From Haplodiscus bocki (taxonomy: Eukaryota), in NCBI GenBank assembly GCA_965655095.1, contig OZ296654.1, positions 57,288,001-57,352,000 of the forward strand: a stretch of 64,000 nucleotides of DNA, in the 5' to 3' direction. Numbering within the stretch: the stretch's first letter is position 1; every line of letters starts with the position of its first letter. The translations under genes and the position numbers were made by a program. The notes under the pieces were generated by a model. The model searched no databases. It had not been told where the DNA came from and worked only from the letters and a program-made list of their open reading frames with translations. Of this stretch, positions 1 through 64,000 are shown in pieces.

Positions 1-1496
1 TTACATTATTTAATGATATAGTTGAGACAATCATTAAATTGTTTTACAAAGAAAATAAAATTAATCCATTGTATTGTTACTTTCTTCTCGTTATACATGG
101 GACGTTGGTTCAAAAAGTACGATAATAGAAATAGAAAATATCAAAGTTGCAAATTTCTTGAGGGTTTTGGAGATTGCTATCCGAGGTGGAAAATCTTGGG
201 CTTTGAGTTCAAGGGATGTAGCTTTTCTAAGCGAGATGAAGAAAAAATTCACATAGACTCAAATAATTTATATGAACGTAGCATGTCATAACTTTTACCA
301 TATGCAGAGAAAAACTTGACAAAAACATTAGCACAGAGGGAATACTAAATACAAAAAAAACTATTCTGAATCTGGACATGCTTGGGAAGTTGATTTAAAG
401 TATGCAAAAGCTGCTGAAGAATCATCTTTGATTTTTCCACTGTGCCCAGGGAATATAAAAATAACAGTTTCTGAATACACTCCTAACATTAAAAACAGAA
501 AAACGAAAGTTTTTCATCCAGGAAACAGATTAATCTGTAGCCACTCAAAAAAAAGGATTTTATAAATCGTACTCATTTTGAATTTTGAATTTTTCAAGGG
601 TTGGAGGTTACAAAAAAACATATAAAAGGGAGTTCTAAACAAAAAGCAAGTCTAAATCACTATTTGTCTAGAAACGCCAGGAAAAGAACAGCAACAGTTT
701 TTTAATATTCCGGAAGATTTCTGTAATTTATTAAGTAGGGTTTTTAGTGAAAAGACAATAGAAAGAGGAGGTAAAATACAGTATTTAAAATAAGTAAAAA
801 CATATAGCAATTATGAAATGTATAAAAACAAAGTACACCCACACTCACAGAGCTTATATATTATGATAACTTTGAAAACATTGCTTTCGAAAACCAGACA
901 GTATCATTTGAAAAATCATTTTTTTTCGGATTTCCTGTACTAAAAATTTATAAGAGACCTATATCTTATTGCTATAACAATGTATTAAAACCATCTGTTG
1001 AAGTGTTAGAATTACATTACATGGATTGATATCCGTTCTTTCTTAGTTTCAAAACAAAAGACTTGTTGAATACCTCAAAAAAACCTAAAACACTTGTTTA
1101 ATTTTAGTGGTTTAAACCCAAATCATCATCTATTCTCAAATGATAATAACGAAGCTATTGGTAAACTTGACTTTGAAATGTCTAAAAACCTTGGATTGAA
1201 TAAATTTGTTTATAAAGAACAAAATGATTATGATTCGTATGTTCAGATAAAAATGAAAAAAAAAAACAAAATTAAAAGGCCTTGAAAAACTTTCTACAGG
1301 TCAAATTCAATTCAAAGATTTTTGTTTTTGGAATATTTTAGTGGGAAAAAGAGAATATCAAAAAACGAATAGATAACTGCTAGATTTGAAATAAGAGCAT
1401 TAAACGGTTTCAAGAAACATTGACAATTTAGCAATAACTCATTTTGATGACAAACGAAAATACATAGTCAAAATTGAATCAATTCCAAAGAAATAG
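1..1496 (+). pseudogene. Polinton protein-primed DNA polymerase B (pPolB), 3' part, degraded
   Basis: Remnant motifs IRGG (ORF 74..256), motif A 'IDSNNLYERSMS' (ORF 22..291), decayed motif C 'HYMD*YPFF' near 1015-1040, and C-terminal 'FDDKRKYIVKIESIP' near 1443-1487. Many stops and frameshifts. Confidence 0.85.
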
Positions 1497-1559
1497 CCAA
1501 AATTTTAATCAATTTTTATTTCGTCTTTCTAGTTTCCTTTGTATTTAACTTTGTAGAAA

Positions 1560-2074
1560 AATTTTTCAAGTTTCTTCCCAAAAGTACCGATTCCTTGCAA
1601 GCTAGAGCGACATGCTCCTTTCCATCAGTGCTAATTAACAAGAATGTATTTATTTTTACAGAAGCAAATCCCTTCAACCTAGCAGGAAAAATAACTGATT
1701 GAAAATTGAGATTTAATTTTATGGTACGAGCAAAAAAACAACTCTTGTGATAGAGTCTATCGAAAACAAATTTTTCCTAATCAATATTATCAGTATTAGT
1801 ACCAGCATCCGTTTTTAATATCAAAGGTTTTCCGAGTTATAAATGGTAAAAGACATCATCTTTAGTTATATAAGACGACAACATTGAAAAATTTCACCAT
1901 AACACTGGCAATATTTACTTTCAGCATAACTCAAATTTATACTAAACTCAGGATTCTTTTCCAGTTCCGATAATCTTCTGAGGCAAAGTAACTGGCGTTC
2001 CGTAAAAATAACAAAACTTAGTTTTTGGTTGTTTGTTCGATCACTTCCTAGAGAAACTACTATGACATAAGAAG
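1560..2074 (-). pseudogene. Polinton major capsid protein, 3' fragment
   Basis: Copy of about 4870-5380; truncated at the 2074 junction. Confidence 0.7.
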
Positions 2075-4800
2075 AGCAACCGAAGGCATAATCAATAGGA
2101 AAAGCCTAATATCATTTTTGAAGAGAACCAAAACGATAGACACGACACTATTTTTGAAGGCCAGTATGAAAAGTATAAGCATGATTGAAAAAAGACAATT
2201 GATGTAGGCGTATATCATGAACAATCTTTTTAAATCAAAAAGATGTATGTCTTTTGCCAAGTTGTTGAATATCATTATAACAAACCATGTTTATATAGAA
2301 ATTGTATGACTCCATTTGCAACAGTAAAAGTTTACTAAAACCTAAAATGTTATGTCAAAAAGGAACCCTGTAATATGAAATTCCCTGACAAGGAACTTAT
2401 AAATACAAAAGTGACTTTCAAAATTAATCCGCTTTTTTCAAAAAAGTAGTGTGATTCTGAAAGTAGATGTGAACATAAGAACGAACAAAAGGGCAAAGGT
2501 ACTGAAGATATAAACCACCGGAAACCAGTCTCATTCAAGTACTCTATAATGTCATATTTTCAACAAATTCTCCCATGTGGTTGCTATCATTTTTTGGTAA
2601 AATTTTGTAAAGAATGGTTTGTGACGGAAATGCAATGATCAAAAAGTAAAAAGTAAAACTTTTTCAACAGAACTAAAATAGAATTGAAAAAAGGTAAAAT
2701 AGCAGAAAATTGTAGGCTCGGTGAAAACTTTTTTAAAAAGTTTAAGGGCCAAAAAAATACAGGAGACCTTTGTCATCCAAATAGGAATTTGTAGGGCAAC
2801 AGCTCGACATTTATTCATTCTAAACGTTAAGAAAGGTCAGCTCCTTTCTTACCTTGTAATTTTCATATTTTACTTGTTTTGTTCAAAATTATAGTTGAAA
2901 TTCTAATGAACAATAGACCTATATGTATAAAACAGAATAAAATCTCCAAAAATGTTGAAATTGTTTGTGCTAAAGAGTAAAGTTGCTGAGCTTTCATATA
3001 TTCTCATAGGTCCCGAAATTCGAGTTCAAATATATTTTTTAGTTTATAAGATGAAGAAGTTTTCAAAATAACAAAAAAAATGTTGGTAAATGTAATTTTA
3101 GCTGTAATAAAACTTCAGACTTTCGAGAAGAAATTTTTCTTGAAATAGAGGATTTTGACAAACGAACATACGAAATCAAGGGTAAAGATTGTTTCTCAAA
3201 ACTAAGTCGAAACACATCACTGTTTGAGGAAAGACACGGAAAAAACAATATCAGATAGCTTCAATCTCGAAACTGTCATGGATCTAACTTCGGTCTACAA
3301 TAAATCTGATGTTACATTAATTAATGATATAGTTGAGACAACCTATAAATTGTTTTACAAAGAAAATAAAACTAATCCATTGTATTGTTACTTTCTTCTC
3401 GTTATACATGGGACGTTGGTTCAAAAAGTACGATAATAGAATTAGAAGTTATCCAAATTTAAAATTTCTTGAGGGTTTTGAAGGTTGCTATCCGAGGTGG
3501 AAAATCTTGGTCTTTGTGTTCAAGGGATGTAGCTTTTCTGAGCGAGATGAAAAAACATTTCACATAGACTCAAATAATTGATATGAACGTAGCATGTCAA
3601 AACTTTAACCATATGCTGAGAAAAACTTGACAAAAACGTTAGCACAGAGGGAATACTAAAAACAAAAAAAAACTATTCTGAGTCTGGACATGCTTGGGAA
3701 GTTGTTGATTTAAGGTATGAAAAAGCTCCTGAAAAATCACCCTTGAATTTTCCACTGTGCCCAGGAAATATAAAAATAACAGTTTCTGAATACACTCCTT
3801 ACACGAAAAACAGAAATACGAAAGTTTTCCATCCAGGAAACAGACTAAACTGTAGCCACTCAAAAAATGGATTTTCTAAAATGTATTCATTTGAATTTCT
3901 GAATCTCTCAATGGTTGGAGGTTACAAAAAAATATTTAGTAGGGAGTTCTAAACAAAAGGCAAGTCTAAATCAGTATTTGTCTAGAAACGCCAGGAAAAG
4001 AACAGCAACAGTTTTTTAATATTCCGGAGGATTTCTGAAAATTATTAAGTAGGGGTTTCAGTGAAAAAACAAAACAAAGAGGAGGAAAAAGGTAGTATTT
4101 AAAATATGCAAAAAGATATGGCAACTATGAAGTGTAAAAAAAACAACCACACTCACAGTGTTTATATCCTATGATAACTTTGAAAACTTTGCTTCCGAAA
4201 ATCAGACAGTATCTTTTGAAAAATCATTTGTTTCGGATTTTCTGAACTAAATAATTCTAAAGACGTATATCTGAATGCTATAACAATGTATTAAAAACAG
4301 CTGTTGAAGTGTTAGAATTACATTACATGGATTGTTATCCTTTTTTCTTAGTTTCAAAACAAAAGAATGGTTGAATACCTCAAAGAAACCTAAAACACTT
4401 GTTAATTTTTAGTGGTTTAAAACCTAATCATCATCTATTCTCAAATGATAAGAACAAAGCTCTTAGTAAATTTGAATTGGAAACAGATGAAGATCTTTAG
4501 ATTGAATAGTTTTGTATTTGAAGAATAAATCAATATGATTTGTATGTTCAGATAAAAACGAAAAAAAAAACAAAATTAAAAGGCAGTGAAAAAGTTTCTA
4601 GAGATCAAATTCATATCAAAGATTTTTGTTTTTGGAATATTTTTCTGGGAAAAAGAGAATATCAAAAAACGAATAGATAACTGCTAGATTTGAAGTTAGG
4701 AGCATTAAACGGTTTCAAGAAACATTGACAATTTAGCAATAACTCATTTTGATGACAAACGAAAATACATAGTCAAAATTGAATCAATTCCAAAGAAATA
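2075..4800 (+). pseudogene. Polinton pPolB with EndoVII/HNH-like insert, degraded
   Basis: Exo-I-like region near 2440-2640; 'GDLCHP/IGICRATARHLFILNV' at about 2760-2830 resembles RDHCHLTGKYRGAAHxxCNL; IRGG and DSNN at 3488-3580; 'HYMDCYP' near 4321; FDDKR near 4750. Confidence 0.85.
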
Positions 4801-4869
4801 GCCAAAATATTAATCAATTTTCATTCGTCTTTCTAGTTTCCTTTGTATTTAACTTTTTAGAAATTTTTT

Positions 4870-6170
4870 TCAAGTTTCTTCCCAAAAGTACCGATTCCTT
4901 CCAAATTAGAGCGACATGCTCCTTCCCATCAGTGCTAAATAACAACAATGTCTTTGTTACTACAGAAGCAAATCCCTTCAACCCAGCAGGAAAAATAGCT
5001 GACTGAAAAAATGCAGGTTTACTTTTTTGGTACGAGCAGAAAAACAACTCTTGTGATAGCGTCTATGGAAAAAAATTTTTTCCTAATCAATATTATCAAT
5101 ATTAGTACCAGCATCCGTTTTTATTATCAAAGGTTTTCCCAGTTATAAATGGTAAAAGACATCATCTTTAGTTATATAAGACGAAAACAATGAAAAATTT
5201 CAACATAACTCTGGCAATATTTATCTTCAGCATAATTCAATAATATACTAAACTCAGGATTCTTTTCCAGTTCCGATAGTATTCTGAGGCAAAGTAATTG
5301 GCGTTCCGGAAAAATATCAAAACTTAGTTTTTGGTTGTTTATTCTATCACTTCCTAAAGAAACTACTATGACATAAGAATGTATAACAATTCCATTTCCA
5401 ACGCTCAATTCAAAAATGAATTCAGTTAGGAGTTGTACATATGTCAAAAACGCATGTTTTTTGATGTGAGATTAATCAGTTGAAATTTTAGTTAAATTCC
5501 GATCGTTCGATATATCTTGTTGAATCACACTCGGAATATGGTCAGGTAAAAAAGTATTTTAGCTTTTGTGAAAATTTTTCCAGAAAATAGCGGATGATCG
5601 CCAGATAAATCACTAACAATGTTTTTTCTTTTAATTTTTTAATTGTCAATTTATAACGTAATCCAAATGTAGCTTTCTCTGGATGTTCATTGGGAGCAAA
5701 AACATCTTTTAATTAATGGAAAGATGAAACTTACGTTTTTTTAATCAGTACTTTCTCAATTATGATAGTCAATTCCCAGAGCAAAACCAATGGAAGAACC
5801 CTTATGGTTTCTTGTTGATACAAATAAATTTTACCTTAAACAAACTGTATAATCACTAATTTTCGACTCTATTCTACTATTGGTTGAATTTTCGTACTGA
5901 CTAAAGAAAGAAATTGGACCTAAATTAACTAATTGTATGATATTAGCAATTGTAAGTCTTCTATCAGCATCAACATCCCACTTTCCTTCATCGTCTATCA
6001 CAGGAAATTTATCTCCTTAAGATAGTACTCAAGTTTTTTCTTGGTTTATCAAACGAAAATTGATGGTTTGTCGTATTTGCACCAAATATTGATTGAGGAG
6101 TATAACAGTCATAATCAAATTTAAAAATTTTTGTGTCAAATATATTTTTTCAGGTAATTTGAACTTTTGA
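4870..6170 (-). pseudogene. Polinton double-jelly-roll major capsid protein (type A)
   Basis: ORF 5172..5447 (FELSVGNG..SYVIVVSL..EKNPEFSILLNYAEDKYCQSY) and 4814..5047 (FPAGLKGFASVVTKTLLLFSTDG) resemble the Polinton MCP 'PxYVIVGFQ...YP' pattern and align with 49070-49430. Confidence 0.7.
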
Positions 6171-6189
6171 TTTAGTTTTTAAAATCTTT

Positions 6190-7270
6190 TGAGTTATGGT
6201 AAAGTGTTTATTTTCTGGCACTCATCATTAACAGCTACAATTTCATCATCAAATCCATCAGTGCCATTTCCACCATTCGTTTCCGGGATGATTTATTGAG
6301 AACTTTTACATAATTGACATGGAGTTTGTGGAACAAAAAAAGTCACTGACCGGAAACCAAGCTGCCCAGAATTTCGATCACAAAAATTTTTTTTCACATT
6401 TTTCACAAGCACTTTTTCTGAATCATCACTTGCCTAGTAATATTCAAAATGAACATCACGGTCTTCTTCTTCCTATTCTTCTTCTTCTTCTTTTTCTTCT
6501 TCGTCTTCTTTTTTGTCTTCTAGCCCACTAGAAACACTTTCATTGCATCTAATTTGAATTCCATAATTCGTTTTTGGGTCAAATTTTGTTCGATTAGGTT
6601 ATTTGTCAATAATAAATTTGTGTCTTTCACCTTTACCACTTTCTTATTTTCTACAAACCTCCTTTCTTTCAAGAAATGATACAATTTTCTAAAGTTGCAA
6701 CTTCATGATCTTTTAAATTATCTTTATCTTAAAGGGCAGAATATACCATTTCTAAGAGAGGACCTGTAAAATTAGAAGTTTTCCAGGAACTTCCAGAAGA
6801 AATTCAAGGTTCAGAATTTGATTTCGTCCACCGTTTTTCATGTGTTCATTTTTTTTGTGCTAGAAACTCTTTCTAATCTATTTCGAGTGCTTTTTCTTTT
6901 GTCTTCAGCGAAACCAATTCATCAATTACAGCTCCAATTGGATTTGGATCTTTTTCTCCTCATCTCCAGTATTATCATTCACTTTTTTGAGTCTTTTATT
7001 TGCAATAGGTTTTGATCTAAAATAGTTATAGATTCAACTGGCTGTCCGTCTTGTGCAAGTGTACTGCTTGGAAATTATTATTATTTTTATTGTTCGTATC
7101 AATTGCTTTAAATTCCATAAGTGTGGCTTTTGTTTGTCTAAGTAATTTTTCACTCGAATCTTTAACTGATTTTATTATTGGTTCAGAACGAGCTGACTTC
7201 TTAAACCACAAGCCGTTTCAACTAATTTTTCTTAAACTTACAGGTTTCCACACACAATTGTAACGCTGCA
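6190..7270 (-). pseudogene. Conserved Polinton gene between ATPase and MCP (C-terminal 'DPNEL..AGN..DEIVA'-type motif), paralog 1
   Basis: The 3' end reads ..DDEIVAVND..; same position and motif as 47790-48620; contains a poly-Glu (CTT)n tract at about 6463-6510. Confidence 0.55.
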
Positions 7271-7399
7271 AAACATTTTTGAGCCGCTATCTGTTTTTCG
7301 ATACTTGTTACCGTCAACATGTTTCTATTTTTAAAAATCATTTATCTCCAAATAATTTTTCATCCCGAAAAGGGCTCGTTTTTGGTACACACTACAATT

Positions 7400-7990
7400 T
7401 TTTCTGGTTTTCCTTGTTACGAATGTTATACTGACCTTCATTTTCATTTTTAAACCTATCAATATAGAAATAGGTTTTTCTTTCTTCCTTCCATACTTCT
7501 CTAGACATTTTCTTTTTTTTTCATCATAAATCATAACAAATCCAGCAGTTTTTTCAAAAGGTTTTTCACATCTTCAAAAGTTTGTTCAGTCAAAATGAAT
7601 ATGTTGCAGTTCTTTCGTTTTGACGTTTCTGGTAAATCACAACAAGATTGACACAAAAGATAATTATCTAAATCTTTTTGACGCCCCGTAGTGATAAAAG
7701 GACCAGTTTCTACTTGGCTCTAATCTAACATATCAACAGAAAACCGCAAAACCACTAGTTTCTCTGATCATCTATAAAAAATGCATCATTATGTTGTTCA
7801 GATGATCTGGTTTTTTCAAGAACATCTCTGTAAACTATGATTTCAATTTTTTCATTCTAGCATAACTTTTACCGGAACAAATAAAAAAAAAGGTACCCAC
7901 AGAACGAGTCCTACAAAAAAGAATTTTGTTTTTTTTTCATATATAGTTTTTCGCAACCATTTTTGCTGTGCAATTTTTCCCAAAACTGCC
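7400..7990 (-). pseudogene. A32/FtsK-like DNA packaging ATPase
   Basis: Minus strand reads 'PFITTGRQKDLDNYLLCQSCCDLPETSKRKNCNIFILTEQT' (GRH..SQSYFDLP..IRxN motif), preceded by a decayed Walker B and Walker A ('RTRSVG..'). Confidence 0.75.
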
Positions 7991-8309
7991 ATGTATTTTT
8001 TTTTATTTAAAAAATCTTCACATATTTTTCTACTTTCCTGTATTATTTTTCACCGTCTGAAAAGTTTTTCCGTTTTTTACAAAAATAACGATATGAGGCC
8101 AAAAAGTAGGAAAAGTGGTTCAAAAAACCATGTCCCAGAATCAGTCACGGACTGAGATCAAGGTTTGTTTCTGGACTTAGGTCTACCTTTCACTTCTTTC
8201 AGCCTGCCTCAGAGATTTTTTTTTTCTTACGTTTATTTTAATTTTACTAGGAAAATTTGTTTTTCTAATCTACTTCTGTTTTTTCAAGAAAAGGAACAAA
8301 TATTTTTTT

Positions 8310-8800
8310 TCAATTAAGTGTTTTGTCAAAATATTTCACAGAGACTCATGTATATTTTCTTCAATCACATTATCTGGTCAACAATTTCTATGTAAATCAT
8401 CAGACGAGAAAATCTTTTGTTGTGCTCTTTCAGAATATTATTTTTAGATTTCGTATTTCTTCAAAAATATTTCAAGTGGAACCTTATTGTTTATTGTTAA
8501 TCCGCTGGCAACTCCTTTGGAAATTGGCAAACTATCAACCAAAAACCAGTCACACATAATATTATGAAAGTGAAAGTTGTAACAATGAAAACAGGAGTAT
8601 CAATTTTTTTAATGTGTTAGGTACGACTACATAGTTCTTATGTTTCTTTTTTGCTTTGCCATTTTCATCGTTAAAGTAGGTAACATTATCGTTGAGATTG
8701 TTAAAAGAGTTGTAACAGATATAAACATCCTTCTTCAGTTTTCCAATTTTTGTTCCAACATTTGTGGATGGTTCTAGCGGCGCAGATGTATATGACTTTG
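8310..8800 (-). pseudogene. Polinton-associated protein with hydrophobic (probable transmembrane) hairpin
   Basis: 'KIDTPVFIVTTFTFII...LPISKGVASGLTINNK'; homologous to 46330-46810. Confidence 0.55.
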
Positions 8801-8859
8801 AAGCAGACCTTTCAGAATACAGAAGAACTCTTTTATTTTTAATTTAGACAATGTTAGAT

Positions 8860-9120
8860 TGATTATTGTTTTTACCAGTATGTGAAAGTTTTTATACATC
8901 TAAAATTGATGATGAAGCTGCCATAGGATTTCTAGATACTGCTGCGTTAACCATTTTTTCTTATTTTTTTTCAATACCCTTCCAGGATTGTTCAATAATT
9001 TCTTAGCTGATTTACAAACAGAATCAGCAGAATCAATTGCTATGTTTTTGAAAACTTCACGAAATATTCAAACGTTGTGTCTTTATGATTAACAATATTT
9101 GACTCTTTTTCTTACATTGA
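8860..9120 (-). pseudogene. Small basic/amphipathic Polinton protein
   Basis: 'VNAAVSRNPMAASSSILDV..HTGK' is homologous to ORF 46040..46252 and to 26900-27300. Confidence 0.55.
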
Positions 9121-9299
9121 ACGCAATTAAATTAAGAATTTCCGAACTGTTTTTAGTTTGATCTCCTTTCAAGGGCTATTGTATTGGAATAACGACGACC
9201 TCGACTGCAGAAGTTAACAGTTTTAAAATCTTCATACGACATATTTCAGAAAGCCTTAAATTTACAATTTCAATACCAGTAAAGTAAACGTCATACTCT

Positions 9300-10100
9300 C
9301 AATATTAAAATCATTTCTACTTTTCTTCCTTTTTCCATTTATAATGTATTTTTTTTTCTAAATTGAATAATTTCTTCTTTCTTAATGACTTGTTTCTGTA
9401 TAAATAGAAATTTTGTATACTCGTTGTTTTTCTAAAGCAGAAGTAGATGGAAAAGTTGGTCTCAAACCACTAATAATGGTTCCTGCAAAACAATCGCTTT
9501 TTGATTAAACTTCAATAAATTTAATTTTTTTTACAAATTGACACCAAAAAAGGTAGTTATGAATTTTTAAACCCAGTATTGATCATAACAAAAATTGTTC
9601 TTTTGAAAAAAATATTGATTCGTCATACCATAAAGCTTTATTTGTTTCTAATTTTGAATTCATCGTTACATTGTTGACGGAAAATCAATGTCAACTTTTT
9701 TCAACTGGTCAATTTGCGGCATATTTTCATCTAACTCCGGTACTAATTCAGATGGAAGAAAAAGAGAATTGAAATATGTTAAAAATTGTTTAATGTCTTC
9801 TCTTTTCGTTGTTTTTTTCATTCTAACGAAAAGTTTAAAATTTCGAAAAAATGTTGAAAAAGTTCAGTCAAAACTTTTTCAAAAGCCTTACTACTTTCGT
9901 CATATAAAATGAAAATTGTTCTTCTTCTGCCAAGTTAAATGAATTTTTCATTACATTTGTGTTACTTTTTAGTTTATTCAAAATTTTTCGGAAAAAGTTC
10001 GTCAAAATCCTTTTTTATTTTTTTCGTTTGAATCGATTAGACTCTTTTCGTCATAAGTATGTTAAGGAGTACATTTTTTCAACCTAAAAAATTCGTCGTC
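9300..10100 (-). pseudogene. Probable second paralog of the ATPase-MCP spacer gene
   Basis: 'SGLRPTFPSTSALEKQRVYK..' resembles a decayed SGL..SSDPNELxDRLKLL motif; duplicated at about 20700-21500. Confidence 0.35.
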
Positions 10101-10149
10101 TTCGGGAGTGGGGAATTAGCTCTCCACGCTATCTTCATCTACCTTTTGT

Positions 10150-10620
10150 ATTTTTTAATTTCGTTCTTTACAATTTTCTTTCAAAATCAAATTGAACTTT
10201 TCTTTGCTTGTTAGCAACATTAACAAAGTTCCTTCTAAATGTAATTTGATTCTGATGTTTGTTCTATTCAAAACTCTAATGTCTATAGTGGTTTTTTTTG
10301 TGTGTGGTTATTCATTGTCTTTGCAACTTCAGTAATGGTTGTAAAACGTCATCCATAACTATAAATATTGGAAAAAATGGAAAAGTTCACCATAACCTAG
10401 GCAATATCTATCTTTTAAATATTGCCAAGGTTATATGCTTGGGCAAAATGGCATCACATAAAAAGAAGCAACTTTCGGATTTTCTTCAATTCCTATAATA
10501 TGTTGAGCAAAAAAAATTGTTGGTTGTATAAGCTAAGTACCTGTCAATTAGTTAGTTCTTGGTGTGTTTTTTCATCATTTTGCAGTAAACTTACTATAAC
10601 ACGAAGAGCTATTTCAATCA
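10150..10620 (-). pseudogene. Possible second P-loop packaging ATPase paralog
   Basis: 'LRVIVSLLQNDEKTH' (decayed Walker A?) followed by 'IFIVMDDVL' (Walker B-like); duplicated at about 21550-22000. Confidence 0.3.
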
Positions 10621-11759
10621 AATCTTGTTGCATTAGGTAAATATCCATTAACATCCTTTAACAATTTCACCTCTTTTACCTTTGCCATCTTTTCTACTTC
10701 TTAAAAATATTCTCAGTTCTCTAAAATACTGATATTTTTTCCTAAAATCATCGTCTTCAGGATCCTCTATATAATATTTGTCATCTTAGAGACAAGTTAC
10801 CATAATAGAAGACATGTAGAAACGAAGTTTTTGTCTTCAGAAAATAATCTAATGTTCATAAGTTTAATTGGTCTACCATTTTTTAGGTGATTGTAGTTTT
10901 TTCGTGCTGGAAACCTTTGTCTTTCTCTTTAAATTTTTAATTTCGTTCTTTCCATTTGTTGTATTGAAACTAGAAATGATTATCTTCAATCTCGGTAGGC
11001 CCATTTACAAATTTCATTCTAAATTGAAAGTGCTTTTGATAAATGTTCTTTTGTAAATTCAAATATATCTTGCTCCTTTGTTTGTGAGGTGTTTTTCCCT
11101 TCTTTTGAAAAATCGAAAATAACAATTTTTCAAATTTATTACTAGAAAAAACCATCTTCAAATCCATATATATACTCTTTTTTCATTAGAATAGTGAAAG
11201 TTTCAGGTTCACCTTCAAGTTTGGCTACGTTTCCGCCATCTTGTTCCAAAAGAAGTGTTTTTAATAAAAAATTGGTTTCATTCTTTGAAAAGTCCAATTT
11301 TAGGTGTGATAATATTTCTATGTTCTCGTGCCACATATAATGGGAAACCATATAAACAAAGTTTACTAGTAACGTTTAAGAAGCTGCCATTTTTACAATC
11401 ACATTTAAAATGAATGTTATCACTTGTGATAATAATTTTCATCTGATCACTTTGTAACTGTCATTAGTTTTTTCCGTTGTGATTGGATCACAGTCTAATA
11501 TCGTGAGAAGCAGGATTTTTATCGAAGTTCGTTTCTGTAAAATCTTTTCCACTCTAGAGTGTCATATTTGATTTCGATGTTGTAGTGTCCGCTGTAATTA
11601 TTTTTAAATGGGGTAGGGTTTTAGTAATTCCCGTTTTTTCATAAGTAGCTTCTGGTGTTGACCAATAAAGTGTCATTGAATCTAGAGATAGTATGTCTAT
11701 TGAATCTGAACTTTCCAAAAAAAAGTTAGCTTCATTCTGTATTTCATATCGTCATAATC

Positions 11760-12090
11760 TTTACTTTTTTTCTCTTTTAATCCTCTGCTTTTTTCTTGAT
11801 AGGTTATAAATAGGATCGGGTAAAGAAACTGCTTTTCCTGGTATTGCTAATTCGTTTCTGTTTTTAATTTGACTGTCACCCTCTATTTCAGTTCTTTTTT
11901 CAACTGTGTGTTCAATTTTAAGAAATGTGGGAATATTATTATAATAACCAAGAGACAAAACTGAAAACGATTTGTTTTGATATGTTAAGATATATTTAAA
12001 CCTAATTACTTCTAAAGTCGGCATTACCATCATCCATTTTGCCTCTTTTGAATAAAACGGTGTTCTGAAAGAAAATTTTCTATTGTTAAT
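11760..12090 (-). pseudogene. Penton-like N-terminal fragment
   Basis: 'KWMMVMPTLEV..LTYQNKSFSVLSLG' (ORF 11761..12033) matches 'KWLLAVTSVEATN..TNENSSFSITIPG' in ORF 29172..29375. A longer copy lies at about 24450-24815. Confidence 0.5.
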
Positions 12091-14104
12091 TGAGTTTTCG
12101 AATCATAAAACGCACTAGACTCGGTAACTGTTGTCAACTTCATCTTTTTATCATTCTTTTTAAACTCCTAACTCTTCTTTGTCTTTTCAAAAAAGTAGAA
12201 TAATCATTTAAGATTTCATTTTTGATATCAACATATTTATATCAGCCAACACCATAAAGTGTTCGTATTGTAGCTCTGATAGTTTTTTGATTCAAAGTAA
12301 AGTTTTTGAATGTAAGTTCATAAAAGTGGAATCAGATTTTTTTGAAGACGGTTCTGCTTGTTCGTGTCATAAGCAGTTATGTTCGCTGTCTTCTATTAAA
12401 CCTTACATAAATTCATGTCTTTTTCTTTATTGACTCGAGTTTTATTCTAAATTGTTTTCCTCAATTTGTAAACCATTGAATTTTTTCGTTAATTAGTGTA
12501 GACTTTTGAACTTCTTCGAAAATTTTTTCTCATAGATTAAATTTTAGGTGTACAATACAAAAAGTTCACTTCTAACAACCTTATCAAATCTCCATTGACT
12601 CAAATTTTCTATTTGTGATTTGGCTAATAGAGTTTTCAAAATTCCCATCAAATTTTTACCTCTTTTCTCAACACGTTTTCTTTTGAATTGTCTTGCTCTT
12701 TTTTTGCCTTTTCTTGTTTCATCAAAATTTTCCCCAATTTATCACCTTCAGTAGATAATTTTAAAATATCATCTCTCTTTGAATTATACTCTCTTCTAAT
12801 AGTTGCCATAGTTACTTTTCTTCCCTCATCTTTTTTAACTGGTGTTAATAATGATTGGGCTGCATAATCTTTTGAATTTTGCTTTATTGGTTCTTCTATA
12901 GTTTTTACATTCGATACAAGTTGTATTGCTAACCCAAATTGATATGTATTTTATTTTTCATAAAATTTTGTCGAAGTATTTTCGTCGGTTTCAGTTACAG
13001 TTCCTTTTTCCACTAAGGATGAATTAACAGGAGCCCCTTGTAGTATATGTTTTTGTTTCGAGTTTTTTTTCGTTTTTATGGGCTGTCCATGTTCATTTCA
13101 TCTCTAAATATCTCAACGGTAGAATCTGAATATTCCAATTCTTTCGTTCTTTGTTTTGGTGTTAGCTTGGGATATTTCGTTTTCATATCTATGAAATTCA
13201 ACGGTAAGCTTTGTAATGGAAATCGAGTTTTGAATTTGGGTCCTTTTTTGTAATTTTTAAGGTGAATTGATAGAAGAGGTAGAATAATAAAATAAAAATA
13301 TGTTCATTTTGTGTTTTTGTTCTACAAAGTTCATCATATAATTCACTACATGTTTGAGCAAACTTGGTTTTATCATTCTTTCAATTTTGAAAATTATCTA
13401 CTACTTTAAATAAGTGTAATTCAAAAGTTAGTAATATTAATTTTTTTGAAGACTAATATTCGAACATTTAATTATTGTCTCACCTATAGTGACAATATTC
13501 AATTCAAATTCTAGATATATTTCAATTGTTCTTTTATTTATTGCTTTGAATGTTGTAACTTTGAAACTGGTATCACTTTTAAGAATTTTTTCCGACTTAA
13601 TTTTAGACTGAACCATTCCTTCAATGTAGTCTCTCCAAATTAAAGTAACTGCCATTCAAAAGACTAAATGTTTTCCATTATTGGTTTCTACTTCAAAAAA
13701 GTTTGTTCAATAACCTATCATGCATATTGAAATTCGTGTTGTACCATTCACTAAAAATTAGGAAAAAGGTGGTCCTCGGAATCACATTCGCTTCACAAAC
13801 GAGTAACTGTATTTTTTTCAAGTTTTTATCTCCGGTAGGTATGTCTCTATTTATCATAAAAGACAAAGTCCAATTTCACTGAAAAAAAATTCTACTGACT
13901 TCGGTGTGTTCCAAATTCAGACACCTGTTCAAAATCAGAAGATTATCTCTAATTATGGCTCAAAATATAGATAATTTTGCACTGGTGAATAGAGATAAGA
14001 ACTTCAACGTGCTAATGAGTCTTTTGGGTGATTAGCATTGAAGGCTTCTACTCCATAATTGTGTCCGCAACTTTACCTATTAGCATCTTAGTTAATAGTG
14101 GCTA

Positions 14105-14412
14105 CCAACAAAAATCACTTGTACCCCTTTTTCCTTATTTTCCTACTTTGAAAATTTATTAAATGCAATTTTTAAATTTTATATTTTTCTTCAATTTCTT
14201 CCTTATTTTCATCAAAAAGCAGAAAATCAAGGAAATTTTGTCTTGGAACTAAGGAGACTATAAAAAAAGATAGTTGAACCTTTCTTTGTTTTTGTGCTTC
14301 CTGATGAGGAAAAGGAGGAAAACAGGAAAAGATAAAAAAATTCAGGTGAAATATAAAAAATTTTCGATGTGGTAAAATGAGCAAATGCGGGAATGGAAGT
14401 GAATTTTGTTGG
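14105..14412. mobile_element. Foldback MITE with TA target duplication
   Basis: TA|ccaacaaaaatcactt at 14103 and aagtgaattttgttgg|TA at 14414; the two halves are imperfect reverse complements over about 140 bp. Confidence 0.7.
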
Positions 14413-14416
14413 TACC

Positions 14417-15700
14417 TGTCATGACCAACTTCTGGGCCAGAGTTTGGTGTAGTCTGGCTGCGGAAAATGACAGCTTCAGGATTGAGATCACTTCGGGAAT
14501 CGTCCTCATTCGTTCCCTGGTTTTCCACGTTTGTGTTTCGGATTGCTCCTGGAACGGTTCTGGAGTGCGTCCGTATCTGTGGGTTGAAAAGAAAAATGTT
14601 TAATCTAGACAGAGCACCCAAAATGCGGGACTCTGTCCTGCTGAACTTCTGAGACAGTCTTTCAGTGACTCAAATTTCAATCTCCCATGAAACTTGCGTG
14701 ATATAATCCTCGTTAATTCTAGGAACGGACGTGTTTCATGACTGGCCGTTCCTAGGATGTCCCTCTTGTAATTCTGTTGTAACGGCTGTTAACTTTCGTT
14801 TGTTTCCATATTGCCATATTTTTGAAGGGAAACTCCTATGCAGTTATGAAGATTGATTTTGTTTTTAATTGTTAATCAACTTCAGGTTAAAACAAAAAGG
14901 TGATTCTTTAGAGTAAACTACTAATCGCAATCATTACAGTCAACTGATATTCAAAGTGATACTAAGAATCTCTTTGTTGTAATAATTTCATTTCTCCTAT
15001 TTATACCTCCTCTTTGGCAGGGAACACAATTGTTTACACGCAAGGTGAAGGTACAAAGTACGGAAAAGTACCTTCATCATAATAATTACAAAAGAAATAT
15101 GCCGGCTCTGGCTTGAAATAAACACCAATCCGTCCATTTATTCCTTTGCAGATCGAGTTTTTCCATCTTTCGAAGGAAAATATATGGGAATGATCAGTCG
15201 GAAATGGTTATCAAAGTGCCTATTCCTGCACCGACGCAATAAAAAAATAAATAATATCATAAACAAATAATCAGAAAGATTTTCCATAAGAAGAAGGTAT
15301 TGAAAAATGCACCAAAAGTAGGTGAAACACACTAAAATTTTCACAGAGGATCATAATTACAAAATTGGAAATAATATTCCATCGCTTAAGTCCACTTTTG
15401 AAACAAAACTAGGCTTTTCCTAGTCCTTTCTTCGTTGCTACAGGCTGGTTCCTCACTTTGGCCGAAGCGTTTCGGAGCGACTTCGTAGCCGCCTGTAGCA
15501 CTGTTCGCTGCAGTGCTACTCAGAAGAATGCGATAGGTTGGTACGCAACCATTCCTTGTTTGTCCAAATTGACACAGCATAATAGCACAGCGGATTGGTT
15601 GAACTTTTAGTGACGTCACCAGATCGGTAGCGACGGAACGCGTACAGAACAAATATTCACTCCCAGAGTAGCTAGGTAGATACGTGTCCGTTCCGTAACA
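14417..15700 (-). mobile_element. Solo LTR (about 1.28 kb), probably Gypsy-type
   Basis: Minus-strand termini TGTTACG...CATGACA; flanks tacc (14413-14416) and tatc (15701-15704) fit a degenerate 4-bp TSD; TATAAATA on minus at 14998-15005; GC content higher than the flanks. Confidence 0.65.
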
Positions 15701-16990
15701 TATCGGTCCCAATGTGGATCAGTACACGGGAGTGCTACGTATACAATACGTGGCAATTACATTAACATTTACTGGGGAGTGATAGGTAATTGATATGTAT
15801 CAACTACACATAAAGTCGTTGATATATGACTGCAACAATAGTATGTAAATGAAAAAAGAAAAATCTAAAGTTTTGATACAGTTTCTTCTAATTTTCAGAC
15901 AATCCGGGGTTTCTTTTTCTTTCGTTATGCCCGTAGGCTTCGCGGATATACTGCGACACTCCCCCTCTTCTGTGAAAGGACATTCTCATGGTCAATCTTC
16001 TTTTCTGTTTTCGATCCGCTTTGCTCCTCGGTGATTGTTCCGCATACATATCACAATTATCAGGAGTTGACAAAATGACCAATCGCCAGTATAAATTTGA
16101 ATCCTCAGTGAACAATTGTGCTCGCTGATGAGGGCTGATGAATTCACCAAAAGTTCTTTGTCAATTGACAGAATATTTGCGTACATTTCCCGTAGTTTTG
16201 AGAGTTGATCACTTTTCTTATTTATATGTACGTACACATATAGATGCACTCAATCTCAGAACCAATTCAATCCATCACGCACTCACGACTTTGTCTATGC
16301 GCAACCAGTGTCTAGTTTTGCTCAAACGAAGTCTTGGAAGTGAATGTAAAAGAAACGGTTCTGCTATATACTGTGTCTCTATAGTACTAAATGACGAGGC
16401 ATTTGGCTACATACACTTATGACAGCACGGATATAATCATTGAGCATGAAAATGACTATTAGCACAACAGTTGTACCCAGCCTGTTCTACCTCAACAAGT
16501 CATTTTTGTTTCCGTGACTTACGTCTCTCCTAGAGGGATAAGGGTGAGGTTGCTATCCTTTCTTATCATAAAACGTGGGTTGATTAAAACAGAAGTACGA
16601 GTACTAAACAGATGCTTATTACAAGTACTTTATCTTACCAACCCAGGGTGGCAATTCAGCTTGGGTTTCAATATATAGAGTTCCCTATAATGGAACTGGA
16701 ACCGATACCGTTGATCAGTACCAAGAATTCTGGTGGTGTACCAGTTAGTGATTGCCGACTTTTTTGTAGTATGTAACCCGGACCGTTCAGGACGAAGAAG
16801 TCTTTTTAAACTTACTATATATATGATCGTCATAACAGTGCAAGAGAGTGAAAGAGATCATCATAGTATCATACTACAACAATAGTCCTACTCGATCAGC
16901 TCAACACACTATTACTAAAAATAGATTGTGTAAGGTGGTTAGTTTGGAGAGAGCTACTACCATACGCGTCAAGTTATAAGAAGGTGCATT

Positions 16991-17810
16991 TTCTTAGAGA
17001 CACTACTATGACATAAGAAGGTATATCGATTCCATTTCCAACGCCTAATTCAAAAATGCATTCAGTTAGGAGTTGTATATATCTCAAAAACGCATGTCTT
17101 TTAATGTGAGATAAATCATATGCAGTTTCATTTAAGTTCCGATCGTTCGATATATCGTGTTGAATCACACTCGGAATAAGGTGAGGTAAAAAAGTATTTT
17201 AGCTTTTGTGAAAATTTTTCCACATATTAGCGGATGATCGCCAGATAAATCACTAACAATGTTTTTTCTTTTAATTTTTTAATTGTCAATTTATAACGTA
17301 ATCCAAATGTAGCTTTCTCTGGATGTTCATTGAGAGCAAAAACATCTGTTAATTAATGGAAAGATGAAACTTACGTTTTTTTAATCAATACTTTCTCAAC
17401 TATGATAGTCAACTCCCAGAGCAAAACCAATGGAGGAACCCTTATGGTTTCTTGTTGATACAAATGAATTATTCCTTAAACAAACTGTATAATCACTAAT
17501 TTTCGACTCTATACTACTATTGGTTGAAATTTCGTACTGACTAAAGAAAGAAATTGGTCCTAAATTAACTAATTGTATGATATTAGCAATTGTAAATTTT
17601 CTATCAGCATCAACATCCTATTTTCCTTCATCGTCTATCACAGGAAATTTATCTCCTTAAGATAGTACTCAAATTTTTTCTTGGTTTATCAAACGAAAAT
17701 TGACCGTTTGTCGTGTTTGCACCGAATATTGATTGAGGAGTATAACGGTCATATTCAAATTTAAAAGTTTTTGTGTCAAATAAATTTTTTCAGATAATTT
17801 GAACTTTTGA
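16991..17810 (-). pseudogene. MCP type A, 5' part (copy)
   Basis: ORF 16974..17168 'IFELGVGNGIDIPSYVIVVSL'. Confidence 0.7.
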
Positions 17811-19049
17811 TTTAGTTTTTAAAATCTTTTGAGTTATGGTAAAGTGTTTATTTTCTGGCACTCATCATTAACAGCTACAATTTCATCATCAAATCCATCA
17901 GTGCCATTTCCACCATTCGTTTCCGGGATGATTTATTGAGAACTTTTACATAATTGACATGGAGTTTGTGGAACAAAAAAGTCACTGAACGGAAACCAAG
18001 CTGCCCAGAATTTCGATCACAAAAACTTTTTTTTTCACATTTTTCACAAACACTTCTTTTGAATCATCACTTGCCTAGTAATATTCAAAATGACCATCAT
18101 GGTCTTCTTCTTCCTATTCTTCTTCTTCTTCTTTTTCTTCTTCGTCTTCTTTTTTGTCTTCTAGCCCACTAGAAACACTTTCATTGCATCTAGTTTGAAT
18201 TCCAGACTTCGTTTGTGGGTCAAATTTTGTTCGATTAGGTAATTTATCGTTAAAAAATTTGTGTCTTTTATCTTTACCACTTTCTTATTTTCTCAAACCC
18301 TCAATTCTTTCGAAAATTGGTACACTTTTCTAAAGTTGCAAATTGATGATCTTTAAAATTATCTTTATCTTAAAGAAAAGAAAATACCATTTCTAAGAGA
18401 GGGCCTGTAAAATTAGAACTTTTCCAGGAACTACGAGAAGAAATTCAATATTCAGAAGTTCATTTCCTCCACCGTTTTTCATGTAATCATTTTTTTGTAA
18501 TAGAAAATCATTCAAATCTATTTCGAGTGCTTTTTCTTTTGTCTTCAGCAAAACAAAATCATCAATTACAGCTCCAATTGGATTTGGCTCTTTTTCTCCA
18601 CATCTCCAGTACTATCATTCACTTTTTTAAGTCCTCTCTTTGCAGTAAGTTTTCACCTAAACTAGTTATAGATTCAACTGGCTGTCCGTCTTGTGCAAGT
18701 GTACTGCTTGGAAATTATTATTATTTTTATTGTTCGTATCAATTGCTTTAAATTCCATAAGTGTGGCTTTTGTTTGTCTAAGTAATTTTTCACTCGAATC
18801 TTTAACTGATTTTATTATTGGTTCAGAACGAGCTGACTTCTTAAACCACAAGCCGTTTCAACTAATTTTTCTTAAACTTACAGGTTTCCACACACAATTG
18901 TAACGCTGCAAAACATTTTTGAGCCGCTATCTGTTTTTCGATACTTGTTACCGTCAACATGTTTCTATTTTTAAAAATCATTTATCTCCAAATAATTTTT
19001 CATCCCGAAAAGGGCTCGTTTTTGGTACACACTACAATTTTTTCTGGTT

Positions 19050-19630
19050 TTCCTTGTTACGAATGTTATACTGACCTTCATTTTCATTTTTAAACCTATC
19101 AATATAGAAATAGGTTTTTCTTTCTTCCTTCCATACTTCTCATACTTCTCTAGACATTTTCTTTTTTTTTCATCATAAATCATAACAAATCCAGCAGTTT
19201 TTTCAAAAGGTTTTTCACATCTTTAAAAGTTTGTTCAGTCAAAATGAATATGTTGCAGTTCTTTCGTTTTGATGTTTTTGGTAAATCACAACAAGATTGA
19301 CACAAAAGATAATTATCTAAATCTTTTTGACGCCCTGTAGTGATAAAAGGACCAGTTTCTACTTGGCTCTAATCTAACATATCAACAGAAAACCGCAAAA
19401 CCACTAGTTTCTCTGATGTCGTCATCTATAAAAAATGCATCACTATGTTTTTCAGATGATCTGGTTTTTTCAAGAACATCTCTGCCAAATATGATTTCAA
19501 TTTTTTCATTTTAGCACAAACTTTACAGGAACAAATAAGAGAAAAGATACCCACAGAACGAGTCCTACAAAAAACCATTTTTGTTTTTTTCATATATATT
19601 TTTTCGCAACCAATTTTGCTGTGCAATTTT
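19050..19630 (-). pseudogene. Packaging ATPase (copy of 7400-7990)
   Basis: Near-identical to 7400-7990; ORF 19426..19626. Confidence 0.75.
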
Positions 19631-22009
19631 TCCCAAAACTGCCATGTAATTTTTTTTAATTAAAAATTTTTCACATCTTTTTTTACTTTCCTGTATTACT
19701 TTATACCCTCTGAAAAATTTTTCCCTTCTTTCCAAAAATAACGATATGAGGCCAAAAAGTAGGAAAAGTGGCTCGAAAAGCTATGTTCCAGTTGCGGGGA
19801 AATCAGAAAAGATAATCTTTTGTTGTGCTCTTGCACAATATTATAGATAGATTCCATATTTCTTCATAAACATTTCATATAGTACCTTTATGTTTATTGT
19901 TAATCCGCAGGCAACTCCTTTGGAAATTGGCAAACTAACAATCGAAAACCAGTTACACAAAATATTATGAAAGTGAAAGTTGTAACAATGAAAACAGGAG
20001 TATCAATTTTTTTAAAGTGTTAGGTAGGACTACATAGTTCTTATGTTTCTTTTTTGCTTTGCCATTTTCATCGTTAAAGTAGGTAACATTATCGTTGAGA
20101 TTGTTAAAAGAGTTGTAACAGATATAAACATCCTTCTTCAGTTTTCCAATTTTTGTTCCAACATTTGTGGATGGTTCTAGCGGCGCAGATGTATATGACT
20201 TTCAAGCAGACCTTTCAGAATACAGAAGAACTCTTTTATTTTTAATTTAGACAATGTTAGATTGATTAATTTTTTTACCAGTATGTGAAAGTCTTTATAC
20301 ATCTGAAATTGATGATGAAGCTGCCATAGGATTTCTAGATACTGCTGCGTTAACCATTTTTTCTTATTTTTTTTTCAATACCCTTCCAGGATTGTTCAAT
20401 AATTTCTTAGCTGATTTACAAACAGAATTAGCAGAATCAATTGCTATGTTTTTGAAAACTTCACGAAATATTCAAACGTTGTGTCTTTATGATTAACAAT
20501 ATTTGACTCTTTTTCTTACATTGAACGCAATTAAATTAAGAATTTCCGAACTGTTTTTAGTTTGATCTCCTTTCAAGGGCTATTGTATTGGAATAACGAC
20601 GACCTCGACTGCAGAAGTTAACAGTTTTAAAATCTTCATACGACATATTTCAGAAAGCCTTAAATTTACAATTTCAATACCAGTAAAGTAAACGTCATAC
20701 TCTCAATATTAAAATCATTTCTACTTTTCTTCCTTTTTTCATTTATATTGTAATTCTTTTTTTCAAAGTTGAATAATTTTTTTCTTTCATAAAGTCTTGT
20801 TTCTGGATAAAAAAAATTGTAAGCTCGTTGTTTATCTAAAGCAGAAGTAGATGGAAAAGTTGGTCTCAAGCCACTAACAATAGTTCCTACAAAACAATCG
20901 CTTTTTGATTAAACTTCAATCAAATCAATTATTTTTTCAATTTAACACCAATCAAGGTAGTTATGAAATTTTAACCCCAGTATTGATCATAACAAAAATT
21001 GTTATACTGAAAAAATATTGTTTCGTCAAACCATAAGGCTTTATTTGTTTCTAAGTTTGAACTCGTCATTATATTGTTAACAGAAATTGAATGTCAACTT
21101 TTTTCAACTGGTCAATTTGCGGCACATTTTCATCTAATCCCGGTAAAAATTCAGATGGAAGACAATGAGAATTGAAATATGATAAAAATTGTTTAATTTC
21201 TTCTTTTTTCGTTTTTTTTTCATCTAACGAAAAGTTCAAAATTTCGAAAAAATGTTGAAGACTTTCAGTCAAAACATTTTCAAAAGCCTTACTACTTTCG
21301 TCATATAAAATGAAAAATGTTCTTCTTCTGCAAAGTTAAATAAATTTTTCATTACGATTGGGTTACTCTATAGTATTTTCAAAACTTATCAAAAATAGTT
21401 CGTCATAATCTTTCATTCGTTTTTTCGTTTAATCGATTAGTCTATTTTTGTCATATGTATCTAAAGGAGTACATTTTTTAACCTAAAAATCTCGTGGTCT
21501 CCCGGAGTGGGGACATAGCTCTCCACGTTATCTTCATCTACTTTTTGTTTTTTTTAAAATTCGTTCTATACAATTTTTTTTCAAAATCATTTTGAACTTT
21601 TCTTTGCTTGTTAGCAACATTAACAAATTCCCTTCCAAATGTAAATTGATTCTGATGTTTGTTCTTTTCAAAACTCTATTGTCTCTAGTGCTTTTTTTGT
21701 TAATGGTTTGTTATTGTCTTTGCAATTTCACTAATGTTTGTAAAACGTCATCTTTAAATAGAAATATTGGAAAAAATGAAAAAATTCACCATAACCTATG
21801 CAATATTTATCTTTTAAATATTGCCAAGGTTACATGCTTGGGCAATATGGCATCACATAAAAAGAAGCATTTTTCGGATTTTCTTCAATTCCTGTAATAT
21901 GTTGAGCAAAAAAATTGGTGGTCCGTCAAAGCTAAGAACCTGTTATTTATTTAGTTCTTGGTGTGTTATTTCATCATTTCGCAGTAAACTTACTATAACA
22001 TGAATAGGT

Positions 22010-22809
22010 ATATCAATTCCAGTTCAAACAGTCAGTTAAAAAATTGCGTTCACATTGTTGTTGTACGTAATTCATAAACGCAGATGTTTTGATGTAAAAG
22101 AAGTCAGTTGAAAGTTCAGTTATTTTGTGATGGTTCCATTAATCGTGTGGAGTTACACTTGGAGTTTAGTGAGTTAAATACCGATTCACAGCAATTTTGA
22201 AAATTTTTCCAATTACTGTAGCATGATCTCCAGGTGAGACACTATCAGTATTAGCCTTTCAATTTGTTAGTATATAACTTAATCAATATGTAGCTTTGTT
22301 GGATGTTCATCGAAGCCAAAGAGATCGTTTAGTAAAATGCTTGCATGAAACTTACTTTTTTTTCAAGAAGGCTTCTTTCTTGCGATCATCAATTTCAGGT
22401 ACAAAACATAGGAGAAATCTCTATGATATCTAAGTGAGCTGAAATATTATACACAAAACAAACTATATGATCTTGATCAATGTTTTCCAGTTTTTTCCAC
22501 CACTAGTTGATAATTTGTTCTCACTATATGAGAAAATGGACACAAATTAATTAACCGCATACCATCAGCATTTGTGAATCACCTGTCAGCACCAGAATCA
22601 TGTTTAACTTCACCGTCTATTTCAAGATAACCATCTCTGCAAGATAGTACTGAAGTTTCTGTTGGTGAATCATTAAAAATTTCACCGCTTGTTGTGTTTG
22701 CACTAAGTTTTGATTCCGCAGTATAAAGGCTATAATCACAGTTAAGGATTGTTCTGTCAATTATAAATTTTCTCAGATAGATAATATTTCGAATTAGTTT
22801 AAAATTCAT
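22010..22809 (-). pseudogene. MCP type B, 5' part (divergent paralog)
   Basis: ORF 22579..22809 'IDRTILNCDYSLYT..SVLSCRDGYLEIDGEVKH' aligns with the MCP N-terminus at 48660 ('LDRRILKCVYVIYSP') and with about 5600-6170. Confidence 0.65.
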
Positions 22810-22998
22810 TGATTTTTTTGAGTTCTGGTAATGCGTTTATATTCTAATAACTCTTCAAGTACGGCTACAATTTCATCATCAAACAACTTAATGTCATTTT
22901 CACCCTTCTTCTTTGAGATTACTAATTTTATTCTGTTCTTCAACTGATCTGGATTTTGTGGAAGACAAAACGTCAATATACGGATACCTAATTGTCCA

Positions 22999-23000
<2 letters not shown>

Positions 23001-23052
<52 letters not shown>
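23001..23052. repeat. (CT)26 microsatellite
   Basis: Perfect dinucleotide run. Confidence 0.98.
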
Positions 23053-23057
<5 letters not shown>

Positions 23058-23152
23058 AATCTTATCAAACTTTACAAAATAACTTTTTTTGAGTCATCGC
23101 TTGCGTAGTATGGTTCAATAACCGAAACAAAGTTTTGATCTGCTTGTCGTTC

Positions 23153-23184
<32 letters not shown>
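23153..23184. repeat. (TTG)n microsatellite (poly-Gln on minus strand)
   Basis: About 10 perfect units. Confidence 0.95.
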
Positions 23185-23185
<1 letters not shown>

Positions 23186-24999
23186 TTCTTCATTCCCGTC
23201 TACATACCTATCAGGTGTAACTTCATTTGAATTGCATATTTCCCTCCTGGATCAAATCTTGTTGCATAAAGTAAGTATCCATTTACAATTTCATCTCTTT
23301 TACCTTTGCCATCTTTTTTACTTATTACAAATTTCTTCAGTTCTCTCAAAAACTGATACTTTTTTCTAAAGTCATCATCTTCAGGATCCTCTATACTATA
23401 TTTGTCATCTTAGAGACCAGTTACCATAAGAGAAGATATGTAGAAACGAATTTTTTGTCTTTAGAAAATAATCTGTTGTTCATAAGTTTAATTGGTCTAC
23501 AATTTTTTAGGTGACTGTAGTTTTTTCGTGCTGGAAACCTTTAGCTATTTTTTATATTTTTAACTTCGTTCTTTCCATTTGTTGTAATGAAACTAGAAAT
23601 GATTATCTTCAATCTCGGTAGGTCCATTAACAAATTTCACTCTAAATTCAAAGTGTTTTTGATAATTGTTCTTTTGTACATTCAAATGTCTGTTGCTCCT
23701 TTGTTTGTGAGGTGTTTTTTCCCTTCCCTTTGAAAAATCGAAAGTAACAAATTTTCAAATTAATTACTAGAAAAAACCACATTTAAATCCAATTATAAAC
23801 ACTTTTTTCATTAGAATTGTGAAAGTTTCAAGTTCACCTTCAAGTTTGGCTACGTTTCCGCCATCTTGTTCCAAAAGAAGTGTTTTTAATAAAAAACTGT
23901 TTTCAATATTTGAAAAGTTCAATTTTAGGTTTGATAATATTTCGATGTTCTGGTGCCACGTATAATGGGAAACTATATAAACAACGTTTATTAGTAACGT
24001 TTAAAAAGCTGCCATTATTACAATCACAATTACAATGAATTTTATCATTTGTGATAATATTTTTCATCTGATCATTTTGTAACTGTCATTAGTTTTTTCC
24101 GTTGTGATTGGATCATAGTCTATTACCGTGAGAAGCAGGACTCTTTATCAATTTTCTTTTCTGTAAAATCTTTTCCACTCTAGAGTGTCATATTTGTTTT
24201 CGTTGTTGTAATGTCAGCTAAAATTATTTTTAAATGAGGGAGGGCGTCATTAATTCCCGTTATTTCATTAATTGCTTCTAGTGTTGACCAATAAAGAGTC
24301 ATTGACTCAAGAGATAGTATGTCTATTAAATCTGAATTTTCCAAAAAAAGTTACTTTCATTCTGCATTTCATATCTTCATAGTCTCTACTTTTTTTTCTT
24401 TTTTAATCCTCTGTTTTTTTCTTGATAGGTTATATTTAGGATCGGGTAAAAAATTGCTTTTTCTCGAACTGCTAATTCGTTTCTGTTTTTAATTTGATTG
24501 TCACTCACTACTTCTGTTTATGTTTCAACTGTGTGTTCAATTTTGAGAAATGTGGGACTAATTTTATAGTAACGAAGAAACAAAAATGAAAAGTATTTGT
24601 TTTGATATGTTATGATATATTTAGACGTAAATACTTCCAAAGTCAGCATTACCATCATCCATTTTGCCTCTTTCGAATAAAACGGTGTTCTGAAAGAAAA
24701 TTTTCTATTGTTAATTTAAAATGGGGTCCGAAGTTCCTTGTGGTTTTGTTTTTGTTTGCTCATTGACTTTGTCAGTGACTTTTTCAATTGTGAGTAATAG
24801 TTCATCTCTTTTAAATTAACTTGAAAACCTTAGTTCCTTCAGTAGTTACCTTTTTTCACAAATTATCACTTCACCGTGGAAACTTTTTTACTTCATCTTT
24901 CCATTCTCATTAGGATTACGGTTTCCTCTACACACTGGTTTGTTTCTCACACTGTTATCAATATTATTTTTCTTTTTCTGTAAGTTTTTCAACGACATT

Positions 25000-25340
25000 A
25001 TTGTAGTAAAGCATTTCAGAATTTTTTGGGTTAAGTTGTTTATTAAGTAAATAGTATAAAGCTAATAGGCAGCACTGTAACTGTCTTTTCCTTGAATTTT
25101 TTGATCAAAAAACCAACTTTTTCATTTTTTTTTCATTGATAAAACATGATAAAATTTTCAGAGGTGGGCATCAGCAAGATTGTTTATAGTATTCGTTTTA
25201 TATGCTATCCAGTGAGTACCTTCAGTGGCATGAAGATTTACAGTACCATATTGTGTTGTAAAATTACTGTCCCTCAATTATTTCTTGGTATTCAATCCCA
25301 ATTGATTTGGTCTTTTTTTATACTTTTGTGTCTGATGTTC
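25000..25340 (-). pseudogene. Adenain-like maturation cysteine protease
   Basis: 'GTVNLHATEGTHWIAY' and 'QKIQGKDSYSAAY*LYTIYL' (His and Gln/Cys motifs; catalytic Cys lost). Confidence 0.75.
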
Positions 25341-26599
25341 ATCGAGTTTTGGAATGATAAAACGCACTAGACTCGGTAACTGTTGTCAACTTCATCTTTT
25401 TAACATTTTTTTAAACTCCTAACTCTTATCTGTCTTTTCAAAAAGTAGAATAATCATTTAAAATTTCATTTTTGATATCAACATATTTATATCAGCCAAC
25501 ACCATAAAGTGTTCGTAATGTAGCTCTGATAATCTTTTGAATCAAAGTAATGTTTTTGAATGTAAGTTCATAAAAGTGGAATCAGTTTTTTTGAAGACGG
25601 TTCTGCTTGTTCGTGTCATAAGCAGTTATTTTCGCTGTTTTCTATTAAACCTTATATATTCATGTCTTTTTCTTTATGGACTCGAGTTTTTTTCTAAATT
25701 GTTTTCCTCACTTTGTAAATCATTGAATTTTTTCTTTAATTAGTGTAGACTTTTGAACTTTTTTAAAAATTTTTTCTCATAGATTAGTTTTTAGGTATAC
25801 AATACAAAAAGTTCACTTCTAACAACCTTATCAAATCTCCATTGACTCAAATTTTCTATTTGTGATTTGGCTAATAGAGTTTTCAAAATTCCCATCAAAT
25901 TTTTACCTTTTTTCTCAACACGTTTTTTTTGAATTGTCTTGCTCTTTTTTTGTCTTTTCTTGTTTCATCAAAATTTTCCCCAATTTATCACCTTCAGTAG
26001 GTAATTTTAAAATATCTTCTCTCTTTGAACAATACTCTTTTCTAATAGTTGCCATAGTTACTTTTCTTTCCTCGTCTTTTTTAACTGGTGTTAATAATGA
26101 TTGGGCTGCATAATCTTTTGAATTTTGCTTTATTTGTTCTTCTTTAGTTTTAACATTCGATACAAGTTGTATTGCTAACCCAAATTGATATGAATTTTAT
26201 TTTTCAAAAAATTTTGTCGAAGTATTTTCGTCGGTTTCAGTTACAGTTCCTTTTTCCACTATGGATGAATTAACAGGAGCCCCTTGTAGTATATGTTTTT
26301 GTTTCGAGTGTTTTTCGTTTTTATTGGCTGTCCATGTTCATATCACCTCTAAATAATTTAACGTAGAATCTGAACGTTCCAGTTCCTTCGCTCTTTGATT
26401 TGGTGTTAGCTTGGGATATTTTGTTTCCGTTTCCATGAAATTCAACGGTAAGCTTTTTAATGGAAACCGAGTTTTGAATTTGGGTCCTGTTTTGTAATTT
26501 GTAAGGTGAATTCAAAGTAAAGGTAGAACAATAATAAAAAAATATGTTCATTTTGTATTTTTGTTTTACAAAGTTCGTCATACAATTCACTACATGTTC

Positions 26600-26820
26600 A
26601 AGCAAAACTCTTGATAAATGACCATTTTCACAAGGATATGAATCAGCTAAAATTGACCATAAGAAACAATTTTTATCAAACTTTGCTATATTTAAGATAG
26701 CGTTTGATGGTAAAGGAATTTTCACATAACGCGAACCTTTTAATTCAACACTTTTACAAAATCCTATTCTAATTGAATTAGTTTTGTCAAATATCCAACT
26801 TGAATTTTTTCTAATCTTCT
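26600..26820 (-). pseudogene. pPolB N-terminal region fragment
   Basis: ORF 26321..26725 begins 'KIPLPSNAILNIAKFDKNCFLWSILA..PCENGHLSRV', a motif typical of Polinton pPolB N-terminal regions. Confidence 0.65.
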
Positions 26821-26899
26821 CTCTAAATCATGGTCTGAGACCATTAAAGGAGCAGAAGGAAATAATCTTTCTGTTTTTTTGCTCCATTTATATGGCAAA

Positions 26900-27300
26900 A
26901 ACTTAGACAAAATAACCAAGGTAAAGATCCTTACCAGTATGGTAAAAAATCAAAACTTCAAGTAATTTCGATAAAACTGATTTAGGGTTTGTACTGGCCG
27001 CTGCAGTAGTAATGTTTGCTGTAACATCTAAAGCTCTTGTTGGGTTGGTTAAAACGTTTTTGCCATTTTTTTGACAAATTTTATCTTTTTTTTCCTACTT
27101 TCTTAGGAAATCACCTAAGCCTTCAGCCGGTATTGTGTGATCACTACTAACTGTCATAGATTTTTTTCTAATACAAATTGAACAATAACCAATTATTACT
27201 TTACTACTTTCACCTGTTATATCACCGTAAATGTTTTTTTGTAGCAGATCGATGTCTTCCACCAACACAATAAGAATCCTTTTTAAATACTTTAAAGTTT
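26900..27300 (-). pseudogene. Small Cys/His Zn-binding plus amphipathic protein
   Basis: 'SYCVGGRHRSATKNI..IGYCSICIRKKSMTVS..AEGLGDFLRKVG..NVLTNPTRALDVTANITTAA'. Confidence 0.6.
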
Positions 27301-27310
27301 GTTTTAAAGT

Positions 27311-28380
27311 TTAGATTCTCATCATTTGTAATGCAAAATTGATCGTTTCTCCATTGAAATCAACTTCTTCGTGACTATCATCTTCTAAGTAAAAAGTTAT
27401 AGTATCCAAAACAAATTTTTTTAGTTTTTTATAACGAATTGTTTCAGGCTCGCAAAATACTTTGCATACAGCTGGTTTATCTGAAATGAAACTCAAAAGT
27501 ACTGCTTGTCTTGAACCACCCACTATAGATCCATCGATAACATCACATTCAAAGTGGATTTTATTTATTGTACATAATTATGAAATTTATCACTAGTATA
27601 TACAGCAGGGCTATCAGCATGAATGGCATTAGTGGTTGTATAATCACAAAATGGTGTAAAAATCATTGAAGTATTGAAAAAAAATTTCAAAAAATTTTAA
27701 CGTTCCAAACGTTCCACCAAAACGAGTCAAAATGAGTTTTGTCTTCCTGCCAATATCATCATATTCAATTTTCAAAGTCCCTTCATGATCACCCGTTGTG
27801 TAAACAACTTTTGAAATATCTTTAATTGGGTAAATTCTAGCTTTTAATTCTTAAGTGACAAATTGTGGCAAAGATTGTTTTAAAATCAATTGAATATCAT
27901 CTTCATCTAAACCAACTACAATTCTAAGATAACTTTCAAAATTCCGAATTGGAGCTCCAGTAATAACCCAATAAAAATAAAGTATAGCCGCTATCAGTGC
28001 TTGACTTTTCTCAGCTTTTAATAATATAGGTTTGAAAAAAAGGTGGTCCTATTACTTCATGTTGTAAATGAAATACTAGGGAATACCTCACTTCATCTTC
28101 TAATTCTTCAAATGAACCTCATCAAAATTCTCCATATAAAGTTTGAATTTGTAACTCAGCGGTTTTATATTAAAAATAAAAATATATACTTCTAAACTTA
28201 TAAATCCCATCATCCAAGGTACTTTAATTAAGATTGGTGGTTTAAACCAAACTATTTCTCTTGGCTTAGTATGTTTAAATCAAAATTTTTCCTCTGCTTT
28301 TTTATGAGTTTGTTTAATAAGCGTTTCACAATTTTTCAGTAGTGGACATTAGTCAATCTTCTGTTTCGTTTTTATGTTGA
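27311..28380 (-). pseudogene. Minor capsid (penton) protein, paralog 2
   Basis: ORF 27311..27523 'RQAVLLSFISDKP..EPETIRYKKL..ITFYLEDDSHEEVDFNGETINFALQ' fits the Polinton penton C-terminal motif. Confidence 0.75.
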
Positions 28381-28404
28381 ATCCTTTTAAGGTTCAATCA
28401 ATTC

Positions 28405-29470
28405 TTAAATTTTAATTAGTTGGCAAAGAAATGTTATCGTTTCTCCATTAAATTCAAACAGTTTGTGATCATCGTCTTCTAGATTAAATGTTATATGAGA
28501 AAGAACAGGTTTATTTACCTTTCTTAAAAGTTTGGTTCGAGGTTTTTTTTTTATTTTTAGGGCCGGGAGGTGAAGCGAGGCGAAATTGAACAAAATAGCC
28601 TGTCTATCGCCGTTTACTACGCTGCCATCAATAGCATTCCATTTTGTATGAATTTTATTAATTCCAGTAATGTTATTGAGTTTATTGCTTTTGTATTTAC
28701 TTGGTATCAATTGAATGAAACCTTCAATTTCACCTAAATCTCCCGAATGTGATTCAAGAAAACCTAAAGTTGTTTAAAAAAAAGTTTTTTATTAAATATT
28801 AAAGTTTGATTGATAATTAAATTGGATTTTAATCTTATATCATCAATTGTGATACTTACTTTCACGTTATTGGGTAAAATATTTTTTAGTGTTTTGTTTA
28901 TTTTGCTCATCTCAAAAATGCCTGGTTGCAGTGAAAAACCTATCCTTTTTGAGGGATTATTTTATGTCTAAAATATCTATAAATTCATCATATGTTAGTT
29001 GCATTCTATATACCATATCTTCAAATTCATTGTATTTTGCATTTTTTAATTCTTCGAGTATTTCATTTTTAAGAGTATCAAGACTGGATAAAGAAGAGTC
29101 TTTTATTAAATTTTTCCCTTTCTTTCTAACTTGTTCAACGTGTAATTCAATATCATTTCGAGACCTAAGCTTCAATAATTTAAGTAGTTCATCAATAGTT
29201 TTTTGGCTGATTTAGATTTCCATTGACCTGGTATAGTAATTGAAAAACTGCTGTTTTCGTTAGTTCTATTAAAAACACAATTGGTTGCCTCAACACTCGT
29301 TACTGCTAATAGCCATTTTTCTGAAGAAATGTTTATTGGGGGAGAAAACGAACAAGTTTCCATTTTTTTATTCATTTTAAGTTCAAGCGTTTCATGTGGT
29401 TTCTTCTTTGTTCGTTAAATAAGTGTATCAGTATGTTTTTTATCTAAAAGTAACAATTCATTATCCATTT
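28405..29470 (-). pseudogene. Minor capsid (penton) protein, paralog 1
   Basis: ORF 28405..28710 'IDGSVVNGDRQAILFNF..ITFNLEDDDHKLFEFNGETITF'; N-terminal pieces in ORFs 28957..29175 and 29172..29375. Confidence 0.75.
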
Positions 29471-29689
29471 GAAGAGTTTAATTTCTCCTGTTATATTTTT
29501 AATTTTTTTTTATTTTGTGACATTTTTTGTTGCTTAGGGTTTGAAACCGTCTTCGGTTTGAGATCATGAGAACTTTCACTTGGTGACTTCTTCCTAGAAG
29601 GGATATACTTTTCACTGTTATCAATAGTTATTTTTCGTAATGTCATTTAATTTAAAGAAAACGACAATGTTGTTGCATCATTTGATAGT

Positions 29690-30090
29690 TTAAATTCAAA
29701 ACAGCAGATTTAAAATTTCTTCCATCAACTTTTATCAAGTAAATTATATATAAACAATCAGTGTTACAATAAAAATATTTCTCACTTGTCAATCGTTGTA
29801 TTTTGTTTTCTGAAAACAAAAAATGTTCATTGCGTTTTATATTAAAGCTAGATAAATTTTGAGGAGGGGCACAACCACTTTAATAAAAAAAACATTGTTT
29901 GTGTATGCAACTCTATGCGTCCCTCTCGGTTCATGCAAATTAACAATTCCTACATCACTTGAAAGTGATCCATCTCCTAAATATATATCAACATTGTCTA
30001 ATCCAATTGAAAAAAGTATTTGATAAAATTTTATATATGCTTTATTTTTCATTTAATTTTTAAGAACAAAATCATTGAATGACATCATAT
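29690..30090 (-). pseudogene. Adenain-like cysteine protease
   Basis: ORF 29837..30052 'GIVNLHEPRGTHRVAY', then 'GCAPP' and 'KIQ...FYCNTDCLY' after a frameshift. Confidence 0.8.
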
Positions 30091-30099
30091 ACTTTTATC

Positions 30100-31040
30100 T
30101 AAATCCGGTCTTCTTCTTCTGAACAAAAATTCTTTTATTACGTCATCTGCAGTTTTATAAATATCAAATAGACCCTTATCATAAAGTAATTGTATAGTTG
30201 TTTTAACTGCTCTTTGAATTAGGACCTCTTCTATAGACTGTTTGTCGCTAAGTAATTTGAGTTCAATAAAAATCTTTTTCTAATGGTGATATGTGACCAT
30301 TTTTTTAAAATTCCTCGTGTAGATAAGCTTTGTTTATAACATCTTCAATTTTAACATAACTATCATGTACTTCGAGTTTTAATTGGTTAATGTTTACAAT
30401 TTGTACTTTTTGTTTTTAGAGACAATAATATGGAATTCTGATTACAACAAGTTAAAATAACCTATATAAGCCATTTTTTAACAAGGTAAAAAAAGATAAA
30501 CAATTAGAAAAATGATATGAAGTTTATTCGATAAACAACTCAAACAACTCTTTATCAAAGCAAAACTTTTATTTAAAAATTTTTGTTTTTTTTTTGTTTT
30601 TTTAATGATTTCATGAATATTAAGCGAATTTATTAATCTGTCCATAATTTTATCACCTTTTTGTTCAAATGAGATTTTGTTCAATCTTTTTCAATTCTAT
30701 TCATCTCCTCAATAACTTTACAATCAGGTAATCCTATTTTATTTTCTAAAGGTTCTATTTTATTATCTTTCTGTTCTATTTCTATATCCATATCTTCTAT
30801 AGTATCTCCCATTATGTATATTGCTTGTTCAAAGACTTTACTTTGGATTAATCGATTCTGACGTGCTTTCAATTGTGTTGCATCTGATTCTTTATTGTAT
30901 TTTTCAATGGTTTGTGAAATGTCATTTTGTACTTTAGAATCATTTTTTATGATTTCTTTAAACTCAGCCTTTTAATTCGATAAAAAAGCTTGTTCTATAA
31001 GAGTTTTTTCTTGAATAGCTTCATCATCATTTGAATCCCA
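30100..31040 (-). pseudogene. Accessory Polinton ORFs (coiled-coil; 'VINKAYL' motif protein)
   Basis: ORF 30681..30872 and 'KQSIEEVLIQRAVKTTIQLLYDKGLFD'; homologs lie in the same order at about 42550-43260. Confidence 0.5.
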
Positions 31041-31049
31041 ACCTCTTAA

Positions 31050-31411
31050 ATTGATTTTTGTCTTCACTTCTTTACTATTTTCATTTGTGTTTTTTGAGGT
31101 CATTTTGAGGTCATTCGATGTCATTTGGAGCTCATGCTCAATATGGTTCGAAGTCTTTCGTTTTTTTTTTAAACGTTTGACGATGGTGGTATTCTATAGG
31201 GCCAAAGCATTATTATTTTTCTTCTATAAAGTTGTAAGATAGAAGATGATATTTTCCAATCTCTAGCTATTTCAGATTGTTTTAATTTTGGGTTGTTGGA
31301 CTTGTCTTCCATGAATTTAGCCATCTTATCCAATTTATGTTGCCTCGTTATCAAATCAACGTTGAGATCCCCGGTTTTTGCTAATTGTTCTAAAGAAAAA
31401 GTGTCAATCAT
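31050..31411 (-). pseudogene. Helix-turn-helix protein
   Basis: ORF 31169..31411 'LKQSEIARDWKISSSILQLYRR' fits an HTH pattern; homolog at about 42060-42450. Confidence 0.6.
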
Positions 31412-31485
31412 TTAGATGTTTGAATGAGAGAAGAACAAAAATTTAACTATTTCTAAGTTTTTTTTAATGAATGTCTTCTTGGTAA

Positions 31486-31985
31486 ATGGATGTTGTGGTG
31501 TGGTATTGTGATATATGTGATAAAACAATTAATTTTAAAAGTAAATCAAAACATATTAATTCTAATTCTCATAAAGACAAGGAAAAATATGGTGTCATTG
31601 TTAAAGAATATGAATTTATTAGACTAGACATTAATAAGGTAGGTTATATGAATAAAAATTGTGCTAGAGATCGTTGTATTAAATATTTTCACTAATCCAA
31701 TTTTAATTGTGTATATGATATTGAAATGACAAACGGTGAAGATCGTTAATGGAATATTTTCTGATAAAACGTTAAAAAAATTGTCCGAGAAAATGGTCTT
31801 ATATATACACTAATAATAAAAGTTTATAGTAGCCTACGTAATATAAATATATGTTATCATTTCAAATGTCAAATAACAATGTGTCATAGACAATTTTTCA
31901 GAATAATGTCTCAAAATCCTTAATATGTAAAAACTGTTCAAAATGATTTAAATAATCTTTTTTAATTCGCGTTTAGATAATGGAT
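31486..31985 (+). pseudogene. C2H2 (U1/matrin-like) zinc-finger protein
   Basis: ORF 31486..31695 'WYCDICDKTINFKSKSKHINSNSH'; homolog at 52500-53135. Confidence 0.65.
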
Positions 31986-32399
31986 AATTAAGACGACACG
32001 AAGTAGTCAATTGACTATTTGATTCGATAAAAAGTTTCAGCAAATATATGTGATGCTCTAACTGTGGAATTATAAAGGTGAAAGGTCGAAAAAAAATTCA
32101 AATAGTTTTGACTTCTTATGATTTGGTAACTTCGTTTTCTACCAAAACTAGCTTTTTTCTAAATGACTCTCAGTGCAGATTTCCGTGGAATGTCTCCCGA
32201 CAATGAAACCAATGATGCTTTTCTTTGTATGGACTGTTGACGTTTCAAATCTGGTATTACTGCGTCTTTCAGAAGATTTGAGAACAGTAACCTTCAACAA
32301 AAGTATCTGAGAATTTTATTCCAATTAGGTCTCAGTACCAAACTTCTTAATTGTAAAACCTTTGAGACAACCATAGGTCTGGCTTTTTTATATTTCTAT

Positions 32400-35300
32400 C
32401 TGAAACGTCAGTTGGAACGTCGAATAGTTCAATTAGTTTGGTTTTTTTGCCATCTTCAGTGCTTTGGGACATCGAAACGGCCAGTTGACTTTTTCGATGA
32501 GGGCCTAATTGATCTACTCGCCAACCCTAGAAGGTGTTCATCGGTATACAAAATCTTCACTTTTTTTCTTGTTCCTAATCATGTTAAGCCCATGTTCTCA
32601 AGAAGTTCAAATAGTTTGGATTTATGCAAAATCAAGATTCAAGCTTCCTATAAAATCCAGCACATTCTTTTCAGAGAACCTCACTTGGCAATTCTGGAAT
32701 CGTAAAAAAGTCCCAAAAAATGTGTATTTGGTTCGGGTCTAGGAATTGGAATCGTGATTCATGAAAAAAAATCACAAGAAATTTTGATTCGCCAGATGTT
32801 GGCATGTCCCTAAAGCTTTCATTTTAAACAATCTTTTGTATGGATTGCGTTGTATTTTAGTAATAAGATTTCTGGCCAGGATGTGAGGTAACGGTCCTTG
32901 AACTAGAAACTTGGTTGTCATGAAATGTAAAAGGAGATTACTTTTGAGATTTTTCGAGCTTCGGTTTCATTTAAAGAAGAATTTTAGTCTAGAATTCTTC
33001 CATCTGAACCTCTCTTGCATCTCTCAATTCGTAAAGCAAAGTAAAATTTTCTGGAAATACTGGAAAATTTCCAAATAGATATTAAGAGTTTCTGCGATGA
33101 TGAAAACAACCAGCTGAACTTTTCTCATCAATTTCTTATTCAACAACCTTCCGATCGTGAACGTGGTTCCAAAACTCATAGATTGGCTGGTGCTTACAGC
33201 ATCAGAGTTCATATAAAAAATTGCATTAGTTAAGTGTCTTCGCTGCAGTCATACAGTCTTCCTTTCCCCGAAAACCTTTACTTTCATTATAGTCCAACTG
33301 ACTATCAGTTTTACTTGTCTTGAAAATTCTCACTTTTGTTTCTAATTTAGGAGTCGTTATAGATCAAAAATATAAAAAAACAATTGTTTTGATTCGTCAC
33401 AATTTTTAAGATCATGCTGTTGCGAAAATAACAACGAATTTTTTCTAGCTGGGTTGCGAATGCACTTTTTCACTCGTATGACGTGTCGCCACAATAGAGC
33501 CTATAATATTTGTTCATGTTATATATGATGCAGACAGCCATAAACCCATTTTTGTTTGTTATTTCAACGATTGGCATACATGTTTCTCCAGAAAACTTCC
33601 AGCAACCTCTCAATCCAATGGTTCTACCTGTATAAGTTTCCCGAAAAACGTCTCTACGGCTTGCTTCGTTTTTTTGTTAAGCACGATAGATTGAATTGTC
33701 AAATTCTTAATTAGTATTGGCTTTTAACGACATTCTAAAACATCCAACTGAATTTTTCCCCGGAGTCCTGAAGAGCTACTCTCCAATCCTAGGTGGCATT
33801 CAGCAAGCATTTTTTGGTTTTCCAATCTTGCATGCGAGATTTGTTTGGCCAAAAATGTCAGAGGTTAAATTAGTATTGAGTTCTGCGATATTCAACTCAA
33901 CATTCTCCAAATCAACGAGCTCATTTTTACTCAAAAAATGCCGCAATTGGCTACTCTGCAATTGTTGAGTGAGTCATAGAAGGTTTTCGAAATTTTCAGT
34001 TCATTTTTTGACTTGTTTCGTTAATTTTTCATAAAACAGTGTTTTAATTTAGTTTGAGGTTTTCTACTGGCCGTATTTTCTTAATTATTTTTGTTTAAAT
34101 CTCTGTGGCAGCTGTAAAAAAGTTCATTAAAAGTACCTTGAATTTTTGAAAACTGTGAAAAAAGTATTCTCAATGATTTTTTTGGAACTCTTTTTCTTGC
34201 GAAACTGACAACCTGTCTAATCTCTATGTGGGTCTCGAAGTTAGCTTGCAATCCGTGAAAGGTTTCCCGACGAAGTTGCCTGCGAAGTTTTTTTCCTGTA
34301 TGGTTTGATGACGTGTCAAATTGGCTAATCGTGATTCTTTGAGTTTTTGCAGAATCTTCTCTCATTTAGATTTCCTGGTGAATGTTTTCCATCGAAGTCT
34401 CAATGTGCAACTTTCTAATGGCAATGTGTTCCAAAAGGCATTTGTTTTACTTGCACCCTTCTTTCTGAAGCACGATTTGTCGGAAATGTCAAAAGGTAAC
34501 AAAAGAAGTAATGGTCTTTGTTTTGAAAACCTGATTGTTTTAAAAAGAAATACTCAGAATTTTGTTTTCCAGATTTTCAAACTCATTTTGTGCAAAACAA
34601 TTAGCTCTTTATCTTTAATCTAGATTTCAGTGTGAGCATTCAATACGTGAAGGTTACCATAACAATCTTGAAGAACCTGAATATAGCAAAAAGTCAAATA
34701 GCGTTGGTTTTTCGTAGTGTTGAAACACATTCTCCCGAGAACACTCCACCTAATTATTTCCATCAAATTTTATTGACCATCAATCCATACGCAGACCTGG
34801 TTCGGAGAATCTTATCACCGATTCGGTTTATTTCAGGTTTATTTCATCGGAGTTGTGATAGGTCCTAATTGTCACATGTTGAATTGAGCTCCATTTCCGC
34901 GCCATTTTATTCTAATGATTTCCCCTTTTAGGTCAGGCTGTCAATGTTCTACGTGCTTGCGTAATAAACTTTTCCGTTGTTTCTCATGGGATTCCTAATA
35001 GTCCGAGTCCTAGGAACAGTGCACTTAGTATAGAAATTCACGAAGTCTAAAGTCATTTTCCTGCAGACTCACTGACTTGGTTTTTTCAACCTGGTTCTCA
35101 ATAGCAGATACCACTTCGTAAAATGTCGCTCAAAATTTTCTCCTTTTCCCTTGGTTGCATCGGAATCCTACTGAGCCTAAATGTCAAAAAAGGACATTTT
35201 GAAGGTTTAGCTATTTGAACTAATACTTCTTCCAGAACGATCATGTATATTTTCCATAAGGCTATCATCAGACAAAATTCTATCCTTAAGTGAGTCTTTT

Positions 35301-36900
35301 CTTACGTTACAAACTTTTTGCTGTTATTGTCCATGCATCGGTGCCTTGATAGCTCGAAAACATTGACATGCAGATTGGTTATAAGTTTCCTTGATATATG
35401 AGTTCACGTCTCTTGAAAAGCTCCAGCAAGATTAACCAAAGTTTCAACCGAAAGAAATCTAATTTTGGGAAAAATTTCGACAATTGTATCCTGGGTTATC
35501 TCCTTTACCTAGGAATCCCGATTGCCAGAAAGCGCAAAAAAGAGCAAATAATGCTGACTTATTTGCATTTACTTTCTGTTTTCTGCGAATTACCATCTGA
35601 TGATAGTCCAGGAAGGCCTCAATGGACATCTTTCAAATTGCTGAGTGGTACGTGGCAAAAGAAATGGGGTTCGGGATCCTGATGGTTTGAAAGGGTCAAA
35701 ATTGTAACTAGTATAATCAAGTTCTGTTTTCGTCAAAACTTCTGGCTGTATCTTTTTCCTCGAATTTTGCAAAAGTTTTTCTAGAAACGCAAAGCTTAGG
35801 ATTTTGTCTTTGCCTCGGAATCCTACATTGCTAAAACTTCACGAGATGCAGCTTAAACTAATTTTTCTTCATATTCAAGATCAAATTCCTTCAAAACGTA
35901 CGACTTGACATCTGCAACCAAGCTCTTAATCAAATGCATTTCATTCGGGGAAAAGTTTTCAACTGATAGATAGGCTGATATGCTCCATGTATTGAAGTCG
36001 TGATGTGCGAGAAATTCAAATGTAATGAGTCAGAGATTGACTAAAATTTCAAGTAGTATTGACGCTTCTCGGTGTTTCAACTCATTTTTTTCAGTAAATC
36101 TGGTTTCATGTGCACCAATCAAATCTCATTAGACATGAATGGTTTTGTGCACCATTTCTCCGGAAGGATTTACTCATTTTAAGTCATTGTGTTTGAACAT
36201 TAGTTGGCTAAAACAGTCAAATTAGAAATTGTTTTAATCAAAATCCAACCTCCTGATTCTCTAAAATCATTGGTTTTGATTCTTCTTTCAAAGGCTTAGA
36301 ATACAATCTTCTCCAACTCCTAACATAGACAATAGAAATCTCGTTTTTTTTTCCTAGTGCTAGACTCTTAATGGACATAATGTGCCAAAAGGGGGTCAAA
36401 CATTTTCACTTTTCTCAACTATATACTAAGCCCCTCCCATCAGTGTCTCAATCGGCATTTTTCCAACCACAGAAATGTTCCGGGAGATATTGTCTTCGGT
36501 TCCTGTTGACAGAGTCTTGATGGGCGAAAAAAGTTGGAGAAGATTTTTGTCGACGTTCAATCACTCACCTATCCAAAACTACCTGCCTGATTTCCTCCAT
36601 CGACGTATTCTTTCAGTCGAATGTTTTTTTGGAAGTTTCACACACATTCGTGTTCGTTGCATCGTAACTTTGAGCGGCCGAAACTTCCCAAGAGTGCGTT
36701 TAGTCTTGACATTTGGATCTTTCGAGTTAACCTGAATGCTTTACCAGATTTAAATTATCGGTTTTCTTATTTGCTTGGTGAAACTGATTTGCCCAGTGTG
36801 TCAGAAAACGCACAGATTCTGACCTTGCTTGACATTAAAAGTATTTGTGTCCTAACGACACTTATTTGAAATCAATCAACAACGCTTTCATGTAAATTTC
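32400..36900 (-). mobile_element. Heavily decayed Gypsy-like LTR retrotransposon internal region
   Basis: RT-like 'KK..KVQLVVF...LN' (ORF 33024..33212), 'CAGFYRKL..' and an 'FV.TDEH' connection near 32550-32670; integrase-like 'DRILSDDS' and 'QGKGENFER' at about 35130-35290; RNase H-like 'IKTNDFRESGGWIL..HREASIL..AYQP' at about 35850-36290. Confidence 0.55.
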
Positions 36901-37490
36901 TGTTTCACAGACAGTAAATAGTTGAAAACGATATCGGTTCCGTTACTTGAATCTGAAATCTGATGGTCCCAGAGATGTCAGAAAAATATTTCAATACCTT
37001 TTTTTCCTGTGTTTTTTTGAATACGCTCCAAAAAAAGGGTTATAAACTCAACTCAGGTAAACATGAAAGTAAAACTACCGTTTTTACTTGACGCGATTTT
37101 ACAATATCCCAAAGATAGTATCATCAGTCCTGGTATAAAAAATCCTGGTTATATTGGTGGTAGTTTATGATGGCGGTTAAATTTCATGCATTTTTTCATG
37201 TGCAAGTCAAATAATATTATAAAAACATATCACGTCTGAGTTTTAGGAACTCGTGTTGTTCACTGGTTTATATGATCTGATTGTGCCAATACAACAAACA
37301 TGCATTGTATGGTGATGAACTATCTTATGTATTGATTCAGCAAAAAGTAGATTGACTTTGTTTTGACACAGATTTCACTTGAGTACTCAATCATGTCATA
37401 AAGTTGTATTTAATTAGTAACTTTTTTCTCATGTACTTCATAAACAAGTTGCACGTAAGTCTGTCCGAAGTTGACAATAAACGTATTTTA

Positions 37491-37690
37491 NNNNNNNNNN
37501 NNNNNNNNNNNNNNNNNNNNNNNNNNNNNNNNNNNNNNNNNNNNNNNNNNNNNNNNNNNNNNNNNNNNNNNNNNNNNNNNNNNNNNNNNNNNNNNNNNNN
37601 NNNNNNNNNNNNNNNNNNNNNNNNNNNNNNNNNNNNNNNNNNNNNNNNNNNNNNNNNNNNNNNNNNNNNNNNNNNNNNNNNNNNNNNNNN
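37491..37690. other. Assembly gap (200 N)
   Basis: Run of n. Confidence 1.
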
Positions 37691-39682
37691 TAGTTAAAAC
37701 TCTTGTTGGTAATAATCACAAAACCAATAAAAATTATAAAAAAGAATATATTGGAGAGGATAACATCCTAAAAACTGTTAACGAATAGAAACAGTAGTTA
37801 GTAAGGACAGACATGATGATGATTCTGGTGCAGATAAAAAACGGAATGTCCGGATAAACTTGAAAGTGCAGAAGAAGCCTGAAAAATGACATAACCGAAA
37901 CTGATGCTAAAGTTTTGACAACGAATTTCCTTCATAAATGGATTTTTTTGAAATAGAACATTAGTGTATTCTTAGGATTAATTCAATAGCTTTGATTATT
38001 ACCAAAAACCAAATAGCAATGTTAAAAAAGAATGATTTTCCAGTAAGAGAAATAACGAACTTCCTACTGATGAGCAATTAGAACGAACGAAAAAAGAATT
38101 GGTTCGATTGTTATTAAAAACGGAGAACAATTACCAAAAGTACACTTCAAAAATGATGTTAATTTGCTTGCGTGTGCTTTCGAAAAATTTTAAAGAATTT
38201 CAATGGACGAATTAGGACCCAATCCTCTGTATAGCGTATCTCTACCTCGTTTTACATGGCAATACGGGTTGAAAATCACTTCTACAAAACTACAAATTCT
38301 CCGAGAAAAAAAATCTGATTCTATCAGTTGAGAATATCATCCGAGGAGGGATATCATCAGTAATAGGTGATAGAAAAGTATATTTGGATTAAACAAGAAG
38401 ATATTACGTATTGATGTATTCATTCTATATGGCTATGCACTGAAACTATTCCTGCCTTTTGATGAATTTAAAAAAGAAAAACTGTTAAACTGCAAGACAT
38501 TATAGGTTCTCCAGATGACTCGAATGTTTGATGTTTTGATGGATGCGATTTTTTTAACCACAAGAAATAAATATTTAAACAAAACAATTACCCTTTTGCC
38601 CAAAGGATATTATAAGTCGGCAAGACAAGTTTAGTTTTTCAATTAAAAAAAAGAGACCAAATAATAACACACGAAAAAAGTTTTGTTGTTATATCGCGCT
38701 TGGACTGATAAAAACCATTATCTAGTTACCTATAGGATGTCAAATTTTTATATGAAACAAAGAATGATGACTCAAAAAATTCATGAAGTAAATTCTTTTA
38801 GTCAGAGTGAATGATAACAGAATTTCAGCAGCCTTAACACACAAAAAGAAAATCAAGCATCAAACGAATTTGAAAGGTTTTCTATAAGTTACCCAAACAT
38901 GCTTTTTATGGTCAAACGATGGAAAATGTTGGAAATCGAAATACCAATGTTGGAAATCGAAAATGGCAGAAATCGTTGAAAAGCTTAAAAAAAGAACTGA
39001 TAGGGTAAATAATATCAAAAAACAGTCAAAACTAACTTTCAATGGAATTCATAATTTTTATACAATTTTTGATATTTCTACACCTAAAAAAAAAAGAAGT
39101 TCTTTTGGATAAACCGATATGTTTGGGATTTATTATACTAGAATTGAATACATTACTGATGTATGGAACATATTGTGATCAGTTGCAACCTAATTTTGCA
39201 GAAAATAAGGTAGATTTTTATTCTATTGATACCCAAAGTTTCATATGAAGTGTGAATAGAATTGATAAATTCAAGGATTCAAGCAAATTCAGAGATATCT
39301 TTGAATTTAGTATTTTGAAAAAAAATCACCCTGTATTCAATAATGAGAACCACAAAAGGTGGGTATATTCAAAATTAAAACTCCTAAGATTGTTTGGATC
39401 CACGAGATTATTTGTTTTAAATGTAAGACTTTTTCTATTAAATGTGGAATTGGTAAAAAAAATAGATTAAAAGGTGTTTCTAAATCTCAGTAAAAAAATA
39501 ATACTTTTGAAGAAGATTGTGATTGTTTATTTGGAGGTGAATATCAGAACGAAGGTGATAATTAAATTGTAAAATCTATTACTCAAGAAATGTATCTTCA
39601 AAAAACACGCAAAACTGCACTATCTGCTTTTGATCATAAACGATGTTAATTAAATGAAATTGAAAGCACACTTTGGAATTGA
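37691..39682 (+). pseudogene. Polinton pPolB, degraded
   Basis: 'ENIIRGGISSVIGDR' near 38330; 'DKPICLGFIILELNTLLMY..YSIDTQSFI' (ORF 39042..39248); 'SAFDHKRC..IESTLWN*' ends at 39682. Confidence 0.85.
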
Positions 39683-40429
39683 TATTTTAAATAAAGTCTC
39701 GTAAATATATTTCACTCTGCACTCTTTTTGTGTACGGCCAACTCCGATGACATGTGTCCCCCCTCAGCTGTTTAGCATTTATAAGCATATGAGGTTAACT
39801 AGGATTTTTTTATTAAGGGAGAGGAAAAAAAAGATGAATTTTCAACAAAAGTAGAAGAAAGCGAAAAACAACCGTGTGTCCTCAAAAGATATGAATTCAA
39901 GTCAGCCTCACCGATAGTACACAATTAGTTGAATTGTCAGAAGCTTGTGTGATGAAGGAAATTGATTTCAATATTAGTAACGTGCCTTTACGCTATAACC
40001 GGTAAATTAAACATTTTTACTTGTGCGTCTGTATCATATTAGCCGTACTGAACATAGTTAATCGAGATGTAGGAGATAGTGCGTCGCCGCGTTGTCAAAT
40101 GCTATTCTTGTAACTACTGTGCCTTAGCGGCTGCCCTACTCTCTACTAATTATTACCTTTATGATTTACAATTAATGGTTTATTGATTTTTTCACTAGCG
40201 ACCTTTAATGACTTGATAATGTATTGTCACCAGTGAAACTGTTGGAAGCAGTTCAAATTCTCTTTGACATGGGATGTAGTGCATTGCCGCGTCTGTCGAC
40301 TGTTTTAACTACTAAGCATTACATTACTGTGAGATCAAACATGGCTGAATCGATGGAAGCGGTACAAAGCAGCTGTACAAACTTCTGATTAAAAACGGAT
40401 AGCAATTATTAAAAAAAGTCACTTCAGGA

Positions 40430-41330
40430 AGAGTTTTTAATTATGCTGATCTTATCAGACAAGTGGACGTTAATCTATGATAAAATTTACAAAAAAAATC
40501 ATTTTTCTGCATTTCAAACCAGAAATTGAGTATATTTTGTGTATCTCACGAGAAAACGGTTTTTACTTTAATATACATCAGAAATTGGGGCAGTTTTTGT
40601 GCTTCAAGTCCGAAATAGTAGACATAGAAATCATATCAGAAATAGGATGTCTCCATGTCAGAAGTAGGACATTTTGTTTTGGACACACCATTATTCAAAT
40701 CATATACAACGTATAATATTACGTGGATATAGAATTGCGATAAAAAAATATGCTCGTGTTTTTCACGTTGTGAGCAGGACCGGAAAAACAATGTTACTGT
40801 TGAATTGAATACATATCGTCAAATTGAACAGTACACGAAGTATACAAAAAGTAGTTTGTCTCTTTTTATTTCCTCTGCTATAGCAGATTGGCAATGCAGA
40901 ATGACGCAGATAACGTTCAGGCATGCCGTAGTGATTGGGGTTGACTCCTTGTTAGGTAACCCCAGTCTTTGTCAAGCAAGCGCTTTGAAGCTATGGGAGG
41001 AACTGTCTTTAACACGAAGCTTGAAAAAGTTGACATGATCGATGAGAAACTTCACTAGCATTGCTCACTTGAAGATACCTGAAAAAGTAGATATGAAGGT
41101 TGGCCGGTGAAGTCTTTGTTTGATGTACGCAAGTGTATGGCAAAACGTGCATACCAATGGGGCGCATGTAAACCTAGTTGACAGTACTATCAGGTCGCTA
41201 TACCACTGGTTTATGCAGGAATGATTACGAAAATTTTGGAAATTGAAAATTAACAAAAGAAAATTTCGAAAATTTAAAAAAAGAACTGAAAAGTTAAAAA
41301 TGAAAAACTGAAAATAACAAATTTTAATTT
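40430..41330 (+). repeat. Left TIR (with about 350-bp insertion at 40840-41190)
   Basis: 'cagacaagtggacgttaa' near 40456 and 'tgaattgaatacata..tgaacagtacacga' near 40801-40838 are reverse complements of about 53822-53839 and 53464-53500. Confidence 0.8.
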
Positions 41331-43269
41331 ACTCTTTTATCGGGAGGTCACGTAGTGATGGTTAAAAACTCAAACAATAGTGGTATTGTGGCTGTTTGCG
41401 ATTTGTTTGAGGTTTTTAAAAAAAACTTATACGCGAACTAAAAAAAATCCAACGGTTCTTAGATCTTCACCTAACAACCTAAAAATAGAAGAAGGAATCA
41501 GGAGGAAAGCCATTGAAAAACCTCCAGAAAAACAGATTTATCTTAGTTTTAGTTAATATAAACCACGGAATAGTTTAATTAGACAATAATTTCAAAAAAC
41601 TCAACATCAACGTTCTTATTATTTAAGCCATAGCTCTTTAATAAGCGATCTAAATCCATGCAGTTTCATTATGGATTCGTCTACAAAAACTTTTTCATCA
41701 ATAACAACTGAACACAGGCCATTTCTTTGGAAAATACCTCATAACTTTTTTTATTCTTTGCACTCGAAAATAATTTTTCTATAAACCATTTTCGAAACGA
41801 GTCAATCTGACGATTTTTTTTTCGAAAATATAACAAGCCCCGATTTTAAGATCGTTACAAAGGCAAAACGCGTCTTTAGGACTCTTCATTTGAAAATATA
41901 TTAAAAAAGACGGAAGGTGAATAAAGAAACGAATTTAATTGGAAGAATTGTCGACAACGTTGACATTAAAAAAAATAGGTACTTGAAAGAAAAATATGTT
42001 TCTTGTTAACATTTTCTCTTTGATTTTAAAATTTTCTTTTCTTAATTTAGTAGTTTTTTTCTAGAAGACATGTCGGAAACAAAAACTTTCGATGCTATTT
42101 AAAAACTACGACAATATCAACTAGATTTGATGTGAGAATTTATGAAAAATAATTCCATTAACACGAAATTTGCCCAAGAACAAAAGCAAAATCATTGGTT
42201 TCTAGTGATTCTACAAAAAAAACGATGTAGAAATGATGCCAAAATGCAAAGTCGTTATATACCATATGACCCCAAAGAACCCAAATGACCTCAAATAGAC
42301 ACAAAGGAACTGAAAAGACCTCTTCTACATTAATTGAACCTGTAAAAACTATTTTGGATTCGGACTCTGCGAGTAAGAAAATTAATTTTAAATGTGGTTC
42401 TCTGATTGATGTTGATCATGGATACTTAGATGACATTTTGAAAACTAATAATTCAGGCTCAAAGAGGATGCAAAACGACCCTCAAGTTTTTCACACCTGA
42501 ATCATTGGAACCAGCATTGCAAATTACTTTTTTTGATGAAAACGGTAAGAAGTAAAACAGTACAACAATTGAATAATTCCAACTCACAGTCTTTCGCAAC
42601 ACAAGTTAAACAAAGAGAAAAACTAGTTCCTTTGATGCCTGCCATTGAGAAAGTTTTTGATTGAATGGGTGATAATATTGTGAAACCATCCACAGAAAAC
42701 GAATTTTCGAAAAATAAAATAGGTTCTTGCGATGAAAAACCGATAGAAAAATCGAAGTAGGGCTTGTGGAACAATTAGATGACGGAAAAAGAGCAAACAT
42801 AATCGAGTCAAGATTTGAAACACGACTGAGAAAACAAGGATTAGGGGTGCAAAACATCGTGATCGCTTTCTGTGCTATCTGAATTTCAAACAAATTTTAA
42901 GATAGATCATGTAGAAATGAGTTTTGTACTAATGTTTCTGCAGAAGAAAAAAATGCCAATTATAAATCTTATCAATTTTTTTTCAGAAAAAAAAGATATT
43001 CAGAAGAAAACTGAAAAGAAAACAACAAACTTTGAGCCTTCTAACGATGAAAATAACAAGAAAAAAGCATACCTAGTTACAAAAATAACCGGCATAATTG
43101 GACATATATCGTGTGTGGGAAAAGATTACAATGAAACTAAATTTCATAGCAAAAAACAGTCTTGGGAGGAGGTTTGAAATCAAAAGGCTGAGAAATCGAC
43201 TAACCAAACAATTAATGAAATACGAGTCATGACATACGAAGAAGATCTTCCTAAAGTCTCTCTTTTCAG

Positions 43270-43670
43270 AGCCACTAAACGACTTCATTCAATGAATTTA
43301 ATCATAATTACAGTTTAAAAAAAGAAACAACACCAAATGTAAAGATCCATTAAATACTTTTATCTCTCTTTGAAGGAGGTAGGAACCTATTTAGAAGATG
43401 GGCCATTTTCAAATGAGGTAGAATTAGTAAATTTACACCCAGCAAAAAGATCCTTTTGGGCTGCAATCATGGGCGAAAAACATTTTGGTGCATACGGCGT
43501 GTCGCCTCCAGAGAAACTATTTGAGTGTATCAAAAAAATGACTTTTTTTCTGAATACAAACTCCTACGTCTAGAATGCAGAAAAAATTCTTATTGAGCCG
43601 ACAATTGCCTACAAAAAATCTACTTGACAAATGTATTAGGAATAGATTTTGATCTGGAGTTTTAGTATTA
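43270..43670 (+). pseudogene. Adenain-like protease
   Basis: ORF 43370..43573 'LVNLHPAKRSFWAAI..HFGAYGVSPP'. Confidence 0.7.
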
Positions 43671-43959
43671 TTCTAGCATGTAATAAATTAAATCAAGGGT
43701 GTACCATTTTCAATCCAATAAATGATGATGGGAAAAGCAGCAATTGATATACGAGATTAAAATGTCCCTTACACGATCACTTCTCGAAGTGAACACGTTC
43801 CAAGTCTTTCAAAAAATTGAAGATACTAAGGTAAACACAAAAAATACGGTTGCGCCTTATAATAATCTTTCACAAAGAAAAACTTATAAAAAAGTAACAC
43901 GAGAAGGATTAACATTTATTGAACGAATATTGTTTTGGAGATGCAATTCAACCAATGGT

Positions 43960-44460
43960 TGAATAACGAAACGTTATCTTAATTAAAAATCAAACGGGTA
44001 CATTGATAGGAAAAACAAAATCAAAACCACATGAAAGATAGGAATTTATATTGAATAAGCAAATGAATACTTTCACTTTTTTTCATCCTAATAACCTTAC
44101 AGGAGAGGGAAGTTAGTTGTTAGCAGTAACAACTTTGAGGCAACCAATTCCGGTTTCAAACTATTCGTTGAAAAGGATCAATTTTCCAATGAAAACTCCG
44201 GATCATTGGTCTCACAAATATGGAGAACAAACTATTGTCAAACTGCATATTTTTTTCGAGCTGGGATGTCAAATGATATTGAATTACATTTGAAAAAAGT
44301 CGAAAAGAGAAGTTTGATAGTAACAAAAGGAGTTTTCTTGGTAGATTCTGATACTCAAAAAAAAAGAAATAATTAAAAAATCAAAATTTATACAGTAAAA
44401 CGATCTTGATTTTATGCTTTATAGAATGGAGGTAACATATGACGATATTGTAGATAACAT
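43960..44460 (+). pseudogene. Penton paralog 1, 5' half
   Basis: Homologous to 28960-29470 ('LLAVTT..ATNS', 'YRMEVTYDDIVD'). Confidence 0.6.
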
Positions 44461-44589
44461 TTTTTTGGAAGGCATTGATCACAAACCGGTGATTTTATTG
44501 TAAAAACAGTAACCTTTACTTAAGAAGTATATTATTTGTAGATGCACAGCGCCCTGGACTATTTTTAGTGACCCTAATTCAACCTAGAT

Positions 44590-45695
44590 ATGCTTAAGCC
44601 TAGATATGAAACTGAAGATCTATTACTTTCAGAAACTAAAAATTGCGAAACACTTAATGAGCCCACTCTTACAAAACCACAAGAAACATTAAACTTCAGG
44701 CTTACTCAACCAAGAAAAATAATTTCATTAGCATCTCCCATCCCAATGGATGGATCCTGGATGATTGGATTAACAAGTCTGAAAGTTTATCATTCTTTTT
44801 TGAAATAAAAAAGAAAATAAATTTGGACTCTATAAAAATTTTTTTGGTGAGTTTTCATTTACAGATTTAAATAACAAACTCGATGACATTTGAGGTGTTT
44901 CAGAGATCTCACTAAAACATCTACAACATGAAAAAAACGACAATGTATTATTAAAGCGCACGTAAAAATTTAATAGCAAAAAGTCAAATACTGATGGTTA
45001 CATTTCATTAAAAGTGGCTTATGCTTGATCTTCTTCTCCAAATTTACGAAATTATCTTAGAAATGTAGTTGGTTTGGATGAGAAGAATATTCAAACATTT
45101 TTACAACAATATAATTCACATAAAATCACTTGTGATAAAACTCCAGGCATTTACTCAAAAAAAGATTTCCAGAAGTTATTTACAACAAGCGGTATCAAGA
45201 AGGGTCCCGGTATAATCAATATGATGATTTTAGCTTGAAAACATAAGATATGAAACAACAATTCGGTGGAACTTTTGGGTGCCAAAGTTTTTTCAAAAAC
45301 TACTTTTGAAATAGTGATTAGGTTTCGTACTATCTTGGGATTAGAAACCTAAAAGAGCATTTCGCGCGGACTCACCCGGTGTATACACTAATGAAAAAAA
45401 TATAAGACAAAAAAACAAATGAGTAGAGAAGTTGAAAATCTTTTGAAGTGTGATTGCATTAATGGTAGTGTAGTAATTGGTTTAAGTGGTTTAAGACAAC
45501 ATTTTTTATTGTATTTGTTTTAGAAAAACGTCCGGGATACAAAGTTTTTTTGAGAGCCTGAAACAAAACATTCTAAACGAATAAACAAAATTGTTTTGAA
45601 AACAATAATTTTTCAATTAGATGATGATGATCACAAAGAAGTTAAATTCCAGGGAGAAGCACTGACTTTTATTTCACAATGAGTGAAAATTTAAT
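44590..45695 (+). pseudogene. Penton paralog 2
   Basis: ORF 44590..44808, plus 'KCDCINGSVV..EPETKHSKRINK..LDDDDHKEVKFQGEALTF' near 45450-45690. Confidence 0.7.
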
Positions 45696-45869
45696 TTCAC
45701 ATCTCTCAGACCTTCCGAAATTGTAAAGCACCTTTTGGGATTTTTAATACCCAATGATAATTTTGAAAAAGCTATTTGGTTTTTCACAAAAAAAAACGAG
45801 ACTGTAAAAAACACTTTCTTGCTCTTTTCGGAGCCAATAAATGAGCTTTCAAAACCTTGCAAATAATTC

Positions 45870-46252
45870 ATATTGTGTCGGAAGAAGACACCGCCCTGCT
45901 GCCAAAACCATTCATGGCAATATAAACTCAAAAGGTAAAAGGTATTGGACGGACACTGTTCAAATTTTGATAGGAAAATCTGTGGAACCCTTCTGATAAC
46001 ACAATAGAAGCGAAACGTTTTGGTGACTTTTCATATTTCTTGGTAAAAAAAGGGACCCATAGTATCAAAAAAGATACCAAAAATGTTTTCAGAAATCCAG
46101 GAATAGATTTGCAAACTGCTGCAAAGGTTGGTAGTGCAGTTGCATCTAGAAGCCTTAAAGCAACTTTATCAACCCTGCCAGATGTGATAATATTTTATCA
46201 TACTGGAAAAAGACTTTATCATGGAAAATTGGTCAAGTTTTTGTCTAGTTAA
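45870..46252 (+). pseudogene. Small Zn-binding/amphipathic protein
   Basis: 'YCVGRRHRP..IGRTLFK..' then ORF 46040..46252. Confidence 0.55.
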
Positions 46253-46329
46253 GGGGGCCAAAGCAAAACGTTGGGTGTTTTACACCCTATAAATGGCTAC
46301 ACCTTCTTTAAAACTATCCCATTTGGGCC

Positions 46330-46810
46330 GTTTTAAAATGGAAATGATGATTTGGAACAGAGATCAGAAAAGATATTAAACGCTGTTTGAAATTTCATCA
46401 ACTCAATTATTAACATTAAGGAAATGATTAATTATTCCAAGAATAAAAAGCATAAATCATAAAAGAAATAAAGCAGTTTAAAAAACACCAACCTCAATAT
46501 TAAGATCAGTCGACACAGTTGTTGTTTTTGGAGCAATCACAGCATCCGTAACTTGGTCAGTGATGCCAAATGTTGGTTTGTTAGTGGTGCCAATTTCCAC
46601 TGGGGTTTCAGGTGCTATATCATTAGGTAACATATTATTATATAAAGCAATCCTTAATCAACACAGAAAGTACAAGAAAAATACGAAAAAGATCAAAGAA
46701 CTATTAACTTTTCGATAAACTATGTAGAAAAAGTTTACAAGATAACCTAATTGATAAAATTGGATCTGAATCTTTATGCAGAATTTTCACCAAAAATGTG
46801 ATGAGAGAAA
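46330..46810 (+). pseudogene. Hydrophobic-hairpin (probable TM) protein
   Basis: 'RSVDTVVVFGAITASVTWSVMPNVGLLVVPISTGVSGAISLGNILLY'. Confidence 0.55.
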
Positions 46811-47079
46811 AAACTAATCTTTTCAGTGAAAAGCAACAAAAGTTTTTTTAGTAATAACAAATTAAAACGGACCTAGAACCGAGAACCTGAAACGAGACGT
46901 GTTCTCTACAATAAAACGAGAACTGTTCTGTTTGCTAAAACAAGAAATGTTGTTTTTATTAAATGAAGCGAAATCGTACGGTGTGTGACATAAAAAAAGG
47001 CACAAAGAGTGATAGAAATATTAGAATTACTTGTTGGGACTGTTAAAAAAAAGAAAAGAAAAAGTTACTGTTTTCGGAA

Positions 47080-47640
47080 GAAAATAAACAAAAACCGTTC
47101 AGTTATTGTTGTATTATCCGGCCATTTAACCCTGGTATAACTTCTCCTCTAATGAAAAAATTGAAAAAAAAGAGTCATATTTAGTAGAAATGTCTTCAAG
47201 TTATCCAAATCTTCTTTGGTACGGCATGGTGATAGTAGAGCAGAAAAAGTAAAATCTGAAAAGAAACATTTAAGTGAATTTGATAACAGTATCATTGTCT
47301 TCAATGATGTAATCGGAAGCAAAGGCTCTCATAAAATGATCATTAATTCCTGAGGGGAAGTCATTATTTTTTAAATAAACCTTACATCCATCTCATACTT
47401 CACTTTACCAAAAAGATCCAAAAGAAACATTAGTAATATTGTGTGTCTGCTTCAACAGACTTTAAAGGATACGGAAAACATTTATAGACATGTCATTGGA
47501 TTGGTCATGATTTATCTCGAATTCAAAGATTAGTATCATGAGGCATGGTCAGAAGGTTTCAATGAACTTTGCATTGACAGATATAAAAAGAAAGATAAAG
47601 AATTAAATTGTAATCGAAACGATATGGAAAACACATATAC
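47080..47640 (+). pseudogene. Packaging ATPase
   Basis: 'SIIVFNDVIGS' (Walker B), 'FLRGSH', 'SYFTLPKRSKRNISNIVCLLQQTLKD'. Confidence 0.75.
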
Positions 47641-47789
47641 TGAAAACTTTTCGGAAATTGGACCTTTCTAATTGAAGCGATTCTGAAACGAAACGTTTTA
47701 TGGTACACTGAGTGACTGAAGATTAGATTTTGAAACCTAATGATACTGTGAATTAAATCCTGAGTCTTTTGAGGACTCAATAAAATTGT

Positions 47790-48620
47790 ATTCAATAAGA
47801 GAAAGAAGACAAAGAAAATTTGAAATTTTTAGCATCATTACAAAATCAAGGAAAATGCTTGAGATTACAGGAGAAAGTAGGAAATCAAAACAATTAAATA
47901 GGATATGAATAAAGTATTTGATTCGCCTATTGATACAGTTAAAGACACTTTCAGAAATCTTCTACAAAAAATGGATTAAAGTTTCAACCAAAGCAATTAA
48001 ACTAAAAGGAGAAGAAAATAATTGAGCATTTAATGAAATAGAGCACATAAGAAAGTATGCCAGCAACTTTGAATTGCGATTGTTGGAACATATGGAAGAG
48101 GTCACCAATTCTAAAGATAAAAGTCAGTTTCGAGTGCGAGTAAATCCCAATCGGTGAAAGTCAAAATAAATAAAATTGTGCCCACTGCGGTTCACGTAAA
48201 ACCTACGACCTTCACTGAAAGTAGGAAAAATTTCATTCAGAAGATGATATTTTAGGTATGATGGTTCTTTATAGTTTTGATGCAATGTCATTAAAGCAGC
48301 TGAGGGATGATAAACGTCTAATGGATTTCCTGGATGAAATGAGATTTGATGTGGAACACAGGAGTAATAAAAGTAATAGAGGCAAAATTTTGATAATATT
48401 GAAAAAGTCAGCTGCTATCAGAGTTATCAGACCATCTGGGTTTTCATCTACATAAATTCTATTTTCTAATCCTAATGAATTTTGGGATATAATGAAACGA
48501 TCGCACCAGGGAAAAATGAGAAAAAAAATTAGGCTGATTAAAGAAGAAAATAGTGCTGTTGTAAAAAACTGTCAGAATGCAAATGCTTATCAACGAAACA
48601 ACCTTCAACCTTGGTTCAAG
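47790..48620 (+). pseudogene. ATPase-MCP spacer gene (DPNEL-type)
   Basis: 'FSNPNEFWDIMKR..IKEENSAVV' near 48460-48570; ORF 48258..48455. Confidence 0.5.
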
Positions 48621-48659
48621 TGTTTCTTCGGAACAAGCGAACAGTTTTTTTTGAAAGAA

Positions 48660-49430
48660 ATGTTCCAGCTAAATGAATCTTACGAGTTAGATCGGAGAAT
48701 ATTAAAGTGTGTTTATGTGATATATTCACCTTAAGAAATAAGTACATGAAAAACTGCTAATAGTTAAAAACATTTCAACATACCCCGCAAAGATTCTTTT
48801 TCTCTGTCAAAGAGTTATCTTGATTTAAAACTTGATGTTTTGCAAAAAAGATAACAATATTAGATAAATTGATCGAGAAAACTCAAGACTAGTTAATTTG
48901 TGTCCATTTGCTTTTTTCAGTATAAACTAGGGACGTCTGGAGGTAATCACTTCGAAGAAATCAGGCATGCTTATATTGTTTCATTGGTGTGTATACTGAT
49001 AAAAAGGGCCGAAGGTACTCATGAATTGTCTATGGGATTCGATCACCATCGTGCTAGGAGACATATGGCTTGACTGATAATAATTATCCTGTTGCTGGTA
49101 TATTACCAAATTACAACGAAAATGAGTATTCTCGAAGATTTCGTCAAATTGAAGAAGCTTTTAAAGCTCTAAGCAAGGATGATATTCTTCAACCCAGTTT
49201 ATCTGATCATGATTTTAGATCCAATGTTGATGGGAATGACGCTGATTATATTTTACATCATTCTGATATACGCTAGCAAAAAGACATCTTAGTTTTCCAG
49301 CCAATGAAAGAAGACATTGAATTTGGTGGTGTGGTTCCAGCTGGGGTAATTGGTTTTGCTTTAGTGTTGCCAAATAAATTGATTTCTACTAGTAGCGATG
49401 TGCTACAAAATTTTTGATGTATTATGAGTT
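48660..49430 (+). pseudogene. Major capsid protein with internal deletion
   Basis: N-terminal 'MFQLNESYELDRRILKC'; ORF 49070..49276 'YPVAGILPNY..FKALSKDDILQP'; C-terminal 'VVPAGVIGFALVLPNKLISTSSD'. Confidence 0.7.
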
Positions 49431-49505
49431 TAACGTTTCTATAACAACCCTGGGATCCTTTTGGGATTCTTAATCTCTTTATATCATTTTTGTTTTGTTC
49501 CATTG

Positions 49506-50270
49506 TTAGTTTTGTCCTTTTCTGTAGAATTTCGTTAAATCTTTCGGGAAGTTGCTCGATTTCGTGACTCGGTAATGTGTCAATAAAAACTTCTGATTTT
49601 TTGTATAATGTATATGACCAACTAATTTATGTCGTTCTGAAAAAGTTCTCGCGTAGTGTGCTGTTATGACGAGATCATTTTTTCTATATTTTGGTTTCAT
49701 TTTCTTCTTTTTTGTGTAAGGAATAAAGGTAAAAGTATTCGTCGTTCTTTTTGAAAGAAGCTTGGATTGGGGTTTATTTAAATGAGGATTGTGTTTTAAT
49801 AATTACTGCGTTCGAATTTAATTCATCAATCCAATTTGCGTTACAATTTTCAAAAATAGGCTTTTTTAGGATGATCTCAATCAGCACGATTAAATTCAGC
49901 AAACACAGCTCCTGATGAGGTAATTCAAGAAAATCTTTCAATGTTATTGTTATTAAGAAACTTATTGAAGATTTTGTTTACAAATTGTTTTGGACGGTCG
50001 GTTTCAACTAAATTTGTTTTTCTTATGGAGGAATTGAAACTGTTCTCAAAAGAGTTTGTTGCGATTTCAGAAGTTTTTTTTAAAGAAAGGAACTGTCCAA
50101 TCAAATTTTGAGAAGTTATCAATCACAGCCGAAAAAAATCTATACCCTCTAATCTTTTTGGACCTTTTTCGTTTAAACTTAAAATATCTAAACTCTAAAT
50201 CTGTCAATCTGACAATTTTCAGTTTTCTTGGTGATATAAATCTTTTTCGGTGCTTCGGAAAAAATTTCAT
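49506..50270 (-). pseudogene. Polinton retroviral-like (rve) integrase
   Basis: 'GYRFFSAVIDNFSKF', 'LVETDRPKQFVNKIFNKFL', 'GAVFAEFN', and C-terminal 'KPKYRKNDLV' (ORFs 50067..50270, 49925..50122, 49506..49700). Confidence 0.85.
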
Positions 50271-50294
50271 TTACAAAAGTTTTAATTGTTCTCG

Positions 50295-52350
50295 GAGTCA
50301 GTTAGTGACTCTGACGGAACGATAGTGAGCTTTGCAACCTTAATTGTTCAAATTATTGCATAACTCTATTGTTTTTTGTCTACAATAGTTTTTTAACATC
50401 CCAAAGATGCTTCTGTAATCTTTTGCATAGTAATATCATGATTACCAGATCTTAACAGATAATTCTCACTTTGCTTTTGGTGTTCCTTTTCATGGAGGCA
50501 ACTATGAAACGCTCCAATTGGCAAGCTACTTCTTACTGGTTTTGTAATCTCTTTCAAAGTAGTTTTACTAGTTTTACCACACCCAAAAGTAGTTGCTTTG
50601 CAGCTCAATCAAATTCATTCAGCCAAAAGCTCTCATCTGTTTCCATTTTACATTTACCAGTAAATATTTCATTCTCATCACTAAAAAAAGTATTCTTTGT
50701 TGAAAAAGTAGAGTCAACTAAATCTTCAAGAGTTCTTAAAACGTTAACAATATCATCAGTATTTAAACTTAATGTGAAACTATCTGTATCGATGTAATGA
50801 AATTGTTTGTTTTGGTGACCAAAATGTGGCCCAAATAGATCAGAAAAAACTACATATTTCAACAATTCTTATAGTTTTAGTATGGTGTACCTTCAATAGT
50901 ATGGTTCATTCATTACAATCTTTTTTTTTCATCACATAACCAAGTAAAGTTTATCTTAAAAATTATGAATTCCATCAAAAGTTAATTGAGAATGGCGTCT
51001 AATCATTTTCTTCGTCTCTTTTTTTTCAATGAAATCTATTTTAACCCGGCCTCTAACATCTTTCATTCTTTTATGTTGTAGTGTGAATTATTTTTTCAAA
51101 ATCACTCGATAACTGCATAAATCCTAATTTATGTCGACATTTTGTAAATTTCCTTTTCCATTTTATAACATGTTCACTGCAAAACCTTATATCTACATTT
51201 TTGTTTTCTCTCACATGTTTGGTGGTCTTTTGTTATTACTTCGTCAGATGAAAAATAACTTATCCACTTTCGACAAGTAAAATTACATCATCTGTTACCA
51301 ATAAAACATTGTAATTTTTTAAGTTGTAAGTAGTAATTTCTATAAAATATTAGGTCAGATACGCCATTTTCTCTTTTCGTCTTAAAATTAGTAATCGCAA
51401 GTGATAATAGTTTACACTCCCAATTAAAAGTTTGTATGACCCCAAAAGACAAAAATATTTATAGTGTAAAGTTGTTAAAATGTTTTTTCTCCCATTTTTT
51501 CTAACTTGACTGCTTTTGAGCAGAGTGCTAAAATCAAATTCATTGGTGTCTAACTCACCTTAAAATGGTACAAAACTAGAAACATTGTTTGAATTCCTAT
51601 TTGCAGGATGGTATAGACCAGAACAGACGATGGGAAACGTTTTTCATCAATGTTTTCGATATTCAAGAAAGCAGATGTAGAATAAAATTGTAATTTTATA
51701 TGTGTTCCTTCTCTCAAATCTTCAGTTTTTGAAAAATATATTATCTTTGAAAACAATTTAATAAAAATCAACCCAGAACTCTTTCGGCTCAAGGTTTTGT
51801 ATACGGCTTGAAACATCTGACTTGTGTAACATTGAGTTCTGTTGACTTTTTAAAATGAGAAACGTCTCTATTTTTTGCTCTCTGTTGTCTTCAAAAAAAT
51901 TTGTAGACTGTGCTGAAAATTTTATTTGAGATTTGAAATCCGATTGATTAAATAATCTAGAATATATGTCTGCCATTTCACTGTAAAGTCTTTTGAGACA
52001 ATCTTGTAAACTATTTTAAAAATTTGGTTTTTTATTTAATTTCGAAGTTGCGTAAGAAATATCGTTGAAAATATTTTCAAAAAAAGATTCTCCCTCGAAA
52101 ATTTTATCAGAAAGTAGTGGATGTTTATCAATTTTGTAGCCATTCTTTCTAGTTATTCTTCTGGTCAATCTAACTTCTCTTTAGCTAATTGAAATAAAGT
52201 TTTGGGTTGCTTTACATGTAATTTTGTCTGTGATTCTGCTTCCGCTTGCTGGTCCTAAATCTTAAAACGTGTAATAAATTTCATATGTTTACGAAAAGAG
52301 TTTTTATGAATACTAACATTACAGTTTCTACTTCTTCTATGATTTTCATT
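50295..52350 (-). pseudogene. pPolB with large internal deletion
   Basis: Motif C 'HYIDTDSFTLSL' (ORF 50605..50865); N-terminal 'FLNIENIDEKRFPSSVL' (ORF 51550..51816). Confidence 0.8.
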
Positions 52351-52499
52351 TAATATGTTTTGGGTCTCTGTTCTATTGAAACTCTCAAAAAATCATTTTA
52401 CCTAAACTATGTTTAGCGCCTGATTGTATATGGATATCTTTATTGCACATTTGTACATGATATCCTTAAGGCTTGCCTTTTTTTAGCACAAACTACCTG

Positions 52500-53135
52500 A
52501 AAACATTTCAATTTTGCATTCATTTATACGATTAATTGTTGATTTAATGGATTGTTAATCCAAATGTTTGCAAAGCAATCAATTGTTAATTGAAACCCAA
52601 TGCTGCCAGCTAGGAAAGGATGGATTTCAACTCTCAGCTAAAGAGTGAACGGTTGCTGGGTTTTCAGACAATTTTCCTCAATTTCTCATAGCCAATCGTG
52701 GAATACGTATTTATGATAATGTGAAAGCTTCATTTATGATAGATTTGAAAAAAATTTGAATGTTACTATCAATATTTCAATGGATTTGTATCCAAAATTT
52801 TTGTATTCATAATTCTTTTTTGCAATCTATCGAATTGTGACGATAGAAGATTAGAATCCCTATATATCGAAAAATAAACTTTTTCACCTGATGTCTTCTG
52901 TTCGAATTTTATATTTTATTCACATCCATACTCGAAAGTAGGGAAAAATTCCCGTTTACAATCTTCAAAAACATCACTGAATATATTGTCTATTTGAGCA
53001 AGTTCTGGATTATGAAATGCGTATCTTTCAACGATGAAAGCAAATCATTTTGTGCGTTTATGAATAGTGGAGTTGATATGTGTAATTTTACTATGAAGAT
53101 TCATGTTTTAATTACATAAACTACAATATCATGTT
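52500..53135 (-). pseudogene. C2H2 zinc-finger protein
   Basis: 'YCSLCN*..NLHSKITHINSTIHKR', homolog of 31486-31985. Confidence 0.55.
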
Positions 53136-53279
53136 CTTCTACTGTTTTTGTTCGCAATAACGACTCTAGGCGAGGCTTGCCTGTTTGTCATTTATACACT
53201 ACAAAACTACTGAAATCTTTATGAATTTTTTGTCCAAATATGCGTTCATTTGTCGAATAAAAGACAGGTTTTTACACTT

Positions 53280-53866
53280 TTAATTTTCACTTAATTTTTT
53301 TTCAAACTTTTGATTTTTCAGTTTTTTATACTTTAATTGTTTCTGCCCTCTAGTTTTTTTTGACTTTTCAAAGTTTAATGTTCTTTAACCATCATTCCTG
53401 TGTACTCCCATTGTTATAGTTATTCTAAACTTATTTTTTTTTCAATTTGCAGTATTTAATAAATCGCGTACTGGTCAAGTTGATGGTATGTATTCAATTC
53501 ACATTGTTTTTTTTGGCTCCCGCTTACAACGGAAAAGTCCACGTTCATTTATTTTTCAATTCTATGTTCACATGTTTTTTACGGACCATATCTTATGGAA
53601 AAATGATGCCCCTAATATAAAACGTCCTACTCTTGAGATGAACACGTCCTACATCTGATATGAATTACATTTGTAATAATTCGGATGTGATTCATAAAAA
53701 AACGTCCTAAATGTGAGCTAAATTACAAAAAAAGCGGTTTTTCCGGTCCGAGTAATAAAAATACTCCTTTTCTAGTTTTACAGAAAAAAATGTTGATTAT
53801 TCAATTGTTTCAAATCACAGGTTAACGTCCACTTGTCTGGTGTTATTGGCATTTATTAACACTACT
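53280..53866 (-). repeat. Right TIR ending in ACTACT (5'-AGTAGT on minus)
   Basis: Reverse complement of the left TIR (about 65-70% by eye); actact at 53861-53866. Confidence 0.8.
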
Positions 53867-55749
53867 TTTGGGTTAAACTGTGATGCCCAAAAAGTGGTCT
53901 TATATCCTACGAAGGATCAATTCCAACCCCAGTACATTAAACATGTACCACAAGACCAGCGACTCATAAACCTTGGTCGACATTTTGGCTGGAATTTTCG
54001 TACGATAACGGCAGATCGGCGGAAAAAATCGGAACTCTTCCTAGAAAAAAAACAGCGATTACAAGCGTTTATTCAAAAAATAAGAGCAATTAGAGCCGTT
54101 CCTTGGAAATTTCTCTCGATAAATTGCCACCCATACCTAAGAATAAAGACGGAGGACTTCGAATCGCTACAATCTTAGCAGATAATTGCTGACAGATTTT
54201 TTCGCCGCTGTCGTTCAACATTAACAGCAACAGTCTTCAGTTTTGTAACTCTTCCACTAGCTTACTCAAAAGAAAGTAAAGACGGAGAATAATTTGTCGA
54301 TCAATCTTCACCCCACAAATACAATTGGAGCTAATGGATGTGAATTTCCTTTTTTTCTATCAGAATGGATTTCGCCACCATTTTCACGGAAGAGTTTATA
54401 AATATTGACTTCAGTTTGTAGAAGTCTTGCTGAAACTGACTGTAACAAAGAAAATTTTGAGAAAAATCTTCACTTTTTTCGGATCTCAGTTAGTGTATTC
54501 AGTGTTTCCTTCCTTTCCTATAAACTCAGACTGGAATCCGAAAAGCTCAGAAGGAAAAGGTAGCAAGGAAACACTGAAATTAAATGAAGAAACAAAAAGA
54601 AATAATTGTTCTCAAACCCGTTGAAAAGTTGATGAAATTGCACCAATCTCATGAAAGTCACCCCAAGAAACATACAAAAAACCTCAACTTGACGGTTTCT
54701 ATTGTTTCAGTTCCGACTTCTTCGCACACAATATTGCGCAGAAATTGGCTGAAAAAAGCCAAAAAAAATCAGCAATGACCAAGCCCATATCTAGTTGAGG
54801 TTGAGAGTAACAGCGTTGAGATATCTCTTTGAAACTTTTTTTAAATCAACAGATCTCAAAAATTGAAAACAGAAATGAAACTCTCGATAGACGCAAATAA
54901 TTTTGCATAAAACAGACAGCCTTACAATTTGAACACCTTTTACCATAGAAACGAAGTAGACTTTTTGGTAATTATACTTTTCAGAACTAATTGAATAGTG
55001 TTTTTTCGAATAGACCGCTAGGTGGAAACTCCCATGCACCATCCAGCCATGACGTCAAACCTGAGTTTTCTGTAGATCGAGATTTTGATCAATCTGTCTG
55101 TTGGCCTCTGCCTCTTCAACCTTCCCAATTAGCTAGCCTGCATGGAGCACCACTTTGACCTCCGGAGGTAGCACACCCATCCACAATGTCCTCTGTCAGC
55201 TCCCCTGAGCGCGAGTTTATAGAGACCTCTGTCAATTTAGGCTGACTTTTCGTCGAGGCACGCGAGGCATTGTTTTCGTGTTTGGAATGCTCCGCAGACG
55301 AATTCATTTGCAAAGTCACAAAGTGCTGCGCGTGATTTTCTTCACTGTCACGGGAAAACAACACATAACACATTGGTCAATACATCGAGCAATCCTTGCA
55401 TTTTATCCAGTTAATAAATTTATCACGGGAGACAAGAATATGATGTAATGGCAGAAGATTTGAAGGAAGTTACCAAGAGAACAAGATCTAATGGAATAAG
55501 ACCAAAGGGGTAAGATCTAATGTATCAGATTCTTCCACAGTAGGACATCTTTTTGTTCGAGAAAAACAAAATGAATGGCCAAAATCAACTACCTTTTGAA
55601 ATTTATTAAGATCGATGAATTTCTTCAAATGCCTTGAACACAAAAATGTTAAGATATCACAAAATTTGACAAAGTGAAACAAGTTGAAAATGAATTTCAT
55701 CAAGATTAAAGCATTGGGAAACGTGAAAAATTGTTTCAAAAATGGCTAA

Positions 55750-56112
55750 ATCAATCGTTAAGTTCTTAGATAATCGACATCGACATAACTGACAGTTTTT
55801 TTCTTGACACTCTTGGTACAAATCATGTCTTCGTGGTTGGACAAGGTGGGTAACAGGATTCTCACCACAGTCTGAGCACAAATTAAAAACTTCTTCATCA
55901 TCTTAATCACAAAATGGATCAGTTTCCTCACATATATCGTCATCTAAAACAATGCGAGCATTAGTCTCTTCCTCTTCTTCCAACTCGGACAATTCCATCG
56001 TTCCGAAAGACTCATCGCTGGCCCCACCGACGCGAACAAGTAACCCCGCGGTATTTATTTGCTCAGAGAGGTGTGCAAAATGTACCTGCTTTGTTTTTAT
56101 TTTCACTCTCAA
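55750..56112 (-). pseudogene. Degenerate RING-HC finger preceded by an acidic tract
   Basis: ORF 55657..55881 'CSDCGENPVTHLVQPRRHDLYQECQEKNCQLCR' has C3HC4 spacing with two Cys lost; the acidic ORF 55903..56112 lies upstream. Confidence 0.45.
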
Positions 56113-57072
56113 CTTTTGGTGACTTCGGACATTTCTGGTTTACATTGGTATTCAATGAGTAAATAAAAAGGTTGTCTTGGATGGAAGTTGTGCCTATACA
56201 GCCATCTGATCAGCGATGGCATCTTAGTTTTGTGAAGAAATCGGCGTCCTTTTTAAAAATAAAACCTCCATGGAAAAAAGAGAATGAAACCTTACGTTTG
56301 CAATCTATTCTCTCAAACTTTGACATTGCTTCCAGGAAAACTTACAAAAAATCACACAAAGTGACTGTTTAAGGAAAAAATAGATGTTATTCCATAAAAT
56401 ATCATTCCAATTTACATCTCATTCCACCACTGTGCAACTGAGCGTGTCAAAATTTTAGATCTTATTCCATCATATCTTATTCCAAACTCCGCGATGGACC
56501 CTCGTTGAACCATTGCTGACCAAAATGATGCGCCATGGGATCGCCACGGCCGGAGGCCCGGCAATTGGCGGACAAGCAATCAAACAGAAACTAGTAAAAA
56601 CCGGACAAAAAGCAGAAGCAGAAATGGAGTGAAAACGATTGAAAGCTTCTATTTGATTGATCTTTGAAAAACCACGGTAAAGTTATCGGCTTGCAATGAA
56701 CAGCTATACTCGCATAGTTTATTGTGCTTTTTGATATGTCTGCCTATAGCCTGCTCTGCATTACGCACTATCTCCGCCACGGCCATTGATGGGCCCCTAA
56801 GAATGCCATGACCATCGGTGGAAGTCAATGCAATCTCAGTAAGGGTACGCGTTTTTCGATAACAGTATCAAAAGAAAACCGGTTCCTTCTTGTAAGATGT
56901 CGGCGGGAGTAACGGTTTTTCGTTGGCAAATAGCGGCGGTCAACCTCAATTCTCAAGAGAAGTTCTAAGACAACGGCGCATCGGTGGTTCTGAGAAGATT
57001 AGCGGCGGTACCAGCGGGATTAAAGGCGATCTTAGAAAAATGAAGTCGAATTTTAAAAAAATTGACCCGGGT

Positions 57073-57259
57073 ACACTGTCAAACTGACGCGTGCAAATTT
57101 ACATGCGATGGCTGCAAGTAAAATGGTCCGCAGGTAGAATTGCATGCGGATGCAGACAAAAATCTCCGCAGGTAACAATTGCCCGCGGTTTCCGAAGGTA
57201 ACTGGCGAATAATTACCTGCGCCCGCAGGTAATTTACGTGAAGCTTTTTTCATAGGTGT
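57073..57259. mobile_element. Small MITE-like element with internal CGCAGGTAA repeats
   Basis: ACAC...GTGT ends; several ccgcaggta/ttacctgcg units in both orientations; GC-rich island. Confidence 0.45.
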
Positions 57260-59291
57260 GAGCGCGGATTCTTCCAAACCTAGGGAAAATCCCTCTGCAA
57301 ACACTTTAACCAAAGTAACCACTTGCTGCCTTTGAAGTCAATGGTAAACCATTCAAGTTTGATTCTGTTCCAAGAATTTGGACTATTCCTTGTTGGCTCT
57401 TCAAACCGTTATCCAAAAAACACAGCTCACTGAAAAAATTTTCACTACAATCAAAATGAGCGGGAACTGGCTGTTGTCACATTCCCGGTTTTTCTCTCAT
57501 GCTGAATGAAGGAAAGATAACAACCAGAGGTAGGAGTTGGTCTTGAAAAGCACTTGAAACGCAGTGCAATTTCGATGAACAATTCTGATTTTCTTTTTAA
57601 AATATTGGATGGTAACTGAAGGTAAAAACGCGTTGCATATGGTAGGGGAATAAAACCAATTTCTTGTAAACTTATCTAAAATTTTCCAATCTTCATTATA
57701 CTAGAAATAACATTAGCCTATTTTAAGCGTTTTTCTGAGGAAATCAAAATTTTTCGAAAAGTCTTTATTTTCGAGTTAATTAAATTTTCACACAAATCAT
57801 TAGTTTAGAAATTTGAAAAAATTTAGGAAAATCCATAATCATTGAATGCGAACATAGCAAACAAAAAAAATACTGTTTCATTCCCCTCTTACTCTTTTCC
57901 ATAGATTTGGTAGAATTTTATATGACATACTTTTTGGATTTTTCAGCTTTTTCAGAACCTTTTTTTCATATTATCTTTCAAAAATGTGCCTAATAATTCA
58001 ATATTTTTATTTTTGTCATCCCCATTATAATTTTCATGAACTTCTAATGACTGTTTCGGATCAGCTTTTTATTTTCATAGTGTGAAATCATCTGTTTAGC
58101 CACATTCTACGTTGTTCTCTTTTCTTTTTTTTGCCAATTCGGTTTTGTAAAATTTCTTCTTTGGTTGTTTCTTTGGACGGGATGCCACTACCACTTTCTG
58201 CGATATCGTTGATTTTATTTTCATCTTGTTTCATTTGTCACACATTTTTTTCCATTTGACAATTGAATAACAATTGTAACTTTTCCGGATAAACCGAAAA
58301 ATGTTTTGATTTGGTGTTTCTTTTTTGAAACGAGTCACTTCACGTCAACTCCTTTGATGTAACACTTTTTAGTCTCTTTATTCTTGCAACTTTCAATATT
58401 AGTTTTCTCCTCTTCATTTTTGAGCAGTTTTATTGCTTGGGATGGTGTATTCCTTTTGTTTCCATTTGTTTACACACTGCAAGTTTCAAAGCTTGAATGA
58501 GTTCCAAATGCGGATAGAACTATTGGCAAGTTTTTTTTCTTTTTATATTTTTCTTGATTTTTCTGAAAATTTTATGAACATACCTTCATCTAAAAATTGT
58601 CTTTTGTAATTATCCTGAGGAATCGCAAATCTTTGTTTATTAGTAGTCTTCATTTATTTTGTATTATGTAGCGAAGATGTCTTTGTTACTTTTTCAAGTG
58701 AAGTAATTGAAAACTAAGCTCATTTGAACACAAAGGCTACCTATAGAAATGGGAATGGAAATAGGAAGAAAAACATATTTTATTACAGATACATTTACAT
58801 AACGATGTGGTCTTTCCATATAAAGATGGTTTTCCTAATAGCACACTGTCAGTTGCTTTTCTTCGTAAACTTTCATCAAGAAACCCACATAAACTTTTCT
58901 TTGTTGATTTTGAATACCTAGTATCCTTTTTATTTGTAATGGTGATCTTAATTTTAAAATTCTGACCTGTGAGTAAATTATATACACAGTCTAGATATTC
59001 ATTGAACTTCCCAAATTTTAACGTTACTTCTGTTACCACTTTAGGTTTTTCAGTAACATCAACTCTACTTCTGTTTGTGCAAACTTTCGGTTTGAAGGCA
59101 CAATTTTCTTCAATTGAGTTTGATTTTCATTAGGTGCTTCTTTTTAAAACTTCTTGAAATTTTCATTTTTGTTACTGTGAAGTTCCTGTTTTGTATTCGA
59201 GTCATTAAAATCAAACAAACCAAAGTCCTGTAAATTTTTAGATACTTAAGTAGTAGATGGCGGAGTTGATCAGACGGGGGGGGGAGACCCT

Positions 59292-59600
59292 CCATGTATT
59301 AGGATAGGCTATAGCAGCCGACTCGTGCCCAGAGCCGAGAAGGGATTCCCGGCCATGTATTAAGATAGGGTATGTTTCGCCAATGTATGAAGATATGCGA
59401 TAGGATATTAAGATAGGGTATAGTTTCGGCAATGTATTATGATAGGGTATAGTTTCAGCAATGTATTAAGATAGGGCATAGCTTCGGTAAGGTATTAAGT
59501 TAGGGTATAGTTTCGGCAATGTATTAAGACAGTGTTTTTGGTAAAGTATGAGGATATGCAATGGTCTCGCAATGTATCAAAATATGGAATAGGGTACTTT
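59292..59600. repeat. Subterminal tandem array, about 29-bp unit CAATGTATTAAGATAGGGTATAGTTTCGG
   Basis: About 8-9 variably degenerate units; the best-preserved run lies at about 59404-59533. Confidence 0.9.
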
Positions 59601-59820
59601 CGGTACTGTGCGGTAATTTTCGGCACTGTGAAATTTTTCGTCGATTTTTTGACCCACCCGCGCCCGCCGCCGGATAATTATTCCGCCGCCTGTCGTCCGC
59701 TGACGCTCCCTTATACTTATTCTGCCGGCACATAATTTTTTCCGCCGCCGGATTTTTTTCCCCCCAATTAGTATAATGTGAGCAGATGTGGGGGGGGGGG
59801 AGAGGGGGGAAAGAATAGGA

Positions 59821-59889
59821 CCAGTCAGCGGGATTCGAACCTGCGCGGTCGGAGTGCTGGACGGCATAACTTTTTTTGTGATTGAGCTA
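59821..59889 (-). promoter_or_regulatory. tRNA-derived Pol III type-2 promoter cassette (A box + B box)
   Basis: Minus strand TAGCTCAAT (59889-59881) and GGTTCGAATCC (59841-59831); the 3' part CCGCGCAGGTTCGAATCCCGCTGACT resembles a eukaryotic tRNA-Ser T-arm/acceptor; no intact cloverleaf. Confidence 0.55.
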
Positions 59890-60022
59890 TGTAAAAGGAT
59901 TGTGGTGAAGTTTTAAAAAGTTAATTAGCTAGTAGTTTCAGAGATTGACACGTAATAAAAAGACTTAGAATAGCTTCAACTTTGATATCAAAAAACAATT
60001 ACTATGCGTGAAAAAAAATGGT

Positions 60023-63000
60023 TTACAAATTCAAAAGACGAGTGTGAATACCATCAGCGTCTACAATTCTCTTTGGGTAAAAGTAAGACAGTCCGTTTTT
60101 GGTCTGTTCATAAATAGCCACACTGTGATGAACGGCTCGGAAACCTCTATTAGTCGATCGAGATTAAGTTAAAGAAGTCATCCAAGACTTTTCGATACTT
60201 TGCCATTGGACCATCACCACAGTCTTCTAACGTTTTTTTTTGTTTAAAACTTTGCTGCTGTTGGACTTGGAATCATAACAACAAGGGGTTTTATTGCATA
60301 AACACAACATTTCTGTGCAACGAAACTCCTCTTTGAAAAGACCAGGCTCTCGTTTATCATATTTCTTATGTTCTGTGCAGCAGGCTCTAGGGAAGAAGTT
60401 GGTTGTTGCGTTAGCTGTGAAATCATCTCTGCAGCTCAATGCTCTCATCAATTCCCATTCAACTTTAGATTCTACTCGAATGCAATCGTACAACTCTTTT
60501 CCAGACAGAGCGAAATACAAAGAGTCAGTGTCCATTTCTAACTACTCAAAATTGTTGACGTCACAGAATCTCTGAAAAAATTTGTAGTAAAGCTCCACTG
60601 TTCTAAGTTTAGCGTATTGAAGTATGAAGAGTCCAACAATGATTGGTTCTCTGTGCTCAATCTCTGCCTTCGCCAATTCTACTTCATACAATTGATCATT
60701 GATGTGATCCAAACGCTTGAACAATTTTGTGTTGACAGCCTCATATAATTTCTCATCGCTCAAATATTTTGTGACAGTGTGGCGACTACGATCCATAATT
60801 TGAAAGCCGTAGGAACCATTGGCAAGCAATTTCATTGTTTCTGCGACAACACTTGATTTTGGAATCTCGTGTCCTTCTCGACGGGCAGTGACAGCCGATT
60901 GCAAAAATTTACTGAAATATTCAACTGGAATTCATTCCACGAAGCGAAAAAGTTTTTTGGGTACTAGTCCCAAGTCTAAAAAAATCAGAAGCAGAGGAGT
61001 AATGAGAGTTCCGTTTTCAAGGAAATAGCTTGAAATCAACAGTTTCCGTTGTTGACAAAGAAGTCCTTCTTTCCCAGCATAGTCTTTCATCAGTAATCCA
61101 ATAACATGGCGACCTACATTTGTTTTTTTGAAAATGGGTGGAAAAGTGGCAAAATTCTTCTTGAGCTCTTCTGGCACTTCAATGTCACAATGTACATGAG
61201 CAAACAACTTACCGCTTCTTCTTTGTTCCAACAGTCTCTCTTCTCTCAGTGAACGTTTGCAAGGAAATGATTCTTTCAAATGTTCTGTAACACAATTTGT
61301 TGTCTTATAGAGGTTCCACCATTCACATTCCCACATTTGAACAACATTATATCCTTTTTTTGATGTACTGCTTTCTCATGTGGTCCATTTTTCCCTTTTG
61401 TTGCCGCGTTTGATATCTTCTTTAGTTAGAGTAGGTCGTGCATCTTGACATGGACAGTAAGAATGGAAGCAGCCCATAGCCTCAAACACGGTTTTACAAT
61501 GTGCGCAAAAACCATCTACCTTGAAACAGTCAATATTTTTCTGAGTTCCTGTAGTGTAGAAACACTCAATTCTACAGTCTGCTTTTTGTCTTTGGAAATA
61601 TAACATAACCATGTTCTCAAAGGTTCTAGATTTGTTTTAGTGAGGTTTCAGCCTGTTAGATTCTGTGTTATATTCCCATCACTTGTACAGTCCTGTTGAC
61701 ATGGACTGACAAAAAGAAGAAGGATAAAGCTAACTTGCGTCAATGCCAACAATAGATTTACAAATATTTCTTGAATTCCGGATAAAAGTGTCTTGGACTA
61801 CAGCTTTACGTGTGAAGACGATAGTAGGACCACCAACCATAACTTTTCGAACTTTTTGCAACAAGTCTCTATCGTTTTCAGTAAATGGATAGAATTTGGC
61901 ACTGGTAGATTTGTAGAGACAAATATTAGCCAAATTCGGAAGTGTACACCAGAACTTCAACCTTTCAATTCTTTTCTTGTGATTAAAAACAAGCAGTTTT
62001 TGCATTGCTTCCAGTGTTGGGACAACGTCTTCTGTACGTTGTATCAGCGTAGAAAGTCTTTATATGTGCACATATTAACATGATTCCATATATCAAGCAA
62101 TTATTGGTAGTTTTCTTCTCCTGAAGGCGGTGGTTTGGAGAGCTTCATTTTAGACAGTGCTTCTGGAGTCTTCAATCCGCAGGTAAGTAATTTTTGATAA
62201 TCTGAATGGTCCTTTTCCAGGAGGTTCAGCTTTCCAAGTTTGCTGAAAAATGCGTTGCAAGGAGAAAATTCACTGTTATTCACCTTTGTGGACAGTAGAA
62301 CCATTCATAGTGAAAAAAGTTTTTAGTTTCTGATGTTTTATAAGCTTTAAGAAACGATTCAAGGCTTGTTGCTCCACCGAGAAAGTTCATTAAAGCTGAA
62401 CGTCATCATATTTAAAAGACACAAATTGGTTGGCTTTTTAAATCACAGTAGGTTACTTACTCCTCTCATTGTTGAGAATGGGTAACAAATGAGATTTGAT
62501 CAAGTTGATGTCGTATTTTGTGCTATTAAATCCAAACGCTGGTAAAACGTTGCAGTAACGTTCAAGATGTTCTCGGAGCTCAATCAATTGATTTTTCTGC
62601 ATTTGCAAAAATTGTGTTGAAGCATCTTCCTCTTCGCTCTCATCTCCGAAACATTGGTCCTCGGACTCAAAAACTCGTCGGTTGCGGAAGCGGTGTTCCT
62701 TGAGAGATTGCAAATTCGGGTTACTTTTTGATTGCTGTTTCTACTTCCAGAAATTTCAATTTCAACTGAGTTTTGCTTTGTTTAGCTAAACCTTCAACAG
62801 CGTCGATGAACGATTCAAGCAAATCGCCTAGATTAGAATTGCAGAGAAGTTTCGGCATGGCTTTTAGATTTGAGGATATGGAGACTTTTATTGGAACATG
62901 TTTACCAATCCAAGTTGTTGTCTCGTTGTCTTTGAATTTTTCCTCCGGTATACAGATAGATTCAAAGTCGAAAACAACTAGATTGGTAAAGAGTTTCTGA

Positions 63001-64000
63001 TCATCTGTGTATTGGATACCGAACGAGTCAAGCTTATCAAAAAGCGTTTCTCGGAGTTGATACACATTCTTTGGATATATATGCTCCACACGTTCACTGC
63101 ATCTGACCAAGTGACGCTCCAAGTTTCCAGTCCCTTGGAAATATGTATCGCAAGTTGTATAGCGGAAAGCCTTGAAGGTGTCATGGAGGTTGTCTACGTA
63201 ACAAAATGTCTATTACATCGTATCAACTGAACTTTCTTCTCGCACTTTTTGATGTTTTGTCGTGCAGGCTCCCCAAACATTGCACCATCAAAAAGGTCAA
63301 GGTCATATACGAAAATATTGATTCCTACAAAACCTTCCACAGATAGAATGTCATCCATGAAAACTCTTTGGAGCTTTGAAGGGTCATGGTTTGTACTGTT
63401 AAAAAGAAAGAGATTGAACAACTTTGATGTTTCTTTTTCTCTTCTTCGAGTCTCATCCTTTCCATGCAAGTGGAAAACAAGTGCTCTGAAGAGCAATGAT
63501 TGTCTTTGTATGGTTTTTTGGTGTTCTGCTCGTAAGTAAGGCTATTGACTGTATGATTTTTTAGAAGAGATTCAGGTTGAAATGCATCCTTGCAAACCAT
63601 CGGTATATCTCTCAGTAGAGCAGCAAATACTGTTAAGTTTTTTAATTTTAAGAAACCTCCACTTTGTATTGGACCTCTCTTTTGTGCGTGACTCAATCAC
63701 GTCGGTTTTCTTCAATATTTCAATTTCGTCATGTCGTCTTTGTAACTCACAAGTTTTGACTGTTCCAACAGAGTGTTGTTCTCATGAGCATAAAAGTATC
63801 TGAAGTTCCCGTCTTCGATGTTTTTTAAAATGAAACCGAGAGCTAAATTAAGCTTCGCTCGACTTTTTAGATTATCCAGAACGCGATCCAGTTTTCCTTC
63901 GATAACCTGAGCTGTAAGGTTGATGACAACTAAATTGAACACGCTATTTCTACCTTTTGTTTCTCAGAATCAATCAAGAAATGTCTACACAACTGTCACT
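60023..64000 (-). pseudogene. Polinton pPolB with Vsr-like nuclease insert, frameshifted
   Basis: ExoI 'VVFDFES', ExoII 'GFNSTKYD', motif A 'IVGIDAS', insert 'KVDGFC..FEAMGCFH..MWECEW', motif B 'KLLANGSYG', motif C 'MDTDSLY', C-terminal 'YPKRIVDADGIHTRLLNL*'. Confidence 0.92.

Follow-up and report, generated by a model that had tools for sequence, protein, structure and literature searches.

The window, by which we mean the whole 64,000-nucleotide stretch of DNA that was analysed, contains part of a broken Polinton of ~17.5 kb, which extends beyond it to about G000:C7:57364785. Polintons (Mavericks) have terminal inverted repeats (TIRs) starting AGT and a 6-bp target-site duplication, and a TIR with such a duplication is found here (5/6 nt in the window's element; exact 6/6 in six pairs of a second family, B0, described below). 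The element carries broken homologues of pPolB, integrase, ATPase, capsid and protease, i.e. the Polinton gene set with an integrase of retroviral type and a packaging ATPase. The names pPolB, capsid and protease are presumptive labels assigned by characteristic motifs and not by Pfam match; in relatives, rve (E 5e-6) and Pox_A32 (E 0.013) both lie under the Pfam cut-off. As described in the available text on the 'adintoviruses' (PMC8502044), Polintons/Mavericks likewise have pPolB, an rve integrase, an A32-like ATPase, capsid-like and protease-like genes, TIRs and a 6-bp target-site duplication. A tRNA-like cassette sits within the left TIR (Table 1) and is also present at the far end of the element, and its proximity to the pPolB stop codon is therefore incidental; the initial annotation had placed it 130 bp downstream of that stop, and the measured distance of 134 nt (stop at 60025-60023) agrees. 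Left and right TIRs of the same element differ by 1-22% in pairs such as window/L032, L021/L016 and L007/L030, partly in array length, and such differences may reflect age or recombination between copies.

Table 1. Coordinates of the features of the Polinton end and its tRNA-like cassette, in positions of the window.
Feature	Position	Strand	Remarks
Left target-site duplication	59243..59248	+	5/6 nt equal to far-end flank
Left TIR, ~680 bp	59249..59928 (end ~59928)	+	78% identity with right TIR of the same element
29-bp tandem array	59406..59529	+	Related arrays in cassette-free family-C TIRs
T4 run read as terminator in the initial annotation	59579..59582	-	Private to the window's copy; T at 59581 in 1/43 copies
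Relic terminus of short-TIR family B0 (C run and terminal motif), now internal	59767..59808	-	
Segment homologous to family B0 end (tRNA-like 3' half and terminus)	59769..59856	-	
tRNA-Ser T-arm and 3' acceptor strand	59822..59848	-	26/27 nt identical to host tRNA-Ser(AGA)
Perfect B box GGTTCGAATCC	59831..59841 (59841-59831)	-	
Possible remnant of tRNA-Ser D-stem/anticodon-stem start	59856..59870	-	11/13 nt in family copy L010, weaker in the window
A-box-like motif TAGCTCAATCA	59879..59889 (59889-59879)	-	Lacks final G; mostly family-C-type inner-TIR sequence
T4 run just past expected start site	59893..59896	-	T5 in 32/41 copies; also in cassette-free TIRs
Broken pPolB gene	60023..64000	-	Several stops and frameshifts; stop codon 60025-60023

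The perfect minus-strand B box reported in the initial annotation is present, and taken alone it is within chance (0.51 expected in the window; found in 44/100 shuffles). The tRNA-Ser match at 59848-59822 is beyond chance, its score being reached by 0/1000 shuffles, which bears out the earlier description of the T-arm as tRNA-Ser-like. The D/anticodon region had been described as replaced and is perhaps not wholly so, since the start of a Ser D-stem/anticodon stem can be recognised in one family copy. Neither ARAGORN nor Rfam (no match at the gathering score) found a tRNA or known RNA at the cassette, a check that the initial annotation had proposed, and a functional tRNA gene is rejected on the grounds that neither program recognised a cloverleaf.

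The A box was reported at about 40 nt from the B box, and an A-like motif does lie 37 nt ahead of the B box in the window. It lacks the final G of TRGYNNARNNG in 39/41 type-A copies (G in 2/41), and a T4+ run is found <=12 nt upstream of it in 39/41. Both the TAGC start of the motif and the upstream T run also occur in cassette-free ends (36/42 in family C and 18/18 in family D) and are therefore older than the insert; reading the window's motif as a tRNA-derived A box is thus unsupported. Start sites of type 2 promoters average ~10 bp before the A box, according to the available part of PMC12409998, and with a T run at that place transcription would be expected to hit the run at once. For the 5' half and 3' allele of type-B ends a tRNA-Asn origin was considered; in comparisons with degenerate genes of an Asn/Lys cluster, the score was reached by 2 to 112/1000 shuffles. 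In the genome, at least 50 tRNA-Ser-like genes stand in tandem at G000:C1:26.51-26.67 Mb, and degenerate tRNA-Asn/Lys genes form another cluster at G000:C4:38.86 Mb. The 3' alleles of the cassette in L285, L296 and L141 have three unlike sequences after the B box, all ending in CCT, and these ends could pair with the start of the B box (by eye; also in the L141 fold).

A 20-mer ending in the B box has 686 matches in the genome, against 0 for the reversed control. These often form facing pairs ~16.5 kb apart, and a Polinton terminal motif follows 29/30 of them (the first 30 of 686 by position, all on contig C1). A pattern combining the host-type D-arm and T-arm has 54 matches; no free SINE source was found, because all 54 are tRNA-Ser-like genes. 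A tRNA-derived SINE is rejected, as dispersed free copies outside the element were found neither with the 54-match pattern nor among the 30 of the 20-mer matches looked at, 29 of which stand at Polinton termini. The initial annotation had allowed that the cassette might be a dispersed SINE confined to this copy; it is instead a fixed family feature in both TIRs, with the B core in 33/42 type-A and 30/36 type-B ends. Conservation of the boxes in other copies and in the opposite TIR, the further check suggested there, is found for the B box, at both ends, and not for the A box.

The TIR of family B0 is ~160 bp long and largely consists of a tRNA-like unit, in the order AT-rich patch, A-like box, T4 run, tRNA-Ser T-arm with B box, C run and, ~55 nt on from the box, the terminus. 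The unit occurs in 29/30 ends, which were picked by the neighbouring protein and not by the cassette (L313, which has no TIR, was left out of the B0 counts). The B core and an internal T4 are each present in 27/29, a T4 after the B box in only 4/29; the A-like box reads TRGY-N5-GG in 24/29, its 3' GG at tRNA-like spacing, with A7 in 0/29. An exact 6-bp target-site duplication lies directly past the B0 terminal motif in 6/14 of the pairs found, with one more by eye (no partner was found for 9/23, and one found partner lacks the unit). This motif is therefore the true end in B0. At one locus, L319 (G000:C2:5036358-5046357), a B0-type terminal motif has no preceding tRNA-like unit.

B0 differs from the window's family A in capsid (45-50% identity), pPolB (52%) and gene order. 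Positions 59856-59769 of the window align with the B0 end, terminal motif included, and on either side of them, inner and outer, the TIR aligns with family C. In the window's family (types A and AB) the tRNA arm and B0 terminal motif, ~90 bp in all, lie inside a long TIR, and the chimeric AB ends join a type-A start to a complete B0 unit. Judged from these alignments, the ~90 bp with the B box were likely captured from B0 by the window's family; we infer the direction, from B0 to A, from the internal terminus alone. A tRNA-Ser fragment would have become the core of B0's short end, which would later have been nested within a long TIR and then copied to both sides.

The captured B-box segment may well be an optional TFIIIC-binding DNA site rather than an RNA gene, and this is the reading that we tentatively prefer. 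It is favoured because types A, AB and B0 have the B-box segment in common whereas the A-like box, 3' allele and terminator vary, and because TFIIIC binds B boxes with high affinity; ETC sites, which have a B box only, are occupied by it and function as barriers (PMC12409998, available text). Such a putative site would serve to hold the integrated end open or to insulate it. The initial annotation had offered such a site as its second idea, which is now better than its RNA idea. In the old, broken copy of the window any TFIIIC role has probably lapsed. Like ETC sites and tRNA-gene insulators, for which a TFIIIC-dependent barrier has been proposed, the cassette combines conservation of its B box with the lack of a good A box or full transcription unit; the ETC sites are loci of the host that were recognised by ChIP, whereas the cassette is a predicted site in the TIR of a mobile element (as far as the available part of PMC12409998 describes them).

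It is quite possible, if somewhat doubtful, that the segment is instead a passenger, a tRNA-Ser fragment caught once and kept by copying and swapping of whole TIRs, with a B box that is useless. Families C and D, with capsids 77% and 75% identical to that of A, have related TIRs without the tRNA arm (0/60 capsid-side ends; best match 10-11/18 nt), which fits a passenger and counts against a TFIIIC site, the more so as cassette-free family C has many intact copies; nor was a B box found in the TIRs located in four other elements. At a distance of only ~55 nt from the captured end, the B box would be carried along by any capture. Outside the promoter, the flanks of the T-arm retain their match to tRNA, as for a recent capture, and L319 supplies a B0 terminus without the unit. 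In type A, moreover, the relic terminus, presumably idle, is as conserved as the B box.

Against a passenger stands the conservation of the box in B0, where the 25 nt ending in it are the least diverged segment of the TIR (4.4%, where four-fold sites reach 13.3% and the terminal 24 nt 15.9%; in this test 21 copies were compared with one young copy, so that all are measured against one young lineage). The common B-box variant falls at the free position of the box, and the 3' GG of the B0 A-like box keeps its tRNA-like spacing in 24/29, both again unfavourable to a passenger. GTTCGA is unaltered in 132/132 cells. Substitutions common to both TIRs of an element occur in 1/154 cells of the B core and 84/2440 elsewhere, a deficit which pooled by column gives p=0.04, the columns being non-independent; the conservation of the B box is matched by 39/395 of the intervals compared. 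In 12 protein-chosen B0 pairs, shared changes are too rare anywhere to test, and private hits in the B core (11/84, inflated by one pair with a unit-less partner) are like those of its neighbours. Near-identical young clones were collapsed in the conservation, pair and divergence tests. Together these sequence comparisons, weak and not independent of each other, are no more than suggestive of selection on the B box.

A larger role in B0 is conceivable, though we think it rather unlikely. The whole ~160-bp end would be a compact Pol III unit recruiting TFIIIC, perhaps with a ~50-nt RNA in the style of bovine leukemia virus (BLV), so that the integrated end stays open and can be reactivated; a family with a capsid only ~45-50% identical would have found the module useful enough to adopt it and distribute it over hundreds of ends. 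Less probable again is that the unit, mainly in B0 and AB, is a short Pol III RNA gene, in which the A-like box would start a transcript of ~45-50 nt ending at the internal T4 with the B box beyond, as in BLV, or, at ends with a T run past the B box, a tRNA-like RNA of ~90-95 nt would be made. The internal T4 in 27/29 B0 ends is consistent with this, and the order of A box, terminator and B box is functional in the Pol III miRNA genes of BLV (PMC12498455, available part). B0 shares with these genes the succession of A-like box, T run and B box, its A box keeping positions 1, 3, 10 and 11, but BLV encodes stable pre-miRNA hairpins whereas the B0 unit folds no better than shuffles (PMC12498455, for BLV and within the same limits): four B0 short units and one from L141 gave z -0.88 to +0.34. 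The full unit of L141, with a long T run 17 nt past the box, folds at z -2.7 (4/200 shuffles); it is, however, 1 of 10 folds tried, the other 9 lying at z -0.94 to +1.26. Compensatory change in the B0 (donor-family) unit was found for 0/19 predicted RNA pairs, A7 is missing in 29/29 A-like boxes, a T4 follows the B box in only 4/29 ends, and the window's type is without a B0-style A box, all of which weigh against a short RNA.

The GC-rich transcript of ~310 nt predicted in the initial annotation is rejected. Its supposed terminator, near 59578-59582, is indeed the first T4 past the B box in the window (59582-59579, 248 nt on), but the base that it needs is private to this copy. Across 42 type-A ends the first T4 comes 12 to >790 nt after the B box, in the right TIR of the window's own element 567 nt after it, and no conserved terminator was found across copies. 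The region downstream of the box consists of indel-rich repeats, and the predicted 310-nt RNA folds like shuffles (z 0.12). Three of four sequencing runs, all of them contigs, attested the DNA only and speak neither for nor against expression. Neither a conserved hairpin nor a cloverleaf is supported by the folding and compensatory-change tests, the covariation check proposed earlier having returned the 0/19 given above. On the sequences compared, the 310-nt species is already largely refuted.

Adenoviruses and Polintons are related, and the initial annotation had likened the cassette to adenoviral VA RNA. VA genes, as presented in the available text of PMC7589676, are ~160 nt long and show conservation of both boxes, A and B, together with a fixed T4 end and a three-domain fold, and their RNA is an abundant transcript that blocks PKR or Dicer. 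The cassette is like them in its type 2 Pol III boxes, in a possible tRNA derivation (a tRNA-gene origin is hypothesised for VA genes) and in belonging to a linear dsDNA element with a protein-primed polymerase (PMC7589676, in part); its intragenic B box is conserved (33/42 and 30/36 ends) and has an A-like motif at the workable spacing of 37 nt. It differs in that its unit lies inside a TIR and its terminator and fold are not conserved (PMC7589676, same portion). There is no conserved A box, the final G standing in 2/41 and the motif being largely older than the insert; no fixed T4 that would give a discrete ~160-nt RNA; and no stable apical/central/terminal stem fold with a GGGU-ACCC stem, GGGT and ACCC occurring only near the 3' end. 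That the cassette is a VA-RNA analogue, a ~310-nt structured Pol III RNA directed against host dsRNA/RNAi defences, is highly improbable in view of the private terminator and variable first T4, the shuffle-like fold without an Rfam match at the gathering score or compensatory pairs, the T4+ run just past the expected start in 39/41 copies, the indel-rich repeats downstream and the absence of the cassette from sister families.

Helenus/TRIMp3 (Kojima 2024, PMC10886601, available text) bears in each of its terminal repeats a fixed, non-functional sequence of tRNA origin with Pol III boxes, and a tRNA-derived sequence with the GGTTC box B lies in both terminal repeats here too. Compared with the Helenus box as given there, the window has TRGCY and lacks YGG, and B0 has TRGC and YGG (24/29) and lacks the fifth Y. 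Helenus is an LTR retrotransposon, short and non-autonomous, that has direct LTRs, a PBS and a PPT and needs an RNA intermediate, so that a promoter has an obvious use there (PMC10886601, same text). The element studied here, at 17 kb, belongs to the protein-primed DNA elements and has inverted repeats, a capsid and its own genes, and its unit points outward at the terminus; membership in Helenus is rejected on this basis. The main text of the Helenus paper has 0 mentions each of 'Polinton' and 'DNA transposon' (PMC10886601), and the available text of the adintovirus paper refers to tRNA a single time, for genes predicted in other MELD viruses, and to 'polymerase III' and 'VA RNA' 0 times (PMC8502044). 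In the literature covered, we found no account of Polinton TIRs with Pol III boxes or with sequence derived from tRNA; the 2006 Polinton paper, supplements and Repbase/Dfam lay outside this coverage, and a family description there could already note it.

The preferred reading, a TFIIIC site at the element's end, touches on how integrated Polintons escape silencing and reactivate, and on roles of the TIR beyond its last few bases. B0 offers a natural 160-bp TIR that is mostly a tRNA-type promoter, and the sister families without the unit are built-in controls, which brings a TFIIIC role within reach of an assay on a short piece of DNA. Irrespective of function, the nested terminus indicates that end modules can be exchanged between distantly related Polinton families, and terminal repeats of tRNA origin, known in retrotransposons (Helenus), are here met in a DNA element as well. 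If the segment is a passenger, it would neatly illustrate how TIRs evolve and caution against Pol III predictions made from one decayed copy.

Among four metagenome loci there was one true relative, contig L141, which has a B0-type end of ~84% identity with the long T run 17 nt past the B box. Viral contigs gave no useful relative, and in one further search outside the genome 91/121 matches were tRNA loci and none was B0-like. The search for relatives outside the genome also returned one capsid match at 27%; B0 capsid relatives in other assemblies have 78% and 67% identity.

Several further observations were made on these elements. Many Polinton families coexist genome-wide, with >90 Pfam DNA_pol_B_2 matches among those scored, besides A/AB, B0, C and D. 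Toward the terminus of the long AB and C TIRs (L058, L163 and L199 among others) lie repeated motifs which we take to be CCAAT-box-like and GC-box-like. In the B0 and AB elements L275-L276 and L281-L284 no TAAAT motif was seen at start codons. Internal inverted duplications of 4.8-6.9 kb with ~94-95% identity occur in L279-L280 (G000:C8:14065500-14084400) and L146-L147 (G000:C8:10345000-10364200), which are possibly palindromic defective Polintons; in L279-L280 pieces of pPolB are present, and capsid, integrase and ATPase were not found. Upstream of the Polinton, the window contains large direct duplications, 5351-13362 versus 16991-26606, in 85-99% identical pieces 11.4-13.2 kb apart, and another at 1-2001 versus 3312-5307, ~3.3 kb apart.
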